A DNA stretch of 64,000 nucleotides, from assembly GCA_052148655.1 (NCBI GenBank), contig JBKQHU010000072.1, positions 3,128-67,127 on the forward strand. Direction: 5' to 3'. This document shows, piece after piece, positions 1 through 64,000 of the stretch (positions within the stretch are counted from its first letter, which is position 1; each line of letters begins with the position of its first letter). The DNA comes from Acidimicrobiales bacterium (GTDB taxonomy: Bacteria; Actinomycetota; Acidimicrobiia; Acidimicrobiales; Bog-793). The translations under genes and the position numbers were made by a program. The notes under the pieces are model-generated. The model did no database searches. It was not told the DNA's origin and saw only the letters and a program-made list of their open reading frames with translations.

Positions 1-374
1 ACCGCGGTGGGCTCGTCCTCTGGGTCCACGGTCACCTTCGTGACGGCGCTGTCGCGCGCCGCCCCGGGAAAGTCGATCGCAGTGATCTCGACGGTCGTGT
101 ACCACTGACGGTGCCCGTAGCGACGCCGTCCCCGTGCCTTGGCCTTGTAGGTGAACCCGACGATCTTGGGTCCCTTCGCCAAGCCGATCACGCGGCCTTT
201 GACGCTCGAGGCCTCCAACGGGACGCGTTCGGTCACGATGTGGTCGCCGTCGACAACCAGCTTGGGCACGAAGCTCACCTCGTCGCCCGGTCCGGCGCTC
301 AGGAGCTCGACGTCGAGCTGTTCGCCGACCTGGACACGTGCTTGCTTGCCACCTGCATCAATTACCGCGTACAT
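1..374 (-). CDS. rplU: 50S ribosomal protein L21 (3' end runs off window)
   Basis: Manual translation from ATG at 374: MYAVIDAGGKQARVQVGEQLDVELL...KGPKIVGFTYKAKARGRRRYGHRQWYT; follows rne as in the conserved rne-rplU order; not in the ORF track because it is open at the edge. Confidence 0.95.
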   Translation of the reverse strand, partial: MYAVIDAGGKQARVQVGEQLDVELLSAGPGDEVSFVPKLVVDGDHIVTERVPLEASSVKGRVIGLAKGPKIVGFTYKAKARGRRRYGHRQWYTTVEITAIDFPGAARDSAVTKVTVDPEDEPTA

Positions 375-399
375 ATGCCGGCAACGATAGCGCAGGGAA

Positions 400-2256
400 T
401 CACAAGTCCTGATCGGGGAAGATGATCCCCCGTCCGGCGCAGGTCGGGCACGTCTCAGAAAGGGCCTCGACCAGGCCTTCCCCCACGCGCTTGCGCGTCA
501 TCTCCACGAGGCCCAGCTCCGAGATCTCGTAGACCTGCGTCGGTGTCTTGTCGCGGGCGAGTGCCGCTTTGAACGCGGCCAGCACCGAGGTGCGATTGGC
601 CTTGATCTCCATGTCGACGAAGTCGATGACGATGATTCCACCGATGTCCCGCAAACGCAGCTGGCGGGCTATCTCCTCGGCGGCCTCGAGGTTGTTCTCG
701 AACACGGTCTCCTCGAGGCTCGAGGAGCCCACGTTCTTGCCCGTGTTGACGTCGATGACCGTGAGCGCTTCGGTCCGTTCGATGATGAGCGACCCTCCCG
801 AGGGCAGCCATACCTTGCGGTCGAGCGCCTTGTGGAGCTGCTCGTGGACGTGGTGCCGCTCGAACAGGGGCAGCGGCTCGTTCGAGAGGTCGTACAGCTC
901 GACACGCTCGGCGAGCTCGGGGTTGAACTGCGAGACGTAGTCCCGCACGATTACGAACAGCTCGGGATCGTCAATGAGGACCGACCGGTGCTCGTCGGTC
1001 AGCTCCTCGCGGATGATCCGCACGGCCATGTGCGGCTCCGAGTACAAAAGCGCCGGCGCAGGCAGCTTGCGCGTGCGCTCGTCGATCTCACGCCAGCGTC
1101 CGACGAGCATCTCGACGTCGCGGCGCAGGTCCTCGGCGCTCGCCCCGGCGGCGGCCGTCCGCACGATGAGGCCGTGGCCGTCCGGGCGGACGTCGTCGAG
1201 GATCCTTCGCAGCCTGCGGCGCTCGGTGTCGTCGAGCCGACGCGAGATCCCGTAGGTAGCCGACTCGGGCACCAGCACGACAAAGCGGCCCGGGATCGAC
1301 ACCTCCTGGGTCAGGCGGGCCCCCTTCAGCCCGATCGGGTTCTTCGTCACCTGGCAGACGATCGTCTGGCCCGGCCTGAGCAGGTGCTCGATCCGATCGG
1401 CGCCGGCCTGGCGCTCGACGTCGTCGCGGTCGTAGGAAACATCGCCCCAGTACAACACGGCGTTCTTGGGGGTCCCGATGTCGACGAAGGCGGCTTCCAT
1501 GCCCGGGAGCACGTTCTTCACGCGCCCGCGGTAGATGTTGCCGACAATCTGGTTCGCGTCGTCCTGGGGACGGGCCACGAAGTGCTCGATGAGCGCCCGG
1601 CCTTCGAGCACGGCGATGTGGGTCGCCTCGTGCTCGACGTGTACGCACATGAGGTAGCGGCCGACCGGCCGGCCCCGCCGGTCGCGGGCCAGCCTCTGCG
1701 CCGGGCCTGCATCGGTCCCGGGCGAAGCGGCCGCCTGGCTCACCGGCGCCCGCCGCGGCTGGGCATTGGCACCAGCCTTGTTCCTCGGCGCACGTGAGGC
1801 GCCCGCCGGTTTTGAACCTGCGCCGGCGTCGGCCCCGAGGCCGTCGGGAGCGGTCCCGTTCGCATAGGTGGACGCTCGGGAACCGGCGCTGTTGTTCGCG
1901 CGCCGTGACCGACTGCGCCCGCCCCGCCGCCGTCGGGACGAGCCGCCTCCCTGCCCAGTGCCGGCGGCGGCACCATCACCGTTTTCCCCGCCCTGGAGTT
2001 CACCCTGTTGGCCCGGCTGTGCCCTGCGCCCGTCACCTTCCGGCACCGCGACGGGCTCGGCTGGCTTAGAGAACGGCGGTGCGGGCCTCGAATCGCCTAT
2101 CTTCGGCCTTTGGGGCACAGTCGCCGCGCTCGCGCCACTGGCAAACGAGCCGGGCGGCTCTTCGTTCTGCGCGCCGCTCGCCACCTCGGGCGCACCGGCT
2201 GCGCCTCTTGGCGCGTTCGGTACAGACGCCGGGCGGCCGGTCGTCGGATCCAACAT
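400..2256 (-). CDS. rne: Rne/Rng family ribonuclease (RNase E/G) with disordered N-terminal extension
   Basis: GNIYRGRVKNVLPGMEAAFVDIG (S1), VIDVNTG, RQLRLRDIGGIIVIDFVDM, CPTCAGRG; start placed at ATG 2256 behind AGAAGGGA. Confidence 0.95.
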   Translation of the reverse strand: MLDPTTGRPASVPNAPRGAAGAPEVASGAQNEEPPGSFASGASAATVPQRPKIGDSRPAPPFSKPAEPVAVPEGDGRRAQPGQQGELQGGENGDGAAAGTGQGGGSSRRRRGGRSRSRRANNSAGSRASTYANGTAPDGLGADAGAGSKPAGASRAPRNKAGANAQPRRAPVSQAAASPGTDAGPAQRLARDRRGRPVGRYLMCVHVEHEATHIAVLEGRALIEHFVARPQDDANQIVGNIYRGRVKNVLPGMEAAFVDIGTPKNAVLYWGDVSYDRDDVERQAGADRIEHLLRPGQTIVCQVTKNPIGLKGARLTQEVSIPGRFVVLVPESATYGISRRLDDTERRRLRRILDDVRPDGHGLIVRTAAAGASAEDLRRDVEMLVGRWREIDERTRKLPAPALLYSEPHMAVRIIREELTDEHRSVLIDDPELFVIVRDYVSQFNPELAERVELYDLSNEPLPLFERHHVHEQLHKALDRKVWLPSGGSLIIERTEALTVIDVNTGKNVGSSSLEETVFENNLEAAEEIARQLRLRDIGGIIVIDFVDMEIKANRTSVLAAFKAALARDKTPTQVYEISELGLVEMTRKRVGEGLVEALSETCPTCAGRGIIFPDQDL

Positions 2257-2549
2257 CGGGGAGATCCCTTCTAAAGGTCGCGCCGCGAAGCGGCGCGGGC
2301 GGCATTCCTCGGGCGGCACCGCGGTGAGTCACCTCTCCGGTGCAGCCGGACGGATTGCCGAGAATGAATGCAAGAGCACGTTCTTTGTCGTCTCGTTCGC
2401 GGGTCCGCGCGAAAGGTGGGGAGACGTTACGGTCGGTGACAGCGAAAATGACGTAGCAAGCTACGGCCGCAGCAGTAATCGACACGGCTCTGGCGACCGA
2501 GTTCGATTGTGTGAGGGGCCTTGACGTCGTCATCCTGGCCAGCAGTTTA
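2257..2549 (-). promoter_or_regulatory. putative rne promoter (-10 TAAACT) and long structured 5' leader
   Basis: TAAACT at 2549-2544 on minus strand; several nested inverted repeats between it and the RBS. Confidence 0.5.
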
Positions 2550-2658
2550 GTCACCACCCCGGTCCGCTCCGCGCCAAGGGGTCGACTGCTGGTAGCCTCT
2601 GCGCCTCCCGATCTGAGCAATGCTCCGAGGCGAAGCCCGGGATGCGTCCCAGAGGCGG

Positions 2659-4797
2659 TCAGGGAACGTTCGAGGGCGGCCGCAGGTCCGCGGAACCGAC
2701 GGGGTGGTTGGTCAGGTAGGTGAAGATCTCACGCGCCACGGGTGCCGCGGCGGCCGCGCCGTAGCCCGCCTGGTCGATCACCACGGCTACCACATAACGC
2801 GGCGCGCTCGTCGGTCCGAAGGCGACGAACCACGCCGTCGGCTGCACGTTCGTGTTCGAGCTCTCCGTGGCCGTGCCGGTCTTGCCGGCCAGCGGCATGC
2901 CGTTGTAGCCCTGGAACGTGGCATAGGCAGTGCCGTTCGGGGAGTAGATGGCGCCCTCGAGGCCGCTCAGGATCTGTTGATAGGTGCTCGGCGGGAGATC
3001 CACGTGACCCATGACGCGCGGCTTGAACTGTCTGAGCACCTTGCCGGTCGGCGACACGATCGAGTTGACGACCTGCGGGGCGTACCGGGTGCCGCCGGTC
3101 GCGAACGTCCCGTAGGCGACGGCCTCCTGAAGCGGCGTGACCAGGGTCTCGCCCTGCCCGAAGGCCATCTCGATGTTGTCGGCGATGCCGTAGTAGGTGC
3201 TCGGGAAGGCCTGCGGGGCCTCGGCGTGCTGGACCTGGCGCAGTCTCGGGCTGTCGACCTGGCCGGAGTACTCGTTCGGGAGGTCGATGCCCGTCGAGCG
3301 CCCGAAGCCGTACTGCTCGGCGACGTCCTGGATGGGCTCCTGGCCGTAGGTGCCCGAGTCGTACCAGTAGTCGGCCCCGAGGGTGTAGAAGAACACGTCG
3401 TCTGAGACCGTGAGGGCCGTCGTCACGTTTATCGGCCCCTGGCCCCTCTCGTTCAGGTTGTTGTAGTAGAGGCATTGTCCGCTACAGGGCGGCCCGATCT
3501 GGTAAAAGCCGCGATCGTCGATGTAACCCCCGAGACTGGCGAGAAGACCGTCGTTGAGCGCCGCCGTCGCGGTGGCGAGCTTGAAGGTGGAACCGGGGGC
3601 CCAAAGGCCCTGGACCGCCCGGTTTAAGAGAGGATCGTGATCGGCCTGGCTCGTCAGGAGCTGATAGTGCTGGTCGGAGATGCCCCCTACCCACCACGAC
3701 GGGTTGTACGACGGGACCGACGCCAGGGCGAAGACGGCCCCCGTCTCGGGGTCGAGCACCACCGCCGCGCCGGAGTCAGCCGGCAGGCCACTCGCCTGCA
3801 GCTTGCCGATCTGGTCGGTCAAGGCCTGCTCGACCTCCTGCTGCAGATTGAGGTCGACGTTGAGCACGACATCGTCACCGCTGGCCGGGGCCACGGTCTT
3901 CACCGTCCCGACCGGGTTCCCGGAGGCGTCGACCTTGATGACCTCCGATCCGGGCCGGCCCCGTAGCCACAGCTCGTCGGTCGCCTCGACGCCGGATTGG
4001 CCGACGACATCGTTGGAGCTGTAGCCGTACTTCGCCAATGCGTGCAGCTCGGCCGCGTCGATATCGCCCGTGTAGCCCAGCACCTGCGCCGCGGTGTCAC
4101 CGCGGGGATAGGTCCGCTCGGCCGTGAAGTTGACCGAGACGCCGGGGAACATGGCCTTGTGCTCGGCCAGGTAGACGATGGTCGACTGTGGTACCCCGAT
4201 CGCTATGGGCACAGGCTGGTAGGGGCTCGCCTGCGGGTTCGCGAGCGACGTGTTGACATCCGCCACGCTTTGTCCGAGCAGCGCCGCCAGGCGCCCGATG
4301 ACCGCAGGGGTCGCCGCCGAGCGGCTGAGCGAGACGACCGGGAGCACCTGGTCGCCCACGAGAACCTGTCCTCCCCGGGCGATGATCAGGCCGCGCGCCG
4401 GTGTGATCGGGACCGTCTGTTGTTCGTATACGAGAGCGGCGTTGCGGTAGTGGGAGCTGTGGAGAACCTGGAGGGACCAGAGCCGGACCACCACAGCCGA
4501 GAAGGCGACCAGCACGACCAGGCCCATGACCGTGAGCCGGAGACCGAAGCGAGCGCTCTCCTGTCGGCGCAGCTGCTCGCGTTCCTCCTCCTCGAGGCGT
4601 TTCAGCGGGCTCGAGCTGACGATCCGTGTTCTGTGCCGCTCGCCTTCTTCGTCGGCCGGGAAGTACGGCGCCTGCACGGGCTTTCCAGCTCGCGGGCGGG
4701 CCGGACCTCGTGCAACGCGCGAGGGACGCGGGTCTTTCGGTCGGCTGGGACGGCGGGACGGCTCCGGCGGCTCGGGACCTTCGCCCGAGGCGCTCAC
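2659..4797 (-). CDS. mrdA: penicillin-binding protein 2 (class B transpeptidase)
   Basis: N-terminal TM; PGSTFK (SxxK), SDD (SxN-like), KTGT; downstream of mreD. Confidence 0.95.
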   Translation of the reverse strand: MSASGEGPEPPEPSRRPSRPKDPRPSRVARGPARPRAGKPVQAPYFPADEEGERHRTRIVSSSPLKRLEEEEREQLRRQESARFGLRLTVMGLVVLVAFSAVVVRLWSLQVLHSSHYRNAALVYEQQTVPITPARGLIIARGGQVLVGDQVLPVVSLSRSAATPAVIGRLAALLGQSVADVNTSLANPQASPYQPVPIAIGVPQSTIVYLAEHKAMFPGVSVNFTAERTYPRGDTAAQVLGYTGDIDAAELHALAKYGYSSNDVVGQSGVEATDELWLRGRPGSEVIKVDASGNPVGTVKTVAPASGDDVVLNVDLNLQQEVEQALTDQIGKLQASGLPADSGAAVVLDPETGAVFALASVPSYNPSWWVGGISDQHYQLLTSQADHDPLLNRAVQGLWAPGSTFKLATATAALNDGLLASLGGYIDDRGFYQIGPPCSGQCLYYNNLNERGQGPINVTTALTVSDDVFFYTLGADYWYDSGTYGQEPIQDVAEQYGFGRSTGIDLPNEYSGQVDSPRLRQVQHAEAPQAFPSTYYGIADNIEMAFGQGETLVTPLQEAVAYGTFATGGTRYAPQVVNSIVSPTGKVLRQFKPRVMGHVDLPPSTYQQILSGLEGAIYSPNGTAYATFQGYNGMPLAGKTGTATESSNTNVQPTAWFVAFGPTSAPRYVVAVVIDQAGYGAAAAAPVAREIFTYLTNHPVGSADLRPPSNVP

Positions 4798-5339
4798 CTG
4801 GCACTCCCGCTCGCGAACCCACCCGCGTCACGGTGGGCCCCCGGGGCGACAGCAAGAGTCCACTCGAGCAGTCGGAAGGCGGGGTTGGCGAGCAGCACAC
4901 AGCCGGCCGCGACGACAACCGCGATGACCACGAGCTGGTGGTGCGGCACGCTCGGCTGGCCGATGAGAGTGCCGAGCCCGGCGAAGAGCAATGTCCCGCC
5001 CACCCCGCCGAGCAGTGCCGTCGCGGCCTGGAAGCCGATGCTCGGCCGCGTGGTCGCCGTGCCGGCAGCCAGGCCCACCGCGAAGGCCACGAGCACGTAG
5101 CAGAGCGAGGACAGGCCGTAGGGAGTCGGCACGAACACATCGGCGACGAGCCCCAGCACGAAACCCATGACGGCCCCGCGTTGCGGGCCCGCCACGAGGC
5201 CGGCAGAGATTGCCAGTAGCAGGAATGCGTCCGGGTGGGCTCCACCGATCACGATCTGGTTCAGGACGCACACCTGGACGAGCACCACCGCCAGGGTGAT
5301 TACCCCGAGCCGGCCCCAGGTGCGAACAGTCACGACCAA
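4794..5339 (-). CDS. mreD: rod shape-determining protein MreD
   Basis: hydrophobic 181 aa with HPD...GFVLGLVAD...G, between mreC and mrdA. Confidence 0.9.
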   Translation of the reverse strand: MVVTVRTWGRLGVITLAVVLVQVCVLNQIVIGGAHPDAFLLLAISAGLVAGPQRGAVMGFVLGLVADVFVPTPYGLSSLCYVLVAFAVGLAAGTATTRPSIGFQAATALLGGVGGTLLFAGLGTLIGQPSVPHHQLVVIAVVVAAGCVLLANPAFRLLEWTLAVAPGAHRDAGGFASGSAR

Positions 5340-5391
5340 GCCGCCATTTTGCGCCCCTCCGCCTCGGCTGGCGGCTCACATCGAATACGAG

Positions 5392-6225
5392 TCACGCGGG
5401 CGGGAACCACTGCAGCACGGCCAGGTACTGGAGGACGAGGAGGTTCACGAGCGGCGTCACGAGGACCTGGGACGTGAGCGACCCACCGGTGTGATGCACC
5501 GACGCCACGGTTCCCACCGGGATGCCCGATGGGTAGGCGGCAAGGTCGAGGCCGCTCGTGACTACGGCCGCGCCCCGGCTCGTGACGCTCGTCTCGGACA
5601 CATCCTGCAGTTGCAGGGGATTGCCTGCGCCCTGGCCGACGGCAACAGCGACGTTGCCGTTCCCGAAGCGGACACCGATCTCGGATCTGGGATCGGTCAA
5701 CACCTGGACGATCGCCGTGTGCTGGCCGGCCGAGATCACCGAGCCGACGAGCCCGACACCGGACACGACGGGCATCCCCACGCCCACCCCGTTCGCGGTG
5801 CCGCGGTCGATCTCGACCGTCAGGTCGAAATTCGACGACGGGGAGGAGATCACCTCACCCAGCACCTCTGGGATCCCGTCGGCGAAAGGAAGGTTCTGCT
5901 CCGAGCGCAGCTGGTCGAGCTGGCTCTGAGACTGCGAGGCTTCGATCAGCTGGCGACGGAGCTGGCCCACCTCGAGCTGCAGCCGCTGGTTCTCGCCGAG
6001 AGCGCCACCGTAGCCAGCCATCCCGGCGAACAGGTTGCCGATCGGGTGCAGCACAGCCGCAACGCCGCGCTGCAGCGGCGCGACCACGTCGGCGGCGCCG
6101 TTTCGGACCGAGCCGATGGCGCGCCGCGCTTCGCCCTTGTAGGCGACAGTGATCACTGTGACCGAGGCGAGAAGCAGGATGACCAGCGTGAGGCGCTGGC
6201 TGGTGTTGCGGCGAGAGGCGGCCAC
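5392..6225 (-). CDS. mreC: rod shape-determining protein MreC
   Basis: TM + coiled coil, IDRGTANGVGVGMPV, VVTSG...YPSGIPVG; start moved to GTG 6225. Confidence 0.92.
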   Translation of the reverse strand: MAASRRNTSQRLTLVILLLASVTVITVAYKGEARRAIGSVRNGAADVVAPLQRGVAAVLHPIGNLFAGMAGYGGALGENQRLQLEVGQLRRQLIEASQSQSQLDQLRSEQNLPFADGIPEVLGEVISSPSSNFDLTVEIDRGTANGVGVGMPVVSGVGLVGSVISAGQHTAIVQVLTDPRSEIGVRFGNGNVAVAVGQGAGNPLQLQDVSETSVTSRGAAVVTSGLDLAAYPSGIPVGTVASVHHTGGSLTSQVLVTPLVNLLVLQYLAVLQWFPPA

Positions 6226-6239
6226 CGCGACCCCGGAGG

Positions 6240-7271
6240 TCAGCGGTTGGTCGAGGAGATGAGGACCTGCTTCAGGGCCTCGAACTCCTCGAGGCACATG
6301 CCGCTGCCGAGCGCAACGCAGTTGAGGGGATCGGGAGCCACGACGATCGGCATGTGCGTCTCCGCCTGGAGCCTGCTGTCGAGCCCATGCAAGAGCGCGC
6401 CGCCGCCCGTGAGCACGATGCCTTGTTCCATGATGTCCGCCGCAAGCTCCGGCGGGGTGCGGTCCAAGGTGACCTTGACCGCGTCGACGATCGCCGAGAC
6501 AGGCTCTTCGATGGCCTTGCGGATCTCCTCGGTTGTCGTGACGACGGTCTTCGGAAGGCCGGTCACGAGGTCGCGACCACGGATCTCGGCGTGGAGCTCT
6601 TCTTCGAGCTCATAGGCGGATCCGAGGGCGATCTTGATCTCCTCTGCAGTCCGCTCACCGAGAGCGAGGCTGTACTCCTTCTTCACGAACGAGATGATCG
6701 CCTCGTCGAGCTCGTCTCCGCCGATCCGGATCGACTGGCTGACGACGATGCCGCCGAGCGATATCACCGCCACCTCTGTCGTGCCGCCACCGATGTCGAC
6801 GACCATGTTGCCGGTCGGCTCGTGGATGGGCAGGCCCGCGCCGATGGCGGCCGCCATGGGCTCTTCGATGATGTAGGCCTTGCGGGCACCTGCGTACTCG
6901 GCGGCCTCCTGCACAGCGCGCTTTTCGACCCCGGTGATGCCCGATGGCACGCAGATGACCATGCGCGGCTTGGAGAAACGATGGGGGTGGACACGGCGGA
7001 TGAAGTAGCGAAGCATCATCTCGCAGATCTCGAAATCGGCGATGACGCCGTCCTTGAGGGGCCGGATCGCCTGGATGTTGCTCGGCGTCCTGCCGATCAT
7101 CCGTTTGGCCTCGACACCGACTGCGAGCGGGTGGCCGTCCTTGACGTTGATCGCGACAACAGAAGGCTCGTTGAGAACGATCCCGCGACCACGGACGTAC
7201 ACGAGCGTGTTAGCGGTGCCGAGGTCGACGGCCATGTCACGACCGATGAAGGAGAACCTGCTCTCAGGCAT
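6240..7271 (-). CDS. mreB: rod shape-determining protein MreB
   Basis: [34 protein letters not shown]. Confidence 0.98.
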
Positions 7272-7502
7272 ACAAGTGCTCCAGGCTTAGGCGGGCTTGT
7301 GGCACCAGGCTACGAGATGCGTGCCCAGGTCACAAGAGCGGGCGGGGCCGGCGGGCTCCAACGCCCGACCCCGAGTGGCCCCGAACCGGCCCGTGGCGGC
7401 GCCGGAACTCGGGCTCGGCCGGGCGGAAATGGCACCGGACGGCGTCGGCGACGGGACCTTCGGCCCTAACACGCGGCGGACGCGACGGCTTTCATCATTG
7501 CA

Positions 7503-8921
7503 ATGACGCTTGATCTTTCACGCTGGCAGTTCGGGATCACGACCGTCTTCCACTTCATGTTCGTCCCGCTCACGATCGGCCTCGCCCTCTTGCTGGCGAT
7601 CATGCAGACGGCGGCTTATCGAACGCGTGAAGACGCGGAGAGGCACGCCAAGTGGGACCGCATCACCGCCTTTTGGCGGCGCCTGTTCCTGATCAACTTC
7701 GCCGTCGGCGTGGTCACTGGCATCGTGCAGGAGTTCCAGTTCGGCATGAACTGGTCGCTCTACTCACGCTATGTGGGCAGTGTCTTCGGCGCCCCGTTGG
7801 CAGTCGAGGCCCTGCTGGCATTCTTCTTGGAGTCGACCTTCCTCGGGGTCTGGATCTTCGGAAAGGGCCGGGTCTCGGCCCGGGTCCACTTGGCGTCCAT
7901 CTGGCTCGTCAGCATCGGGACCATGCTGTCCGCCCTGTTCATCCTGGCAGCGAACGCCTGGATGCAGCATCCGGTCGGCTACAAGGTTGTAGGCAACCGC
8001 GCCGTGATGACCAACTTCTGGGCGGTGATGACCAACAGCACCCTCATCGGCTCGTTCCTGCACGTCCTTTTCTCGGCGCTGGTGACCTCGACGATGCTCA
8101 TCTTGGGCGTGAGCGGCTGGCACCTGTTGAAGGACCGGCGCGCCGGCCATGCACCCCGGCCGGTCTTCGCCACCTCGGCCAAGCTGGCCCTGGTCGTAGG
8201 CGTCGTCGCCATCGTCGCCACGATGTTCTTCGGCGACAACCAGGCAAGGATCATGGAGCGCCAGCAGCCCATGAAGATGGCCGCCGCCGAGGCCATCTAC
8301 AACACCGAGAACGGTGCGAGCTTCTCGCTGCTCACGATCGGGGACCTCTCGGGCAACCCGATCTTCCAGATCCGGCTCCCCCACATGCTCTCCGTACTGG
8401 CCGACAACAACTGGGACGGCGCGGTGCTGGGGATCAACCAGATCCAGGCCCGGGAAGCGGCCAAGTACGGACCTGGCAACTACAAGCCCATCTTGTGGGT
8501 CACGTACTGGACCTTCCGCATCATGGTGGGTTGTGGGATCCTCATGCTCTTCTTGCTGGCCGCCGGCCTTTGGCTCATGCGCCGGCGCAAGCTCGAGCAG
8601 TCGGCCTGGTTCTTGAGGGTCTCGGGGTTCGCGATCGCGCTCCCCTTCATCGCCAACACCACGGGTTGGATCTTCACCGAGATGGGTCGCCAGCCCTGGG
8701 TCGTCTACGGGTTGCTGAAGACCTCCCAGGCCGTGTCGCACATCGGCACCGGCTACGTCGTGACGACGTTGGTCGGTTTCACGGCCATCTACAGCCTGCT
8801 GGCCGCGATCGACTTCGGGCTCATGGCCCGCTATGCCCGCGGCGAGGGGACGAGCGAAGACAACGACGACGAGCCTGAGCCCGAGCCCGGTGACGACCGG
8901 GTGCCGGCGCTCGTCTACTGA
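7503..8921 (+). CDS. cydA: cytochrome bd ubiquinol oxidase subunit I
   Basis: LSRWQFG..FH, QEFQFGMNWS, QPMKMAAAE, EMGRQPWVVYG. Confidence 0.97.
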   Translation: MTLDLSRWQFGITTVFHFMFVPLTIGLALLLAIMQTAAYRTREDAERHAKWDRITAFWRRLFLINFAVGVVTGIVQEFQFGMNWSLYSRYVGSVFGAPLAVEALLAFFLESTFLGVWIFGKGRVSARVHLASIWLVSIGTMLSALFILAANAWMQHPVGYKVVGNRAVMTNFWAVMTNSTLIGSFLHVLFSALVTSTMLILGVSGWHLLKDRRAGHAPRPVFATSAKLALVVGVVAIVATMFFGDNQARIMERQQPMKMAAAEAIYNTENGASFSLLTIGDLSGNPIFQIRLPHMLSVLADNNWDGAVLGINQIQAREAAKYGPGNYKPILWVTYWTFRIMVGCGILMLFLLAAGLWLMRRRKLEQSAWFLRVSGFAIALPFIANTTGWIFTEMGRQPWVVYGLLKTSQAVSHIGTGYVVTTLVGFTAIYSLLAAIDFGLMARYARGEGTSEDNDDEPEPEPGDDRVPALVY

Positions 8922-8935
8922 GGGAAGGAGGATCG

Positions 8936-10096
8936 GTGACCCTCATCCTCGCTGGCGTCCAGTCGGCCCACACCGGCTTCGAGGTTTTCTGGTTCATCAT
9001 CATCGCCATCTTGTGGTCGGGCTACTTCGTGCTGGAAGGGTTCGACTTCGGCGTCGGCATCATGCTCGGGGTCGTGGCCCGGGACGACCTCGACCGCAGG
9101 GTGCTCATAAACACGATCGGCCCGGTCTGGGACGGCAACGAGGTCTGGTTGCTCGTGGCGGGCGGCGCCACCTTCGCCGCCTTCCCGAACTGGTACGCGA
9201 CGCTGTTCAGCGGCTTCTACCTGCCGTTGTTCCTGATCCTGGCCGCACTCATCTTCCGGGGCGTGGCATTCGAGTTCCGCTCCAAGCGCGCCTTTCCCGC
9301 CTGGCGCCTGGCCTGGGACCACGCCATCTTCTGGGGCAGCCTGCTGCCGGCGCTGCTGTGGGGAGTGGCCTTCGCCAACATCCTTCGGGGCGTGCCCATC
9401 GGCGCCAACTTCACTTATCTCGGGTCATTCTTCAACCTTCTCAATCCCTACTCGCTGCTCGGCGGGGTGACGACGCTGCTCCTGTTCAGCCTCCACGGTG
9501 CTGTCTTCGCGTCTCTCAAGACAACCGACGACCTGAGACAGAGGGCGTCCCGGGTGGCAAGGCTCCTCGCGCCGGCCGCCACAGCCGCGATCGTGGCCTT
9601 CCTGGCGTGGACCTACGTGAACGCCCACAACATTCACGACACAGGGCTTGTCCCGCCGATAGTCCCGATCCTCGCCATCGCCTCGGTCGCCGTCGTCGGA
9701 TGGCTCTTGCGCGAGCACCTGGAAGGCTGGGCTTTCGTCGCCACAGCGATCGGCCTGATCTGCCTCGTCGCCACCATCTTTCTCAACCTGTACCCGAGGG
9801 TCATGGTCTCGAGCATCTCGCCCGCATACGATCTCACGATCGGCAACTCCGCCTCGGCGCCCTACACCTTGAAGGTCATGACCATCGTGGCGCTCATCTT
9901 CACGCCGCTCGTTCTCATCTACCAGGGGTGGTCCTACTGGGTGTTCCGCGGCCGGTTGAGCCGGCCGGCTCAGGCCGGCCCTGTCGAGCCCGCCGCGGGA
10001 GCACCCGGTCCCGCCGAAGGTGAAGCCGGGTCGGTGACCCCCGAGGCGGGGGCGGCTGTGGAGAGGGCCCCACTCACCGAGAGCGGCACGAGCTGA
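8936..10096 (+). CDS. cydB: cytochrome bd ubiquinol oxidase subunit II
   Basis: LEGFDFGVG, IGPVWDGNEVWL, FSGFYLPL. Confidence 0.97.
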   Translation: MTLILAGVQSAHTGFEVFWFIIIAILWSGYFVLEGFDFGVGIMLGVVARDDLDRRVLINTIGPVWDGNEVWLLVAGGATFAAFPNWYATLFSGFYLPLFLILAALIFRGVAFEFRSKRAFPAWRLAWDHAIFWGSLLPALLWGVAFANILRGVPIGANFTYLGSFFNLLNPYSLLGGVTTLLLFSLHGAVFASLKTTDDLRQRASRVARLLAPAATAAIVAFLAWTYVNAHNIHDTGLVPPIVPILAIASVAVVGWLLREHLEGWAFVATAIGLICLVATIFLNLYPRVMVSSISPAYDLTIGNSASAPYTLKVMTIVALIFTPLVLIYQGWSYWVFRGRLSRPAQAGPVEPAAGAPGPAEGEAGSVTPEAGAAVERAPLTESGTS

Positions 10097-11877
10097 CTGC
10101 GTCAAAACGACGCCCGGGGGGGCTGATCGACTCTCGCCTGGTCCATAGGACCGCCGTCACTCGCCGCTACCTCGTCACAGCGGCGGCCGTCGGTGCCGCT
10201 TCGACCCTGTGCCTGGTGCTCCAGGCCGTCCTCATCGGTCTCGTCGTCCAGCGTGCGTTTCTCGACCACCGCCCTCTCGGTCGGCTGGTCGGTCTGCTGG
10301 CCGGTCTCGGCGGCGCCTTCTTCGCCCGGGCGGCGCTGGCGTGGCTCGGGGAGCTGGCGGCGCAGCGCACCTCGGCGAGCGTGACGTCGGCCCTGCGCCG
10401 CAGGCTGTTGTCACGGGCGGTCGCGCTGGGTCCGTCGTGGCTGGCGGGAGAGCGCACCGGCGAGCTGGCCTCGGTGACAACCCAGGGCGTCGAAGCATTG
10501 GAGGTCTACTTCGCCCGCTACCTGCCGACCGCGGTGGTGGCCGCGGTGGCGCCCCCGCTGCTGCTGGCGTGGGTGCTGTGGTCCGACTGGCGCTCGTTTC
10601 TCATCCTCGCCGTGACCGTGTCGGTCATCCCGGTGTTCATGGTCCTTTTGGGCCTCGAGGCCAAGCACCGCGCCGAACGCCAGTGGAAACGCCTCTCCGG
10701 CTTGGCGGCCGCCTTCTTCGACCTGCTCCAGGGCCTGGCTACCCTGCGGGCCTTCAACCGCGCCCCCGACGGGCGTGGCACGCTTGAGAAGGCCGCGGAG
10801 GACTTCCGGGTCACCACCATGAGCACGCTGAGGCTCGCCTTCCTCTCGTCCCTGGCTCTCGAAGTGCTCGCCGCGGTGGGCACGGCGCTGGTGGCGCTGT
10901 TCTTGGGCCTGAGGTTGCTCGACGGCTCGCTGCACCTCGCGGTCGGCCTCACGGTCCTGGTGCTGGCTCCTGAGGTATACCTGCCGCTGCGGCGGGCCGC
11001 GTCCGAGTTCCACGCCAGCGCCGCCGGCCAAGCGGCGGCCGACCGGATCCTGGACATCCTGGACGAGCAGCTGCCGGCTGGACCCGTCCGGGCCAAGACC
11101 GCGGCCCCGGCGGGCGGGCGAACCACCGGGCTCGGCGGGGCGGGTGCGGCGGAGGTGGCCGTGCTCGCCCGGAGCATGCTCAGGTGTTCCGATCTGCGGG
11201 TCAGCTACGCCTCCCGGGCGGCGCCGGTCCTCGACGGGCTCAACCTGGAAGTCCCCTTTGGCGAACACGTGGCGGTGACCGGCGAGTCCGGGGCGGGCAA
11301 GTCCACGCTGCTCGCCGTCATCCTCGGGTTCGTCACACCCTCCGCCGGCACGCTCACCGTGGGCGGCGTCGAGCTCGGCGACCTGCCTATTCGGGATTGG
11401 CGGCGGCAGCTCGCGTGGGTACCACAGCGCCCTTACCTGGTCCGCGGAACCATCGCCGACAACATCTGCCTGGCCGACACCGAGGCCAGCGCCACAGCCG
11501 TCAGTCGCGCCATAGAGCAGTCGGGCCTCGCGGGCGTTCTCGAGCGACTGCCACAGGGTCTCAAGACCCCCGTCGGTGAGGGAGGCCTGACCTTGAGCGC
11601 CGGTGAGCGCCAGCGCATCGCCATCGCACGGGCCATCTTGCGGGACGCTCCCGTGGTGCTCCTGGACGAGCCGACCGCCCATCTCGATGCGGACCGCGAG
11701 CTGTCACTGGGAAAGACGCTCGGTCCCTGGCTCGAGAACCGGACCGTGATCGTGGCCGCCCATCGCCTCGGCCTCGTGGGGCGTGTGGACCGCACTCTCG
11801 CCCTGGTCGGCGGCCGGCTCGTCGGTGCCGACGAAGAGGCCGAGCCAGGTTTCGCGCCGATCGGGGCGAGACCGTGA
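10093..11877 (+). CDS. cydD: thiol reductant ABC exporter subunit CydD (start uncertain; CTG at 10093 or 10123, first canonical start GTG 10216)
   Basis: YFARYLP, LAPEVYLPLR, GESGAGKST, LSAGERQR, LLDEPT; frame open upstream of 10216 through LIDSRLV. Confidence 0.92.
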   Translation: MTASKRRPGGLIDSRLVHRTAVTRRYLVTAAAVGAASTLCLVLQAVLIGLVVQRAFLDHRPLGRLVGLLAGLGGAFFARAALAWLGELAAQRTSASVTSALRRRLLSRAVALGPSWLAGERTGELASVTTQGVEALEVYFARYLPTAVVAAVAPPLLLAWVLWSDWRSFLILAVTVSVIPVFMVLLGLEAKHRAERQWKRLSGLAAAFFDLLQGLATLRAFNRAPDGRGTLEKAAEDFRVTTMSTLRLAFLSSLALEVLAAVGTALVALFLGLRLLDGSLHLAVGLTVLVLAPEVYLPLRRAASEFHASAAGQAAADRILDILDEQLPAGPVRAKTAAPAGGRTTGLGGAGAAEVAVLARSMLRCSDLRVSYASRAAPVLDGLNLEVPFGEHVAVTGESGAGKSTLLAVILGFVTPSAGTLTVGGVELGDLPIRDWRRQLAWVPQRPYLVRGTIADNICLADTEASATAVSRAIEQSGLAGVLERLPQGLKTPVGEGGLTLSAGERQRIAIARAILRDAPVVLLDEPTAHLDADRELSLGKTLGPWLENRTVIVAAHRLGLVGRVDRTLALVGGRLVGADEEAEPGFAPIGARP

Positions 11878-13571
11878 ACCTCCCCGACGCCGAAGGTCAC
11901 TCCGCGGTTGGCACCCTGCGGACACTGCTCGCCATAGCCGCCCCGCCCAGGGGCCGTTTCCTGCTCTCGGTCGCTCTCGGGGCCGCCGCTGCCATGAGCA
12001 CAGTCGGTCTCATGGCTTGCTCCGGCGCGCTCATCGACAAGGCGGCGCTCCGACCGCCTCTCTACACCTTGACGGTGCTGATGGCGGGCGTGCAGATCCT
12101 CGCCATCGGCCGCGGACCGCTGCGCTACGGCGAACGGCTCTTCGGCCACGACTCGGCCCTGCGGGCCATAGGGCGCCTCAGGCTCTGGCTCTACGACGAG
12201 GTCGAGCCACGCACTCCCGCGGCCCTCGGCCAGTGGCGCAGCGGTGATGTCCTCTCCCGGGCGACGGCCGACGTCGACTCGCTCCAGGACCTGGCCCTGC
12301 GGGGCATAGCGCCGGTGCTGGTGGGGGTTGTCACCTCCGTGTTCGCAGTGGGCCTGGTGACGATCATCCTTCCGGTTGGCGGACTCGTGCTCGCAGGCTG
12401 CCTCGCCTGCGCCCTTGGTCTCACGTCAGCGGTGGCGTGGGGGCGCCAGCGTGGGCTCGGGGCGAAGGAGACGGCACTGAAGGGCGCCCTCTCAGCCGAC
12501 GTCGTCGAGCTCCTCTGCGGGGCAGGGGACCTGGTCGCTCTCGGGCGGGACGAGGACTACCTCGAGCGGGCCCTCGCCGACGACGAGGAGCTCGTGCGTC
12601 TCGCACGCCGCCGCTCGTGGACGGCGGGGGCCACGTCCGGCCTCGCAGTCATCCTCGCCGGCGTTGGGGTCACGGGCCTGCTCGCGGTCGCGATCCCGGC
12701 GGCCGGTGAGCACCGCCTCCCCGGCTACATGCTGGCCGTACTGCCGCTGGTGGCGCTCGGCGCCTTCGAGATCGTGCCGCCGGTGGCCGAAGCCGCCTCG
12801 AGGATCTCTTACCATCTCGCCGCCGCGCGTCGCGTGCTCGCGATCGCCGGTCTACCGATTCCGGTCCACGACCCCGCACAGCCTCTGGCCGAGCCCGGCG
12901 CTACCGACGTCGTCCTGGAAGACGCCCGGCTCCGCTACGGGCCGGACGACCCGTGGGCCCTGGACGGCCTCACAATGTCGGTCCCGCCGGCGAGACGTGT
13001 GGCCCTCGTCGGGCCGAGCGGCGCAGGCAAGAGCAGTGTCGTGAACGCGCTGCTGCGCTTTTGGGCGTTGGAGGGAGGCGAGGCCAGCCTGGGGGGAGTC
13101 CCGCTGGACCGTCTCCGCCAGGAGACTCCCCGGCGCATGATTGCCTGGGTCGCCCAGGACACGCACCTTTTCAACACGACGATAAGAAGGAACATCGCCC
13201 TCGCCCGGCCCGAAGCGAGCGCGGCCGAGATCGCCGGGGCCGCCCGGGCGGCACAACTCGGGGACTGGATCGACTCACTGCCCCACGGCCTCGACACCGA
13301 AGTCGGCGAGCAGGGTGCCCAGCTCTCCGGAGGCCAGCGACAACGCCTCGCGCTCGCCCGGGCCCTGCTGGCGCGGACGCCGATCCTCGTGCTCGACGAG
13401 GCGACCTCGGGACTGGACGAGGCGACTGCGGCACGGCTGCTCGGGGACGTCTTCACCACCACGGCCGGCAAGAGCCTCCTCTACGTCACCCACCGGCTCG
13501 ACGAGCTGGCTGGTTTCGACGAGATCGACGAGATCGACAGGGGCCGCCTGATCAACCGGTCCGTGCCGTAG
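11874..13571 (+). CDS. cydC: thiol reductant ABC exporter subunit CydC
   Basis: RYGERLFGHD, GPSGAGKS, LSGGQRQR, LDEAT; GTGA-coupled to cydD. Confidence 0.93.
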   Translation: MNLPDAEGHSAVGTLRTLLAIAAPPRGRFLLSVALGAAAAMSTVGLMACSGALIDKAALRPPLYTLTVLMAGVQILAIGRGPLRYGERLFGHDSALRAIGRLRLWLYDEVEPRTPAALGQWRSGDVLSRATADVDSLQDLALRGIAPVLVGVVTSVFAVGLVTIILPVGGLVLAGCLACALGLTSAVAWGRQRGLGAKETALKGALSADVVELLCGAGDLVALGRDEDYLERALADDEELVRLARRRSWTAGATSGLAVILAGVGVTGLLAVAIPAAGEHRLPGYMLAVLPLVALGAFEIVPPVAEAASRISYHLAAARRVLAIAGLPIPVHDPAQPLAEPGATDVVLEDARLRYGPDDPWALDGLTMSVPPARRVALVGPSGAGKSSVVNALLRFWALEGGEASLGGVPLDRLRQETPRRMIAWVAQDTHLFNTTIRRNIALARPEASAAEIAGAARAAQLGDWIDSLPHGLDTEVGEQGAQLSGGQRQRLALARALLARTPILVLDEATSGLDEATAARLLGDVFTTTAGKSLLYVTHRLDELAGFDEIDEIDRGRLINRSVP

Positions 13572-13644
13572 GGGGCGAGGCGACCGCTCGCCGGTTCCTA
13601 GTCGCGGCGCTGCCGGCGGGGAACCTGTGCGCCGGCAGTGCAGG

Positions 13645-14055
13645 TCAGGTGAGGCCGGGAAAGAAGATCTCGATCTCCCGCGCGGCCGACTCCGGGCCGT
13701 CGGACCCGTGGATGAGGTTCTCGGTCATCTCGGTCGCAAGATCGCCGCGGATCGTGCCGGGCGGTGCGTCGGCGGGATTGGTGGGCCCCATGAGCGTCCG
13801 CACGATCTTCCAGGTCCCGGGCGGGCCGGCCACGACCATGACCATCGCCGGGCCACGACCGATGAACTCGACCAGGTCGCCGTAGAAAGGCTTGCCGACG
13901 TGCTCCGCATAGTGCCGGCTTGCAGTCTCAGCCTCGATGACGCGCAAGTCGGCCGCCACGATGCGCAGGCCCTTGCGCTCGAGACGGTTGATGATCTCCC
14001 CGATGAGACCGCGCTCGACGGCGTCGGGCTTACAGATGACGAGGGTGCGCTCCAC
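13645..14055 (-). CDS. ndk: nucleoside diphosphate kinase
   Basis: [26 protein letters not shown]; start moved to GTG 14055. Confidence 0.97.
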
Positions 14056-14114
14056 GGGCGGCGACCCTAATCGCCCCGGGGCCGGCACGGCAATCTGCGA
14101 CGACGCCGGGCCGA

Positions 14115-15494
14115 TCAGGACAGCGCCGTGCGCGCCGCCCCCACGACGTAGAGGGAACCCGTGACCAACACGAGGTCTTCACGGCCTGCGAGCTCCAGGG
14201 CCCGGTCCACCGCCTCGGCCGTCGTCCCGGACTCTTCGGCGAGAAGCCCGAGGGCCTGCGCCGCCTCGACGACGCTCGTGGGCTCCTGGGCCCGAGGAGA
14301 AGGGGGCCGGCATGCCACGACGACGGCAATGCGCTCGGGCCCGAGCGCCAAGAGGAGCTCCCCGGGATCTCGGCCACGAAGGCAGCCCATCACGACGATC
14401 ACACGTCTAGCGCCGGCGAAGTCCTCCTGCAGCGCCCGACCCGCCGAGACGGCCCCGGCCGGGTTGTGAGCCCCGTCGAGCACGACGAGAGGATGGCGCC
14501 CCACGACCTCGAGGCGGCCGGGAACCCTGACAGTGGCGAGGGCGTCGCAGACGATGTCCTCCTCGATCGTCGTCCCCAAAAGGGCCTGTGCGGCCGCCAC
14601 GGCACAGGCGGCGTTGTCGGCCTGGTGGGCGCCGTGGAGGGGGATGTGCACCTCGGAGAACCGCCCGAGCGGAGTCCATAGGTCGATCAGGCGCCCCCCC
14701 ACCGCCAGGCGATTGGAGCTGCAACCGAAGTCCGAGCCGCGACGCCAGATCGCCCGCGCCCCTACCGTTTCGGCTTCGGCCTCGAAGATCGCGGACACGA
14801 CCGGGTCCTCCTCACCCAGCACGAGCAGCGAACCGCTCTTTATTATCCCGGCTTTCTCCGCCGCGATCGACTCCCGCGTCGTCCCCAGGATCTGGGTGTG
14901 GTCGAGCTCGACGTTGGTCACCACGGCCACATCGGCGTCGCCCACGTTCGTGGCGTCGAATCGGCCCCCGAGGCCGACCTCCGCCACGACAGCCTCTGCG
15001 GCCATGTCGGCGAACCACCCGTAAGCCGCCGCCGTCACGAGCTCGAACCATGTCGCTCGGATGCCGAGGAAACGCTCGATCTCCGCCACTGTCCCGAGGA
15101 CGCTCACCAAGGAGTCGTCGGTGATATCGGCGCCGGCGAACTGGAGCCTCTCGTTGATCTGCTCCAGGTGCGGGCTCGTGTACGTGCCGACCGACAGCCC
15201 GCAGGCCTGAAGGAGGGCGGTTGTCATCCGCGACGTCGAGCCCTTGCCGTTCGTCCCTGTGATGTGGACGATGGGGTACGTCGTCTGGGGGTCGCCGAGC
15301 GCCCCCACGAGCGCGCTTATGCGTTCGAGACTCGGCAGGCCCAGGCGCCCGGCGCGGCCCTGCTCGATCGCCTCGAGGTTGACGTGGCGGTCCAGCCAGG
15401 CGAGCGTCTCACCCAAAGAGGGAGCCCCCGCGCCCGGCAAAGGGAGCAAGGGTGGCTCGGCGGGGAGGCCGAACTGGTGGTCAGACTGGGACAC
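14115..15494 (-). CDS. folC: folylpolyglutamate synthase/dihydrofolate synthase
   Basis: [40 protein letters not shown]. Confidence 0.96.
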
Positions 15495-15526
15495 GCCTCA
15501 CGAAGGCCAGGGAACCCCGGCGCGGC

Positions 15527-16804
15527 TCAGGAGGCCGCGCGGCGCGAGCGCTCGGTCTTCTCCTGGCCGGTCGTACGCGGTACCAGGCTCGGCGCGACCC
15601 TTTGCAGCACGACAGACTTGTCGACCACGCAACGGCCGATGTCCTCCCGGCTCGGCAGGTCGTACATGACCTCGAGGAGGACCTCCTCGAGAATGGCGCG
15701 CAAACCGCGGGCGCCCGTGCCCCGCAGCATCGCCTGCTGGGCAACGGCTTCCAGGGCGTCATCGGTCAGCTCGAGCTCCACGTTGTCGAGCTCGAACACG
15801 CGGTGGAACTGCTTCACGAGGGCATTCTTCGGTTCGACGAGGATGCGGACGAGCGCCTCCTCGTCGAGACTGCGGACCGCCCCGATCACCGGGAGGCGAC
15901 CGACGAACTCGGGGATGAGGCCGAACTTGAGCAGGTCCTCGGGGAGGACCTGCATGAGGACCTCCCCCTCCTCGCGGTGCTTGGAGTGGCGCACGTCCGC
16001 GCGAAAACCGATCCCGGCGCGGCCGATGCGGTTCTCGATGATCTTGTCCAGGCCGGCGAAGGCACCCCCGCAGACGAACAGGATGTTCGTCGTGTCGATC
16101 TGGATGAACTCCTGGTGTGGGTGCTTGCGACCGCCCTGGGGTGGTACCGAGGCCGTCGTGCCCTCGAGGATCTTCAGCAAGGCCTGTTGGACGCCCTCAC
16201 CCGACACGTCCCTCGTGATGGAGGGGTTCTCGCTCTTGCGGGCGATCTTGTCGATCTCATCGATGTAGATGATCCCGGTCTCGGCCTTCTTGACGTCGTA
16301 GTCGGCGGCTTGGATCAGCTTGAGCAGGATGTTCTCGACGTCCTCGCCGACGTAGCCAGCTTCGGTGAGCGCCGTTGCGTCGGCGATGGCGAACGGGACG
16401 TTCAACATGCGCGCCAGCGTCTGGGCGAGGAGGGTCTTGCCACAACCGGTCGGACCGAGAAGAAGGATGTTGGACTTGGCGATCTCGACGTCGCCGTCGC
16501 GGTACACGCCGGCCTGCACCCGCTTGTAGTGGTTGTAGACGGCCACCGAGAGGATCTTCTTCGCCTGCTCCTGACCGACCACGTAGTCGTTGAGGAAGTC
16601 GAAGATCTCCCTCGGCTTCGGCAGGTCCTCGAAGCGGACCTCTGTCGGCTCGGACAGCTCCTCTTCGATGATGTCGTTGCACAGCTCGATGCACTCGTCG
16701 CAGATGTAGACACCTGGGCCGGCGATGAGTTTCTTGACCTGCTTCTGCGACTTTCCGCAGAAGCTGCACTTGACTAGCTCTCCACCGTCCCCGAACTTGG
16801 CCAC
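15527..16804 (-). CDS. clpX: ATP-dependent Clp protease ATP-binding subunit ClpX
   Basis: CSFCGK zinc finger, [34 protein letters not shown] loop. Confidence 0.99.
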
Positions 16805-16819
16805 ATCGTCTCCCGTAGC

Positions 16820-17449
16820 TCAGGCTGCGCCGATAACCGCCGCCATGCCGACGACGTCTCGATTGGTGATGACTTCGTCAATTATGCCGTATTCCTTGGC
16901 TTCCTCGGCATCCATGATGAAGTCCCTGTCAGTGTCCTTCTGGAGCCGTTCGGCCGACTGACCCGTGTCGTTGGCGAGCATCTGGTTCAGAAGATCACGC
17001 ATGCGGAGGATCTCCTTTGCCTGCAGCTCGATGTCGCTCGCCTGTCCGCCGCCCCCACCATAGGGCTGGTGCAGCAGGATCCGGGCATGCGGCAGCGCGA
17101 ACCTCTTGCCCTTGGTGCCCGCGGCCAACAGCACGGCCGCGGCCGACGCTGCCTGCCCGAAGCAGAAGGTCGACTTGTCGGGTCGCACGTACTTAAGTGT
17201 GTCGTAAATCGCGAACAGGGCGGTGATGTCGCCGCCGGGCGAGTTGATGTAGATGTTGATGTCCTTCTCGGGATCCTCCGATTCCAGGAACAACATCTGG
17301 GCGCAGACCAGGTTCGCGATCGTGTCGTCGATGGGCGTGCCGATGAAGATGATCCGCTCGCGCAGCAGGCGGGAGAACAGGTCGTAGGCGCGTTCACCTC
17401 TCGGCGACTGTTCGACCACCGTGGGGACGAGATAGTCGTGCGCGGTCAA
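16820..17449 (-). CDS. clpP: ATP-dependent Clp protease proteolytic subunit
   Basis: [33 protein letters not shown]; TTG start. Confidence 0.98.
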
Positions 17450-17452
17450 AAC

Positions 17453-18868
17453 TCAGTCCTCCTTGCCCGCCACCGTGCCGGCCGCTGCTTGGTCCGCGGC
17501 CTCGGCGTCTCCGCCGGTCACCTCGGCGTCGGCGCCAACTGCAGTCTCCTCCTCGGAGCCTACGGCTTCGAGGAGCAAAGTCCGATCCATCGGGGCCCCT
17601 TGCTCATCGACGATGTCGACGGAATTGACCAGCCATGCGACCGCCTTCTCGTTCCTCACATCTGAGCGTAGCTGCTCGAGACCACCGGTCCTGGCGAGAC
17701 GGCTCGCGAGGCTTCGTGCGTCCTGTTTGGTCTGGGACGCGAGGCGCTCGACCTGTGCCGCGAGCTCCTGGTCGTCGATGACAATCGCTTCGACGTCCGC
17801 CAGAGCCCGCAGGGCGAGATCGGCCCGGACCTGGGAAACCGCCTGGCGTTCGAACTCGGCGTCGAGCTCGCTGCGGTCCTGACCGGACGCCTCGAGGTAC
17901 TGATCGATCGTCAGGCCGCGTTCCGCAAGGCGGTGAGCAAGGGCCTCGCGGGCTCGTTCCGCTTCGGCGGCAACGAGGGTCGCCGGCATCTCCTCGGAGA
18001 CGAGCTCTGCCAAAGCTTCGACCGCACGTTCGCGAAGAAGCAGCCGGGCCTCGAGCTTCTTCAAGCGGGTAAGGCCTGCGGCCAAGTGGGAGCGCAAATC
18101 CTCGAGGGTGTCGAACTCCGAGGCGTCCGAGGCCCACTCGTCGTTCGCGTCGGGCAGCACCTTCTCACGCACCTGCTTCACGAGGATCCGCAGCTTGCCG
18201 GCCCCTCCCTGCAGCTGGGGGGCGTCGACCTCGACGATGTCGCCGGCTTTCTTGCCGCGCAGCTCCTCGTCCACACCTTCTGCGATCCCGCCCGTACCGA
18301 CCTCGTACACGAAGTCGTCGGCGCTCAGCCCGTCGGCCACCTCGCCCTCGCGGACAGCTTGCACGTCGACTGTGACCACGTCACCATCCCGAGCGGGCCG
18401 TTCGACCTCGCTGAGCTGGGCGAATTGCTCCCGTAGCCTGTCGAGCCGAGCGGCGATCTCCGCCTCGGCCGGCTCCAGGGACGGGATCGTGACGACGAGA
18501 CCCTCGTAGCCCGCGATCGACACCTTCGGACGCACCTCTACGACTGCGTCGAAGGCCAGGGCTCCGGCGTCCTCGCCAGAGGTGATGTCGATCTCGGGGG
18601 CGGCGATCGTGTCGATGTCGGCCTCTTCGACAGCCTGGGCGTAGTAGTCCGGCAGCGCGTGACGGATCACCTCGGCCCTGATCGCCTGAGCACCAAGGCG
18701 AACCTCGAGGAGCCGGCGAGGGACCTTTCCGGGCCGAAAGCCCGGCACGGCAACCTCTTTTTGTAGGCGGCGAATGGTCTCGTCGACCGCGCCTTTGAGT
18801 TCCTCCTCGTCGACCTCGACGGTGAGCTTGACTCGGTTGCCCTCGAGGGCCTCAGAAGTAGAACGCAT
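17453..18868 (-). CDS. tig: trigger factor
   Basis: VPGFRPGKVP ribosome-binding motif; start moved to ATG 18868 (MRSTSEALEGNRVKL); tig-clpP-clpX order. Confidence 0.96.
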   Translation of the reverse strand: MRSTSEALEGNRVKLTVEVDEEELKGAVDETIRRLQKEVAVPGFRPGKVPRRLLEVRLGAQAIRAEVIRHALPDYYAQAVEEADIDTIAAPEIDITSGEDAGALAFDAVVEVRPKVSIAGYEGLVVTIPSLEPAEAEIAARLDRLREQFAQLSEVERPARDGDVVTVDVQAVREGEVADGLSADDFVYEVGTGGIAEGVDEELRGKKAGDIVEVDAPQLQGGAGKLRILVKQVREKVLPDANDEWASDASEFDTLEDLRSHLAAGLTRLKKLEARLLLRERAVEALAELVSEEMPATLVAAEAERAREALAHRLAERGLTIDQYLEASGQDRSELDAEFERQAVSQVRADLALRALADVEAIVIDDQELAAQVERLASQTKQDARSLASRLARTGGLEQLRSDVRNEKAVAWLVNSVDIVDEQGAPMDRTLLLEAVGSEEETAVGADAEVTGGDAEAADQAAAGTVAGKED

Positions 18869-18997
18869 AGGTCGCCCGTACTCTACCGGGCGCACGCGGG
18901 GGCGCCCACCATCGGCGCTCAAGCAGGCCACCAGGCGACGCCGCAGCCGCAAATACCCTTGTGCCTCTATGATTGCGGAGTCGCACCACAAAGCGAT

Positions 18998-19045
18998 GGG
19001 CGTAGCGCAGCTTGGCAGCGCGCCTGCTCTGGGATCAGGAGGTCC
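18998..19045 (+). pseudogene. 5' fragment of tRNA-Pro (att remnant, left junction of island 1)
   Basis: 45/48 nt identical to 32338-32385; no T-arm or 3' acceptor strand follows. Confidence 0.9.
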
Positions 19046-19075
19046 ATAGCCCCTGACCAGCTCATCTGTCGGATA

Positions 19076-19098
19076 CACGCCCTACCGCACGCCCTAAC
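19076..19098 (+). repeat. CACGCCCTA-N3-CACGCCCTAAC, putative integrase arm-type sites (left end)
   Basis: same motif and spacing at 32173-32195. Confidence 0.8.
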
Positions 19099-19306
19099 GT
19101 GGCCGAAATCCCTCATCCCGTCAGGCCGGGCACCGCGAGTAAAAGCCTACCTACGTAGCGTGCTAACGAGGGGGATGCCCAACTCTTCCAAGGGCTTTCC
19201 GGGCCTTGGGTCTGTGGTGGTGATTGCGATCGCCGACGAGCCAATGTTCCCCACATTTCTCAGTTTCCCCCCGGAACCTCGCGGACTTTGCATCCGTACC
19301 CCTACC

Positions 19307-20137
19307 ATGCCTGCCATGTGGCCACCTGACTTCGAGCCGTGCCACGACCTCACCCCCGCGGAGTGGCTACGTCCCCGGCTCGTGCCCTGGGGCGAGATGG
19401 GCACACCGGTCACCAGCATCGTGCCCGTCGGCTACGACGCCTACATCCGCGTCTTTCACCCGGCCGGGAACGGCCCGCTCGTTGATGCCGTCACCTGGCA
19501 GGAGGTCGCTGATTGGAGCGGGGGCACATTCCACGCGCTGGCCCAGTTCGAGCGCATGTCGATTCCGGTCAGGCTCGTTCCCGGATCGCCACCTTTTGAG
19601 AGCGCCCCCCGCCTCGGAACACTCATCTCGCCGATCTGTGACCTGCTCGTCCGAGAACTGACCAGACTCACCGCTACCCCGTCGACGTGCTACTTCGCCA
19701 TTTGGGAAGGTCGGGGCATTTTGGCCGGAGGTTGGTCCAGGTTGACGGCGACTGGCCGTCACGACCCTGACGCCCTCGATACCCGGCTTGCAGCATGGCA
19801 GCGTGAAGTGGTTCGGCTGCCACGCCTGGAGCATCCTGATCGCAGTTACCTGCTCGGCCGTGGGCCGATTGGCGTCATCGGTGACCTCTACAACCAGCCG
19901 CTTGGTCATGACCCCTGGCCGACGCTGGGACTGACACCACAAATCTGGTGGCCAAAAGACCATGCCTGGGTGGTCGCAACCGAGATCGACTTCGACTCCA
20001 CGATCATCGCCACGACCAACGCGGGGCCCGAGGCGCTGCTCAACCGCGAGGGGCTGGAGGCACTGTTGGTCCCCAGCGACGGGCGACTAGACATCTCCGG
20101 GGACGTAATCAACGTGGGCGACACAGGCCTGGGGTAA
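19307..20137 (+). CDS. hypothetical protein
   Basis: protein-like ORF (VPVGYDAYIRVFHP, CYFAIWEG, PQIWWPKDHAWVVATEIDFDST); start uncertain. Confidence 0.7.
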   Translation: MPAMWPPDFEPCHDLTPAEWLRPRLVPWGEMGTPVTSIVPVGYDAYIRVFHPAGNGPLVDAVTWQEVADWSGGTFHALAQFERMSIPVRLVPGSPPFESAPRLGTLISPICDLLVRELTRLTATPSTCYFAIWEGRGILAGGWSRLTATGRHDPDALDTRLAAWQREVVRLPRLEHPDRSYLLGRGPIGVIGDLYNQPLGHDPWPTLGLTPQIWWPKDHAWVVATEIDFDSTIIATTNAGPEALLNREGLEALLVPSDGRLDISGDVINVGDTGLG

Positions 20138-20944
20138 ACCGACCCGGAGCGGGCACCCCGAGTCGGCTCCCACACCAACTGGCCAGGTTTCAACGGTAAA
20201 CCTTCAGCCGCGTATAACTACCCCGGTTGGCGATTTCCCCTCAGCGTCCGACCGAAATCCCCCCGTTATCCCCCGCGTGTTGAACACTCTTCGGAGCGCT
20301 CATCTCCTGCTCCAAGGTCATGCTCCAAGCCACCAGGTGCCTACACCTAATTGTCAGTGTGCTCGTCCTGGGCGCTCTCGTTGACGAGCTTGTCAGGGTC
20401 CTCGCCGAGCTGGACCATGGCCTCCCTCCACAAGGCCACGGCAGCGGCCTTCTGCTCAGCCTCCGACACTTGGTCGTGGTCCAAGGGGATGCGCAAGAGG
20501 GACCTCGGGTTCCGGTCAGACATCGGTGTCATCTCCATCGGCTCGGCGTTGGCAGCGTGCCGAAGCCGGTTGCCACAGGAGAACCGGGCCGAGCCCCTCA
20601 CCCGCTCTGGATGGGTTCCATGGCGAGGATAACCTTTGTCGTGCCCCAGCGGTCCTCAGATGGACGGCGACAGATCCGGGGCGCGGTCTTCTCGTCTGTA
20701 CACGGCGACCAGGGGCGCGTGGTCCTGGCTCGGGAGAACGCCAACTGTCCGTTGACAGCAGCAAAATGGTCGAACAACAGGCTGTATTCCTCACCGGTCA
20801 TTACGACGGGTCTGGCAACCTGGTTCAATCGGAGTTTTGCTGCGCACCCCGTGGCGACTTCGAGAACACGTAGACCTTGCTCCTCACGCCGCTGCTGTAC
20901 CGGAAGTGCAACGATGTCCAGTTTTCCCCGTTCGGCACATCAAA

Positions 20945-21651
20945 TCAGATGACGGCAACAAACGCTGAGTGCGGACCCTTTGGGCCGAGGCCGCACAGGG
21001 CATCCCTCAAACGTGAGTCACACGTAATGCTGTCTTCCTCTGGCCTTCCTCCGTTTGTCAGGATGAGCGAGAGGTTGACTGACTCCTGACTCACCTGGGC
21101 GTGATTCATGCCGGAAGACCCCGCGAACAGGTCCAAGACCACGATGTCAAGCCCATGGTTCCCAGTCTGGTAGCAAAGTCCAGGAACCGGGCATGGCACA
21201 TTCTGAGTGACAGAGACAACTCGGATACCAGCCAGGCCGTAATCGTCCGAAGCCGGGAACGTGACCTTGCAGGATGACGACGGTTCGCAGTTCCAATCTG
21301 GGTTCGGTGCCTCGACTACTTCAGATACTTGACGGTCTTGGTCTTGCCAAGCGTCGTCAGGCTGAGCGTGAAGTACATCGCCTCTGCCGACATGTTCGCC
21401 TTGAACCTGGCTGACCGTGTGACCATGCCTGTCTTGCACGGCACGGTTGCCTCAAACCCTGTGACCGCAGGTGAGGACGACCAATCACACCACTGGGCGT
21501 TGTCAACCGTGGTCGTCCAATGGACCGCGCCACCGGTGGAGGGGAGATAACGCGTCGGTACTGCCTTCGTGCTCGCAGCACTTGGCAGCGAGGGGACAAC
21601 GCAGGCGAACAGCGCCGCTGCTGCAACAAGGGAACGGAGACCCGCTCGCAT
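20945..21651 (-). pseudogene. secreted protein split by a frameshift near 21320
   Basis: signal-peptide ORF 21651-21316 continues in another frame (..YLK / VVEAPNPDWNC..) if one base is restored. Confidence 0.55.
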
Positions 21652-21852
21652 TTCGGACCTCCCAGGCCCACTCCTACGCCGAGAGTAGCCGTCTCGCAGG
21701 GAGCTAAACCCTGGGGCCGGTCCAGTCTCGGTTCATTAGTCCCTACCCCCTGGCTGGTGGAGCCGCGTGTCCAGGTCCTCGGCCCACGTCGTCACGGGAA
21801 TAGCGTGCCAGCTCCTTGCAGTTGATAGTGATAATTGAGGGGGCCCGCGCCT

Positions 21853-22368
21853 ATGGACTTGCACGACGAGTTCGAGGTTCCGCTGCCCGTGGCCGAGTCA
21901 TGGGCAGCACTGACAGACATCGAAAAGGTCACGGCCCATTTACCCGGAATCTGGCTTCTGCGGGTCGAAGGCGAGACGTACGAGGGCGTCGCCAAAGTCA
22001 AAGTTGGCCCGGTCACGGTGTGGTACGAGGGTATCGCCCGCTTCCTGTTGTTGGACCCTGACGCGCGCACGGCAGTCCTCAAGGCTGAGGGTAGCGAAAT
22101 CCATGGACAAGCGAGAAGCACCGCTCTGGTCACAGCGACGCTCTCTCCTTCAACAAGAGGCACCCATGTCCAAGTCGTCACGGTCATCTCCGTCGACGGC
22201 AGGCTCGCCCAGCTCGCCAAGGGTGTAATAGAAGCCGTGTCGCGCAATCTCATGGCCGAGTTCGCCGCGAACCTGGAGTTGACCGTGCTGACCGCGCCCG
22301 AGGTCTCTACCACAGCACAGTTCGTCGGGACCGAGATCACCGAGGATGCTCCAATACAGTTTGGTTAG
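21853..22368 (+). CDS. SRPBCC/CoxG family protein
   Basis: MDLHDEFEVPLPVAESWAALTDIEKV..LPG, KVKVGPV, GRLAQ. Confidence 0.85.
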   Translation: MDLHDEFEVPLPVAESWAALTDIEKVTAHLPGIWLLRVEGETYEGVAKVKVGPVTVWYEGIARFLLLDPDARTAVLKAEGSEIHGQARSTALVTATLSPSTRGTHVQVVTVISVDGRLAQLAKGVIEAVSRNLMAEFAANLELTVLTAPEVSTTAQFVGTEITEDAPIQFG

Positions 22369-22970
22369 ACCGACAGACGCCGACGGCCGAGCCGAACCGG
22401 CCCCCGTAATCGCGCTCCGTCCTGACCCGACCGTCGACACCAGAGGGGAACCCCACTCGACCCAAGGCATCCGCTCGGCCATTTGGCGAACGAAGCGAGC
22501 CGTACCCGTCGACTTGATCGAACACGTGAAGATGACCTGTGACAAGTGAAATCTGTTCGCCAGCTCTGCCACGGTCACACTGTGTGGCCACCGCGGTGTC
22601 AGTTAGGTTCGTGGTGCACGGCCCTGCGCCTGTCGGGGGTGAGAGCCGCTCACCTCCCTAAGTTCTTGGCGCGCGAGCCGGTGCTAGCAACGGGTATGTC
22701 GCGACTCGTGACCGGCACCACCCGACTCCGAGCCACGTCGGCTGCGTTCAGGTACTGATGGCCCCGTGCCGACAAATTGATGCACGGCCCCCTGACGCCT
22801 TGCGAGGGAAGCCGGGGGCCATACACCGTAGCGAGAATTATGAGCGCGCGGGGTGCCCTTGGCTAGGGGTGACCGGGAGTCAGCGAGCCGGGCCTCTCGC
22901 CCTATGTAGATGAGGTCATGGCCACGATACCGGTCGACCCAGAGACCCGTCCGCGGCCTGTGATGGCGTC

Positions 22971-23726
22971 GTGACCCTGGTAAACCTGCGCTTGGTGGCG
23001 ACGAAACGGCACGTCGGGTTGGGGCAGATGGTCATGGCCGCGCTGGTTCTCGCGGCCTGTAGGACCGCGCAGACGACCCCGACGACCACTTCCACCACGA
23101 CGGTCAAGACGACAAGCGCAGGAGCCGTGGCTCGGTTTCTGGCCGATGCGGCCCGTGGAGACAACCAAACCTTCGTTGCCTCCTGCCGCTATATCGGACC
23201 CGGCAAGGGACCACACTCATTCGAGTTCGCCCAACAACCCGGAGGCCCAGGGTCAGAGGAACCCTTCCGGGCCGGTGACTTCGTGTACCTCGCGAGCCAA
23301 GACGAGCAGACCGGTGAGTTCATCCAGCGCGACCACGGCGACTACAAGTGCTTCCGAACAGGGCACGGCCCGTGGTCATGCGATGGACCGAACCCAAACA
23401 TCAACAACGGCAACTTCCTGAACACGGAATATTTCTCCGTGCAGACCGACCTTGCTCAAAACGAGCCGACTCCCCCGGCCAGTGCCACCATCTCGTGCAG
23501 GACGCTCAACGGTCTCAAGTTGACCTGCCTCGTGCGCTACCGATACTTGGACACCTCCAGGCTGACGACATGGTGCATCACCGCCGACGGCATCACGGCC
23601 TTTAGGTCGAGCACGCTCAACGGGACCGTGGAAATAACAAGGCTCTCCCCAGCCGTGAATCCCGGCTTGTTCTCGCTCCCGGCGCGCCCGACGCCGTGGC
23701 GTGGATGGGACAAGTGGCCTTGGTAA
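22971..23726 (+). CDS. putative lipoprotein, Cys-containing
   Basis: LVLAAC lipobox followed by Thr-rich linker. Confidence 0.65.
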   Translation: MTLVNLRLVATKRHVGLGQMVMAALVLAACRTAQTTPTTTSTTTVKTTSAGAVARFLADAARGDNQTFVASCRYIGPGKGPHSFEFAQQPGGPGSEEPFRAGDFVYLASQDEQTGEFIQRDHGDYKCFRTGHGPWSCDGPNPNINNGNFLNTEYFSVQTDLAQNEPTPPASATISCRTLNGLKLTCLVRYRYLDTSRLTTWCITADGITAFRSSTLNGTVEITRLSPAVNPGLFSLPARPTPWRGWDKWPW

Positions 23727-23772
23727 CGAGAAACCTGAGTGAGTATCGCGGGTCCTCAGGTAGCGTCGGTGA

Positions 23773-24379
23773 CGATGACGGTCTGGGACGAGCTGAAGGT
23801 TGCCCTGTAAGAGCTGAAGGGCACGGGGGCACTAGTTGGTTACCCGGACCCCCGGATGGACGAAGGCAGGCAGCCGCCCTATGGGACTGACCTCGCGCCC
23901 TGGGCCACCGACATCGCGAAGGAACTGCACCGTCGGTTCGGGGACGACGTGGAACTGGTCGTCGGCGCGTTCAGTTACCAGACCACAAGCCAAGGCGAGA
24001 GCACGCAATTCCGCAAGATGAAATCCCGGACATGGACCCCACGTTGATGACCGTGGAGCTGGACGCGCCCATCGTCGTTGCGTCCGGCCAGACCGTGCGC
24101 GGGGCCTTGCGCGTCCACAACCTGAGCGCGAACGTCATTGTCATCTGTACCAACGGACAGGTAACCGCGCAGGTGGCCGACCCACGAACAAGGGTTGTTG
24201 TTGGTGGATTCGCCGGTATGCAGAAGTTGCCGCTCATACACTTCAGTGCCGCGCCAGGCGAGACCGTGGTCGTGCCCGTGCTCGTCGGAACTGCCAGCGC
24301 GTCGCAAGACCTCGGTTATGCCGTCCCTAGCGCAGCACCGGCAGGCCAGGACGCCACCCAGTGCGCACGCCCCTGCTGA
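23773..24379 (+). pseudogene. degraded hypothetical gene (stop and frameshift)
   Basis: consecutive protein-like fragments 23856-24047 and 24032-24379 in different frames; upstream in-frame stop. Confidence 0.45.
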
Positions 24380-24517
24380 CTATCACGGTGACGGCCTGAA
24401 CCCCGTGGTCGGGTTGGTCGGCCTCTGGAGCACCTACAGGCCCCAGCACGCGACCGGCAATAAACCTTGACTGACGGCTCTCTCTCCTACTCCTCTGTTA
24501 CATGTATAGCCGACATA

Positions 24518-24615
24518 CCCGACCAATTGGTGAGAGGTACCAGGTCAAAAGGGTAAGACGCTGGTCGGTTGGCAGCCGGTGACCCGACCAGTTGGTCGGT
24601 CTGACCCGACCAGTT
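24518..24615. repeat. cluster of CCGACCA direct/inverted repeats
   Basis: TGACCCGACCAGTT at 24580 and 24602 (22-bp period), CCGACCA-GT-TGGTCGG palindrome, further half-sites near 24519 and 24562. Confidence 0.7.
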
Positions 24616-25067
24616 CAACCTTGGCCGTAGTTGTCGATGAGCCAAGGGCCATTCCCCAGGCGATGCATATCGATACCCCAAAATGAGTCAGGATTACCCT
24701 CGTCTGCGGCCTGCGACTCTCTGAACGTGCATTGGACCTGGGCATCGGTGGCTGTTTCGCTAACAAGGCCGCAACGCAGGTGCGAGAAGGAGGGCCATCC
24801 TGAAGTGTTTCCACCACCCCAGTCCATCATGTCCCGTGCCGTCTGCTCGAAGTATGCGACGGCTGCCGAATAGTCCTTCTTATTCACCGACTTGAACCAC
24901 CCATAGGCTGTCTGAACGGGAGACTGAGGTGTGATTGCGTGGGCCGTCGTGTTCGTCAAGGCTAACGTCCCAGTCGCGGCGAGTACGCCGACGCCGACGC
25001 CGATGACCACGAGGACGGCGATGATGAACGTGGTGATTGGGTGCTGGACTGTGCGCAAGTTGGCCAC
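24615..25067 (-). CDS. membrane-anchored secreted hypothetical protein (NTF2-like fold possible)
   Basis: single TM then small domain ending WLIDNYGQG; start uncertain. Confidence 0.6.
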   Translation of the reverse strand: MANLRTVQHPITTFIIAVLVVIGVGVGVLAATGTLALTNTTAHAITPQSPVQTAYGWFKSVNKKDYSAAVAYFEQTARDMMDWGGGNTSGWPSFSHLRCGLVSETATDAQVQCTFRESQAADEGNPDSFWGIDMHRLGNGPWLIDNYGQG

Positions 25068-25720
25068 TTTTCGCCTCCGTCGCGATGTTAAGACGCGGAG
25101 GTCCGGTCCACCAGAGGCGACTGACTCGGTGCGTACGAATGTCAACAGTGAGCGTTCTCCAAGCCTTGTGCCTTCTTGTAGCTCGTCGTGGTCGACGGGA
25201 GAAGCAGGAGGGCCGACTGGTGGAACGGCTGGCCGGTGAGCGTCCAGCGCTCGTACGACAACGTGACTCAGCCTGTTGGCGCTGGAGTTATGCCGCTGTC
25301 GTAGGGGACCCAGTGGGGATAGGGGCATCAATCTCCCAGTCCTCCTGAGTGACAAGCAGGTGCCCGCCATCCTCACCGCAGAAGATGCCTTGGCCGGGCA
25401 CCGCTGAATCGGGGAGCCACCGACCTGCCCGAGTTGCTCCGGCGTGTGGCCACCGAGATTGAAAAACGCGACATCGGCCCGATGGACCTCTTGGACCTGA
25501 CAATCCATCAGGAGATGGCCGGCGACGGCCCGCGGTGGCAAGCGACGCTCTACTGGTCACCTGACAGCCTGGTGGATGAGGGTCTCGGCAGTGACGAGGG
25601 CGACAACGGCCGCTGACTCACGACTGGCTAAGCACCAAAGTGATGCCCGGTGCACAGACGACCAAAACGTCGGCAATGCGACACTTCGTCCATGAGGGAG
25701 CCTTCACCAGACGGTCCGGC

Positions 25721-26071
25721 CTACTGTCTTACAACTCTCCTCGTTGATCTGCTTGCGAGGTCAGCCGACACATCGTCGACGTTGGCCACGAGGAATCTCG
25801 CAGTACGGCCGTCGGCTCCTTTCACCAGGAGTCTCTGCTTAGGCCCACCAATTGTGAAGTTGAAGGGGCACTTCTCGACGACAACCTCAGCGATGCTCTC
25901 GAACGGGATGCTCCAGCTCGTGGTGCGGATGAGTGGGACGAAGTAGAACCTCTGGTTCGTGACGAACAGTCGTCCGCCAAGTGTGCGCCACCAGGCCACT
26001 CGCCACGAGGCTCCCCAGTACCGCAGCGCCAATTCACCAGGGGCGAGAACCGGCTCGTTGACAAGGTTCAT
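25721..26071 (-). CDS. GRAM/PH-like domain protein
   Basis: GGRLFVTNQRFYF..WSIPFESI pattern. Confidence 0.6.
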   Translation of the reverse strand: MNLVNEPVLAPGELALRYWGASWRVAWWRTLGGRLFVTNQRFYFVPLIRTTSWSIPFESIAEVVVEKCPFNFTIGGPKQRLLVKGADGRTARFLVANVDDVSADLASRSTRRVVRQ

Positions 26072-26286
26072 TCAATAGATATAACAGTCCTGGTCCGGGG
26101 TTCGACTAGCCCCGTCGACCTTCCCGCACGACCGAGCACCCCCCGGTCAGCCAGTGGGGGTGCTCCTCAGAGGGCCGACGGCGCGGATCTGGGACTGGGA
26201 ACGAGGTTTGTGTCCGAGCGATGCCACGCCCTCCACCATGTTGCGACGCGTGGGTCACCAGCCACAGCACCTGGCAGGATGACGCC

Positions 26287-26871
26287 GTGAGCGTCGAGGA
26301 CCGCGAACAGTTGCTAGCCGCGGCGCGGTTACTGGAACGCGTCACGCTGGGATGGAACGTGGTCGGCATCGTCGTCTTGACGATTGCCGCAGTATCAGCG
26401 CGATCCGTGGCACTGGCAGGCTTCGGCCTCGATAGCTTAATCGAGATCGGCGCGTCAACAGTCGTGCTCTGGGAGCTTGCGGACGTTCAGCAGACAAGAC
26501 AGCACCAAGCCATGCGGCTTATAGGAAGCGCGTTCATCGCGCTCGCCCTGTACCTTGCAACACAGAGCACCGTGGTGCTCGTGGTGCGATTCCACCCCCA
26601 TCACAGCGTGCTTGGCATCGTATGGACCGCTGTCACCGCTACGGCGATGTTCGCCCTCGCCACCGGGAAGGCAAAGATTGGAGCAGCCCTTGACAATCCG
26701 GTACTCCGGACCGAGAGCAGGGTCACGCTCATCGACGGGATTTTGGCAAGCGCTGTCATGTTCGGTCTCGTTCTCAACGCTGCGCTCGGCTGGTGGTGGG
26801 CCGACCCCGCCGCTGGGTACGTCCTCGTTTACTACGGTGCGCGCGAAGCGCGAGAAGCCCTGGCACACTGA
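26287..26871 (+). CDS. cation efflux (CDF) transmembrane-domain protein
   Basis: SVALAGFGLDSLIE, GWWWADP. Confidence 0.8.
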   Translation: MSVEDREQLLAAARLLERVTLGWNVVGIVVLTIAAVSARSVALAGFGLDSLIEIGASTVVLWELADVQQTRQHQAMRLIGSAFIALALYLATQSTVVLVVRFHPHHSVLGIVWTAVTATAMFALATGKAKIGAALDNPVLRTESRVTLIDGILASAVMFGLVLNAALGWWWADPAAGYVLVYYGAREAREALAH

Positions 26872-26887
26872 CGCTTCTAGCAGCGGA

Positions 26888-26933
26888 TGCGCGCCCTGTA
26901 ACTCAGCACCGCAAGCTCTGGGAAGCGCGCCAA
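26888..26933 (+). repeat. 46-bp dispersed direct repeat, copy 1
   Basis: 41/46 identical to 28758-28803. Confidence 0.85.
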
Positions 26934-27535
26934 GAGGATGCATTCTCCTCATGCACCAGGGCCTCGGTCGTGGCTACGATCCACTGGTCGTAGGCGAAGA
27001 CGCCCACTGTCAGCTCGTGCAGGGGCAGGTCACTCGTGCTACACCCTGCGCACTGGGGAACTTCGTCAGGATGCCTCAATAGTGGTCCACGGCCACCGCG
27101 CGCTGGAGGAAGGCACCGCGTCGTACCATCGTCCTCGTGGGCATCATCGGTCAGCTCGCCGCGCAGGTCGGACAGTGGCTGAGGATAAAGCCGATGCCCG
27201 CGCCAAGAGAGCCGACGGGAGTACCAACCGTCCACGGTCGTCCAGAGCGACGGCCACCACGGCCACGTAGCCCTCGGTCTGGGCCAGGTCGACCCGGTGG
27301 TGGGGTTCGAGAACCTCGTAGACCGGTGCGTCCAACAGGCAGCGCGGCTGCCAAGGAGCCTTTGCCGTCGTCAGACCGGTCTGACTAGTCCTCGGCGCGC
27401 ACCAGGTCATCATCTTGAGCGTGTTGTACGGGTCCGGCACACGAGCAGACCCCTGATGTACACCTTCGGGACCGGACCAACGACCCCAGCGCACGGGTCG
27501 AAGGGCAAAGCAGACTCACTCCTACACTTGGACGA

Positions 27536-28126
27536 ATGGCTGGAAAGGTTACCGATAGCGACCTGCCTTTCGAAACTGCACGGCTAAGGCTCCGACGTTT
27601 CCGGGAGGATGACGCCGATTCGCTCCTGGCTCTGTACGGGAATCCAGAGGTCGTGCGGTATCTCTATAGCGAGCCGATGCCACGCGACAGGCTCCCCGAG
27701 GCCCTTGAGCGAAGACTGCGCCCGACAACGCTCGACGCCGAGGGCGACGTTCTTTACCTAGCAACAGAGCTTCGCGCGAATGGCGAGTTTGTGGGGACAA
27801 TGACCTTGTTCTACCGCAGCAGCGAGCACCGTCGCGGGGAAATCGGGTACACCATCGTGCCGAAGTTCTGGGGTCACGGCTTCGCCAAAGAAGGCGCAAC
27901 GGTGCTGTTGCGGGTCGGATTTGAGCTTCTTGGGCTTCATCGGCTTGAGGGCCAGTGCGACGCCCGCAACCTCGCCTCAGCCCGCGTGATGGAGGGGATC
28001 GGCATGCGAAAGGAGGCACACTTGCGCGAGAACGAGTTCGTCAAGGGTGAATGGACCGATGAACTGGTTTTCGCTATGCTCGCCGACGAGTGGGCGCGAC
28101 TCCAAAGCACCGTTGCCCTCATCTGA
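27536..28126 (+). CDS. GNAT N-acetyltransferase, RimJ/RimL family
   Basis: ETARLRLRRF, EIGY..WGHGFAKE, NLASARVMEGIGMRKE. Confidence 0.92.
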   Translation: MAGKVTDSDLPFETARLRLRRFREDDADSLLALYGNPEVVRYLYSEPMPRDRLPEALERRLRPTTLDAEGDVLYLATELRANGEFVGTMTLFYRSSEHRRGEIGYTIVPKFWGHGFAKEGATVLLRVGFELLGLHRLEGQCDARNLASARVMEGIGMRKEAHLRENEFVKGEWTDELVFAMLADEWARLQSTVALI

Positions 28127-28211
28127 CAGCTCGCACTAGGCGCAAGGCCCGAGCCGTTCCAGGCGCGTTGCTAGAACGGGGCACGATGAGGAACTGAAGC
28201 ACACCATCGCG

Positions 28212-28613
28212 GTGTTCATCATCGGGGTCTGCTGCGTCATCGGACTCGGCGTGGCGGTCCTGGCAGCCACCGATAACCGTGGCACCGGTGGGCTGACCCC
28301 GGCTCAGCCTTCTCCCCTCCAGCTCGCGGCAATGGGCGAGTGGTACCAACGCCAATACGCTCCTGAGGATTTTCTCGCAGCGCCTGGTCGCTTTGGTTGT
28401 GTCGTCTACTCGATGGCGACGCGCCAGTTATCAGGGGGTAAGTCCATGGCGTACACGCAGGTGATGTGTGAACAATGCCCTCCTAGCGACCTCGGAGGGG
28501 AGACACCGGTAGCATTTCATCTTGACGGCTCGAAGGTGACGTGGGCTGGAGCAGCGGACGCTCCGGGTGACCCGATGTTTCTCGACGAGATAAAGCGGTA
28601 CTTTCCTCGCTAG
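28212..28613 (+). CDS. secreted hypothetical protein, possibly truncated
   Basis: hydrophobic N-terminus, Cys-containing domain. Confidence 0.5.
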   Translation: MFIIGVCCVIGLGVAVLAATDNRGTGGLTPAQPSPLQLAAMGEWYQRQYAPEDFLAAPGRFGCVVYSMATRQLSGGKSMAYTQVMCEQCPPSDLGGETPVAFHLDGSKVTWAGAADAPGDPMFLDEIKRYFPR

Positions 28614-28757
28614 TTATGGAACGCTGCCGATGCGCAGCAAAATCCCGGATGTTGAACTCTACGTATCGGCCGCTTATCAGGTGGCTCGTTGCAACGGATA
28701 GGAGCGTGCGCGGGTTCATGTTCTCGTCCCCTGGTCTCGTCAGCAGTCGGGGCCGAG

Positions 28758-28803
28758 TGCGTGCCCCGTAACACAGCACCGCAAGCTCTGGGCAGCGCGT
28801 CAA
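28758..28803 (+). repeat. 46-bp dispersed direct repeat, copy 2
   Basis: 41/46 identical to 26888-26933. Confidence 0.85.
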
Positions 28804-28867
28804 CACGACTTATCCCCAGAGCGTCGTTGTGGACAACTGACCCAACGCCCCAAGAGTAAGGCAGGTA

Positions 28868-29320
28868 CTACTTGAGGCCGTTCGATTTCATGACGGCCCC
28901 AATGGAGTTTAAATCCCTCTCGAGCAGTTTGGCCTCGTACTCGAAGCGCTTGAGGGACGTGGGTGTCATCGTCTCCACTGCGATATAACCAGTCCAGGCG
29001 ACGCTGTTGCCAGCCACGGCGGTCTTGACAAGCGACCTGTTCAGTTGCTTGCTGGGCGAGTTAGCAATCTCCACAAAAATTATGCTCTGATTGCTGAACT
29101 TAATGAAGTCCGACTTGACGGCGACTTTGTTCTCTGCAGTGGCCGCCTTTTCAATCGCACTCCAAGAGGCAATTAGGGAGCGCACCGCCGGTCTGCTGGT
29201 GTTGGCCCATGCCTTCCAGGCAGGCGTTTCGGCCTGGGCAGTAGTCACTGGGAACAACACACCGGCTATGCCCAAGGCCATGACAAGAACCAGAACTGTA
29301 GAAATCGCTCGCCTCTTCAT
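28868..29320 (-). CDS. secreted helical hypothetical protein
   Basis: AGGAGA RBS, MKRRAIS signal peptide with AQA cleavage site. Confidence 0.75.
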   Translation of the reverse strand: MKRRAISTVLVLVMALGIAGVLFPVTTAQAETPAWKAWANTSRPAVRSLIASWSAIEKAATAENKVAVKSDFIKFSNQSIIFVEIANSPSKQLNRSLVKTAVAGNSVAWTGYIAVETMTPTSLKRFEYEAKLLERDLNSIGAVMKSNGLK

Positions 29321-29579
29321 CGTGTCTCCTTCTTCATCAGCAGACAACCGGAGTCTTCCTGTCAGCTCCTTCACCCACACTGCCACAATTCGCCAATGAG
29401 GACGTGTTCCGCTCTCCTTGGTCACTTCCAAATGAGCCCGCCCAGTCTTGACGAACATTTGTTGCCCGTAGTTCACCATTCTCATTGCTGCGTGAATCCT
29501 CGTCCGTACGCTGTCGAGCCACCGGCTGTCACGGCAGGTAACGGGGGCGCGAGATGCCCGTTGGCGTACGATTCGCCTT

Positions 29580-30284
29580 GTGGCCGACGAGCCGGAACCC
29601 ACTGCTGACGAGGCTGCACGGGAGAGCTCGTCGCTCGCAGAACGCCTTGCTGGTGCCTACAACGATTGGCTCCACGACGAGCAGCGGCACCGTGAGAAGC
29701 GGTTCGAGCCGGTCGAAATGGTCCTGTTCGCGGTCATCGCCGGTGTCACGCTCATCATCGCCTCGGAACTCCTGGTGGGTCTCGCAGACGTTGGGAACTT
29801 GGACGCGTGGACTCTGGTCGGCCTCACTACGCAATGGGCACAGCTTCCTCTTGCCACTGTCCTTCTGGGCGCATCGCTGCTCGGGTGGTACCAGGGCACA
29901 CGCTGTTGCGACGAGTTCGAGAGGTACGTGGACCAGAGTGAGCCGGGCCAGGGCGAGGCCGACGACATCGACCAGGACATAACATCGCTCCTGGGACGCG
30001 TCAGCCGGTCGCGCCTGGCACTCGCCTGTCTTGCGGTGTTGGGCCTCACAACCACCGTGGCGGCTGTCGCAAACGTGGTTTGGGACTTCCAGTCAAACTT
30101 GAATTTCGGAAGTCGGACGCCCTGGTACGGACAGGTCGCTTACGTGGCAGAGGGCCTTGCGACCATCATTCCGGCCCTTGCCTGCCTCGTGATTGCGAAA
30201 CGGGCCTGGGCACGTAGTTCCTACCTGCTCCTGACAGATGAGACCGACGCGGAGTACGAGGACGAGCGAGAAAGCGTTGCCTAG
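29580..30284 (+). CDS. hypothetical membrane protein (about 4 TM)
   Basis: four hydrophobic segments, acidic loops. Confidence 0.65.
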   Translation: MADEPEPTADEAARESSSLAERLAGAYNDWLHDEQRHREKRFEPVEMVLFAVIAGVTLIIASELLVGLADVGNLDAWTLVGLTTQWAQLPLATVLLGASLLGWYQGTRCCDEFERYVDQSEPGQGEADDIDQDITSLLGRVSRSRLALACLAVLGLTTTVAAVANVVWDFQSNLNFGSRTPWYGQVAYVAEGLATIIPALACLVIAKRAWARSSYLLLTDETDAEYEDERESVA

Positions 30285-31010
30285 CCCTCGTGGGCATTGA
30301 ACTGGCCAGCGTCACGCAGCGTCTGAAAACGCCTTACGGCAGGCTGGTCCCAGTCGCAGTCGGTGATGTCGTCCTTGAGCCACTCGACGGACGTCTTTCG
30401 CACTGGCGAGACGCAGCGGTCGGACGGATTGAGCATCATCGAGGTGGTGCGGTTCCGAGGCCCTGGCATGGTTCGTGGGCGTTCAGGATGGGCGAGACGC
30501 TGACCTGGAGACCGATGCCGCCACCAAGAGGATCGGCCCCATCAGGAAGGTCGCGTGGCCCGAGCGTTGGGCCGAGACCGTCAGCGTCGCAGTGGCCCAC
30601 TACCTCGTTTCGTTTGTCGGCACGTTCGACACCCGGCTTTAGCTATTTCACTCTGAGTGATAAAATTCGCGCGATAAGCGTTTTTTTCTGTAATTCCGGC
30701 CCCTCACGACCCCGCGCACTCTCCTTGACAGCGGCCCTCGTGCCTGTTCATGTCCCCCGGCGCCGTCATCTGCAAGGTCGTCGGGCACTCGTACCTGGTC
30801 ACCGAGCCTCTGTACAATCGTCACGACCCTGAAGCTGACAGCTCACAGAGGCACCAAGCTCCATGATGGCCACGCGCCCCGACAAGAGGGCCTCGGTGAC
30901 GCAACCGTCTCGCAGCCACTAGGCAACCGGGCCAAGAAGGCAACGCAAATGACGGCCGGGATGCTCGGCTGAGTGCTCGGTCATCGAGGTCGGGACACTT
31001 TCGAGTCATG

Positions 31011-32153
31011 TCAGAAGCGGTTCAGGGCAGCGGCACAGCCACCCAGGTCGCTCGCATCAAGGTGCGTATAGACCGAAAGGGCAACTCCTGGATCGCTATT
31101 GCCAGCGAAGGCCTGGATTTGGGCCGGACCCACGCCACTGCGTGCGAGCATCGTCACAGCCGCATGACGCGCATCGTGGGGACGAATTCTGTCGATTCCT
31201 GCTTCCCTGCCAATGCGTTGTAGCTGATGGTAAGCATTCGCTGGGTCAGTTATCGTCCCAGCTTTCGAGGCGAAGACCCACTCACCTGAATTCGGCTCGT
31301 CGTGCAGAACTCGTAACGCGGCAATCACGTAATCAGGCACTCGAAGTCGTCGCCTGCTCGCCGCTGTCTTCAGGGGCCCAACAACGACTTGACCGTTCTC
31401 CCGCTTGACCTGTCGTTCCACGAGGACGGTCGGCTTCTCGTTGTCCCAGTCGATATCGGTCCATCTCAAGCCCAGCGCCTCACCGCGCCGCAGCCCCAAG
31501 CCGAACAAAACAGCCACAAGGGCGTGCGCCCGTGGACCGTGGGTCTTCGCGGCCCCGAGCATCGCACCGATCTTCTCGTCGCTGAGAACCTCGCGGGCCG
31601 CACGAACTTGAGGCACTGGCTGGCTCTCAGTTACCACGTTGCGGAGCGCATAGCCGTCTCTGACGGCCCGTGACATTGCCCGGCTCAGGGTTGCCCTCAC
31701 GAGCTGCGCGTATCTGGGGCTGACCTTTTGCTGGCCATACCCACCTGACAAAAGCCGGCGCACCATGGCGTCCACGTCGCGGGCTTGGAGTTTCGACACG
31801 ACAATCCTGCCAATCGGGTCCTTTTCGATCTTGCCTTGGCAAAGTCGCAGCACAGCGATGGTGTTGGGCCTACGAGCGCCCGTCCGCACCTGTACCTCGT
31901 ACCCGTTTACGAACCAGCGGACGGCTGTGGCAACCGTCATCTGGGAGGCCGCGGGCGCTATCTCACCGTGCTCCTTCAGAAAATCACGCGCTCGCCGTGC
32001 AGCCTCCTGGGGGTTCTTGCCCACAAACGACTTGTACCGACTCTCGCCGGTTACCGGGTCCATGACCCGAATCGCCCGCACCCACTTGCCAGCATCGCGT
32101 CCGCTTGTGCGCTGATAGAGCTTGCCGTCGCCGCGGGCGCTGCGAGTCGTCAC
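31011..32153 (-). CDS. tyrosine recombinase/integrase 1
   Basis: GLRRGEALGLRWTDID, LKT, RPHDARH, AGN in place of usual LGH, VYTH; N-terminal arm-binding-like segment. Confidence 0.95.
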   Translation of the reverse strand: MTTRSARGDGKLYQRTSGRDAGKWVRAIRVMDPVTGESRYKSFVGKNPQEAARRARDFLKEHGEIAPAASQMTVATAVRWFVNGYEVQVRTGARRPNTIAVLRLCQGKIEKDPIGRIVVSKLQARDVDAMVRRLLSGGYGQQKVSPRYAQLVRATLSRAMSRAVRDGYALRNVVTESQPVPQVRAAREVLSDEKIGAMLGAAKTHGPRAHALVAVLFGLGLRRGEALGLRWTDIDWDNEKPTVLVERQVKRENGQVVVGPLKTAASRRRLRVPDYVIAALRVLHDEPNSGEWVFASKAGTITDPANAYHQLQRIGREAGIDRIRPHDARHAAVTMLARSGVGPAQIQAFAGNSDPGVALSVYTHLDASDLGGCAAALNRF

Positions 32154-32172
32154 GCTCCCGAGTCTAGCGATG

Positions 32173-32195
32173 CACGCCCTATTGCACGCCCTAAC
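32173..32195 (+). repeat. CACGCCCTA-N3-CACGCCCTAAC, putative integrase arm-type sites (right end)
   Basis: same motif and spacing at 19076-19098. Confidence 0.8.
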
Positions 32196-32255
32196 TTTTC
32201 AGAACGACGCCGCAGGTAAGAACCATTTATCGAAAGCCTAGCTAGACTTCCAGTA

Positions 32256-32323
32256 CCCTTGACAGGAACAGAATACCTTGTCAAGGGCGCTTTTCTGCCC
32301 TCTGACCTGCCTTGGGCTAGACT
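32256..32323 (+). promoter_or_regulatory. 9-bp inverted repeat plus candidate -10 (TAGACT) for the tRNA pair
   Basis: CCCTTGACA-N14-TGTCAAGGG at 32256-32287; TAGACT at 32318-32323, 12 nt before tRNA-Pro. Confidence 0.45.
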
Positions 32324-32335
32324 CAATCAAGGCGA

Positions 32336-32409
32336 CGGGGCGTAGCGCAGCTTGGTAGCGCGCCTGCTTTGGGAGCAGGAGGTCCCCGGTTCAAATCCGG
32401 GCGCCCCGA
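32336..32409 (+). tRNA. tRNA-Pro(TGG), CCA not encoded
   Basis: CGGGGCG/CGCCCCG acceptor stem, CCTGC-TTTGGGA-GCAGG anticodon arm, GGTTCAAATCC T-loop. Confidence 0.97.
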
Positions 32410-32478
32410 CGTCGTGGCATCGTCGTGCGCCATCCGGGCTGGATGCCCGGCGGCCACGAGATAGCCTCAACGACGGTC

Positions 32479-32552
<74 letters not shown>

Positions 32553-32657
32553 GGTCAGAGCCATGTTCCGCTTTCGATGAGCGAGTTGAGGGCCACTAGA
32601 GAGCCACTTCCGTCAGAGAGCGAGACCGCGCGACTCCACTTCGGGTACCGTCAAAAC

Positions 32658-33827
32658 GTGGCTGGACGATCGAGCTTCGGAGCAATCAAGAAACTCCCGA
32701 GCGGGCGCGTGCGCGCCTGGTACGTCATCGACGGGGTACGGCACACTGCTGGCCATACGTTTCCGAACAAGGCTCAGGCCGACGAGTGGCTCAAAGACGA
32801 GTGGAACCGCCGGCGGTCGGGCACCTGGACGGACCGACGAGGCCGCACCACGCTGCGCCAGTTCGTCGAAGAGGTTTGGTGGCCGACGAAAGTCGACCTC
32901 TCCCTTCGGACGCGCGAGCTGTACGCGGGACTTCTCAAGAACTGGATCTACGCCGAAGTCAAGCGGCCAACTCGTCCGTCGCTCCTTCTTGGCGACACTC
33001 CCGTCATGCAGATCACCGAGGACGAGATCGAACAGTGGTACCTGGCGTGCAAGGGTCGCAACCATGCCGTCGCATGTGCGAAGGCCTACCGTCTTTTCTC
33101 GGAGATCATGATCTTCGCCGACGAGAAGCGAGCAGTTGTCCACAACCCCGTCCACATCAAAGGCGCGGGCGCGGAGAACGCACCGGAACGGGAGGCCCTC
33201 ACGGTCGACGAACTGGTCTCGCTATCCGACGCGATCGAAGCTCGCTACCGGACAATGATTCTGCTTGCGACCTTCGGCGCAATGCGTTGGTCGGAGTCTC
33301 TTGCGCTCCAACGGCGCGACATCTATCTCGATCGCAAGATGGTGACGCTCCGTCGGGTCATCGTCGAACCGGACAAGGGCGAGAAGTTCGTCGGACCGTT
33401 GAAGGCGCGCGACGAGAAGGCCACACGGCGAGTCGACTTGCCCGACGAGCTCGTGCCCGTGCTCGAGGACCACTTGAAGCAGTTTGTCGGCACGCAACCG
33501 ACCGCCTGGCTCTTCGAGGACCCCGACAAGGGGCTACTGGCCCGATCCCAGTTTCGACTGCTCCTCGACAAGGCGAAAGAGGCGACTGGACTCGACGACG
33601 TCACCTTTCACGTGCTGCGACACACTGGTGCCACCTGGTTCGCTGAGGAGGGTGCCACAGTTCGAGAGGTTATGGAGCGGCTCGGGCACCGTAGCGAACG
33701 CATGGCGATGCGCTATCAGCATGCCGCCACAGAGCGAATGCGCCAGCTCGCTTCCGGCATGGGCGGTCGGCTCGGCGGTCGGCTCGGCACAGCTTCGGAA
33801 GGAAAGTCGGAAGCTGAGGCCAGCTGA
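32658..33827 (+). CDS. tyrosine recombinase/integrase 2
   Basis: FGAIKKLPSGR N-terminus, AMRWSE, FHVLRH, LGH, RYQH; start moved to GTG 32658 because the ORF-track start overlaps the tRNAs. Confidence 0.95.
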   Translation: MAGRSSFGAIKKLPSGRVRAWYVIDGVRHTAGHTFPNKAQADEWLKDEWNRRRSGTWTDRRGRTTLRQFVEEVWWPTKVDLSLRTRELYAGLLKNWIYAEVKRPTRPSLLLGDTPVMQITEDEIEQWYLACKGRNHAVACAKAYRLFSEIMIFADEKRAVVHNPVHIKGAGAENAPEREALTVDELVSLSDAIEARYRTMILLATFGAMRWSESLALQRRDIYLDRKMVTLRRVIVEPDKGEKFVGPLKARDEKATRRVDLPDELVPVLEDHLKQFVGTQPTAWLFEDPDKGLLARSQFRLLLDKAKEATGLDDVTFHVLRHTGATWFAEEGATVREVMERLGHRSERMAMRYQHAATERMRQLASGMGGRLGGRLGTASEGKSEAEAS

Positions 33828-33839
33828 GTCACACGCATC

Positions 33840-34060
33840 ATGGCGGTCTGCGAAACGTTCATCTGCGAAGACCGGTCATGGAGTGAATGGGCACAGTAGC
33901 TCGGTGTCTCGCCGGCTGTGCTCTTCGCATGCCTCGGGTCAACGATCACCGCTCGCGAGGACCATCTCCGGGCCTTCGCTCATATCGTTCCCGGATTCGA
34001 CTTTGAACGCGAACGGCAGGCGAAGGAAGCAGCCGGTTACCGTCCGTCAAGGCCTCGGCA
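33840..34060 (+). pseudogene. remnant resembling the N-terminus of an actinobacterial HAD-family hydrolase
   Basis: VCETFICEDRSWSEWAQ*LGVS...PGFDFERER resembles the DVGETL..E.R.W..WA..LGV...PGFD pattern; internal stop. Confidence 0.4.
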
Positions 34061-34071
34061 TCCCGGGCCAG

Positions 34072-35430
34072 TCACACTGATCGAGGCTCGGCGCTCCTGC
34101 CACAGTGCTCCCTGCTGAGTCTGCTTGTCCGGAGCATCAAGAGTCCGGTGACGGACAAAAGTGGCCGCCACAAAGGTTGGGAAAGGGACCTCCAGAGGTC
34201 CAGGGCGAAGGCGTCACAGGTAGTGCGAACGGCGGCGCGTTCGCGGGGTTCAGCCGCATTGCCGCCAATTGAAGCTGTAGGAAGTAGTGAGACCCTCGTG
34301 ACGATCCCAGAGTCCACAACGCTCCACCAAGAAACGACCGTGCCGGCTGGGACCACGCGTGCCGACTGGATGAGGGCCTCAGATGCATCCGACGGGTCGA
34401 GAGCGACATCCTCGGTGCCGAGCAGTTGCCCACTAGAAGGATCGACGATCAGTTCGCTACGAACACCGTCTTTCGTAAGCCCGATCCCCTGGCCCTGTTG
34501 ACCCGCGTGGTCGGCAATCGTTCCGAGCGCCTCGGTACCTGGAATGTGTGCGGCCGCCTGGTAGAGAGCCGAGCGAAGCGCAGGTGAGGTGTCTTTGGGG
34601 TCTTGGAGAAGCTCGCCCACAGCGGTGAACGCGGCGGATGGGTCATCGGGAGCGCCGTACGCACCGCTTTCCAAGGTCCGCAGCAACGCCTGCGGGTCAG
34701 TCGGCAATCCAGTCACGTCCGGGAAACCGCTAGCAGAGAGCGACGCGGTTGACGGAGCACCTGCAACAACGTCAACCGGCGGGGATCCTGCCGCTTGCCA
34801 CACCGACTTGTCTTGCGGGCTGAAGAAACTGGTCGAGAATGTGAAGCTCGCCTGACCGTTGTCATTGGGGCCGACCCAGCTTTGCGCGTGAGTCTCGTCC
34901 CAGACCCGGTAGGTCGCGCCGGCATCGGGAGCGTTCGGATTCGGCGCGGACGAGGCGCTCTGGCCGACCATCGTGGAGGGAGTCTCGTCCGGCGGGGTGA
35001 GGTTGCCGGCCGGGTTGAGAACCACGAGAGTTGCGCTGTCGGTCTCGGTGTACAGGTACTCACCGGGGCCAGGCACCGGGGTCGAGTCGTCGGCGACGAG
35101 GCGAGCTGCCCTATCGAGTTCCGCCGCGGCCAGTGACTCGCGATGTACCCGGACCCCGGTGCTCGGCCTTGGGCTCCCACCACCAGAAACCGTGACTCCG
35201 ACAGCGATGCCGGCGAGAACGAGGACGGCGGCGGCGGCCACCGCCGGGAGCACAAATCTTCGCCGACGACGGTCGACAGCCGTGTCAGAGGACGTGATCA
35301 ACGGGACTACTTCCGCCGAGGTCGCCATGGCCTCGGTGAGCCGCTGGCGGGCGCGGTCCATGACCTCTGCAGGCAGCTCAGGTCCGTCCTGTGCGAATCG
35401 GCGGACAAGGTCGAGTTCGTCGGTTCTCAT
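34072..35430 (-). CDS. CU044_5270-family-like membrane-anchored protein (putative anti-sigma partner)
   Basis: RARQRL N-terminus, single TM, PGEYLYT, LPTDPQAL, PALRSALYQA, ELIVDPSSGQLLG; ATGA-coupled to ECF sigma. Confidence 0.8.
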   Translation of the reverse strand: MRTDELDLVRRFAQDGPELPAEVMDRARQRLTEAMATSAEVVPLITSSDTAVDRRRRRFVLPAVAAAAVLVLAGIAVGVTVSGGGSPRPSTGVRVHRESLAAAELDRAARLVADDSTPVPGPGEYLYTETDSATLVVLNPAGNLTPPDETPSTMVGQSASSAPNPNAPDAGATYRVWDETHAQSWVGPNDNGQASFTFSTSFFSPQDKSVWQAAGSPPVDVVAGAPSTASLSASGFPDVTGLPTDPQALLRTLESGAYGAPDDPSAAFTAVGELLQDPKDTSPALRSALYQAAAHIPGTEALGTIADHAGQQGQGIGLTKDGVRSELIVDPSSGQLLGTEDVALDPSDASEALIQSARVVPAGTVVSWWSVVDSGIVTRVSLLPTASIGGNAAEPRERAAVRTTCDAFALDLWRSLSQPLWRPLLSVTGLLMLRTSRLSREHCGRSAEPRSV

Positions 35431-36056
35431 TGCTCCTCCTTTGAGGCCTCGGCTCGGATGTCCGGTGCCGAGGACGACTCGTCGGTATACCTATTCGAGG
35501 CACCGAGTTCGGCACGGAGCTGCTGCCTCGCGCGCCAGAGCCGTGTGCGTGTAGCGGCTGGTGAGATGTGCAGGCTTTCCGCAGCCTGCTCGATGTTGAA
35601 GTCCGTCGACGCCACTAACAACAGGAGAGTTCGTGGCTCGTTATCGATACGCGCAAGCGCGTTCGCCACCCGAGTGACCTCTCCTGTTACGACGGCGAGG
35701 TCGTGTACCGGGTCCTCATCGATCGCCTGGCGTTCACGTGTCGCCTGGCGCACACCCAGGTCCCGTCTTGCCACCTCAGCTCGACGATGATTCCGGAGCA
35801 GGTTGATCGCGATCCCGAACAGCCAGGGGCGGACATCTCGACGACGCGCGTCGAAGGTCCGGCGCTGCGCAAAAGCCACTGTGAAGGTCTCTGCGGCCAG
35901 ATCCTCGGCAGCAGTTGCCCCGACCTGGCGTTCGAGAAAGCGGTAGACGCTGCGAAAATGACGATCGAAGAGAATTCCGAAGGTTGCCGGTTCCTTGAGC
36001 GAAGCACGAAGCACGTCCCGATCAGACGGTTCGCGTTCGGTGGCCTCGATCATCAC
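35427..36056 (-). CDS. ECF RNA polymerase sigma factor
   Basis: AEDLAAETF, RPWLFGIAINL, TRTRLWRAR. Confidence 0.92.
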   Translation of the reverse strand: MMIEATEREPSDRDVLRASLKEPATFGILFDRHFRSVYRFLERQVGATAAEDLAAETFTVAFAQRRTFDARRRDVRPWLFGIAINLLRNHRRAEVARRDLGVRQATRERQAIDEDPVHDLAVVTGEVTRVANALARIDNEPRTLLLLVASTDFNIEQAAESLHISPAATRTRLWRARQQLRAELGASNRYTDESSSAPDIRAEASKEEQ

Positions 36057-36468
36057 CTGTTACTTGTCTGGCGAGAGCATCGCGTCACAGATGTCCTGAT
36101 CGTCCAGTTCAGGACAAGTGCGGACAGTCGGAGTCACCCTCATCGAATCGCAGATGTACCACGTCCAGTCGTGGCCGCACGGCCCGGACGGCGTGTGCAG
36201 CGACGGCAGCCCGTTCGTGAGCGACCGGTCTCGACACCCTCGGGAGAACTGCTGATCAGGCCGCGAACGCAATGGCGGTCACAGCTCACGGCCTAGGTGC
36301 TCCCTGCCAAGTCTCGCGCGGCCACCGGGTCCCTCGGGAGGCGAGAAGTGGAACGCTTCGCACGCCTCCGCCCTGGTGGTTTGGAACAGGTGGTGCTCGG
36401 TCGTCTTAGGCGTGGGTAAAGACGCATACTTGAAGCACGTCGATAGGTCATGAGAGGAAGGCCGACCC

Positions 36469-36693
36469 GTGAAACTGAGGCCAAGGTCCTATACGGCATA
36501 CAGCCTCGGATGTGCGGTTGCCTGGGCCGTCCTGTTAGTTGTTGTGGCTGCCCGGAAAGGCAAGCGCGACATGCGCAACGTGCTCTTGGTGTTCTATGGA
36601 TGGGTAATCGCCTGGGTCTCCAACACCATCGCCAGGGCCGTTTACCCGCCGCCCAGAGGACGGCAGGCGAGAACCCAACACCTTGAGGGGTAA
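36469..36693 (+). CDS. small membrane protein
   Basis: two hydrophobic segments, IARAVYPPP; AGGAAGG upstream. Confidence 0.55.
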   Translation: MKLRPRSYTAYSLGCAVAWAVLLVVVAARKGKRDMRNVLLVFYGWVIAWVSNTIARAVYPPPRGRQARTQHLEG

Positions 36694-36832
36694 GAGTGAA
36701 GGCCGACTTGGCTCGTCTGTCAGCTTTACCGGGCCACCCCGAAAGTGCCGTTACACGGCAGACCAGAAGAAGCTCCACACCTCTCGAACGTGTGCATCAA
36801 ATGACAGGGACGCGAGGAAGCTAGCGCGAACA

Positions 36833-37864
36833 ATGCGAGCGGTTGGAAAGCCATCACTTGACGTTCGTTCAATCCGACAACTCCTCCTTGTGCTCGCGCT
36901 GGCCGTGTCGGTCACGCAAGGGCCGGTCGTGCACGCGGCAGCGCAGACGACGACTCCGGCCTGGGTTCAGGTGTCGGTGGCAACGGTGTGGCACCTCCCG
37001 TCGAGCCCGAGACCTGTCGACGCACCAGCGCTCGGGAACCCGGCAGGGATCGAGGACTGGCTGACTCGGCTGAGCGTGACCGAACGGCTCGGCCTCGACA
37101 GCCGCATCAACACCCAGGTCCTGCTCGACCAAGAGGTCCTCGTCCTCATACACCGGGGGCGATGGAGCAAGGTCGAGGTTCCCAACCAACGCGGCTCGCG
37201 CTTTCCCACCGGCATCATCGGCTGGGTGCCGGATGTTCAGCTGTCCGCCGTCGCGCCACCGGCGAACTCTCGCGAGATGATCGTCAGCGCGGCGCGCACG
37301 TGGCTCTACGCCGTGGCCAATGGCATGGTCGCCCGACGCCGCTTCCTCGTCAGCTACGACACCGTCCTGCCCGTCGTCAGGAGAGTGCCGGGCTACCTCG
37401 TCCTCGGACTCCCAGGAGGACAAAAGGGGGCGATCGCCGACAATGCGCTCAGCCCAGTGCATCTCGGCGCCGTATCGGGGACGACCGTCGCCAACCAGGC
37501 GCGTCGCTTCCTCGGGCTCCCCTATCTCTGGGGCGGGACGAGCGGCTTCGGCTACGACTGCTCCGGCTTGGTGTACTCGCTCTATGCCCACTACGGCATC
37601 TACCTACCCCGCGACGCGGCCGACCAGCGCCACGCCGGCATCCCGGTCCCGCTCGCCAAGCTCCAACCGGGTGACTTGCTCTTCTTCGCCGGACCTGGCG
37701 GAAAAGGACTCGTCCACCACGTCGCGATCTACGTCGGCGGCGGGCACGTCATCGATTCGCCGTACACCGGGGCATCTGTCGAGATTGTTCCGATGACATC
37801 CCTCCCCGTCTGGGATGAGTTCGCCGGCGCGATCCGGCCGACCCTGGCGAGCGCACCCGCCTGA
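36833..37864 (+). CDS. NlpC/P60 (C40) peptidoglycan endopeptidase with SH3-like N-terminal domains
   Basis: LGLPYLWGG..GYDCSGL, LPRDA, PGDLLFF, HHVAIY; signal peptide. Confidence 0.92.
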   Translation: MRAVGKPSLDVRSIRQLLLVLALAVSVTQGPVVHAAAQTTTPAWVQVSVATVWHLPSSPRPVDAPALGNPAGIEDWLTRLSVTERLGLDSRINTQVLLDQEVLVLIHRGRWSKVEVPNQRGSRFPTGIIGWVPDVQLSAVAPPANSREMIVSAARTWLYAVANGMVARRRFLVSYDTVLPVVRRVPGYLVLGLPGGQKGAIADNALSPVHLGAVSGTTVANQARRFLGLPYLWGGTSGFGYDCSGLVYSLYAHYGIYLPRDAADQRHAGIPVPLAKLQPGDLLFFAGPGGKGLVHHVAIYVGGGHVIDSPYTGASVEIVPMTSLPVWDEFAGAIRPTLASAPA

Positions 37865-38041
37865 CGCCCTTACAGCCTCCGCTCCCGGCTCGATTCTCGC
37901 TCTCGCGTCCAAGATGGCCTGCTGGGGAGCCGACGCCTCACACTGTGGATGCGGCTGGCCCGCGGGCGATCTTCTCGTTGGTCGGTGCACTCTTCCGAGC
38001 TCTCGGACCTACCCGCACAGCCCCTAACTCACTCCTGGCGG

Positions 38042-38290
38042 CTAGCCCAGCCAGACGTCCTCCGGGCGGTATGCACCGCCCGGGTTCACGGTGAACCCGT
38101 GCAAGCTCGGTCGCCAAGCGTAGATGTTAGGCGGATAGTCGAGCGCGATGTAGGGAGCGTCCTGGGCCACGATCGCCTGGACCTTGGCGTAGAGCTCGGC
38201 CCGTTTCGCGCCGTCGAACTGCGTTTCGGCTTCTCGGACGAGCGCGATCGCCGCTGGGTCGTCGTAGTTGTAAGCAAGACAGGTTTGCAC
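38042..38290 (-). pseudogene. C-terminal fragment of ABC peptide-binding (family 5) protein
   Basis: DGAKRAELYAKVQAIVAQDAPYIAL typical C-terminus only. Confidence 0.65.
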
Positions 38291-39075
38291 GCTCTGTTCA
38301 ACGGCCTAATTGCAGGTCGTCGACGAGCCCAGGTGCAACTATTAGCAGGTGTAGAACGCTGCACGGGAGGCACTGCCCCGCCACCAAACCGGTGACGGTC
38401 TTCCTTACCTGCTCGTCGACTTGCAACACTCAGCCTACGCAGTCGCCTGAGGGGTTGCTTGGACCGTCAAGGTGCGTCACTTGGTCCACTCGCCAGCGCC
38501 AGTGCTCCCCCGCTGCGGCCGCCACGGTTACAGGATTTGACCTTTGTCACGCACCATCAGCTCCGAGACCCAGCTGACTCCAGAGCCAGCTCCATTAGGG
38601 TCGCCGGTCGCGGCTCGCGACCCGTCGCCGGGGCATAGGAGCGAGTGGCAGCCTGAGGCTCGTCAGGTGCCGTCTCGAAGTAGCGCGGCGGTGCTCCGTC
38701 ACGCTAGGCGGAGAGGAGTCGCGGGAATGCCAACCTGGACGGGCGGAGGCTTGGTCTTCAGTGGCAGCGGCCTAATGATGCACTCGATATAGCTGTAGAT
38801 CGGGACAGGTCAAATGGATGTTGCTGGTCGTGTGGAGTTGGGGGAGGATCAGCTTCGAGAAGAGCGGGATGACCTGATCGCACGCCTGGTGTACAGACAG
38901 ATCAAGGACAATCTGGAGGCCCCAGCCGAAACCGAAAAGACAGGCCGCCACGAGGGAAGACAAGACGGCGAGGGAGACGAGACGTTGAACCTTGCGGCCG
39001 AACGTGCCATCCAGGCTTGGACCGAACAAACCTCGCCAGTTGAACATAAGCCACGAACCAAACCCCTTCGGTGAC

Positions 39076-39282
39076 CTAGTCGTCGAGCAGCCGCTGCTCT
39101 CGACCGATCCGTTCCCGAAGGCTCTTGCGAAACTCGTCGTCTCCGCGTCGCTCCTCAATATGCCGAGCGATTGCCGCTCGGACAACCTCGGACACAGGGA
39201 GATCGTCCACCGTCGCGATGGTTTCCAGCTCCTCAGCCTGCTCGGGTGAGAGACGAACCGTCATGGCCTTAACCGGTTTCAT
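39076..39282 (-). CDS. ribbon-helix-helix (CopG-like) DNA-binding protein
   Basis: AMTVRLSPEQAEELETIA....VSEVVRAAI. Confidence 0.85.
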   Translation of the reverse strand: MKPVKAMTVRLSPEQAEELETIATVDDLPVSEVVRAAIARHIEERRGDDEFRKSLRERIGREQRLLDD

Positions 39283-39306
39283 GCGGTGATTATCGCGCTT
39301 GGTGGA

Positions 39307-39360
39307 GCGGTATGCAAGCACCGCGCTGATGTGGTATCATGGTGTCACGCCGAAAGGAGG
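39307..39360 (+). promoter_or_regulatory. extended -10 promoter, candidate operator and RBS of the Ubl operon
   Basis: GCGGT-N8-ACCGC at 39307-39324; TG-G-TATCAT at 39332-39340; AAAGGAGG at 39353-39360. Confidence 0.55.
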
Positions 39361-39365
39361 CCAGC

Positions 39366-39644
39366 ATGAGCCAAGACGACCCCGCCAGCGAGCGGCCACA
39401 CGAACACGAGTTCCACATCCAGATCGACCGCGAGCACTTCACTGTGCGCAAGGAAGAGCTGACTGGCGAAGAGTTGAGGAATTTGCCAAGACCACCGGTT
39501 CCCGCCGATCGAGATCTCTTCGAAGTGCGTCCCGGCGAGTCTGACTTACTGATCGAGGACACGACCGTCGTCAAGATTCACGACGGTCTGCGCTTTTTCA
39601 CTGCGCCGAGTCACATCAACCCCGGGGCCTATCAGACACGCTGA
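39366..39644 (+). CDS. ubiquitin-like protein (single multiubiquitin-type beta-grasp domain)
   Basis: FHIQID...LTGEELRNL...DLF...D..I.....V.I..G.RFFT..INPG plus AYQTR tail. Confidence 0.85.
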   Translation: MSQDDPASERPHEHEFHIQIDREHFTVRKEELTGEELRNLPRPPVPADRDLFEVRPGESDLLIEDTTVVKIHDGLRFFTAPSHINPGAYQTR

Positions 39645-39660
39645 CACCGAAAGCTCGATC

Positions 39661-40053
39661 ATGGGACTACTGCCTGAGGATGCTCGATACCTTGTCGACC
39701 GGAGGATCGCACACGAGGTCACGGAAGAGGCTGGCATGACGTGCGTCCTGCTGCCCGGGTGGCCGTTGCCGACCGGGTTGGACCACGGGCAGGTTGACCT
39801 TCTTATCCGACTGGCACCTGGCTATCCCGACATCGCTCCGGACATGTGGTGGGTTGATCCAGCGCTCCACACAGCTAGCGGTGCAACCATCCCCAACACC
39901 GAATCGGTAGAAGTGCATCTCGGGCGGCGGTGGCAGCGCTGGTCCCGTCACTTCAACCCGGGTCAATGGCAGCCGGGCATTGATCGACTCGAAAGCTATC
40001 TTGCGCGGGTCGCCGGTGAGCTTCAACGCATGGCGACCGGGAGTGCTGCGTGA
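39661..40053 (+). CDS. prokaryotic E2 (E2/UBC family E)
   Basis: LPTG...LLIRLAPGYPDIAPDMWWVDP, WQRWSRH, WQPGIDRLESYL. Confidence 0.9.
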   Translation: MGLLPEDARYLVDRRIAHEVTEEAGMTCVLLPGWPLPTGLDHGQVDLLIRLAPGYPDIAPDMWWVDPALHTASGATIPNTESVEVHLGRRWQRWSRHFNPGQWQPGIDRLESYLARVAGELQRMATGSAA

Positions 40054-41450
40054 ACGAGGCCACACTGGTCCTGCCACAGGAGATCGCAAAGGACATCGCG
40101 CGTGCCGCCCGGACGGACATCGAAGTCGCAGCGGTGATCTTGGTCGGTGCTGCTAACACGCGGGCTGGTCTTCGCCTACTCACTCGAGAAATCCATTGGG
40201 TACCCGCCGATTGCTACCAGCGGCAGACCTACAACTCTCTGAGTATCTCGTCGCACGGCTTTGTGCCAGCTCTTCGGAGGGCTGAAGAACTGTCAGCAAC
40301 CCCGGTGTTCCTCCACACGCACCCGGGGGACGATGCGGACCCACGGCCGAGCAAATGGGATGACATCGTGGACGAACAACTCGCCGATACCTTCAGAATC
40401 AGAAGTGGCTCGGACCGCTATGCCTCACTAGTTTTCTCACCAGCCCAGCGACTTTTCCGATTCAGTGGCCGAGGCCTGGACGACGATCAGCCATTTGAGG
40501 TTGGTCGCATCCTCGTAGCCGGCGACCGAATTGCGCTGCTCACATCGGTCAATGGAGATGCCAATAGTGAACTCTCGCCCATCTTCGATCGGCAGATTCG
40601 CGCGTTCGGCAGTAAGGTCCAACGAGTCCTCTCCAGCCTCCGAATCGCCGTCATCGGCTGCGGCGGCACTGGCTCCGCTGTAGCCGAACAGCTTGTTCGC
40701 CTGGGCGTTCGATCGCTGGTGCTTGTCGACAACGATGACCTCAACGAATCCAACCTGACACGAGTCTACGGGTCGAATCCCTCCGGCCTCGGCGAGCCCA
40801 AGGTCAACGTCCTCGCCAACCACCTGCTGCAGATCGCACCTGACCTCGACGTTACAGCTATCAAGAAACTTGTAACCGACGAGCTGACTGCACGAAGACT
40901 CACCGACTGTGACGCTCTCTTCGGCTGCACCGACGACAATGCCGGTCGGCTCGTCCTCGCCCGGCTCGCTAGTTACTACCTAGTGCCGCTCGTTGACTGT
41001 GGCGTTCTCATCAGCTCAACCTATGGAACGATCAACGGAATCGACGGCCGTGTGACGGTTCAAACTCCTGGCGCGGCATGTCTCGTGTGTCGCAACCGCG
41101 TCGACCTAGCACGAGCCGCGGCTGAGCAGCTCGACCCAGGTGAACGGCGACTTCGCCAAGACGAGGGCTATGCCCCCGAACTCGGGCGAGTTGAGCCAGC
41201 GGTCGTTACCTACACTTCACAGGTGGCCGGCCAGGCGGTCAGCGAACTCTTGGAACGGCTAATCGGTTACGGGCCGGAACCAGTGCCGACTGAAGTTCTT
41301 CTTCGTTTCCACGACCGCGAGATCAGTACCAATATCCAATCGCCAAAGACTGGCCACTTCTGCCACCCGGTTGACGGTTCGCTCGGTCGGGGCGACAGCG
41401 AGCCGTTTCTCAATCAGCTTTGGAGATCTCCGCGATGCGGTCTCCAATAA
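40050..41450 (+). CDS. JAB-like peptidase fused to ThiF/E1 adenylyltransferase
   Basis: N-terminal E...HTHP-x8-SKWD JAMM-like motif; FDRQ, GCGGTGS, DND.L.ESNLTR, K, GCTDD...R, CLVC. Confidence 0.92.
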   Translation: MNEATLVLPQEIAKDIARAARTDIEVAAVILVGAANTRAGLRLLTREIHWVPADCYQRQTYNSLSISSHGFVPALRRAEELSATPVFLHTHPGDDADPRPSKWDDIVDEQLADTFRIRSGSDRYASLVFSPAQRLFRFSGRGLDDDQPFEVGRILVAGDRIALLTSVNGDANSELSPIFDRQIRAFGSKVQRVLSSLRIAVIGCGGTGSAVAEQLVRLGVRSLVLVDNDDLNESNLTRVYGSNPSGLGEPKVNVLANHLLQIAPDLDVTAIKKLVTDELTARRLTDCDALFGCTDDNAGRLVLARLASYYLVPLVDCGVLISSTYGTINGIDGRVTVQTPGAACLVCRNRVDLARAAAEQLDPGERRLRQDEGYAPELGRVEPAVVTYTSQVAGQAVSELLERLIGYGPEPVPTEVLLRFHDREISTNIQSPKTGHFCHPVDGSLGRGDSEPFLNQLWRSPRCGLQ

Positions 41451-41803
41451 AGCGAACAGCGTGGTTGCCTCACTACCGCTTCTTCGTCGCGGGCGAAGTA
41501 GGTGCAGCAGACGAGATTCCAAAGCGACTGCCTCGCAAGGCCGTCATCTTGGTCTCACAAGCTGGGCGCGCAATGTGGGCGGCGTTTGATTGTCCGTGCA
41601 AGCGACGTCACCGCCTGATGGTGAACCTAGACTCGCGTCGAAAGCCATACTGGAGAATCGTGCCGACATCCGGTCTTACTTTGAGCCCTAGTATCGACAC
41701 GCTTGACCACGGCGTCCGTTGCCATTTTCTCCTTCGGTCCGGACGCGCTCAATGGGTGGGTGCGACATCATCAGTAGGAGGACAGAATGACGACTGTCGA
41801 TAA
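41435..41803 (+). CDS. DUF6527-like Cys/His metal-binding protein
   Basis: FDCPC....LMVNL....PYW....LTLSPSI......CHF.L..G...W. Confidence 0.8.
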   Translation: MRSPIKRTAWLPHYRFFVAGEVGAADEIPKRLPRKAVILVSQAGRAMWAAFDCPCKRRHRLMVNLDSRRKPYWRIVPTSGLTLSPSIDTLDHGVRCHFLLRSGRAQWVGATSSVGGQNDDCR

Positions 41804-42710
41804 AGGTGCCACTCCTGATAGCCAGCCGACCAACGAGCCGGCAAAGTCAATCCGCACGCCTTTTTATCGTGCGACCAACGCGCCTAGATACGAGCGTCAA
41901 GCTCAGATCCGCGCCATTCAGGACCTAACCAATAGCAGGCTCGTCTGCTATATCGGCGGACCACAGGCGTCCCTATCTCGAGATGACGCCCTGCCGCTAG
42001 TTGACCTTTTCCACACTATTCCCGCCGGATCGGACATCGACCTTCTGCTCCACACGGTCGGCGGTGACGTCGACGCAGCAGAAAAGATGGCTTCGATGCT
42101 GCGGAAGCGAGTAGGCGACAGGGCCAAGTTTCGCGTGATCGTCCCAGACCACGCCAAGAGTGCTGGCACACTGATAACCCTGGCAGCCGATACGGTCGTA
42201 ATGAGCGACAGCTCAGAACTCGGACCCGTTGATCCACAGCTAAACCTGCCTGACGGACACGGTCGCTTCAACTACCGACCTGCGCAATCGTACGTTGACG
42301 GGTACGAGGCGCTTGTCAAGCTGGTTAACGACAATCCCTCTGCGAGCGGCTACCGCCAAATGCTGGACAAGTACGACCCCACGACTCTTGATATGTGCAG
42401 GAAGGTCCTAGAACGCTCCGTGAAGCTCGGGGAATCCCTGCTTCAACAAGGGATGTTCAGAGGCGGAGGCGGAAACTTCACTGCGGTCGCGGGACAGCTT
42501 GCGGATAACCATAAGTGGCTATGGCACGGCGTGCCTATTGATTATATTGAGGCGAAGAAGCTTGGACTGAATGTCACTTACTTAGAACTGGACGATCCCT
42601 TGTGGCAGCAGTTTTGGGCGCTCTACTGCGCACAACGGCTTGAAGTGGGCAAAATATCCGAGGATTGCAAGCTGTTTGAATCTGATTACGTGTCTATTTC
42701 CATGCAGTGA
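41787..42710 (+). CDS. SDH-family ClpP-fold serine protease
   Basis: LLLHTVGGD, AKSAGT (Ser), ELGPVDPQ (Asp), WHG (His); AGGAGGA RBS; overlaps DUF6527 stop. Confidence 0.88.
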   Translation: MTTVDKGATPDSQPTNEPAKSIRTPFYRATNAPRYERQAQIRAIQDLTNSRLVCYIGGPQASLSRDDALPLVDLFHTIPAGSDIDLLLHTVGGDVDAAEKMASMLRKRVGDRAKFRVIVPDHAKSAGTLITLAADTVVMSDSSELGPVDPQLNLPDGHGRFNYRPAQSYVDGYEALVKLVNDNPSASGYRQMLDKYDPTTLDMCRKVLERSVKLGESLLQQGMFRGGGGNFTAVAGQLADNHKWLWHGVPIDYIEAKKLGLNVTYLELDDPLWQQFWALYCAQRLEVGKISEDCKLFESDYVSISMQ

Positions 42711-42947
42711 GCCTTTCCATCCGAGTGGTCAGACGACACAGGCGACTAGACAGCAAGTACCGCATTCATTCTTCGGATTTTATCCTTGACTGCCAGTCTG
42801 TAAATGTACCGTCCGGCTGGTAGTGCCCAGTACCTCTAAGTCCAGGTCAAAGGGCAATTCCGCAGAAGTCCAATGTTGCCTGGTTATGGCCAATCCGGCT
42901 AAACGTAGCCAGTATGGCTATCAACTTGGCTACATTTTCGGACATAA

Positions 42948-43000
42948 CAAAAGCCCAGCCGAAACAGAGGGCTCGAGCCGGGAAGGCGTTTCACTGGGCT
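42948..43000 (-). terminator. putative intrinsic terminator after integrase 3
   Basis: minus strand AGCCCAG-TGAAAC...GTTTC-GG-CTGGGCT followed by TTT. Confidence 0.5.
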
Positions 43001-43081
43001 AGCGCCAGGCATCACCGGAGGCTCATCGGGGTCGGCCACGCCTTGCGCCGAGTGCAGGGCTCGGGATCTCGGCGCAGTTCT

Positions 43082-44197
43082 TCATCGCAAAGCCCTGGAC
43101 ATCGCGTCTGCGGCCTGCCTGTTGGTTTCCGGCGATACATGGCCATAGATGTCGGCAGTGATGCGGATGGACGCATGACCGAACACACGGGACACAACCT
43201 CGATGGGGACACCTTGGGCGAGCATGATCGTGGCCGCTGAGTGGCGCAGGTTGTGCCACGGCATCGAGGCCAACCCCAGGTTGGCGCTGACCCTGTGCCA
43301 GTGCTTGCGAATGTTCGAGTCGTACAATGCCGTGCCCCGCGCACTCGTGAAGACGAGATCGTCGCTGCCTTGTGTCCCTTCGAAATTCTGGCGGACCTGG
43401 TGAACCCGCAGAGACTCCATGGCCTGCGGGGTGAGCGGCACGGTTCGGCGGGACTTGTCGGTCTTCGGATCAGTGCGCTGCCTGACCTTGCGATCAAGTG
43501 TGCCGGTGACTAAGAGAGTGCCAGCTTCGAGGTCGACATCGGACCACCTGAGCGCCAACAGCTCTCCTTGACGTAGGCCGGTGTGGATCGCGACCACGTA
43601 GAGAGGGAGCAGCCGGTCGTCGTGCAAGGTGTCGAACAGTTGCTTGGCTTGTTCTGGTGTCAGCACCGGTCGTTCGTCCACCTTGACCGCAGGGGCATCT
43701 GTGAGAGCTACGACGTTGCGAGCGACATAGCCTCTGCGCTCGGCTTGTCCGAGTGCCCGTCGCAGGATCGTGCGGGCGAGCCGTTGTGTGTTGCCACTCT
43801 TTTCAGCTTCGGCGAGCGTTCGGCCCATCTTCTCAACATCTTCAGGTGTGAGGCGAGCAAGGCGGATGTGGCCGAGATGGGGTCGGACGTAGAGATTGAC
43901 GACCTCCCTGTAGCTACGCCGCGTCGATGCCTTCAGCTTTCCTGTGGCGTCGAGGCCGTCCAACCATTGATCGAGCCATGCAGACACGGTCATGTTGCCG
44001 CCTGTGGTCACGATGCCCTTGTCCCTGGCGTCCTGTGCCGCCTTGAGCTTGGCCTGAACCTGTCTCTTGGTCGAGCCGTACACCGTTTTGCGAAGACGCT
44101 TGCCGTTCGAACCCTTCCCGAGTTCGACCGTGGCAACCCAGCGGCCGTCGCTCTCTCTCTGGAAGATGCCACCCTCGCCTGATCCTCTTCTGGCCAT
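43082..44197 (-). CDS. tyrosine recombinase/integrase 3
   Basis: RRGSGEGGIFQR..DGRW arm-binding N-terminus, TGLRQGELLALRWSD, PKT, WHNLRH, FGH, IYGH. Confidence 0.97.
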   Translation of the reverse strand: MARRGSGEGGIFQRESDGRWVATVELGKGSNGKRLRKTVYGSTKRQVQAKLKAAQDARDKGIVTTGGNMTVSAWLDQWLDGLDATGKLKASTRRSYREVVNLYVRPHLGHIRLARLTPEDVEKMGRTLAEAEKSGNTQRLARTILRRALGQAERRGYVARNVVALTDAPAVKVDERPVLTPEQAKQLFDTLHDDRLLPLYVVAIHTGLRQGELLALRWSDVDLEAGTLLVTGTLDRKVRQRTDPKTDKSRRTVPLTPQAMESLRVHQVRQNFEGTQGSDDLVFTSARGTALYDSNIRKHWHRVSANLGLASMPWHNLRHSAATIMLAQGVPIEVVSRVFGHASIRITADIYGHVSPETNRQAADAMSRALR

Positions 44198-44831
44198 CCA
44201 ATTCCCTCGTCCTCGAGGCCGCTCGCCGACCGGTCCGCAGTCTACCCAGTCAGGATGTCTTCAACCCAACACCTTGCTCCGCAAGGATTTTCTCTCCTAT
44301 TGCTTGGCTACACTTGGCTCAAGTCGCTTGAGCACAGTCACGATAGGGCAATCGTCAACGTGACACAAGGAAGCACGGGGGCGGCCGGACCGGCCAAAAG
44401 CGGTGCGGCCGGACGGCACGGACCGCCCCGACCAGGACCGGAAGCAAGAACGAGGCTCCGACGAGCCTAGGCGCCCCGCCGGGCGCCACGGCGGCCCAGA
44501 CGGGGCCGACCGGGGCGGCCGGCGGAAGGGGGAAGGGGGGTCGGGGTCGTAGATCTTGGCTTTCTCGGGGTTCTCAAGAAGGTACAAGAGGGCTAGCCGC
44601 CTGCGGCAACCGACGAACGGCTCATGGCCGATCAGCTACGCAACGTCGCGATCTACTTGGACTCATTGCCGCCCACCGCTTGAGCGAATCGTTCTTAGGT
44701 GCCTCGCCGAGACGGACTCCGGACGTCGGGCGTCTGGAGAAAGCACCGTCCGTCTCCACGACCCCCTCCCTCCCCTCCTCGCCCCGCCGGCCGCCGACTC
44801 CGACTGCGGTCGCCTCGCCTCGAGGCTCACC

Positions 44832-45380
44832 CTATGCGCCAGCCGCTTCAACGAGCCCGCGCACGTCGGCCAAGCTCAGTCTCAAGGTCGGGCGATCGCC
44901 TAGCGCCCGAGCTACCGCCGTCACGGCCGGGCCCAGCTGTCGCACCTCAATCAAGGTCGACCTCGACACGGTCGCGAAGGGTATACCGAGTGCCGCTTCG
45001 AGCGACTCTTCGGTCTGCGCGTCGCGGAGGCCGGCGCAAACTCGCCAGCTGTTCAGATCGGCGCGGTACGAGTCCTTCAGGGTGTGCTCGAATGCCGCCC
45101 GCTCGGCTAGCGCGCCGGCAAGGCAGAAGCGGAGCGACCCGACCGGGTCGGCCGCGACCGCGGCGCGCAGGTGATCGACCGACTCGAGCCGGACCCCGCC
45201 GCCGGTGAAAGCTCCGACCTCGTTCGGGTGAAGGGTCGGATCAGGGTTGATGGAAACGTCGACGAACTCGATGCCGTGCTTGACTGCTACAACGGCGTGG
45301 CCAGCCTCGTGAATCACAGCATGGCTGAGGCCTCCGTGCCGCAGGCAGAGTGAGTTCCAGAGATCCAAGCTCGCCTTCAT
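44832..45380 (-). CDS. stand-alone zinc metallopeptidase domain, FtsH/M41-like
   Basis: HEAGHAVVA...LAGALAE...DL; ATGA-coupled to the upstream gene. Confidence 0.75.
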   Translation of the reverse strand: MKASLDLWNSLCLRHGGLSHAVIHEAGHAVVAVKHGIEFVDVSINPDPTLHPNEVGAFTGGGVRLESVDHLRAAVAADPVGSLRFCLAGALAERAAFEHTLKDSYRADLNSWRVCAGLRDAQTEESLEAALGIPFATVSRSTLIEVRQLGPAVTAVARALGDRPTLRLSLADVRGLVEAAGA

Positions 45381-46276
45381 CCACCCGAATCCCCTCTACC
45401 TCCTCGCGCAGCCGAATCGTCGCAGGTCCTCTCCACCAGGCTTGCTTTGAAGTCGTCAGGAAGCGCTGCGACCGCCGTGGCAAGAGAGGGATGAATGGCC
45501 CCGGACGACACAGACTTGAGGGCAGCACATGCCAAATCGCGAAGATACTTGGAGGATGCAAAGACTCCTTCCTTGGCGTAGACGTAGAGGAAGTACTCGA
45601 TCTGATCCGGCTCGCAGCCGCCAGTCGCCGAGAGAGCTGACAACTCCTTGGACCAGAACCCAAGAGCTCGGCAGTAGTAGTCGTAGCGCGCGCTCGGGGC
45701 TGATGGCGGACTCCATCTCGCACCGAGCATCGTGTTAACGAATGTCAGGGTCCGGTGGACCCGCTCGTCATAGATAAGCGGTCGACTGTCCAATGGCCAA
45801 CACTCTGCGGAAAGACCCTTTGTGAGAAAGTACAGGTACTTCGTAAAGAACGATTCTCCGTATCCCTCGATACTCGGCGTCGAGGTGAACGCCTGATACA
45901 GCCTCACGAGGTTCCCGGACTCGAGAGCCTTCAGGACGTCAGCGGTGACCTTCGCCACATTGGGCGAGGCGAGCGTCCTTGCCGCGTGCCCGCGAGAGTT
46001 GACTCCTCGGCTGCCAAAAATGAATGTTGCGACCACTAGTTCCGGAGCCGCTGTTCCAACACCCTGGCGCGCGGCGGCGCCCAATTGAAACAGGTCGTGG
46101 CGAGTCAGCGACTTGGCGCCGAAGCGTTCCGCGAGCGCTAGGACTGGACCGCATTGGGGAAACCTCTCACGCCACGCGTCTGGAGTCTGTCCAGCGCCGT
46201 GATCTGCGACGGTGACGCTGACCACGTCAGTCACGTGGGACTGTAGAAAATGAGGCAGCGTGGGTAAGTTGCTCAT
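45377..46276 (-). CDS. OGG-fold (8-oxoguanine glycosylase-like, HhH) protein
   Basis: IEGYGESFFTKYLYF, PLIYDERV, Y..Y, DQIEYFLY. Confidence 0.75.
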   Translation of the reverse strand: MSNLPTLPHFLQSHVTDVVSVTVADHGAGQTPDAWRERFPQCGPVLALAERFGAKSLTRHDLFQLGAAARQGVGTAAPELVVATFIFGSRGVNSRGHAARTLASPNVAKVTADVLKALESGNLVRLYQAFTSTPSIEGYGESFFTKYLYFLTKGLSAECWPLDSRPLIYDERVHRTLTFVNTMLGARWSPPSAPSARYDYYCRALGFWSKELSALSATGGCEPDQIEYFLYVYAKEGVFASSKYLRDLACAALKSVSSGAIHPSLATAVAALPDDFKASLVERTCDDSAARGGRGDSGG

Positions 46277-46325
46277 CTTGGTCTCCTTCGTTATGTCGCG
46301 TAGCGGAGCCAGTCCCAGCTCGTTC

Positions 46326-47918
46326 TCAGCTGTGGCTGTGAAGTGCGATCACGAGCCCGACGATGGCGATAGCGACCGCTATGGCCGCGATATACAGGGC
46401 TCTCCTTTGTAACCGAACGCCGGTCGCGGCGGCGGTGACACTTCCGATCGTCTCCAGTGTGTCCGAGAGTCGCCCGATCAATCGCTCGAGCTTGGCGACT
46501 CGGTCGGAATACTCGGCCCGCATCGAGGCCGCAAGTGTCGTCACGACAGAAGGCTGCCTCTCGGATAGTTGTAGGAAGGAAGGAAACTGCCACTCGAAGC
46601 TTGTCGACTGCTGGGTAACTAAGTCTCGCAACTCGTCTGCCGAGATCGCGACATCGATAGCGACGGTCTTCAGATACACCTGCAGCCCGTTCAGCGCCCG
46701 AATCGTCCTCCAGCGACCCCAGCGTCGCGACGACAGGTCTCGCGATAAAGAGCCTTGTGCTTCCCAGACCTCTGCCAGAGATCGGAGACCCCACGCAGCG
46801 AGGAGCCCGTCCCACTCGACATCGCGTAAGGCGTCCGGAAGGTCCGATCGTGAGCCCGTCGGCGCGACCGTGGAAGCGGCTGGGAGGTGGCTCCGTGCGG
46901 CGGCGAGAACCAGGTTGTGCCGTACCCGAGGCTCCTCGAAGCCGAGAGGCACCTTCGCTCTGAGGCCGACTGGATCCGTGCATATCCATACCTCACCCAT
47001 GACACCATCGAGGTCGCACGCGTGGAGCCAACGCGCGGAGCGGCTGAGGAACCTGCCCTGTAGTGGTGTCTCGCCATCGACGACAACGAGCTCGGCGGTC
47101 GGCACAGCGCCTCTTGTCGACTTGCTACTGAAGATCCCCGGGACCTGTCGAATCAACCAGCGATGCGCCTCCCTATGGAGCTGGTCGCGCCACATGTGAA
47201 CTTGCTCCGCCTTGACATTCTCGGCGAAGGTGCTGCCGATCGCGCCACCGTGCTCGCGCGTAATGCGGTCAGGAGTGGGGGCACGAAGCAACGACTCGAT
47301 CTCGCCGGCGGCGTCATCGGTGAGGGTAAATTCAGCAATCACCGCGTTGATGGTGCGTGTGACACTAGCGATTCGTAGCTCCACTCGCGAGAATTGTCGG
47401 GGTAGGTCGCGCGCCTTGCTCGCCCTGTCAAACAGCCCGACTGGACCGGCGCGGGTGAACGTTCCGATACCACGGGAGCCCTCGAAGGGTGCGCGACCAC
47501 GAATGTCCATCACCCACTCGTCGAGCTCATGCTGCTCCAATCCGAGTCGTCCCCTTCTTAGGGCTCGAAGAGCGGCATCGACCGTTGATGAGGTAAGCAT
47601 CTCGACTATCCAAAGCCGCGTGAGTGATAGATGCGCATCAGCGGGTGGGGTGTGCAACTCACTCTGTGTCGCGTAACGCTGTCTTGCCATCGCAGACATG
47701 TGGATGAAGCTGTGGAGCTGGGTCCCGAGGCGCCGCAAGTTCGCGGGGACGAGGTGGCGTAGGCGGCCCCGCGGAAATGAAAGCCAACTTGTGACCTGTC
47801 TTACGGTCTTGCCGCGTCGGATGGTCTCGTCCCTCGACACGAGCTCGATCAGGACAAAGACACGGGCGAGGAGCGTCGACCCTGCCCGGGACGCTGAGCG
47901 CCGCCACCGACGGATCAT
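46326..47918 (-). CDS. hypothetical protein with C-terminal coiled coil and TM helix (start uncertain)
   Basis: long ORF co-oriented with neighbours; ends RLQRRALYIAAIAVAIAIVGLVIAL. Confidence 0.7.
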   Translation of the reverse strand: MIRRWRRSASRAGSTLLARVFVLIELVSRDETIRRGKTVRQVTSWLSFPRGRLRHLVPANLRRLGTQLHSFIHMSAMARQRYATQSELHTPPADAHLSLTRLWIVEMLTSSTVDAALRALRRGRLGLEQHELDEWVMDIRGRAPFEGSRGIGTFTRAGPVGLFDRASKARDLPRQFSRVELRIASVTRTINAVIAEFTLTDDAAGEIESLLRAPTPDRITREHGGAIGSTFAENVKAEQVHMWRDQLHREAHRWLIRQVPGIFSSKSTRGAVPTAELVVVDGETPLQGRFLSRSARWLHACDLDGVMGEVWICTDPVGLRAKVPLGFEEPRVRHNLVLAAARSHLPAASTVAPTGSRSDLPDALRDVEWDGLLAAWGLRSLAEVWEAQGSLSRDLSSRRWGRWRTIRALNGLQVYLKTVAIDVAISADELRDLVTQQSTSFEWQFPSFLQLSERQPSVVTTLAASMRAEYSDRVAKLERLIGRLSDTLETIGSVTAAATGVRLQRRALYIAAIAVAIAIVGLVIALHSHS

Positions 47919-47991
47919 CGGCTCGACTCGCCGACGCGGTCTTGCGGCAAAGTCCCGCGAGAGCGGTTCGGCGAAGCGCCGCTCCCAATCA

Positions 47992-48867
47992 TCACGACTT
48001 CTGACCGCTCACGGCGATGGCACGGCTGCGGCGGGCCTCAAGAGTCTCCAGCAACATGCGGCAGTAGGTCGTCGCTGCTCCGACGGCGAGGTGAGCGTGC
48101 CGCGGCCCAAGACCCACCGTCGGGGTGGTCCTCCCGTGGTCGAGTCCGTACTCGTTGCGGAGTTCGGCGATGCCGATGGCAACCTGGGAGAGGTTGGAGA
48201 GGATTCGCTTGGTGGTCTCGGCTCCCTTGGCAGACGGGGCGAGTGACGACGGATCGAGTCGGAGCGCCTTCTGTGCGGCCTTCACGAGGGCAGGGACGTC
48301 CGCTCGCTCGTCGTAGGGCTCCCCCAGTTCGTGGAGAACCGTCTTGGTGGTCGCTTCGACGAGGGCTTTGGCACCGCTGATCGCCACCGGCACGTCGGTA
48401 TCCATCGCCCCCGCAATGCGATCAAGGTGTTCCATGACGGCCGCCGGTTGGCGAAGTCCGGCAAGGTTGAGTTCGGCCGTAGTCGTCGAGAGCATGGAAG
48501 ACATAATCCGCCCAGAGTCGTCAACCGAGTATCCGTCCCGTTCGAGATGCCGAACGAGCTGAGTCCTGCGTTCAATCCCGAACTCGTTGTCCTTGGCGAG
48601 CCACGACAAGATCTCCTCGAAGACGTTGAGGATTCGCCGTACGTCACGGGGGTCGGACCAGTCTGTTCCGTAGGAGTAGCGGTCGAAGGTCCCGCGCCGT
48701 TGGCCCGGGCTGTACCAACCGCCAGCCCCGGCCTGCTGGTCGTCCGCGGGATCGAAGCCCTCATTCTCAAAGGCTTGCTCAATCTGGCGGACGGCGGCGG
48801 CGTCACTGCACGTCTCACGGAAGCCGTTGCGAGTCCGCCTGTGGATGAGGTCAGTCATGCCCGCCAC
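47992..48867 (-). CDS. abortive infection family protein (AbiJ-like N-terminus + Abi_C/HEPN)
   Basis: AISGAKALVEATTK, ELRNEYGLDHGR, RHAHLAV; N-terminal I...FENEGF, QRR, DWSD...L..FE. Confidence 0.85.
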   Translation of the reverse strand: MAGMTDLIHRRTRNGFRETCSDAAAVRQIEQAFENEGFDPADDQQAGAGGWYSPGQRRGTFDRYSYGTDWSDPRDVRRILNVFEEILSWLAKDNEFGIERRTQLVRHLERDGYSVDDSGRIMSSMLSTTTAELNLAGLRQPAAVMEHLDRIAGAMDTDVPVAISGAKALVEATTKTVLHELGEPYDERADVPALVKAAQKALRLDPSSLAPSAKGAETTKRILSNLSQVAIGIAELRNEYGLDHGRTTPTVGLGPRHAHLAVGAATTYCRMLLETLEARRSRAIAVSGQKS

Positions 48868-50055
48868 TCACATGAAGAGCCGGTAGTCGTAGGGATGCGG
48901 TGCGAGGTTCGGCATGTGCTTGATCGTCCTCGCAAGCACACCCGCGTACCGCACCGTGCACGGGAGGCCGTCGTAGAGGGAATCGTTGTTCCAGTCCATC
49001 TTGCTCAGAGCCAGAACCTGTGCAGCAACGTGATGAAGCGGTCCCGCGCCAGCGTCGCGGGTCAGCAGGAGCGGGCGGGGAATGCCCTTGCCGCCCTGAA
49101 AGTAGTTGTCCTTGCCGCTCAGTGTGGCAAGCGGAGCGTTACCGCCGATCCAGAGAAGCACGGACCGATCGTCGAGTTGGAAGGCGGTTCCCCGAGGCAC
49201 GGCGTAGGCGGGGTTGGCCCTACCGTCATTTGAGCGCGGCGCGTCGAGCGCCACGCCTCGCCACGGGGGCCGGGTGATGTTGACGCACGAGAGATTGGTG
49301 GTCGCACCCCAGGCGTCGATGCAGCCGGCTACCTCCTGTTCCTGGAAAGGCGTCTGCTTGTGAACGACAAGCTCACGAGGACTGCGCCCCGCGTGCCGGT
49401 CCTGGTAGAGGGCGAGGCTTCGCGCCATGACCAGACGCATGTCGTGCCGGGAAAGGTACTGGTTATTAGGGTCAGTCCCCTGCCCGACGTCGTAGGCTAC
49501 AAACTCCATGCCACCGCCGTCGGAGTCGAACACCTGGCTACAGCACGTTACGAACACGGTCGAACCATCCGCCCCGGTCCGAAGGGCGTACGACAACCCG
49601 ATGTAGGCCGAATCCGAATCGAGCGGGAGCTGCTGGGTACTGAGCTTCCACGGGATCCACCCCGCCTTGGCGTAGAACGCAATGCCAAGACGCCACGCAA
49701 CGCTCGCCCGACACCGATACGACAACGCCTGATCGGTAACGATCTGTGTGGTGAGGCCGAGCTGTGCCGCGACCGCCTTGACAGTGTCGTGGAGATCGAA
49801 GTCCGTGTCTCGATCCTCGAAGAGAGGTTCGAACCGCTGCGGGAGGTAGAAGACGACGACATCGAACCGATCCCGCACGAGATCTAGCTTCCGGAGCCCG
49901 TCGACGAGCGCCTGCGCCAGGTGATGCCGGGGATCAGACGCCGATTGCAGATCGCTGTCGAGCGTTGCGGACAACGGGACCTGGGCGGACGGGTCGGCCG
50001 GCCCGAGTTTGACGCGGAAGACCGATTCGAAGCCCGACGCGAGAGCACGTGGCAA
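48868..50055 (-). pseudogene. short prokaryotic Argonaute (MID-PIWI), N-terminally truncated
   Basis: DLHDTVK, TQI, YAKAGWIPWKL, YIGLSY, VVHK, RGT, LSKMDWNN, YDYRLFM; catalytic tetrad degenerate; homology begins abruptly at GFESVF. Confidence 0.88.
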
Positions 50056-51425
50056 AGGCCGGTAGTCCTGCCGAGACCAAGGGTGAGGGCGTCCAAGGCG
50101 AATCCGAGGTCGGCGGAATCGACAACCGGAGCGTCCCAGTCCAACTCGACGACGTCCTCGGTAACGGTGATCCCTGCAGCAGTTAGTGCGGCAGCAAGCT
50201 GCCCGTCGTGGCCGGCGGCTACAAGTTGGCCACCGGATCGCCGAGCTATCAGGCCACGCGCTCTCGCCGTTCGGAGCGTGGTCTGTAGGTCTCGAAGGTC
50301 GGTCGCATGTCGCTCATCGAGACGGCGTACCTCGACCGGCATGATGGTGATCGGGAGGGAGTTGAAGCGCACGACCGGGTACCTCTGCGTTGCTCCAGTT
50401 GGCAGAGGTGTGGAAGTGACGACAGGGCTCGGTCGCTTGCTCTCCAAAAGGGTTCGCATCGCTGCCGGGAGCTGGATCGCTCGCTGGATCGCCCCGGCCA
50501 ACTCGACGAAGTTGTCCACCGCGACAACCGCCACCCTCCGGCCGGCGACCTGTGCGTCCCGCAGCAACGAAACGACGGCCAGCGTAGGTGGATCGGTGGG
50601 CCGGTAACACCAGAAGATGCCGGAGGGGTACGAGGTCGGCTGGGCAAGTGCCTCGCGGAGGACCGTCATCACCGAATCGTCTCGGCCGCTGTACCCAACA
50701 ACGACGAGCCCGTACTGACCGCATGCAGTCTTCAGGACCTGGCGCATCTGATCATCTTGCGTACGCACCTCGTCGGCGGTGTTCTTCAAACGATCCGACC
50801 GGAAGTCGCCGTGGATCTTGGCGATCAGGGGCCAGGCCTTCTTCTGGAACGCCCTCACGGCCTTCGACGGGTCACCGAGATCGGCGACAACAGCGGAAGG
50901 GCGCGGCGTTATGCCGTCAAATACGGAGAGCACCGCGGTCTCGATGAGGTCATCGAAATTCGTGGTGAAGACGACGCTCAGGCGGTTCGTCGCCATGAGT
51001 GCGGCGAGAACGTAATGACCGTAGTTGGGTGTCGTCCCCCGGCACAGGTCCGCTATGAGGTCCGCCCGGACGTCAGCAGACGGGTAGACCCTCTCGAAGG
51101 AGACAGGATATTCGTCGGTGTCTCCACGGGCGGGAAAGCCATTCGCGCCGTGGAAGTAGTCCTCGATCAGACCACGCGTGCGACGGTCCGTCGGGTCGAC
51201 GTCCTGGACATCCAGACCATGAGCGTCGCAGTACAACTAGGGTTTGAAGCGAACGATCAGTTGCCCGGCCGTCGGGATACCCGACATGGCCGAGGCGCCG
51301 GCTCCGATGAGCCAGGCCAGGTGGGCGCCCTGGACGCCGATCGCACGTGCCAGCGTTCCTAGGTCGCCCTCGATGCCGACGGTCGACACGACATCCAAGG
51401 GCGACAAATCAGCCGTGTCGCCCAT
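49884..51425 (-). pseudogene. SIR2-APAZ NADase of a SPARSA-type system, with in-frame TAG and truncated APAZ
   Basis: LIGAGASAMSGIPTA, TAG at 51239-51237, TTNFDDLIE, KIHGD, GYSGRD, P.VRFNSLPI APAZ start. Confidence 0.88.
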
Positions 51426-52041
51426 ACGTTCACCTCAGAGAGGAGCACAAACAGTCAGGTAGGGCAGTTATTTTACGGCACCACAACGGTGGGATGGTGG
51501 ACCCTGACCCCGTCCGTCGTGCAAGACATAGTGAAGAGGCGGCAGTCGACTCGTTCGGCGCCTCGGATGAGACAGGAACAGCCAGCGAGAGCGAGCCGAC
51601 GGCCTGCGATCAGGGCGTCACGCGTGCCGCATGTTCAGCGAAACTGGCTCTCGGCTGCCCTGGAGACCAGCTGATCCACGGAGGGCTTGCCGAGCGTCGC
51701 GAGTGCCCAATCCAGCGATGCTGCCTCGCCGGAATACCAGTCAACCCATTCGGCGAGCTGGGCGGCGGCTGCGACTCCTTCTTGGGTGACGAAGACAGCC
51801 TCTCGTTGAAACAGCGGCGCAGCCCGCGTGATCAGGCCGAAGCCTTTCGTTATCGGATTGATTATCGGGTATCAGAAGCAGAACTGCCACGTTCTTTCCA
51901 GGGTTCCGAAGGCCCTTCTGGGTCCGCGTGACAACAAGGACAACCATTGACCCGCAAAGTCCGTCGGGCGCCGGCCGCCAGGAGAGCGACCGACGGCTCT
52001 CAAGCAGTCGTCATCAGCCCCCTTACGCATACCATCGAGTC

Positions 52042-52308
52042 ATGGACGACAAGGAGATGGACCGGGTAGTGAAGGAGCTGCTGCGCCTTCCCGCCGAGAC
52101 CGCGAAGCACCGAGCAGCCATCTCCCGAATCGCCGCGAAACAACGCGAACTCGCCGGGCGCCTCGGTGAGGCGATCGGGCCAACCAAGGCAGCACAGAAG
52201 CTCGGGGTCAGCCGACAGACGTTTTGGCAGATCTTGAACCCTGATCAGGCCAAGGAGATCAAGAAGCGGTCGAAGACGAACACCCGGGAGCGCACCCGTG
52301 AACCGTGA
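52042..52308 (+). CDS. small HTH DNA-binding protein
   Basis: PTKAAQKLGVSRQTFWQIL. Confidence 0.7.
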   Translation: MDDKEMDRVVKELLRLPAETAKHRAAISRIAAKQRELAGRLGEAIGPTKAAQKLGVSRQTFWQILNPDQAKEIKKRSKTNTRERTREP

Positions 52309-52427
52309 GGCATCGAAGCCACGGACGGCGCACGTGTCGTAGCACCTTGGTGACGGCGATCATTCAGTTCGACTACTCGTCGTTGCATCACTTGAGTCTT
52401 GCTATCACGACGCGAGCACGGAAGTTC

Positions 52428-55400
52428 TCATGAGGTAGTCGAATTAGCCCTGTCGTCGCCCGCGCATACCCGGTGCCGCACGGATCGCCTTGGGTCTCGT
52501 TCCAGGATCTCCCGGACGCTGGCATGGCGTGCCTCCGAGTTGACCCCTCCGGCGAGTGAGTCACGGACGTGACGCGAAGGATCGCAGGCGAGCCGGACCC
52601 CGATCTCTTCTGGCTCGTTCGGACGTTTCACCCAGAGCACCGCACCAAGCGCTCGCAGCCACGGACTTGGATGAGCAGCCAACACGCCGACCGGAAGCGT
52701 CACCTTGTCGATCGGTAATGCCACCAATGCGGCCGCGATCGAATTGAACATCAGCTCGTCTGCGCCGGAGAGCAGCTTGACCGCGGCCCGCTCGACGGCT
52801 GTGTACTGCGCGTCGCTGCCCGCGAGTGTCGCGGCGGCCATCACACCCGCTCCGGCCAACGGCGCTCTGCCGATGTGCACCGTGAAGCGACGCAGCAGGT
52901 CGCTCGCCCCTGGGAAGAGCTCGTCGCTCTCGGCACCGTCGGCCTCGCCCAGCGCGAACGGCAAAACCGCGTCAAACAGCTCGGACCGGACCGCGGCGGG
53001 AAGATGGCAAGCGATGGCTCGCAACGCAGCAAGCGCGTCGTAGCGGTTGTGACTCGACTCCTGTTCGTCACGCGCGAAGTCGAGCATGCCTTTCGCGAAA
53101 CGGAGCCGGTCGTCCTCCGGAAGCGCAGTCACGAGCCCGGCGGTCTGCGGCAAGCCGGTGCCGAAGGTCATCTGCCCCGGCTGGTGGATCCTCGGCGCGA
53201 TGGCCGCCTCGAGTCGTCGCACCGCGAGGGGCACTAGGGGCGCCGTGTCGTCACCGGAGATCACGAGCGCCAAAGCGGCGTAGACGTTCTCGTTCGCCGC
53301 TTCGCTCATCGCGGCGGCGACGCGATCCGGATCAGAACGAAGCAGCTCCTCACCGTGTTGAAGCGCGCGCTCCGCCATGCGCTGGTCAAAGAGAACTGCT
53401 TGCAGCAGCTGATCCAGCACCTCCGTTCGCAAGTCGACGTGCGCTCGAGCGATGCCGATCAGCGCGAAGACCTGCGCCTCGTCGGAACTTCGGTACTTGC
53501 CGGGTCCACGAGGAAGCAACTCCTTGCTGATCGCGAGGAACTCTCGGGCGTCATTCTTCGACGAGAGCTCAGCGAGCTGGCCGAAAGCGGCGAACGCCGC
53601 AAGCCACGGGTCAGGTGAGCCGAAGGCAGCCGGTTGAGGGTGCTCCTTGATCTCCTGGAACGCCGCGGAACACCATTTCCTGGCGTCGTCATCGACGATC
53701 AACTCCGAGCATTTCGTCGCGAACTCGAACGCGGCTGTTCGCTCCCACGGCTGCCGCGTTAGCAACTCGATCGGAAGACCGACGGCCTGTTCACGCAACG
53801 CCTCCGCGAACGCTTCGAGCTTCGTCCCGCCTCCAGCGGCTATGTAGTGCTGGACCGCCTCGAAGCCCCGCCCGGTCTGTGCGAAGAGGTCGCCGAGCAG
53901 CTCGTGGGCCTCGAGCTCGTCTACCCAACTGGCACCGACGACCGCCCGCCACAAGTACCGCTGGAGCTCCTCGAAAGCGTCCGGCCACTTCTGGTCTCGC
54001 AGATCGTTGAGTCCCCGCTCGTGCGCCGAGTACGCCTCGGGGAGGATCGTGCCGTTTCCGGCGGAGCGCAGCGCCTGCGCGTGGCGGTGCAGATCGTTGA
54101 TGTCTTGGCCAAGCAGGCTGTTTTCGATCCTCACCGCCCGCAGCGCGTACAACCAGTCGGCGGCGTCGTCATTCAATTGCGCCATGCAGGCGCGCTCGAT
54201 CGCATCCCGCCACCGAGCGACGGCCGCCTGCGGACTCGGCACGAGCGTAAGGTGCCGCGCCGAACGAGCGATGACGAGGGCGGCGACAGCCGGCGGGTAG
54301 GTGTCGCGAGCACTCGCCGCAAGTCCCTCCCATCCACCGCAACAATCCGCGACGCACATGCGCAGGCGCGCCGCGATGAGCTGGCCCTCGTCGTCCGCGG
54401 ACATCGCTCCGGCCAGCCTCTCGATCAGCTCGGCGCGCGCCTGGACTACTGCCGGCTGGCGCGCGACGACTGCCCCCTCGGCGAGGGCCAAAACGGCGTC
54501 GGCATGGTGGGGATCGCCTTCCACCAGCGCGTCCACGGCTGCGGCGACCTGATCGAGGGTCACCCCGTGATCGCTCCGCAGACCCGTGACAGCTGCCAAG
54601 GCGTTCCCGCCGCGCGCGACCTGTGCTGGAATGTCGGCGCCCCACTTCCTTAGAACGTCCAGTTGGGCTCGAACCGACGATGTGTCACCCGCGGCCAGCC
54701 GCCGCCAGCCGAGGGTGATCCGCACGAACCCCTCCTCGACCCGCCGACCTGCAGCTCCGAGAGCTCGTGCTTGCATCTCACGCACCGGCGCCGCATGGGG
54801 AACGAACCCCTCACTCTCCAACCGCTCTGCCACGGTGGCAAGCAGCGTGGCCGCCTCGTCGGGTCGGTCCGCAAGGGCCTGCTCAGCCATTCGGACATCG
54901 TCGATGAGCCCGAGGTGCGCGATCGGGCCACGGAGAATAGCGTCGGCCTCGATCGACGTCGGGGCCGACTGTGGAGCGGGCGTCGGCCCCGACACACAGA
55001 ACGCGGCAGCGGTAGCCGCGGAGAAGAAGGTGGTAACGAGCTGAGGCTGGTTCCTGAGCCGCTCGGAGATTTGAGCGCGGTCCCACAGCTCGATCGTGAG
55101 GTGCGGGTGGTCTTCCCGGAGCTTCGCCAGCTTCTCGATCGTCTTCGTGGCCCGGACCTCGGAGGCGACGGCGATAACGAGACGGTCAGCACCGAAGGGA
55201 CGATGTCCCGTCCCATAGCGGTTGACAGCGGCTTCCAGATCGGCGGCGCCGAATTTCTTCCACCGCTTCGCCTGGTAAACCGAGGGTTTGCGTTCAGCGA
55301 AGAACGCGACGACGTCGAGCCCGTGCTGGGCCTGGCCCGGCTTGCCGTAGCGCCTGGCCTCGAAGGCTCCGTCGAGCCGGCGCGCCATCCCCATGATGAG

Positions 55401-55604
55401 GTTCTCGAATACTGTCCACTCCATCTCGTGGGTGTTGAGCAGTGGCGGTGCCGGCGCGGCGAGCGTCGGAGGGAGTGTGGTCGGAGCGGCCCAAAGCTCG
55501 TCGTCCTCTCCGATCGCCGTCCAGTCCTCTTCGACGGAGACGTCCTCTGGCTCGGGCTCGCCGGCCTTCATCGAGCCACCAGGTCGGTCATCATTCCGGG
55601 CCAT
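52428..55604 (-). CDS. Mrr-like PD-(D/E)xK nuclease fused to long TPR/HEAT-like helical region
   Basis: FENL...YGKPGQAQHGLDV...YQAKR, LWD...I...L...P.L...FF; rest Ala/Leu-rich helical; no Walker A seen. Confidence 0.8.
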   Translation of the reverse strand: MARNDDRPGGSMKAGEPEPEDVSVEEDWTAIGEDDELWAAPTTLPPTLAAPAPPLLNTHEMEWTVFENLIMGMARRLDGAFEARRYGKPGQAQHGLDVVAFFAERKPSVYQAKRWKKFGAADLEAAVNRYGTGHRPFGADRLVIAVASEVRATKTIEKLAKLREDHPHLTIELWDRAQISERLRNQPQLVTTFFSAATAAAFCVSGPTPAPQSAPTSIEADAILRGPIAHLGLIDDVRMAEQALADRPDEAATLLATVAERLESEGFVPHAAPVREMQARALGAAGRRVEEGFVRITLGWRRLAAGDTSSVRAQLDVLRKWGADIPAQVARGGNALAAVTGLRSDHGVTLDQVAAAVDALVEGDPHHADAVLALAEGAVVARQPAVVQARAELIERLAGAMSADDEGQLIAARLRMCVADCCGGWEGLAASARDTYPPAVAALVIARSARHLTLVPSPQAAVARWRDAIERACMAQLNDDAADWLYALRAVRIENSLLGQDINDLHRHAQALRSAGNGTILPEAYSAHERGLNDLRDQKWPDAFEELQRYLWRAVVGASWVDELEAHELLGDLFAQTGRGFEAVQHYIAAGGGTKLEAFAEALREQAVGLPIELLTRQPWERTAAFEFATKCSELIVDDDARKWCSAAFQEIKEHPQPAAFGSPDPWLAAFAAFGQLAELSSKNDAREFLAISKELLPRGPGKYRSSDEAQVFALIGIARAHVDLRTEVLDQLLQAVLFDQRMAERALQHGEELLRSDPDRVAAAMSEAANENVYAALALVISGDDTAPLVPLAVRRLEAAIAPRIHQPGQMTFGTGLPQTAGLVTALPEDDRLRFAKGMLDFARDEQESSHNRYDALAALRAIACHLPAAVRSELFDAVLPFALGEADGAESDELFPGASDLLRRFTVHIGRAPLAGAGVMAAATLAGSDAQYTAVERAAVKLLSGADELMFNSIAAALVALPIDKVTLPVGVLAAHPSPWLRALGAVLWVKRPNEPEEIGVRLACDPSRHVRDSLAGGVNSEARHASVREILERDPRRSVRHRVCAGDDRANSTTS

Positions 55605-55912
55605 CCGAAGAGAGCATCCCGTCCCCTCCTACAGACGGTGCCTGCGGCGAGACGGCTCGTCTGGGAGTCGCGATCCGTGGCATCCGCTCCCATGTGCTCG
55701 ACGACCCGCTGGAGTTCGTGTTTGAGCTTTCCATCAGTATCTTCCGGCTAGTTCACCGCTGCGCCTATCGCCTTTAGTGTCTGAGTGGGCGTTCGTTCCA
55801 AATGGATACCGGCGGTCCGGCCGACCAGGGTTCTTCCCGACGATGGAAGCGATCCCTGGCCGACCTCGCCGTCGTGCGAGCGCACCGGCCGGTCCGGCGC
55901 TCGCTCCCGCGG

Positions 55913-56743
55913 TCAAGACGTGCCCTTGGTGCCTACGCGGCGGCGGGCAACTCGTAGCTCGGGTACCTGCGCCCCGAGCGACTGATCGAAGGTGTAGTAA
56001 CGGGTCGTAGTGAAGCCAGCAGGTGCAAGCGGCGCGATTTTCATCTCGGATCGGGCGATCAGCAAGCCGTGCCGCGTAAGCTCCGTGAAACCCTTCGCGG
56101 CACTGTCCCCTGAGATGCCGTACCAGTCCTTCGACTTCTCGTACGGCAGGTAAAAGGGGCTGCGCAGGCTCGCTGCGACGAGGAGCATCGCCTTTCCGGG
56201 GAGCGAAAGCTTCTCGTACCAGCGAAGATCGGGGTCCCAGTAGGCGAAAGGGAGCCGGAACCACCGCTCGGGCTTGTTAGGCGCGGCGTACGCCTCGCCG
56301 GAGCCGTCCTCTCGCAACAACGCCACCGACAGACGCCGGCCAGTGCGCGAACGGTCGATGAGCCTGCGATCTTCCAAGCGCCGGAAGGTCTTAGAGACCG
56401 TCGCAAGCGCAGCCTTGTGCTCCCCAAGTCCGAGCGCGCGGCCCCAGACCCGACCAGCGAGCTCTGCGCGCCATGGCTCGTGGCTAGCGAGTGCGAGGAC
56501 GAGCAGGTAGAGATCGAGCGCGCCCTCGTCGTGCGCCGTGACGAAGCCCGCAAGCGGACCCGGTACCGGAGCCTGCTGCGGTCCACCCTGGACGAACGTT
56601 CTGCGGATCGGCACGCCGCCAGTGCGCCGGCCGGACCGCCGTATCATTTCCGCAATCGTGGCCTCAGCGGTTACCGGCCCCTTAGCGACCCCGATGACCC
56701 GAAGTGGTGCCGGCGACCTGACGCCGGAGTTGCCGTTAGTCAT
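55913..56743 (-). CDS. tandem winged-helix protein (regulator or replication initiator)
   Basis: ATVSKTFRRLEDRRLIDR and YGISGDSAAKGFTELTRHGLL wHTH-like segments flanking LLREDGSG..Y..P. Confidence 0.65.
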   Translation of the reverse strand: MTNGNSGVRSPAPLRVIGVAKGPVTAEATIAEMIRRSGRRTGGVPIRRTFVQGGPQQAPVPGPLAGFVTAHDEGALDLYLLVLALASHEPWRAELAGRVWGRALGLGEHKAALATVSKTFRRLEDRRLIDRSRTGRRLSVALLREDGSGEAYAAPNKPERWFRLPFAYWDPDLRWYEKLSLPGKAMLLVAASLRSPFYLPYEKSKDWYGISGDSAAKGFTELTRHGLLIARSEMKIAPLAPAGFTTTRYYTFDQSLGAQVPELRVARRRVGTKGTS

Positions 56744-57335
56744 GGACCGAGTGTGCCACCACCGCCCGGGCTTCGTGTCACGCGGGCCGATGACGAGTTG
56801 CCGTCCCGTCGGTCCCTATCGCGAACTATCCAAGCTCACTCATCTCAACCCAAAGCTCCAACGCCAATCCAAGTCCACGACCGGCATGCCGAGCGAGCCG
56901 GAGCGACCTGCTCGCCAGCGCTGAGCTCTCCACCTCCGGCGAGAAATCCCCCGCGTTGTTGGGTGATGCCGTAGCCGGCCACGGCGACGGCACCCCACCA
57001 AGACGTCCTGATCGACCTGGCCCGACTGGTTGATCGATCCACTGATCCCGGCTGTGCAGTAAACGATTCGGGAAAGGGCGACATCGGCCCATCCCGCTTG
57101 CCTCGCAACGAGGTCTGAGCAGAGTGACCTCACGTCTAGCCACCGCCATCCTGTGGAGTGGCGACCATTGACGCTTCAACCGCCAAAGTACGGATTGAAC
57201 CCGTCAACCTAGACGTCTATTCGCATCACCCCGGTCCAGAGCGTTTTCCTTCGTGAGTCCAGCAACCAGTCCGGCATCGCGGCGGGCGGCGGTCTAGCTC
57301 CCACCCGCAGGGAAGGCAGGAGTCGACCGGCGGAG

Positions 57336-58136
57336 TCAGTCGTCTGACTTGGTCGCGGCAACCAGGGTCTGGTGGTGGCCCGGAACGCCGAACCACGTCC
57401 GCCAGTCGAGTCGCCGCACAGTGACGTCGACGCATCCTGCTTCGCGCAGCGCCTCGGCGTACCGATCTGCGTTCGGGAGGTCAACGATGCGCAGTCGGCC
57501 ACTAGCACGCAGCACCCGCACGGCCTCATACAGGGCCTGTCTGCGCCCCTCGGTCCCCGCGATGTTGTGAATCGTCAGGTTGCTCACTACGACGTCGAAC
57601 GACGCGGACGGAAACGGCAGGTCGCGCGCGTCAGCGTCGACAAGGTCGACTCGGTCGCGAACTCAATCCACGACAGCGTTGTGCTCGGCGGCAAGCGGAC
57701 TATTCCCACTCTGATCACGACGCCGCCAAATGTCCGCTCCTACCGCTTTGCCTTCCGGCAGCCGGTGCGCTGCAAGGAGCAGCACAGCACCCCGACCGCA
57801 ACCCACGTCCAACACATCTTCGTTACCGCGAAGGCACAGTTCGTCTAACACGTCCGCCCAGACCGCGAACTTGCCACGCCAGGTGGAGTAGAGGTAACTC
57901 GCGGCCGATAATGCTCCCACCATGCTGACGATGCCGGCCAGCCTGGCAATACTGCGTCTGCGATGCCTTATCGCCCACAGCACAGTGCCCGCCAACCCTA
58001 CCTGAAGCACCCCAAACACCGGAACGACGATGGCCCCGCCGTCGATGCCGTATCTACCTCGCCTAACGGCGGAATCACCGCAGCCCCGCGCCGCGGCCGC
58101 TCCGATCAACTCCACGTGCGTTAGTTTGCCAGTCAT
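57336..58136 (-). pseudogene. class I SAM-dependent methyltransferase with in-frame TGA
   Basis: VLDVGCGRG, GADIW...DQSGN, then VVD*VRDRV..DARDLPFPSASFDVVVSNL in the same frame (TGA at 57665-57663, probably from GGA). Confidence 0.85.
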
Positions 58137-58184
58137 ATCCCGGCACCAGCCGAATGGACGTGGGCGTAGCAACGACTGGTGCCA

Positions 58185-58892
58185 TCAACAATGAGAGTGC
58201 TCAAGCGGAAGAGGCGACGGTGGCTCGAGCGGTAACGCAGGTGCGTTCGCCACATGGGATTCCACTCCTTCGACAGAGGCGTGGACCGGAGGGTTCGCAG
58301 TTGTGAACAGAGGCGTGCGCCACAGCGGTGAGACCGGCGCGCTCTGTTCCAAGCCGCGCGCCGCGCGTCCCCCCATCCGGAGGGATCGAATACTGACAAA
58401 GCAGAGCATCGCCGCGAGAGGCAACTCACCGAATAGCGCCGAGACAGCACTTACGATCAATTGGCGGTGACCGTTTGCGGTGAGCAAGTCGAACCACGCG
58501 TCGCACAGGAGAAGGACACTCGTGATGATCGACGCTGGAACAAGGATTTGGCGCCGTTTCCACAGACTCCACGCGGTGACGGAGAGACAAACGAGCAGTA
58601 CGACATCGAATCCCGTCCATAAGACCTGCCAATTGGTGGCGACGTAGGTGCGGGGCAAGGAAAGGCTAAGCCCGATAGTCCATGGGATCAAAGCGACACA
58701 GCACAAGGCGAGAAATCCAATGAACCATCGTCTAGCAGTGCGCACCCGTTGACTGATGGCAAACCCTAAGGCGGTGGGCTCTTGGAGCCGTCTCAGGAGG
58801 TCGACGCGTTCGACGTGGGACAATTCGCCCAGCATCTCGTCAGTGATCGTGGATTCACTCGAAGCGGTTGCGGAGACCTCGGGCGACGTCAT
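58185..58892 (-). CDS. hypothetical membrane protein
   Basis: LIPW, W.GFD, LLLCDAWFD, ELP; GGAAAC upstream. Confidence 0.75.
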   Translation of the reverse strand: MTSPEVSATASSESTITDEMLGELSHVERVDLLRRLQEPTALGFAISQRVRTARRWFIGFLALCCVALIPWTIGLSLSLPRTYVATNWQVLWTGFDVVLLVCLSVTAWSLWKRRQILVPASIITSVLLLCDAWFDLLTANGHRQLIVSAVSALFGELPLAAMLCFVSIRSLRMGGRAARGLEQSAPVSPLWRTPLFTTANPPVHASVEGVESHVANAPALPLEPPSPLPLEHSHC

Positions 58893-59078
58893 GGAGGTGT
58901 TTCCTTTGGCCGAGCAGGACCCCGGTCATTTCCGTGGAATTCGTCAGACAGCGCGCGCCGGGCGTTGCTGCGAGGTACACGAGCAAGGGCGTTGTTTGGG
59001 TCTTCAACCTTGACGATCGGTGGCAAGATCTCTCCCTGCTCTTGGCGCCCGTGTGCGTCAGGGTCGTCCCTATGAGTC

Positions 59079-60689
59079 TCACGCAGCCCGGCCTGTGGTT
59101 ACCGGCTGATCCCCGGCTCCTTCGCCTTCCGTTTCCATTCCGGATTGCAGTGGCTTCTTGGAGGCATTCTTCTGAGGCAGGAAGACAACGGTGAGGACAA
59201 CGCCAGCCAGAGCGACGCCAGCTGAGACCAGGAGTGCCGTGTCCATCCCGTGGACGAAGGCTCGTTGCACCGAGGTAAGTAGCGCCGGAGAGTGGAGCCT
59301 GCGGGCGACCGCCACGCCACCGAAGACGCTTTGGCGGACAGCCGCCACCGCGGCCGCCGGCAGACCGACCAGGTCGAGCCGGGCTAGGTAGCCGGAGCTG
59401 AGGACGCTGCCGAGGACGGCGATCCCGAGTGGAGCGCCGGTCTTGTTGACTGCCTGCATCACCCCCGAGCCGACGCCACTTTTCTCCTCCGACAGTTCAA
59501 CCAGGGCGGCGGACATTGTGGTGGCCATGGCGATTCCGACCCCGAGCCCGGCGACCGCCATCCATCCCGCCACGAAGAGGCCGCTCGAACCGACAGTCAT
59601 CGTTGACCCGAGGAACAACCCGACCGCGAGCAGGACGAAGCCGGCGGCCACGGCCACCTTGGCGCCCACCAGGCGCACGACCCGGGCCGCGGGAATGGCT
59701 CCGACCACGAGTCCGCCCACGAAAGGCAACAGCCTCAGCCCCGATCCCATGGCAGTCGTCCCGAGCACACCCTGGAAGTACTGCGGCATGGTGAACAAGG
59801 CGCCGAGCATGGCGACGATCGGGAACATGGAGAGGATCACCCCCCAGGTGAAAGAGGCCGAGGAGAAGAGCGAGAGGTCGAGCAACGGCTGACCGCCGAG
59901 CCGGCGGGTCAAGCGGCGCTCCCAGGCGAAGAAACCCACCAGCAGTGCCACGCCGCCCACCATCATGGCCAGGGCGTCGACATTGCCCCAGCCCTCCTGG
60001 CCAGCCTTGATCAGGCCATAGGTCAAGACGACTAGCCCCGTTGCCGAGGCCGCCATCCCGACGAGGTCCAGGCCTGGGCGTTTCAAGGCGCGGGACTCCG
60101 CCACCAAGGCGACGACGGCCGCAAAGGCGACCACGATGACGGGCACGTTGATCAGGAACACCCAGCCCCACCAGTAGTTCGTCAGCAGCCAACCACCGAG
60201 GATGGGGCCGATCGGGAAGGCCACGAAGGTGGCCGCCGACATGATCCCCACGGCCTTCGGTCGCTCCGCCTTGTTGAACAGCACCGTGAGGACGGAGAGC
60301 GCCGTGACAATCAGCCCGGCGCCGGCGAGGCCAACGAGCACCCGAGCGGCCATGAACTCGGCCACTGACCTCGAATAGGCACATCCCGCGGATCCCACCC
60401 CGAAGAGGGCCAAGGAGACGAGGAGGACCTTCTTGCGGCCGTAACGGTCGCCCAGAAGGCCTGCCGGAAGCATCGCGGCGGCGAGGACAAGAAAGTATCC
60501 CGACGAGAACCACTGGAGGTCAGACTCCGACGCGTGCAGCGCCTTAGACAGGGTGGGCAGGGCCACACTGAGCACGGTGCCGTCCACGCCTATCGCCAAC
60601 ACGGCCAAGGCCAAGGCGCCGAGCGCGAGCCACCTTAGCTTCGCGGAGGCTGCGGCGGATGCCGGCGGATTGTCCAGGACCGTCGTCAC
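59079..60689 (-). CDS. MFS drug efflux transporter, DHA2 (EmrB/QacA-like)
   Basis: D.TVLSVALP, GDRYGRKK, GPILGGWL...WWGWVFLINVP. Confidence 0.95.
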   Translation of the reverse strand: MTTVLDNPPASAAASAKLRWLALGALALAVLAIGVDGTVLSVALPTLSKALHASESDLQWFSSGYFLVLAAAMLPAGLLGDRYGRKKVLLVSLALFGVGSAGCAYSRSVAEFMAARVLVGLAGAGLIVTALSVLTVLFNKAERPKAVGIMSAATFVAFPIGPILGGWLLTNYWWGWVFLINVPVIVVAFAAVVALVAESRALKRPGLDLVGMAASATGLVVLTYGLIKAGQEGWGNVDALAMMVGGVALLVGFFAWERRLTRRLGGQPLLDLSLFSSASFTWGVILSMFPIVAMLGALFTMPQYFQGVLGTTAMGSGLRLLPFVGGLVVGAIPAARVVRLVGAKVAVAAGFVLLAVGLFLGSTMTVGSSGLFVAGWMAVAGLGVGIAMATTMSAALVELSEEKSGVGSGVMQAVNKTGAPLGIAVLGSVLSSGYLARLDLVGLPAAAVAAVRQSVFGGVAVARRLHSPALLTSVQRAFVHGMDTALLVSAGVALAGVVLTVVFLPQKNASKKPLQSGMETEGEGAGDQPVTTGRAA

Positions 60690-60792
60690 GGCGTGGCTCG
60701 ACTAGCTCGAGAGGCAACTAACCCGTCCCATAGATCAATCTGCTCGATCCTTGACTCGGTTGGCACAAGCGGGCAGGGCCACAAGTCCGTTA

Positions 60793-61965
60793 TCATCGTT
60801 GGTTACCCAATACCTCATCGAGCCAGTCGAACATGACACGATGCTTCAAACCGAAGTTATCCAGCTGTCGGTAGAAGCATCCATCCTCTGGTGTGAATAT
60901 GTGCAGTTCTGCGGTCCTGTTCGCGATGGTCGCAATGGCATCGCGGGCCTGCTGAAGAAGTTCCGGGTAGTCGTGCGAGTCATTGAGACCGAGCGTCGGG
61001 CAGGTGATACTGCCCGTGTCCACCTTCATCCTCTTGATGGCCTCAGGGCTGGTGAGCCCCCAGATCAGAGGAAGGACCGTCGCGGCGTTCGAGGCCAACG
61101 ATTCAGTGTCCGTAGATTCAGGAATGACGTGCTTGAAGAACAATGGCGCGATCGGCTCCATGTCGGAGACCAATGGATCGACCACACACGCGGCGATGCG
61201 GTGTTCGTACGCTACGGCGCGCGTCATGATGTATCCGCCACCCTCGCCGCCTCCATAGGCCGCGATCCTCGAGGCATCCACATCGCTTCGGGCACACAAG
61301 TAGTCAATCGCCGCCGTCACGGGCACCTCCGTGTCAGCACGGAACGCGAGGCCGTTGAAAGAGTTCAAACCGATGCCTGGCAGGTCGACCAGCAACGCGT
61401 TGTAACCCCGCTCAAGCGCGGGAGGGCCAACCCAGTAGTAGAGCTCCTCACTCGCATTATCACCAATGATGATCGTCGGTCGCCTTTGCCCGCTGGCATC
61501 GGGCCGAAGGAAGTACCCCGGGAGGACGGTCCCTTCATAGGGTATTGCGACAACCTCGATGGGGGGATCGCTGAGGGCCGCGAACCGCTGGAATAGCGTG
61601 CGCGACTTCGCGATCGTGGCCCGGTAGTCTGGATCGGAAACCGGTACCGACCACGCGGCATTGCGATAGTAGGTGACGGCGCGCAGGTAGGACTCCCTGG
61701 CGCTGACTCGATGCCCCTTACTTTCGGCAGTTCTCGCAATCTTCTCGACTCTTTCCGCGAGGGCATTCCAAGCCTCTCTCCAACTCTCGACATCTCCCTC
61801 CTGGATCAGGGCGGCGGCCGAGTAGCACTCCCCGATCTCGGATCCCTTGAAGCCATGCAGCGCCAGTGTGTGGAGAAAGGCCATGTCCGTGAAAGGGTCT
61901 TTGAAGTAGAGGCTATGCCTCTCCTGTTCACCAATATTTCCCGCGGTTTGTTCGGTCACAGCCAT
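60793..61965 (-). CDS. alpha/beta hydrolase-fold protein lacking canonical Ser and His
   Basis: paralogous to 62432-63715 (SARESYLRA, PYE...LPG, ERGYN...D.PG.G) but elbow reads YGGGEGGG and His loop reads EDGCFYRQ. Confidence 0.85.
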   Translation of the reverse strand: MAVTEQTAGNIGEQERHSLYFKDPFTDMAFLHTLALHGFKGSEIGECYSAAALIQEGDVESWREAWNALAERVEKIARTAESKGHRVSARESYLRAVTYYRNAAWSVPVSDPDYRATIAKSRTLFQRFAALSDPPIEVVAIPYEGTVLPGYFLRPDASGQRRPTIIIGDNASEELYYWVGPPALERGYNALLVDLPGIGLNSFNGLAFRADTEVPVTAAIDYLCARSDVDASRIAAYGGGEGGGYIMTRAVAYEHRIAACVVDPLVSDMEPIAPLFFKHVIPESTDTESLASNAATVLPLIWGLTSPEAIKRMKVDTGSITCPTLGLNDSHDYPELLQQARDAIATIANRTAELHIFTPEDGCFYRQLDNFGLKHRVMFDWLDEVLGNQR

Positions 61966-61994
61966 AGTTTCTCTTCCTAGTTCTTCCTTCTCGA

Positions 61995-62435
61995 TCACGT
62001 GATGGACTTCATCAAGCTCGCAACATCTGTGTATTCATGGATCCGATAGATCTTCCGCTGGGCGTTTATGTGATACACCACGCAGACGGGAGCTTTGTAT
62101 GAGTGTCCGACGAGCATGCTGGGCTCTCCGGAAAACTGCCAGTCAGAGTTCGTGGCGAAGTCGACGATCCCGCTGGCGACGGTGCCTTCATTGACGAACT
62201 CGAAGACACCCCATTCTGAGGTAGCAGCATCGAAGAGGATCTTCGGTGGCTGGGTTCTATCAAAGGCTCCTGCGCCTAGCCCCATGGCCTTCAGGACTGC
62301 CGGCTTTCCTCTTGAGACCTCCATCGTCGGCATCATCACGTATTCGCACCCACTGTCGATCATGTCCGAGGCGGCACCGAGATCACCATTCAGGGCTGCG
62401 TTGTAGAGCGACCAGAAAAGGGTGACGTTGGTCAC
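61995..62435 (-). CDS. SnoaL-like/NTF2-family protein
   Basis: YNAALNGDL, EFVNEGT, KIYRIHEYTD; coupled to both hydrolase genes. Confidence 0.75.
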   Translation of the reverse strand: MTNVTLFWSLYNAALNGDLGAASDMIDSGCEYVMMPTMEVSRGKPAVLKAMGLGAGAFDRTQPPKILFDAATSEWGVFEFVNEGTVASGIVDFATNSDWQFSGEPSMLVGHSYKAPVCVVYHINAQRKIYRIHEYTDVASLMKSIT

Positions 62436-63715
62436 GACTGGGGCCGCGATGGCTGTGCGAGGACCGCGTCAAGCCAGTCGAAGACCACCTGGTGCAGTCT
62501 GGACATGACCCCTTCTTGGCAGTGTGCGCCGCCTCCTTCTGCCGCTGGGAAGAGGTGGTAGGTCTTCTGGCAGCGAAGAGCCTCGTAGAGCCGGGACGAG
62601 TCGCAGGGGTCATTCTCACCATCGAGGACGAGCGTGGGACAGCTGACCAGTGGGGCGTAGCCTTCGAGGGTGTAGGGGGCGAAGGCGCGGAGGGCAGCCG
62701 CGGGGCTGTCTTCTCCGAATACCCACATACCCCACGGGAGGGCCGGGCCGAAAGTATTGGTTCTGGAGCTTATGATTTCCTTGATGAGGGCGTTTGCCTT
62801 CGTGTCGCTTGTGTCGAGGCCGTCGCCGATGAGCTTCATGATCTCGGGCCCAACCAGGAGGTGCACCAAGCCGGCGAACGAGTAGAGGCCGTCGTAGGCG
62901 ATGAGGGCGGCCAGGCGGTGCTCGCTGGCGGCGGCCCGAGGCGCGAGAAGGCCGCCGAGGCTCATCCCCATGAGCGCAATGCGGTCGGGGTCCACGTCCG
63001 GACGCTCCAAGAGCCAGTCGACAGCAGGGGTGACCACAGCTTCCCAGTCCGGGCGGAAGAGCAGCTTTTGGTCCCGAAGGGCGCTGCCTTGTCCGGGGCC
63101 GGCAAAGGCGAGCACGTGGTAGCCGCGGCGGGCGGCGGCCGCGCCGCCGGTGAAGTACAGCTCCTCCTCGGTGCTGTCGAAGCCGCCGTGGTACAAGAGC
63201 GTGGGCCGGGGACCGTCTGGGTCGCCGCCAGTGGGATGAGGCGTGCCCAGATCAGCCGGGATCCACCATCCGGGCAGGGTGGTGTCCTCGTAGGGGAAGC
63301 TCACCCGCTGCGGCGCCGGGTTCATCAGCTGCGCGGCCCGGGCGAAGCTCTCGACCGAGAGCTGGCCCACCTCGCGGACTTCGGGGTCATTCGAGGAGTC
63401 GACACGCAGGTAGAACTCGCACACCCGGTAGTAGTTGCTCGCCCGCAGGTAGGACTCGCGGGCACTGACGGGGTGCCCTCCGGCGGCGCTGCGATCGGCC
63501 TCGGCGTGAACCCGCTCGGCCAGCGCCCGCCACTCGGAGTACCAAGCGGTCAGGTCGCCGTCGGGGATCCGGCTCGCCGTGCTGGTGACTTCGCCGATGT
63601 CGGCGCCGCCGTACGCGGCGTAGCCGAGGGCCCGGAGCGTCTCGAAGGAGAAGGACTGGTCGTTGAAAAGCGCCCAAGTAGACGATGCTGGTTTGGTCGA
63701 GACTGTCGATGTCAT
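62432..63715 (-). CDS. alpha/beta hydrolase (FrsA/DHPON-hydrolase-like)
   Basis: GGFDSTEEE, GPGQG, GMSLGG nucleophile, GEND, GAHCQ; start at ATG 63715 after GGGAG. Confidence 0.92.
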   Translation of the reverse strand: MTSTVSTKPASSTWALFNDQSFSFETLRALGYAAYGGADIGEVTSTASRIPDGDLTAWYSEWRALAERVHAEADRSAAGGHPVSARESYLRASNYYRVCEFYLRVDSSNDPEVREVGQLSVESFARAAQLMNPAPQRVSFPYEDTTLPGWWIPADLGTPHPTGGDPDGPRPTLLYHGGFDSTEEELYFTGGAAAARRGYHVLAFAGPGQGSALRDQKLLFRPDWEAVVTPAVDWLLERPDVDPDRIALMGMSLGGLLAPRAAASEHRLAALIAYDGLYSFAGLVHLLVGPEIMKLIGDGLDTSDTKANALIKEIISSRTNTFGPALPWGMWVFGEDSPAAALRAFAPYTLEGYAPLVSCPTLVLDGENDPCDSSRLYEALRCQKTYHLFPAAEGGGAHCQEGVMSRLHQVVFDWLDAVLAQPSRPQS

Positions 63716-64000
63716 GGTGCTCCCGTAGCTAGGGAGACGCAGCTCCCGTACAAGGCGACATGACCGTGGGGCGGTCGTCCTTCCCGAACCAGGCGTCTCG
63801 TGGATCAATCTGCCAAGCCAGCGCCGCCAATGTCCGGTGCAACGCTCCCGGAGGCTGCCAATGGTCTAAGCAGAGTTCCAACACGGCTACGGGACTACCC
63901 GTCGTGTCACAACAGAGCCTAAACCAGGTCAGATTCCACTTCAACGAAAGCTGAGGCACCTCGAAGTGCCTGTCAGCAGTTCCACAGTCTCTTGGCGTTC

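Follow-up and report, generated by a model that had tools for sequence, protein, structure and literature searches.

The question raised by this locus is whether a run of closely packed genes in an Acidimicrobiales bacterium encodes a working ubiquitin-like conjugation pathway, to which known system it belongs and what it may be used for. In the window (the whole stretch of 64,000 nucleotides that was analyzed), an earlier note had described a complete operon of four genes, encoding a ubiquitin-like protein (Ubl), an E2, a JAB-E1 fusion and a DUF6527-like protein. The locus was found to be an ordinary, intact member of the Bub (6E) family, which has been known bioinformatically since 2006 (Iyer, Burroughs and Aravind, PMC1779556) and for which oxyester E1 and E2 intermediates were worked out in 2024 (Ye et al., 10.1101/2024.11.21.623953). 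It is probably a working Bub (6E/DUF6527) operon that arrived by horizontal transfer and falls in the JAB-E1 (Type I-like) class; its six translationally coupled genes are predicted to act by the mechanism proposed below.

The four genes named in the earlier note were present and intact in the ORF list, and in Pfam searches the predicted families were matched by the Ubl (Multi_ubiq, 8.2e-9, 36 bits against a cut-off of 24.5), the E2 (Prok-E2_E, 5e-36), the E1 (ThiF, 5.3e-38) and the DUF6527 protein (4.5e-15). The JAB domain was not reported by Pfam, which gave only ThiF on the JAB-E1 protein, but the best PDB sequence match of this protein, Citrobacter BubCD (9ea4_A, 7.6e-28), spans residues 23 to 408. 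PADLOC models for E1-E2 proteins matched the ThiF domain, and no PADLOC model recognized the Ubl, E2, BubE, SDH or RHH proteins of the operon. From the coordinates (Table 1), the E2 and E1 genes overlap by 4 nt and the E1 and DUF6527 genes by 31 nt, as had been claimed, whereas the Ubl and E2 genes are separated by a 16-nt gap, with the E2 in the +1 frame relative to the Ubl. The unit proved wider than four genes: a divergent ribbon-helix-helix (RHH) gene precedes it, and a fifth ORF overlaps the end of the DUF6527 gene by 17 nt. The same gene order was found again in 80 loci from many phyla, and therefore the arrangement is not due to chance.

Table 1. Features of the Bub operon and its flanks, in window coordinates.
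Feature	Coordinates	Strand	Evidence
RHH gene	39076–39282	-	Pfam/NCBIfam, divergent homologues in related loci
Control region, 83 nt	39283–39365		Inverted repeat, -10-like site, Shine-Dalgarno sequence
bubA, single-domain Ubl precursor, 92 aa	39366–39644	+	Multi_ubiq, AF2/Foldseek
bubB, stand-alone E2, Prok-E2_E family, 130 aa	39661–40053	+	Pfam, PDB sequence match
bubCD, JAB/JAMM peptidase fused to ThiF-type E1	40050–41450	+	Pfam ThiF, BubCD match
bubE, predicted DUF6527 serine protease	41420–41803	+	Pfam, conservation, BLASTP
SDH-type ClpP-fold serine protease, 307 aa	41787–42710	+	PF01972, AF2/Foldseek
Tyrosine integrase, context and not a pathway component	43082–44197	- (convergent with operon)	Phage_integrase 3.3e-30

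The Ubl ORF, which ends in INPG-AYQTR-TGA, can be read from 39339 or from 39366, and the strong ribosome-binding site that had been noted upstream, a Shine-Dalgarno sequence AAAGGAGG at 39353–39360, lies 5 nt ahead of the ATG at 39366 and supports that start. The promoter that had also been claimed was not recovered: a sigma-70 consensus scan of 39283–39365 gave no site, and because of this a promoter is something that we infer only. A TGn-extended -10-like sequence, TGGTATCAT at 39332–39340, was read by eye. The control region also contains an inverted repeat (39283–39291 and 39316–39324), possibly an operator for the RHH protein. The RHH ORF extends to 39321, with a probable start at 39282, equivalent to Met14, a residue kept in 52 of 54 homologues. 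Its product matched Pfam DUF6290 (1.8e-5, below the cut-off), RHH_1 (4.6e-4, at the cut-off) and the NCBIfam RelB-like model (6e-5, below the cut-off), and a homologue lies divergent and upstream in 59 of the 76 related loci with room for one. We regard the product as a putative ribbon-helix-helix (DUF6290/CopG-like) repressor.

BubA consists of a disordered N terminus, a β-grasp core, an RFFxAPxxINPG motif running to Gly87, and the five-residue tail AYQTR. The AF2 model (pLDDT 83.5) bears out the expectation of a β-grasp fold: the best Foldseek match was the Citrobacter multi-ubiquitin protein 9d59_A (E 4e-5, rmsd 1.5 Å over 71 columns), and 8u38 and 9cd2, from the Bub and Bil multi-ubiquitin structures, were also among the best. 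Gly87 and the I[NT]PG sequence that ends in it were found in 75 of 75 clade loci, whereas the residues that follow were not conserved, with tails of 0 to 29 residues (median 5) in the 74 unfused loci. In Citrobacter, BubCD cleaves directly behind the conserved glycine (Ye et al., 10.1101/2024.11.21.623953), and together with the invariant Gly87 and the variable tails this makes the earlier proposal that the JAB removes AYQTR a sound one. In two loci (L032 and L037), the Ubl ends exactly at the glycine and the JAMM motif is still intact, and so tail trimming cannot be the sole role of the JAB.

The Ubl and E2 are encoded by separate genes in 74 of 75 clade loci, and fusion of the two (BubAB) is precluded here by a stop codon, the intergenic gap and the change of frame. 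Such a fusion has been given for “all Type I Bub operons” (Ye et al., 10.1101/2024.11.21.623953), but in 6E operons it was described only “in some species” (Iyer 2006, PMC1779556), and unfused forms occur on RefSeq plasmids. Because the fusion is not universal, the separate genes do not disqualify the locus; the unfused layout is not new, having been described in 2006.

In BubCD, a JAB/JAMM domain (residues ~1–165) is followed by a ThiF-type E1 domain (~179–420). The identity to Citrobacter BubCD is only ~27%, but the JAMM residues H89, H91, S101 and D104 were each conserved in 81 of 81 related proteins and E25 in 80, and the adenylation residue Arg238 and the crossover-loop Tyr374 were both invariant (81/81). 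Tyr374 aligns with Tyr370, which was proven catalytic in Citrobacter BubCD (Ye et al., 10.1101/2024.11.21.623953). For BubB, the best PDB sequence match was Citrobacter BubB (9eae_C, 4.6e-15), in which the QRWSRH part of the WQRWSRH motif is identical; D61, S95 and H97 (77, 78 and 78 of 78, respectively) align with chain positions 70, 104 and 106, that is, D299, S333 and H335. The sole cysteine, C28, is outside the residues conserved at 95% or more, so that BubB has no conserved cysteine. The DUF6527 protein is, as judged from sequence, the serine protease BubE, with its function taken from Ye et al. (10.1101/2024.11.21.623953). It matched BubE of a Citrobacter freundii plasmid (BLASTP 7e-11, with the P-S and C..H-F motifs aligned); the Ser91/His102 dyad and the zinc ligands C58 and C101 were conserved in 76 of 76 proteins, and C60 and H64 in 75 of 76. 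Thus the residues proven catalytic by mutagenesis in Citrobacter Bub are all kept here and in about 80 relatives, with at most one exception per residue, and it is therefore oxyester chemistry, rather than thioester chemistry, that would be expected for Ubl transfer.

The product of the fifth gene matched PF01972 (SDH_protease) at 7.5e-19, with 68.3 bits against a cut-off of 31.3, and it scored 85 bits with the NCBIfam model Clp_like_SDH, below the equivalog cut-off of 250; it therefore belongs to a divergent SDH subfamily. Foldseek searches with the AF2 model (pLDDT 91.7) gave ClpP, SppA and 1510-N, with target-normalized TM scores of 0.55 to 0.64. The nucleophile Ser125 lies in an A-K-S-A-G motif, a SELGPxDPQ sequence is also conserved, and K124, S125 and H247 were kept in 69 of 69 proteins. 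In six clade loci there is no SDH gene, and a PADLOC dCTPase (PDLC02373) is found in its place, five with E ≤ 1e-133 and one a broken copy with 1e-84. On the clade tree, the dCTPase label needs three changes, at least two of which are forced by well-supported branches. We regard the fifth gene as a putative effector or regulator slot. No description of an effector slot after bubE was found in the searchable literature, and the main text of the two Bub papers mentions neither the fifth gene nor the replacement of CapH/CapP by an RHH protein.

The integrative defence-island setting that had been claimed was upheld. A tyrosine integrase gene follows the operon, as it likewise follows the SDH gene in the closest relative (L002), and genes for a short pAgo (3.7e-145), a SIR2-APAZ protein (4.3e-112) and an AbiJ-like protein (4.4e-8) all lie within 9 kb. 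In the genus, the integrase DNA occurs in multiple copies, and the operon DNA was not found in 30 relatives, 18 of them of the same genus. DUF6527 turned up in 2 of 21 genomes of the genus and in 5 of 401 of the phylum (the latter tally includes the unpublished genome G117). The description of many decayed neighbours stood in part: one repeated gene fragment was found at 38039–38268, and about 1.2 kb had no family match.

These observations lead us to propose the following mechanism for the six-gene unit, in which a divergent RHH repressor gene is followed by bubA, bubB, bubCD, bubE and the SDH protease gene. The RHH protein would repress the operon from the 83-nt control region. By analogy with the Citrobacter biochemistry, the JAMM domain of BubCD would cut the BubA precursor after Gly87, releasing AYQTR. 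The E1 domain is predicted to adenylate Gly87 and to load BubA onto Tyr374 as an oxyester. Because the catalytic residues proven in Citrobacter are exactly conserved, BubA would then pass via Ser95 of BubB, acting with His97 and Asp61, to lysines of target proteins, and BubE (Ser91/His102) would, by homology, strip BubA from these targets. The last gene would be an effector slot, filled by a serine protease here and, in six sister operons, by the anti-phage dCTP deaminase; given these occupants, the conjugation module would act in phage defence together with the last gene or by gating it. The support for a defence role of the window operon comes from its gene context, in which action with, or as a gate for, the last gene is the most likely reading.

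One rather unlikely alternative is that the fifth gene, whether SDH or dCTP deaminase, acts on its own, as a single-gene system or as the cargo of a mobile element, next to a Bub operon of four genes. Defence genes tend to lie together in islands, and Tal et al. reportedly found in 2022 that a dCTP deaminase defends as a single gene. A reverse search with the SDH alignment found Bub directly upstream in 68 of 77 new loci and SDH without Bub in nine (two of which have no upstream sequence); two Bub-less SDH loci adjoin transposases or an integrase, so that SDH could be independent cargo. The spacing, however, is too tight for this: the overlap with bubE is 17 nt in the window and 4 nt on a Methylocystis plasmid (RefSeq annotation), and in five of five intact dCTPase loci the ATG overlaps the bubE stop by 4 nt. 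Moreover, the SDH gene lies directly after bubE in 68 of 78 related loci across many phyla, and no such fifth gene was present in the Bub operons examined outside the clade (eight annotated plasmid loci and two genome loci).

It is also possible, if improbable, that the operon conjugates BubA to the benefit of the mobile element or in response to stress, for instance to regulate host proteins after DNA damage, and not in phage defence. No Bub operon tested shielded E. coli from phage, and “stress response” was kept open as a Bub role (Ye et al. Discussion, 10.1101/2024.11.21.623953); the window operon, furthermore, adjoins an integrase. Against this, the sister operons are translationally coupled to a known anti-phage effector, and the neighbourhood is one of defence genes.

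The SDH protease and the RHH protein might instead form a protease-controlled switch that works like CapH/CapP, with the repressor being cleaved once a signal has activated the protease and with SDH not serving as an effector; we consider this quite unlikely. Other JAB-E1 Bub operons have HTH and ImmA/IrrE (CapH/CapP-like) pairs upstream and no SDH, and the two genes are linked in distribution, with SDH present in all 59 loci that have RHH and both missing from the six dCTPase loci. However, nine loci, mostly of one subclade, retain SDH without RHH, the independent loss events are few, and SDH is the last gene of the operon, in exactly the position occupied by the bona fide effector dCTPase in the sister operons.

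A ThiS/MoaD-type sulfur-carrier or cofactor pathway, or an E1 acting through a cysteine thioester (C344 or C347) as in a classical E1, is very improbable, and sulfur transfer is already largely refuted: NCBIfam ThiF/MoeB models match the E1 domain, but all far below their curated cut-offs (e.g., 84.8 against 275 bits), neither the window nor the related loci covered by BLAST and Pfam checks yielded a rhodanese, ThiG, MoaE or any other biosynthetic gene, E2, JAB and BubE partners are present in related loci, and the site of transfer predicted here, Tyr374, aligns with a proven catalytic tyrosine. An invariant Cys344-x2-Cys347 does lie at the start of the crossover region, ~27 residues upstream of Tyr374, and with His436-x-Cys438 (each of the four residues 81/81) it makes a putative zinc site, presumably the structural one of ThiF, MoeB and UBA5.

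Returning to the effector-slot reading, the clade shows a translationally coupled fifth gene (SDH or dCTPase) and an RHH protein in place of CapH/CapP. We put forward tentatively, as a possibility well short of an even chance, that conjugation in this Bub clade is coupled to a terminal effector that can be swapped, either the ClpP-fold protease or the dCTP deaminase, and that this effector is gated or directed by BubA tagging and by de-tagging through BubE and the JAB. If this is true, the co-encoded ClpP-like protease might receive BubA-tagged phage or host proteins, so that the protease version may amount to ubiquitin-directed proteolysis in bacterial form, and the exchangeable effector would give Bub a readable output. 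Few of the contextual links found between Bub and phage defence are as direct as this fifth-gene slot, and dCTP depletion or proteolysis would be an output that can be measured in the presence and absence of the conjugation genes.

The earlier note had called the operon Bub-type, with an arrangement matching the Bil/Bub classes; the Bub assignment (6E, JAB-E1 class) is borne out by the BubCD and BubB matches. Bil systems also contain a Ubl, E2, JAB and E1, and their conjugation has a proven anti-phage role, but they lack DUF6527 and have a separate JAB, a Cys E2 and an E1 in which tandem adenylation domains are joined by a Cys domain. A Bil system was ruled out here: a separate JAB, a two-domain Cys E1 and a Cys E2 are all missing, the E1 being a single ThiF domain fused to the JAB and the E2 carrying a Ser.

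The Type I Bub system of Citrobacter sp. RHBSTW-00271 (BubAB, BubCD, BubE; PDB 9ea4, 9eae, 9eav; Ye, Gong, Chambers and Corbett) has in common with the window the JAB-E1 fusion, a Prok-E2_E protein with QRWSRH, a Multi_ubiq Ubl ending in Gly and a DUF6527 protease. It differs in that its Ubl has three β-grasp domains and is fused to the E2, in contrast to the single domain and separate genes of the window, and in that its regulator is a wHTH or CapH/CapP rather than an RHH protein. Unlike Citrobacter Bub, the window has an extra ClpP-fold protease gene, a C-C-H-C ligand set in BubE (Cys58, Cys60, His64, Cys101) where the published set is C4, and an E1 that retains CxxC...HxC, whereas Citrobacter BubCD has no counterpart of C344-x2-C347.

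The unfused 6E layout (Iyer, Burroughs and Aravind 2006, PMC1779556, Table 1 row 6e) is seen in the pSYSX operon of Synechocystis PCC 6803, with separate multiubiquitin, E2/UBC, JAB-ThiF and DUF6527 genes in the same order. Such operons have HTH and ImmA/IrrE regulators and no fifth protease gene, and their JAB-E1 proteins are at most 34% identical to that of the window and fall outside its clade. Within the clade, plasmid pDSM21852-1 of Methylocystis bryophila (NZ_AP027150.1) has an identical six-gene layout: DUF6290 on the reverse strand, multiubiquitin, E2/UBC, ThiF, DUF6527 and then a 299-residue protein, annotated in RefSeq as “hypothetical protein”, that is 41% identical to the SDH protease of the window. 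That operon is on a plasmid and has no adjoining integrase, whereas the window operon lies beside one. The anti-phage dCTP deaminase of the six sister operons occupies the same translationally coupled slot after bubE; it is absent from the window, where the SDH protease is found instead.

Type II CBASS differs from the window operon in having a CD-NTase and an E2-E1 fusion, and its substrate is the enzyme's own C terminus and not a Ubl. Its Cap2/Cap3 proteins nevertheless carry out conjugation and deconjugation and in this way control a further enzyme encoded in their own operon. Type II CBASS is the closest precedent for an effector gated by an E1/E2 module.

[quoted passage not shown] The operon had been drawn there as 39366-41803; the four genes stand but the boundaries do not, because the unit extends over 39076-42710 and takes in a divergent ribbon-helix-helix (RHH) gene, for which the Pfam RHH/DUF6290 matches were weak, and a fifth gene encoding a ClpP-fold SDH-type protease (PF01972). 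As for the upstream signals claimed, the strong ribosome binding site was found as the Shine-Dalgarno sequence AAAGGAGG, 5 nt upstream of the bubA ATG at 39366, but the promoter was not: a sigma-70 scan detected none in the 83-nt control region ahead of bubA, and the TGn-extended -10-like sequence TGGTATCAT in this region is a by-eye reading only. The control region contains an inverted repeat (39283-39291 and 39316-39324) that could be an RHH operator. Within bubA, a terminator-like hairpin of 9 pairs followed by a T-run was seen at 39563-39597, over conserved RFF codons; because such sites were no more common in the region than in shuffled sequence, the hairpin is probably due to chance.

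Coordinates of the operon genes and of the surrounding features
Feature	Position	Strand	Remarks
clpX, tig (trigger factor)	15527-19078		core genes
second tyrosine integrase	31011-32153	-	abuts tRNA-Pro, tRNA-Gly
tRNA-Pro	32336-32410
tRNA-Gly	32479-32552
RHH	39076-39321	-	conserved start Met14 = 39282
Ubl (bubA)	39366-39644	+	92 aa; Pfam Multi_ubiq 8.2e-9
E2 (bubB)	39661-40053	+	130 aa; Pfam Prok-E2_E 5e-36
JAB-E1 (bubCD)	40050-41450	+	4-nt overlap with E2; Pfam ThiF 5.3e-38
DUF6527 (bubE)	41420-41803	+	31-nt overlap with E1; Pfam DUF6527 4.5e-15
ClpP-like SDH protease	41787-42710	+	307 aa; 17-nt overlap with bubE; Pfam SDH_protease 7.5e-19
tyrosine integrase	43082-44197		convergent with operon, downstream
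OGG-like glycosylase-family gene	45377-46276		within 9 kb downstream of operon
AbiJ-like (Abi_C) gene	47992-48867	-	within 9 kb downstream
short pAgo	48868-50055	-	PADLOC pAgo_I 3.7e-145
SIR2-APAZ partner of short pAgo	49884-51236	-	PADLOC 4.3e-112

In searches of PDB sequences, the best solved relative of the JAB-E1 protein was BubCD of the Type I operon of Citrobacter sp. RHBSTW-00271 (9ea4_A, 7.6e-28, residues 23-408), and that of the E2 was BubB of the same operon (9eae_C, 4.6e-15), in which the active-site string QRWSRH is identical. The Ubl had no match in this search at E <= 1, and its fold was evaluated with an AF2 model (pLDDT 83.5), which showed a beta-grasp; the lack of a beta-grasp or UBC fold had been named in the earlier note as a ground for refutation. 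The best fold matches of this model were multi-ubiquitin proteins of Citrobacter, E. coli ZDHYS365 and Methylobacterium, with an E of 4e-5 and an rmsd of 1.5 A over 71 columns against Citrobacter 9d59_A. On the basis of the BubCD and BubB sequence matches and the beta-grasp fold of the Ubl, the window operon is a Bub operon (formerly 6E or DUF6527) of the JAB-E1 class (Ye, Gong, Chambers and Corbett, bioRxiv 10.1101/2024.11.21.623953).

Two other assignments were ruled out. The operon is not a Bil system, because it lacks a stand-alone JAB, a tandem-domain Cys E1 and a Cys E2. Nor is it a sulfur-carrier system, because every NCBIfam ThiF/MoeB match fell far under its cut-off; a sulfur-carrier or cofactor-biosynthesis context, which had been named as evidence against a conjugation pathway, was found neither in the window nor in the related loci covered by BLAST and Pfam checks, where biosynthetic partner genes of such pathways were absent. 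PADLOC, proposed earlier as a check, did not recognise the window operon as a system, and only generic E1-E2 models matched its ThiF domain.

We fetched 80 related loci (L-numbers below) with a JAB-E1 protein 50-62% identical to that of the window, from Actinomycetota, Chloroflexota, Acidobacteriota, Pseudomonadota and other phyla, and aligned each of the proteins. It was found that the residues proven catalytic by mutagenesis in Citrobacter are invariant in the aligned proteins of this clade (the window and its close JAB-E1 relatives), with the E2 residue Asp61 (Citrobacter D299) present in 77/78. In the E1 part of BubCD, Tyr374 (Citrobacter Y370) and Arg238 (R227) were conserved in 81/81 sequences, as were H89, H91, S101 and D104 of the JAMM site, with E25 in 80/81; Ser95 and His97 of BubB (Citrobacter S333 and H335) were each found in 78/78, and Ser91 and His102 of BubE in 76/76. 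Because these residues are invariant, the window operon would be expected to follow the published Citrobacter Bub oxyester route. In this route, the JAB domain would cleave the Ubl precursor after its Gly, the E1 would adenylate this Gly and then form a Ubl~Tyr oxyester, the Ubl would be handed on to the E2 as a Ser oxyester and transferred onto lysines of targets, and BubE would take the Ubl off again.

The proposal that the JAB domain removes the five-residue tail AYQTR from the window Ubl gains support from the Ubl alignment, in which the motif RFFxAPxxI[NT]PG was present in 75/75 loci with an invariant Gly87. In the 74 loci with an unfused Ubl, the tail after this motif is not conserved and ranges from 0 to 29 residues (median 5). 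In two loci (L032:5316-5591 and L037:5321-5575), the Ubl stops exactly at the conserved Gly and leaves nothing to trim, and the JAMM site is intact, which implies that the JAB domain also does something other than precursor trimming.

The E2 frame of the window is open upstream through a CCCCGGGG run, which made a disrupted BubAB fusion or a programmed frameshift at the Ubl/E2 junction conceivable. Both were rejected: 74 of the 75 related loci keep Ubl and E2 as separate genes, these stand in all three frame relations (0 in 16 loci, +1 in 27, +2 in 31), and the tails show no conservation. The sole fused locus, L060:4706-5821, is a true in-frame Ubl-linker-E2; its relatives in the same subclade, L051, L064, L066, L070, L073 and L075, have Ubl tails of 19-29 aa and a 17-20-nt overlap with the E2 start in another frame. 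It seems that bubA and bubB readily fuse and split. The unfused layout, which also occurs on RefSeq plasmids of Synechocystis, Pseudanabaena galeata, Acidiphilium and Mycolicibacterium, is neither an error nor new: separate polyUbl and E2-like genes are already found in row 6e of Table 1 of Iyer, Burroughs and Aravind 2006 (PMC1779556), and that paper mentions a Ubl-E2 fusion only "in some species". A single-domain Ubl is likewise common; the companion preprint 10.1101/2024.11.21.623966 gives a share of 40% among Bub Ubls.

The SDH-type protease gene lay directly after bubE in 68 of the 78 related loci with room for it and at another position of the locus in 2, while 8 had no such gene; the RHH gene was divergent upstream in 59/76. 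The AF2 model of the protease (pLDDT 91.7) has a ClpP/SppA/1510-N fold, the Ser125 of its A-K-S-A-G motif is found in 69/69 sequences, and K100, K124 and H247 are candidates for the general base. An uncontrolled prediction of the protease bound to the Ubl precursor gave no support for binding (score 0.02, mark 0.32) and counts neither for it nor against it. A decayed copy from the same clade was seen in L174, on a Microbacterium sp. SGAir0570 plasmid (NZ_CP027930.2:5035-7433), in which RHH, multiubiquitin and E2 genes are annotated, ThiF is truncated with a three-piece match, and the annotation shows neither a DUF6527 nor an SDH gene beyond it.

In six loci (L007, L016, L017, L039, L044 and L067), the protease is absent and a protein of ~520-550 aa, matching the Pfam cytidine/dCMP deaminase family and the PADLOC anti-phage dCTPase model, stands at the same position. 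The PADLOC match was at E <= 1e-133 for five copies and at 1e-84 for the sixth, broken copy in L017, and the deaminase ATG overlaps the bubE stop by 4 nt in all five intact loci. The dCTP deaminase is reportedly a known anti-phage effector. In a JAB-E1 tree of the 81/81 clade sequences and five plasmid outgroups (IQ-TREE quick search, LG+G4, SH-aLRT), the clade was split from the outgroups at 99% support, with the window basal together with L001 and L002, two other Actinomycetota. The deaminase label needs three changes on this tree, at least two of them forced by well-supported branches; because of this, a protease and a known anti-phage effector have replaced one another at the last position of the operon more than once, with the translational coupling kept each time. 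We infer from this gene context that the position is an effector slot.

Alternatively, the RHH protein and the SDH protease could together form a CapH/CapP-like switch, which is favoured by the presence of the protease in all 59 loci with an RHH gene and by the absence of both from the six deaminase loci; the protease gene was absent from four unfused CapH/CapP-type plasmid operons outside the clade. The fifth gene could also be independent cargo: a reverse search with the protease alignment as query yielded at least 77 new loci, and among the matches listed the protease had no Bub genes upstream in 9/77 (two of the nine lacking upstream sequence), with that of L114 among transposase genes and that of L129 adjoining an integrase. 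In the other 68/77, Bub genes lay immediately upstream.

The earlier placement of the operon in an integrative defence island is supported by the two integrases, the short pAgo/SIR2-APAZ pair, the AbiJ-like gene and the lack of operon DNA in same-genus relatives. None of the 30 relatives compared, 18 of which belong to the genus, had a match to this DNA; DUF6527 was present in 2/21 genus genomes and above the cut-off in 5/401 phylum genomes, a tally that includes the unpublished G117. The GC content falls across the region from ~0.70 to ~0.60, and its low-GC variable part seems to begin beyond tig and to extend further than 51 kb. A search for att sites found no direct repeat joining the tRNA-Pro/Gly region with the integrase flank, and the island borders were not found. 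The downstream integrase DNA (42774-44323) and its flanks are multi-copy in the genus at 80-92% identity, including on other contigs of the same genome. Two short flanking stretches, 42787-42949 and 44360-44533 (~160-170 nt), also recur alone in many contigs and are without an Rfam match; the two tRNAs were the only Rfam matches in 30000-50000, and 42600-44900 had none at E <= 0.1. The segment 38039-38268 (~230 nt, with an 82-codon ORF on the minus strand) is without a Pfam match, has repeats of ~80% identity in many genus genomes and resembles the 3' remnant of a gene with multiple copies. Of the island neighbours said to be decayed, this fragment is one that fits.

DUF6527 appeared in the searchable text of the literature only in the Corbett preprints 10.1101/2024.11.21.623953 and 10.1101/2024.11.21.623966, the SDH protease only in unrelated work, and a variant with RHH and a fifth-gene slot in none of the searchable main texts; supplementary Table S1 may list neighbours. 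Outside the clade, the fifth protease gene was also absent from two Type I operons with a fused Ubl-E2, one in Pseudanabaena PCC 7367 and one on a plasmid of Citrobacter freundii, and from two actinobacterial Type II operons. A homologue on a Methylocystis plasmid (RefSeq "hypothetical protein"), 41% identical to the protease of the window (3e-79), overlaps a DUF6527 gene by 4 nt. The window operon is a member of the Bub family and belongs to a clade-level variant, marked by its RHH regulator and by a fifth-gene slot in which either a ClpP-fold protease or a dCTP deaminase is encoded. Its BubE has the ligands C58, C60, H64 and C101, in contrast to four Cys in Citrobacter. The E1 differs as well: C344, C347, H436 and C438 are invariant in 81/81 clade proteins as C344-x2-C347 and H436-x-C438, whereas Citrobacter BubCD has no CxxC there. 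This CxxC...HxC arrangement, which we take to match the structural Zn site of ThiF/MoeB-type enzymes (also UBA5), is probably such a site, lost in the solved Bub E1.

Follow-up and report, generated by a model that had tools for sequence, protein, structure and literature searches.

The gene at positions 41787–42710 (+ strand) of the window, i.e. the whole 64,000-nucleotide stretch of DNA analysed here, belongs integrally to a distinct subfamily of Type I Bub operons, where it forms the fifth gene and is translationally coupled to bubE; in this cassette, a divergent ribbon-helix-helix (RHH) regulator is followed by genes for a ubiquitin-like protein (Ubl), an E2, a JAB-E1 fusion, BubE and an SDH-type serine protease with a ClpP fold. 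The protease gene (307 aa, ATG start, PF01972) shares 17 nt with the preceding bubE gene (41420–41803) according to the ORF coordinates, and a ribosome binding site of its own, AGGAGGA, was read from the sequence at 41776–41782 (+ strand), inside the 3′ end of bubE and 4 nt ahead of the protease ATG. As the next gene downstream, encoding a tyrosine integrase (43082–44197), is located on the opposite strand at a distance of 371 nt, the protease gene is the final gene of the plus-strand run. The overlap, the individual ribosome binding site, the retention of Ser, Asp and His, and the position as last gene before an intergenic gap had all been described in a first-pass annotation of this DNA, and the ORFs, the sequence and the alignments bear this description out. 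A promoter and terminator scan of positions 38800–43200 returned nothing beyond shuffled expectation, while the nearest tRNA genes (Pro and Gly, 32336–32552) lie approximately 7 kb away and no attachment site was thus assigned to the cassette. Metatranscriptome contigs from four runs match all five genes at 99% identity or above, and one of these (41671–41824) crosses the start of the protease gene and covers its first 38 nt; the support is weak, since such contigs prove no single transcript and the libraries may hold DNA. Stretches of the operon to which no contig maps carry no information in these runs.

The remaining genes of the cassette were characterised with respect to family membership and conserved residues. 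The divergent RHH gene (DUF6290/CopG-like; 39076–39321, − strand) scored exactly at the Pfam cut-off for RHH_1 (20.5 bits) and below it for DUF6290 (25.3 bits against 27), and additionally matched the transcriptional repressors of PHROG 876 (1.3e-05). In 96 of 128 related loci, a homologous ORF likewise lies divergently at this place, and the Methylocystis bryophila counterpart is annotated as 'DUF6290 family protein'. The product is a probable transcriptional regulator of the cassette, and its real start is probably an internal Met near 39282. BubA (39339–39644, + strand) is a Ubl precursor with one beta-grasp domain (PF14452 Multi_ubiq, 35.6 bits against a cut-off of 24.5), in which a conserved RFFTAPxxINPG stretch extends to Gly96 and is followed by the five-residue tail AYQTR. 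G96, P95, I93, P90, F87 and R85 were invariant in an alignment of 71 rows (A2) and M10 nearly so, with Met10 (39366) being the likelier start; relatives carry 0–14 variable residues beyond the Gly. BubB (39661–40053, + strand; Prok-E2_E, PF14462, 5e-36) is an ORF of its own that is not fused to the Ubl. Its conserved W-S95-R-H97 motif (S95 and H97 kept in at least 97% of 131 rows) and its sole, non-invariant Cys (C28) identify it, as judged from the alignment, as an E2 that would employ a Ser with a nearby His rather than a catalytic Cys. BubCD (40050–41450, + strand) is a fusion of a JAB/JAMM peptidase, which was recognised by motif and received no JAB call from Pfam, and an E1 adenylation domain (ThiF, PF00899, 5.3e-38). 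Conservation of at least 97% across 126 rows was observed for the JAMM pattern (E25, H89, H91, S101 and D104), the GxGxxG loop (203–208), R181/R184 and Y374 within the invariant EGYAP, and by likeness to Y370 of Ye et al. the latter residue may represent the E1 nucleophile. BubE (+ strand; DUF6527, PF20137, 55.7 bits against a cut-off of 23.6), a Ser-His peptidase corresponding to the deconjugase of Ye et al., retains S91, H102, C58 and C101 at 97% or more across 133 rows, in line with the Ser-His dyad and zinc-binding cysteines that characterise BubE.

These four families, in the same order (Multi_ubiq Ubl, Prok-E2_E, JAB-E1, DUF6527), are those of the Type I Bub (6E.1/DUF6527) operons, described as BubAB, BubCD and BubE in the preprint text of Ye, Gong, Chambers & Corbett (bioRxiv 2024, PMC11601596). 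Gene content thus assigns the operon to Type I Bub (6E/DUF6527) and not to Bil, and of the Bil/Bub placement given by the first-pass annotation only the Bub part stands. According to the same text, E2 catalysis is assigned to a Ser with a nearby His (mutant S333A/H335A), JAB cleaves the Ubl precursor while BubE cleaves conjugates, and the Bub operons assayed in E. coli gave no phage protection. The E2 Ser-x-His, the E1 Tyr in an invariant loop, the JAMM motif, the Ser/His pair of BubE, the Ubl precursor and the location on mobile elements are common to the window and to Type I Bub as presented there. Conversely, Ubl and E2 are separate proteins in the window instead of a fused BubAB pre-protein, the regulator is a divergent RHH protein instead of CapW/BrxR or CapH+CapP, and the window E1 is at most 36% identical to the E1s of other plasmid-borne Type I operons. 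Among the related loci, a Ubl-E2 fusion was observed in two only (L037 and L168), and fusion is to be regarded as a variable trait that does not exclude Bub membership, since the pSYSX operon of Synechocystis sp. PCC 6803 (around sll6052), the classic 6E example (Iyer et al. 2006, PMC1779556), is likewise unfused. The pSYSX operon encodes a multiubiquitin protein, an E2/UBC, a ThiF-type E1 and DUF6527 in the same order as the window, but it ends at DUF6527, and the genes that come next run in the opposite direction; HTH plus ImmA/IrrE form its regulator pair, and its E1 is 34.1% identical to that of the window.

A whole subfamily of Bub operons carries this dedicated protease. The terms 'ClpP', 'SDH' and 'effector' each occur zero times in the main text of PMC11601596, whose Table S1 (544 operons) may list such operons, and a literature search of article texts found no SDH/ClpP-like protease or dCTP deaminase linked to Bub/6E operons. 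To this extent, the first-pass statement that such a protease is no described member of these operons agrees with the Bub/6E texts. Comparison with the PADLOC-DB 2.0 defence models yielded no family for the protease, Ubl, E2 or BubE; the BubCD E1 alone matched, namely to the CBASS 'E1-E2' models.

The protease matched PF01972 (SDH_protease) with 68.3 bits (cut-off 31.3, E 7.5e-19), although this match is limited to profile positions 76–160 of 286, with protease residues 66–153 matching well. Its score for NF047768 (Clp_like_SDH) was 85.3 bits and thus below the cut-off of 250, indicating a divergent relative rather than the named equivalog. The AKSAGT (123–128), GPVDPQ (146–151) and WHG (246–248) motifs harbour K124, S125, D149 and H247, which are identical in all 132 protease sequences from related loci, and likewise in a 49-row alignment (A1). 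S125, D149 and H247 follow the Ser, Asp and His order that defines PF01972 in 132 of 132 sequences. Neither a ClpP family of Pfam or NCBIfam among the protease matches nor the Ser-His-Asp order of ClpP was observed. The AlphaFold2 model (pLDDT 91.4, pTM 0.86) begins with a disordered stretch (residues 1 to approximately 22), followed by a core of the ClpP/crotonase fold that holds K124-S125 and D149; the C-terminal half, which is divergent, is helical and harbours H247. Fold matches (Foldseek E approximately 5e-5) included ClpP (9dqk_A; VIA-align Z 13.3, 175 residues aligned, rmsd 4.0), the 1510-N stomatin-specific (NfeD-type) protease (2deo_A; Z 11.9) and SppA (4kwb_A; Z 11.8), all of which are ATP-independent peptidases of solved structure that share the fold at 11–18% identity, and none of which, unlike the window protease, is known to be tied to a ubiquitin-like system. 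1510-N and SppA employ Ser-Lys dyads and ClpP a Ser-His-Asp triad. From these conserved positions, the gene product is predicted to be a ClpP-fold protease that is active through Ser125/Asp149/His247 and also keeps Lys124 without exception. A literature search for papers on the function of this SDH/Clp-fold protease subfamily found none.

The association of the protease with Bub genes was assessed in two gene-neighbourhood surveys, an approach that had been proposed in the first-pass annotation. When the protease was used as seed, Bub genes adjoined it in 66 of 80 genome loci (the best 80 of at least 575), with the Ubl present in 63, the E2 in 65, JAB-E1 in 66 and BubE in 65. The 66 Bub-linked loci derive from Pseudomonadota (25), Actinomycetota (16), Chloroflexota (10), Acidobacteriota (9), Planctomycetota (2), Gemmatimonadota (2) and sources without a phylum name (2). 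In an E1-seeded survey, which is independent of the protease, the protease followed BubE in 63 of 80 metagenome loci (the best 80 of 377), or in 63 of 69 evaluable loci, as 11 were too short to judge. This gene order is far beyond chance, as 66 of 80 independent loci in the one survey and 63 of 69 in the other share it, and the conserved position after BubE supports the proposed status as fifth operon gene. Independent protease homologues and operons devoid of the protease, which would have spoken against this status, were sought in the same surveys and form the minority in both.

The distance between the BubE stop and the protease start in 126 loci, for which start codons were picked heuristically, corresponded to an overlap of 1–35 nt in 76 cases (a spacing of −4 being found in 48 loci) and to a gap of 1–30 nt in 32. 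A BubE-protease gene fusion in L059 was ruled out, as translation revealed a stop between the genes. In a protease tree of 126 rows, all 114 Bub-linked rows fell on one side of a single branch (support 99), and the remaining 12 form one free-standing clade (ten free-standing and two with cut flanks). Furthermore, the distances of protease and E1 are correlated (Mantel r 0.763, 111 loci, reached by none of 999 permutations), a value that shared descent alone pushes up. Among 66 plasmid records with a BubCD-like protein, the seven at 47.8–56.0% identity are exactly the seven with the protease, while the other 59 possess an E1 of at most 35.6% identity and no protease match at E 1e-20. In a sample of 401 genomes of the same phylum, which takes in the unpublished genomes G082, G336 and G088, the best protease match after the window was obtained at E 2.8e-48 and BubE scored above its cut-off in five; the three other BubE genomes examined (G079, G039 and G372) carry Type II operons and no protease. 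The protease almost certainly belongs to the Bub cassette, and tree and neighbourhoods show that protease and Bub genes have been inherited jointly in no fewer than six phyla; their coupling is an old one.

Six operons (about four distinct) among the 69 evaluable loci retain Ubl, E2, JAB-E1 and BubE in the absence of the protease, which is thus dispensable for the conjugation chemistry. In all six, the gene immediately after BubE encodes an anti-phage dCTP deaminase (NF041025; 402.9 bits, cut-off 400), and in 11 more loci the deaminase directly follows the protease on the same strand with gaps of approximately 5–78 nt. A clean effector swap of protease for deaminase was dropped as an explanation, given that these 11 loci possess both genes in series; it is more likely that the deaminase was gained first and that the protease was then lost two to three times within one E1 subclade of 20 rows. 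The deaminase shares a slot with the protease but is an unrelated enzyme with a nucleotide substrate, and it is absent from the window. dCTP deaminase is a known self-sufficient, single-gene anti-phage defence, and its presence next to Bub genes may therefore reflect mere clustering of defence genes.

The free-standing relatives of the protease adjoin integrases and transposases, and no conserved partner gene was found for them in 14 loci. More distant homologues from phages or prophages (phrog_11747, 2.6e-45) were identified in 27 viral contigs, none of which carries Bub genes; in the 12 of these contigs that were scanned, the neighbours are lysis, polymerase, tail or unknown genes. An origin from a phage head-maturation protease was considered and rejected, as the NCBIfam and PHROG head-protease models match weakly and only across residues 78–148 (approximately), and as no portal or capsid neighbours were found in the 12 scanned contigs. 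The homologues of the free-standing clade and of the 27 viral contigs operate without any Ubl system, an observation that speaks against an output that reads the Ubl.

Complex modelling of the protease with the Ubl, also put forward in the first-pass annotation, yielded ipSAE values of 0.49, 0.52 and 0.01 (median 0.49) as opposed to 0.00 for the best of three controls, with contact agreement of at least 61% and partner pLDDT of at least 71. Of 80 solved complexes used for calibration, 58 attained the applied mark, as did 2 of 110 mismatched pairs; at scores of up to 0.60, seven of the 80 solved complexes pass and both passing mismatches are found there, and the protease-Ubl score falls in this band, which the predictor's own calibration grades as more often wrong than right. 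The model thus lends weak support to binding of the Ubl by the protease.

We consider the protease to be probably an output module of the pathway rather than part of its core machinery. The explanation as a whole, i.e. an active protease that is both the fifth Bub gene and the output arm of the pathway, is held with slightly less than even confidence. In the likeliest course of events under this explanation, the JAB domain would trim the Ubl tail behind Gly96, the E1 (through its Tyr) and subsequently the E2 (through Ser95) would hand the Ubl to lysines of target proteins, and BubE would undo the conjugation, while the protease would bind the Ubl moiety and cut either the tagged protein or some exposed part thereof. 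A ClpP-fold protease depends on an unfoldase to degrade folded proteins, and as there is none here, the step would have to be tag-directed cleavage and not full degradation; such a step is conceivable, if doubtful. A minimal bacterial ubiquitin-protease pathway, in which the tag is read by an ATP-independent ClpP-fold protease that cuts the tagged phage or host protein and in which the same sensor would act through the dCTP deaminase instead or in addition, is rather unlikely. The tag-and-degrade system suggested by the first-pass annotation accordingly finds weak backing in the complex prediction, and the protease-less four-gene operons and the free-standing clade weigh against it: tagging must have a protease-independent purpose, since six operons retain the four core genes alone. 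The Pup-proteasome and the archaeal SAMP-proteasome systems likewise couple a small protein tag to a self-compartmentalising protease, through ATP-dependent unfoldases and 20S proteasomes. The cassette differs in that it encodes no such ATPase and in that its protease has a ClpP fold with a Ser/Asp/His triad, and the comparison implies no homology. From its context, we infer that the whole cassette may serve in defence against phages or mobile elements.

A conjugation-activated toxin, which had also been raised in the first-pass annotation, would account for a number of these observations: the protease would be inactive until Bub places a Ubl on it or on a partner, and would then cut essential host or phage proteins, whether tagged or not, resulting in abortive infection, and the same switch would control the dCTP deaminase as a further or substitute effector. 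That a self-sufficient anti-phage effector fills or extends the same slot, that the free-standing and phage-borne relatives indicate a protease family independent of Ubl, and that the cassette adjoins integrases, transposases and other defence-type genes are all consistent with this proposal, which the weak protease-Ubl prediction fits equally well. A precedent is provided by the Type II CBASS E1-E2 ligase, which according to the discussion of PMC11601596 modifies the signalling enzyme of its own system. However, no conserved immunity or antitoxin gene was found beside the protease in the related loci and the deaminase is possibly just an independent neighbour, and we regard such a toxin as unlikely. 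A regulatory role, with the protease as a third peptidase for maturing the Ubl precursor, for removing Ubl from targets or for turning over free Ubl or BubE, is improbable. The variable C-terminal tail of the Ubl precursor does require removal, the protease gene is translationally coupled to that of the deconjugase BubE, and the predicted protease-Ubl contact, weak as it is, would fit; yet JAB and BubE, whose active sites are intact, already provide the operon with two peptidases directed at the Ubl, and the preprint text of Ye et al. (PMC11601596) shows them to cleave precursor and conjugates, respectively. Additionally, the Ubls of the protease-less sister operons L154, L179 and L186 are tailed, so that Ubl maturation is independent of the protease, and the more distant Type I operons are devoid of it, as seen in 59 of 66 plasmid records, among them Synechocystis pSYSX. 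The retention of C-terminal tails by these Ubls also renders the suggestion of a second deconjugase unlikely.

Similarly improbable is that the protease is an independent mobile-element gene, with a function in single-gene defence or in a plasmid or phage, which became fixed downstream of BubE and is co-transcribed with, but functionally unlinked to, the operon. Integrases and transposases beside the free-standing relatives, the accessory positions of the phage relatives near lysis, polymerase and tail genes outside the head module, and the integrase as next gene in the window would be in line with such an origin. Against this, a single origin was followed by retention in every one of the 114 rows that the tree places apart from the free-standing clade, and these span six phyla; stop and start overlap in 76 of 126 loci; its distances track those of the E1 (r 0.763, though raised by shared descent alone); and the loss of an unlinked gene would be expected far above the observed 6 of 69, all six of which hold the deaminase instead.

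Bub operons have been shown to conjugate a Ubl. The protease and the deaminase are the first candidates for output modules of such a pathway, and the protease is the first concrete lead to what Bub tagging systems act through. The proven anti-phage activity of the dCTP deaminase in some members directly ties this Bub subfamily to anti-phage defence. If the protease does read the tag, this would be the first bacterial ubiquitin-like tag to act as a proteolysis signal and would supply the missing biological output of the Bub family, overturning the view, as worded in the text of Gong et al., that bacterial Ubl conjugation is unlikely to serve as a degradation signal. Cultured carriers of the cassette include Methylocystis bryophila DSM 21852 (on plasmid pDSM21852-1), Rhizobium sp. 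CCGE531 (on pRCCGE531b), Microbacterium sp. SGAir0570 and Phenylobacterium sp. LH3H17.

Five closely packed open reading frames occupy positions 39339-42710 of the window on the plus strand and encode, in order, a 101-aa Multi_ubiq protein (PF14452), a 130-aa Prok-E2_E protein (PF14462), a 466-aa ThiF-type E1 (PF00899), a 127-aa DUF6527 protein (PF20137) and a 307-aa SDH_protease (PF01972; 68.3 bits against a cut-off of 31.3). The protease start (41787) lies 17 nt ahead of the DUF6527 stop (41803), and AGGAGGA is located 4 nt 5' of the protease ATG; the first-pass annotation, which had described the protease as the fifth gene of a ubiquitination operon, overlapping DUF6527 by 17 nt and carrying its own AGGAGGA, is thus borne out by the sequence in all observed details. 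A small ribbon-helix-helix (RHH) gene (39076-39321) is positioned divergently upstream, and the next gene after the protease is a tyrosine integrase gene on the opposite strand (43082-44197).

Judged by sequence, the four upstream genes constitute a Type I Bub operon (earlier named 6E.1 or DUF6527), as described by Ye, Gong, Chambers and Corbett (PMC11601596). According to the accessible text of that paper, conjugation proceeds through oxyester intermediates (E1 via a tyrosine and E2 via a serine), a Ubl-E2 pre-protein is cleaved by the JAB domain, and BubE (DUF6527), a Ser-His peptidase, takes the Ubl off its targets; Bub gave no phage protection in E. coli and its biological role is stated there as unknown. 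All residues matching this chemistry are retained across the window's clade, namely W-S95-R-H97 of the E2, E25, H89, H91, S101 and D104 of the JAB domain, the nucleotide loop 203-208 and Y374 (within an invariant EGYAP) of the E1, and S91, H102, C58 and C101 of BubE. The window's Ubl ends in ...INPG96 followed by a five-residue tail, and its relatives carry tails of 0-14 variable residues, implying that the Ubl is synthesised in precursor form. In contrast to the scheme set out in the accessible text, the window encodes the Ubl and E2 as separate genes, has an RHH protein as the neighbouring regulator instead of CapW/BrxR or CapH plus CapP, and possesses a fifth gene, the protease. In two loci of this clade (L037 and L168), a single ORF (223 and 229 aa) spans both Ubl and E2, corresponding to the fused BubAB described in that work. 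The RHH gene has a homologue, likewise divergent and in the equivalent place, at 96 of 128 loci. Additionally, 11 related loci, alphaproteobacterial plasmids among them, have a Fic/DOC-family gene adjoining the RHH gene; together with the small gene upstream of it, this probably forms a toxin-antitoxin pair (L073:4638-5222; L203, a Rhizobium plasmid, 2478-3256; L233, a Methylocystis plasmid, 2671-3461).

Residues K124, S125, D149 and H247 of the protease show no variation, either in an alignment of database homologues (49 rows) or among the sequences from related loci (132 of 132). A confident AlphaFold2 model (pLDDT 91.4, pTM 0.86) comprises a disordered N-terminus, a ClpP/crotonase-fold core and a helical C-terminal half bearing H247; its best structural match is ClpP (Z 13.3, 175 residues aligned, rmsd 4.0), followed by the 1510-N stomatin-specific (NfeD-type) protease (Z 11.9) and SppA (Z 11.8), at sequence identities of 11-18%. 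With 85.3 bits, the protein falls short of the 250-bit cut-off of the NCBIfam model 'SDH family Clp fold serine proteinase' and is not that equivalog. It matches none of the PADLOC defence models, and 1466 of the 2974 candidates scored are related to it at E ≤1e-5. A second, more distant SDH-type protease is present in the window's own genome (locus L002; G000 contig C21:2532-3155, minus strand), with a 364-aa open frame, a PF01972 score of 65.7 bits and an E value of 1.3e-30 to the 49-row alignment, and is distant from any DUF6527 gene.

The association between the protease and the Bub genes was surveyed from both sides. Scanning species-representative genomes with the protease alignment yielded at least 575 relatives; when the best 80 loci were searched by tblastn with the Bub proteins of the window, 66 proved to have Bub genes (Ubl at 63, E2 at 65, JAB-E1 at 66 and BubE at 65). 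They lie directly 5' of the protease save in L071, where they are 3' of it, L085, where a 1.6-kb gap intervenes, and L100, where BubE was undetected by tblastn. These 66 of the best 80 loci belong to Pseudomonadota (25), Actinomycetota (16), Chloroflexota (10), Acidobacteriota (9), Planctomycetota (2), Gemmatimonadota (2) and unnamed phyla (2). By the same tblastn search, 14 of the best 80 loci are devoid of Bub genes; two of these (L088 and L105) have an upstream flank shorter than 900 bp, the remaining twelve are set among integrases, transposases and unrelated genes, and no conserved neighbour was found among the Bub-less loci. In a tree of 126 protease sequences, the 10 free-standing rows and the two with short flanks form a single clade (support 99), with all 114 Bub-linked rows across that branch. 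Near one free-standing protease, at a distance of approximately 250 bp, a SMODS/CD-NTase-like nucleotidyltransferase gene was noted (L113:9095-9829, minus strand).

Conversely, a metagenome scan seeded with the window's JAB-E1, and hence independent of the protease, returned 377 relatives, the best 80 of which (52-65% identity) were retained. The protease immediately follows BubE in 63 of these; six have the sequence room and no protease, and 11 run out no more than 437 bp from the E1 and were excluded as too short to judge, so that the protease is present in 63 of 69 evaluable loci, and the linkage proposed in the first-pass annotation holds from either gene. Across 126 loci of both surveys, with start codons picked by a heuristic, the protease start overlaps the BubE stop by 1-35 nt in 76 (48 of them at -4), follows at 1-30 nt in 32 and at 31-125 nt in 12, the remaining six being a product of ORF calling or of the reversed order in L071. 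Pairwise protease and E1 distances are correlated (Mantel r 0.763, 111 loci, matched by 0 of 999 permutations), which shows joint inheritance rather than physical contact. Among 66 plasmid records with a BubCD-like protein (E ≤1e-25), seven are 47.8-56.0% identical to the window's BubCD and the other 59 at most 35.6%; exactly those seven, and no other plasmid records, bear the protease. A Methylocystis bryophila plasmid carries the complete cassette including the RHH gene, with the protease annotated as 'hypothetical protein'. The classic operon of Synechocystis pSYSX ends after DUF6527. Within a sample of 401 genomes of the window's phylum (including the unpublished G082, G336 and G088), BubE exceeds the cut-off in five and a close protease occurs in the window's own genome only; three other operons of the phylum that were examined are Type II. 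A Type I Bub operon on a Sinorhizobium alkalisoli plasmid (L232) is more distantly related; its Ubl and E2 are fused, a helicase gene lies upstream, and 14 nt after DUF6527 comes an unrelated-looking gene (5702-6418) for an unannotated protein of 238 aa, which may be another occupant of this 'fifth slot'.

In the six protease-less loci (L154, L156, L157, L158, L179 and L186; approximately four distinct sequences), BubE is followed by a gene of about 527 aa. Its product is the anti-phage dCTP deaminase of NF041025 (402.9 bits, cut-off 400; E 1.7e-120 for L186), and all six match Pfam dCMP_cyt_deam_1. Overall, the deaminase occurs in 17 of 160 loci, 11 of which (L102, L147, L149, L174-L176, L181, L182, L187, L192 and L194) carry it 3' of the protease on the same strand at gaps of approximately 5-78 nt. 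All deaminase loci except L102 fall within one 20-row subclade of the E1 tree, in which the deaminase-only state requires two to three changes; the deaminase was likely gained behind the protease, which was later lost a few times. These findings show that conjugation chemistry does not need the protease, which is dispensable to the core pathway, that the operon end is a site for output or effector genes, and that a proven anti-phage gene accompanies this Bub lineage.

The protease, ligase and deconjugase genes are all intact, and the protease is jointly inherited with and translationally coupled to the Bub genes; we infer that it acts as the output arm. The first-pass annotation had suggested a possible tag-and-degrade system. 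The simplest physical expectation for tag-directed cleavage is contact of the protease with the Ubl, and complex prediction for this pair gave ipSAE values of 0.49, 0.52 and 0.01 (median 0.49) against 0.00 for the best of three controls, with contact agreement between runs of at least 61% and partner pLDDT of at least 71. In calibration, 58 of 80 solved complexes and two of 110 mismatched pairs reached the mark; the range up to 0.60, in which the median falls, holds seven of the 80 solved complexes together with both passing mismatches. Contact thus gains weak support, and on this basis tag-directed cleavage is favoured, tentatively and at somewhat less than an even chance. Against tag-directed cleavage stand the lack of an unfoldase, the sister operons without a protease, the free-standing protease clade and the phage-borne relatives, with Bub genes in 0 of 27 viral contigs. 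Second in rank, a toxin switched on by conjugation is considered rather unlikely; that the protein is a housekeeping peptidase appears improbable, and an unrelated co-transcribed passenger equally so. The phage-borne relatives themselves (L204-L230; phrog_11747, E 2.6e-45) are distant (26-35% identity) and reside in 27 phage or prophage contigs. For 12 of these contigs the neighbouring genes were scanned, and there the relatives occupy accessory sites close to genes for lysis, polymerase or tail.

Neither Bub preprint (PMC11601596 and Gong et al.) uses the terms 'ClpP', 'SDH', 'effector' or 'deaminase' in its main text, although the supplementary lists of 544 operons may include such cassettes, and the accessible text of the 2006 survey that defined these operons (Iyer et al., PMC1779556) mentions neither ClpP nor a serine protease. 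A literature search, with the 544-operon tables outside its scope, found no link of an SDH/ClpP-like protease or a deaminase to Bub operons; the present surveys add counts, trees and the deaminase to the Bub-plus-protease arrangement.

The window's stretch is present in soil and peat metagenomes, and contigs of four metatranscriptome runs map to all five genes with identities of at least 99%; one of them (41671-41824) reaches across the protease start and 38 nt into that gene. These contigs are no more than a hint of expression: a single transcript is not proven by contigs, and RNA libraries may hold DNA. Within 43082-48867, the integrase gene is backed by further minus-strand genes, and the whole has the appearance of a defence island on an integrative element. 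The products of these genes are a 182-aa protein weakly similar to M50 peptidases (44832-45380), an OGG-like protein of PF21790 (45377-46276) whose gene overlaps the former by 4 nt, a protein of 530 aa that Pfam does not match (46326-47918) and an Abi_C protein (47992-48867).
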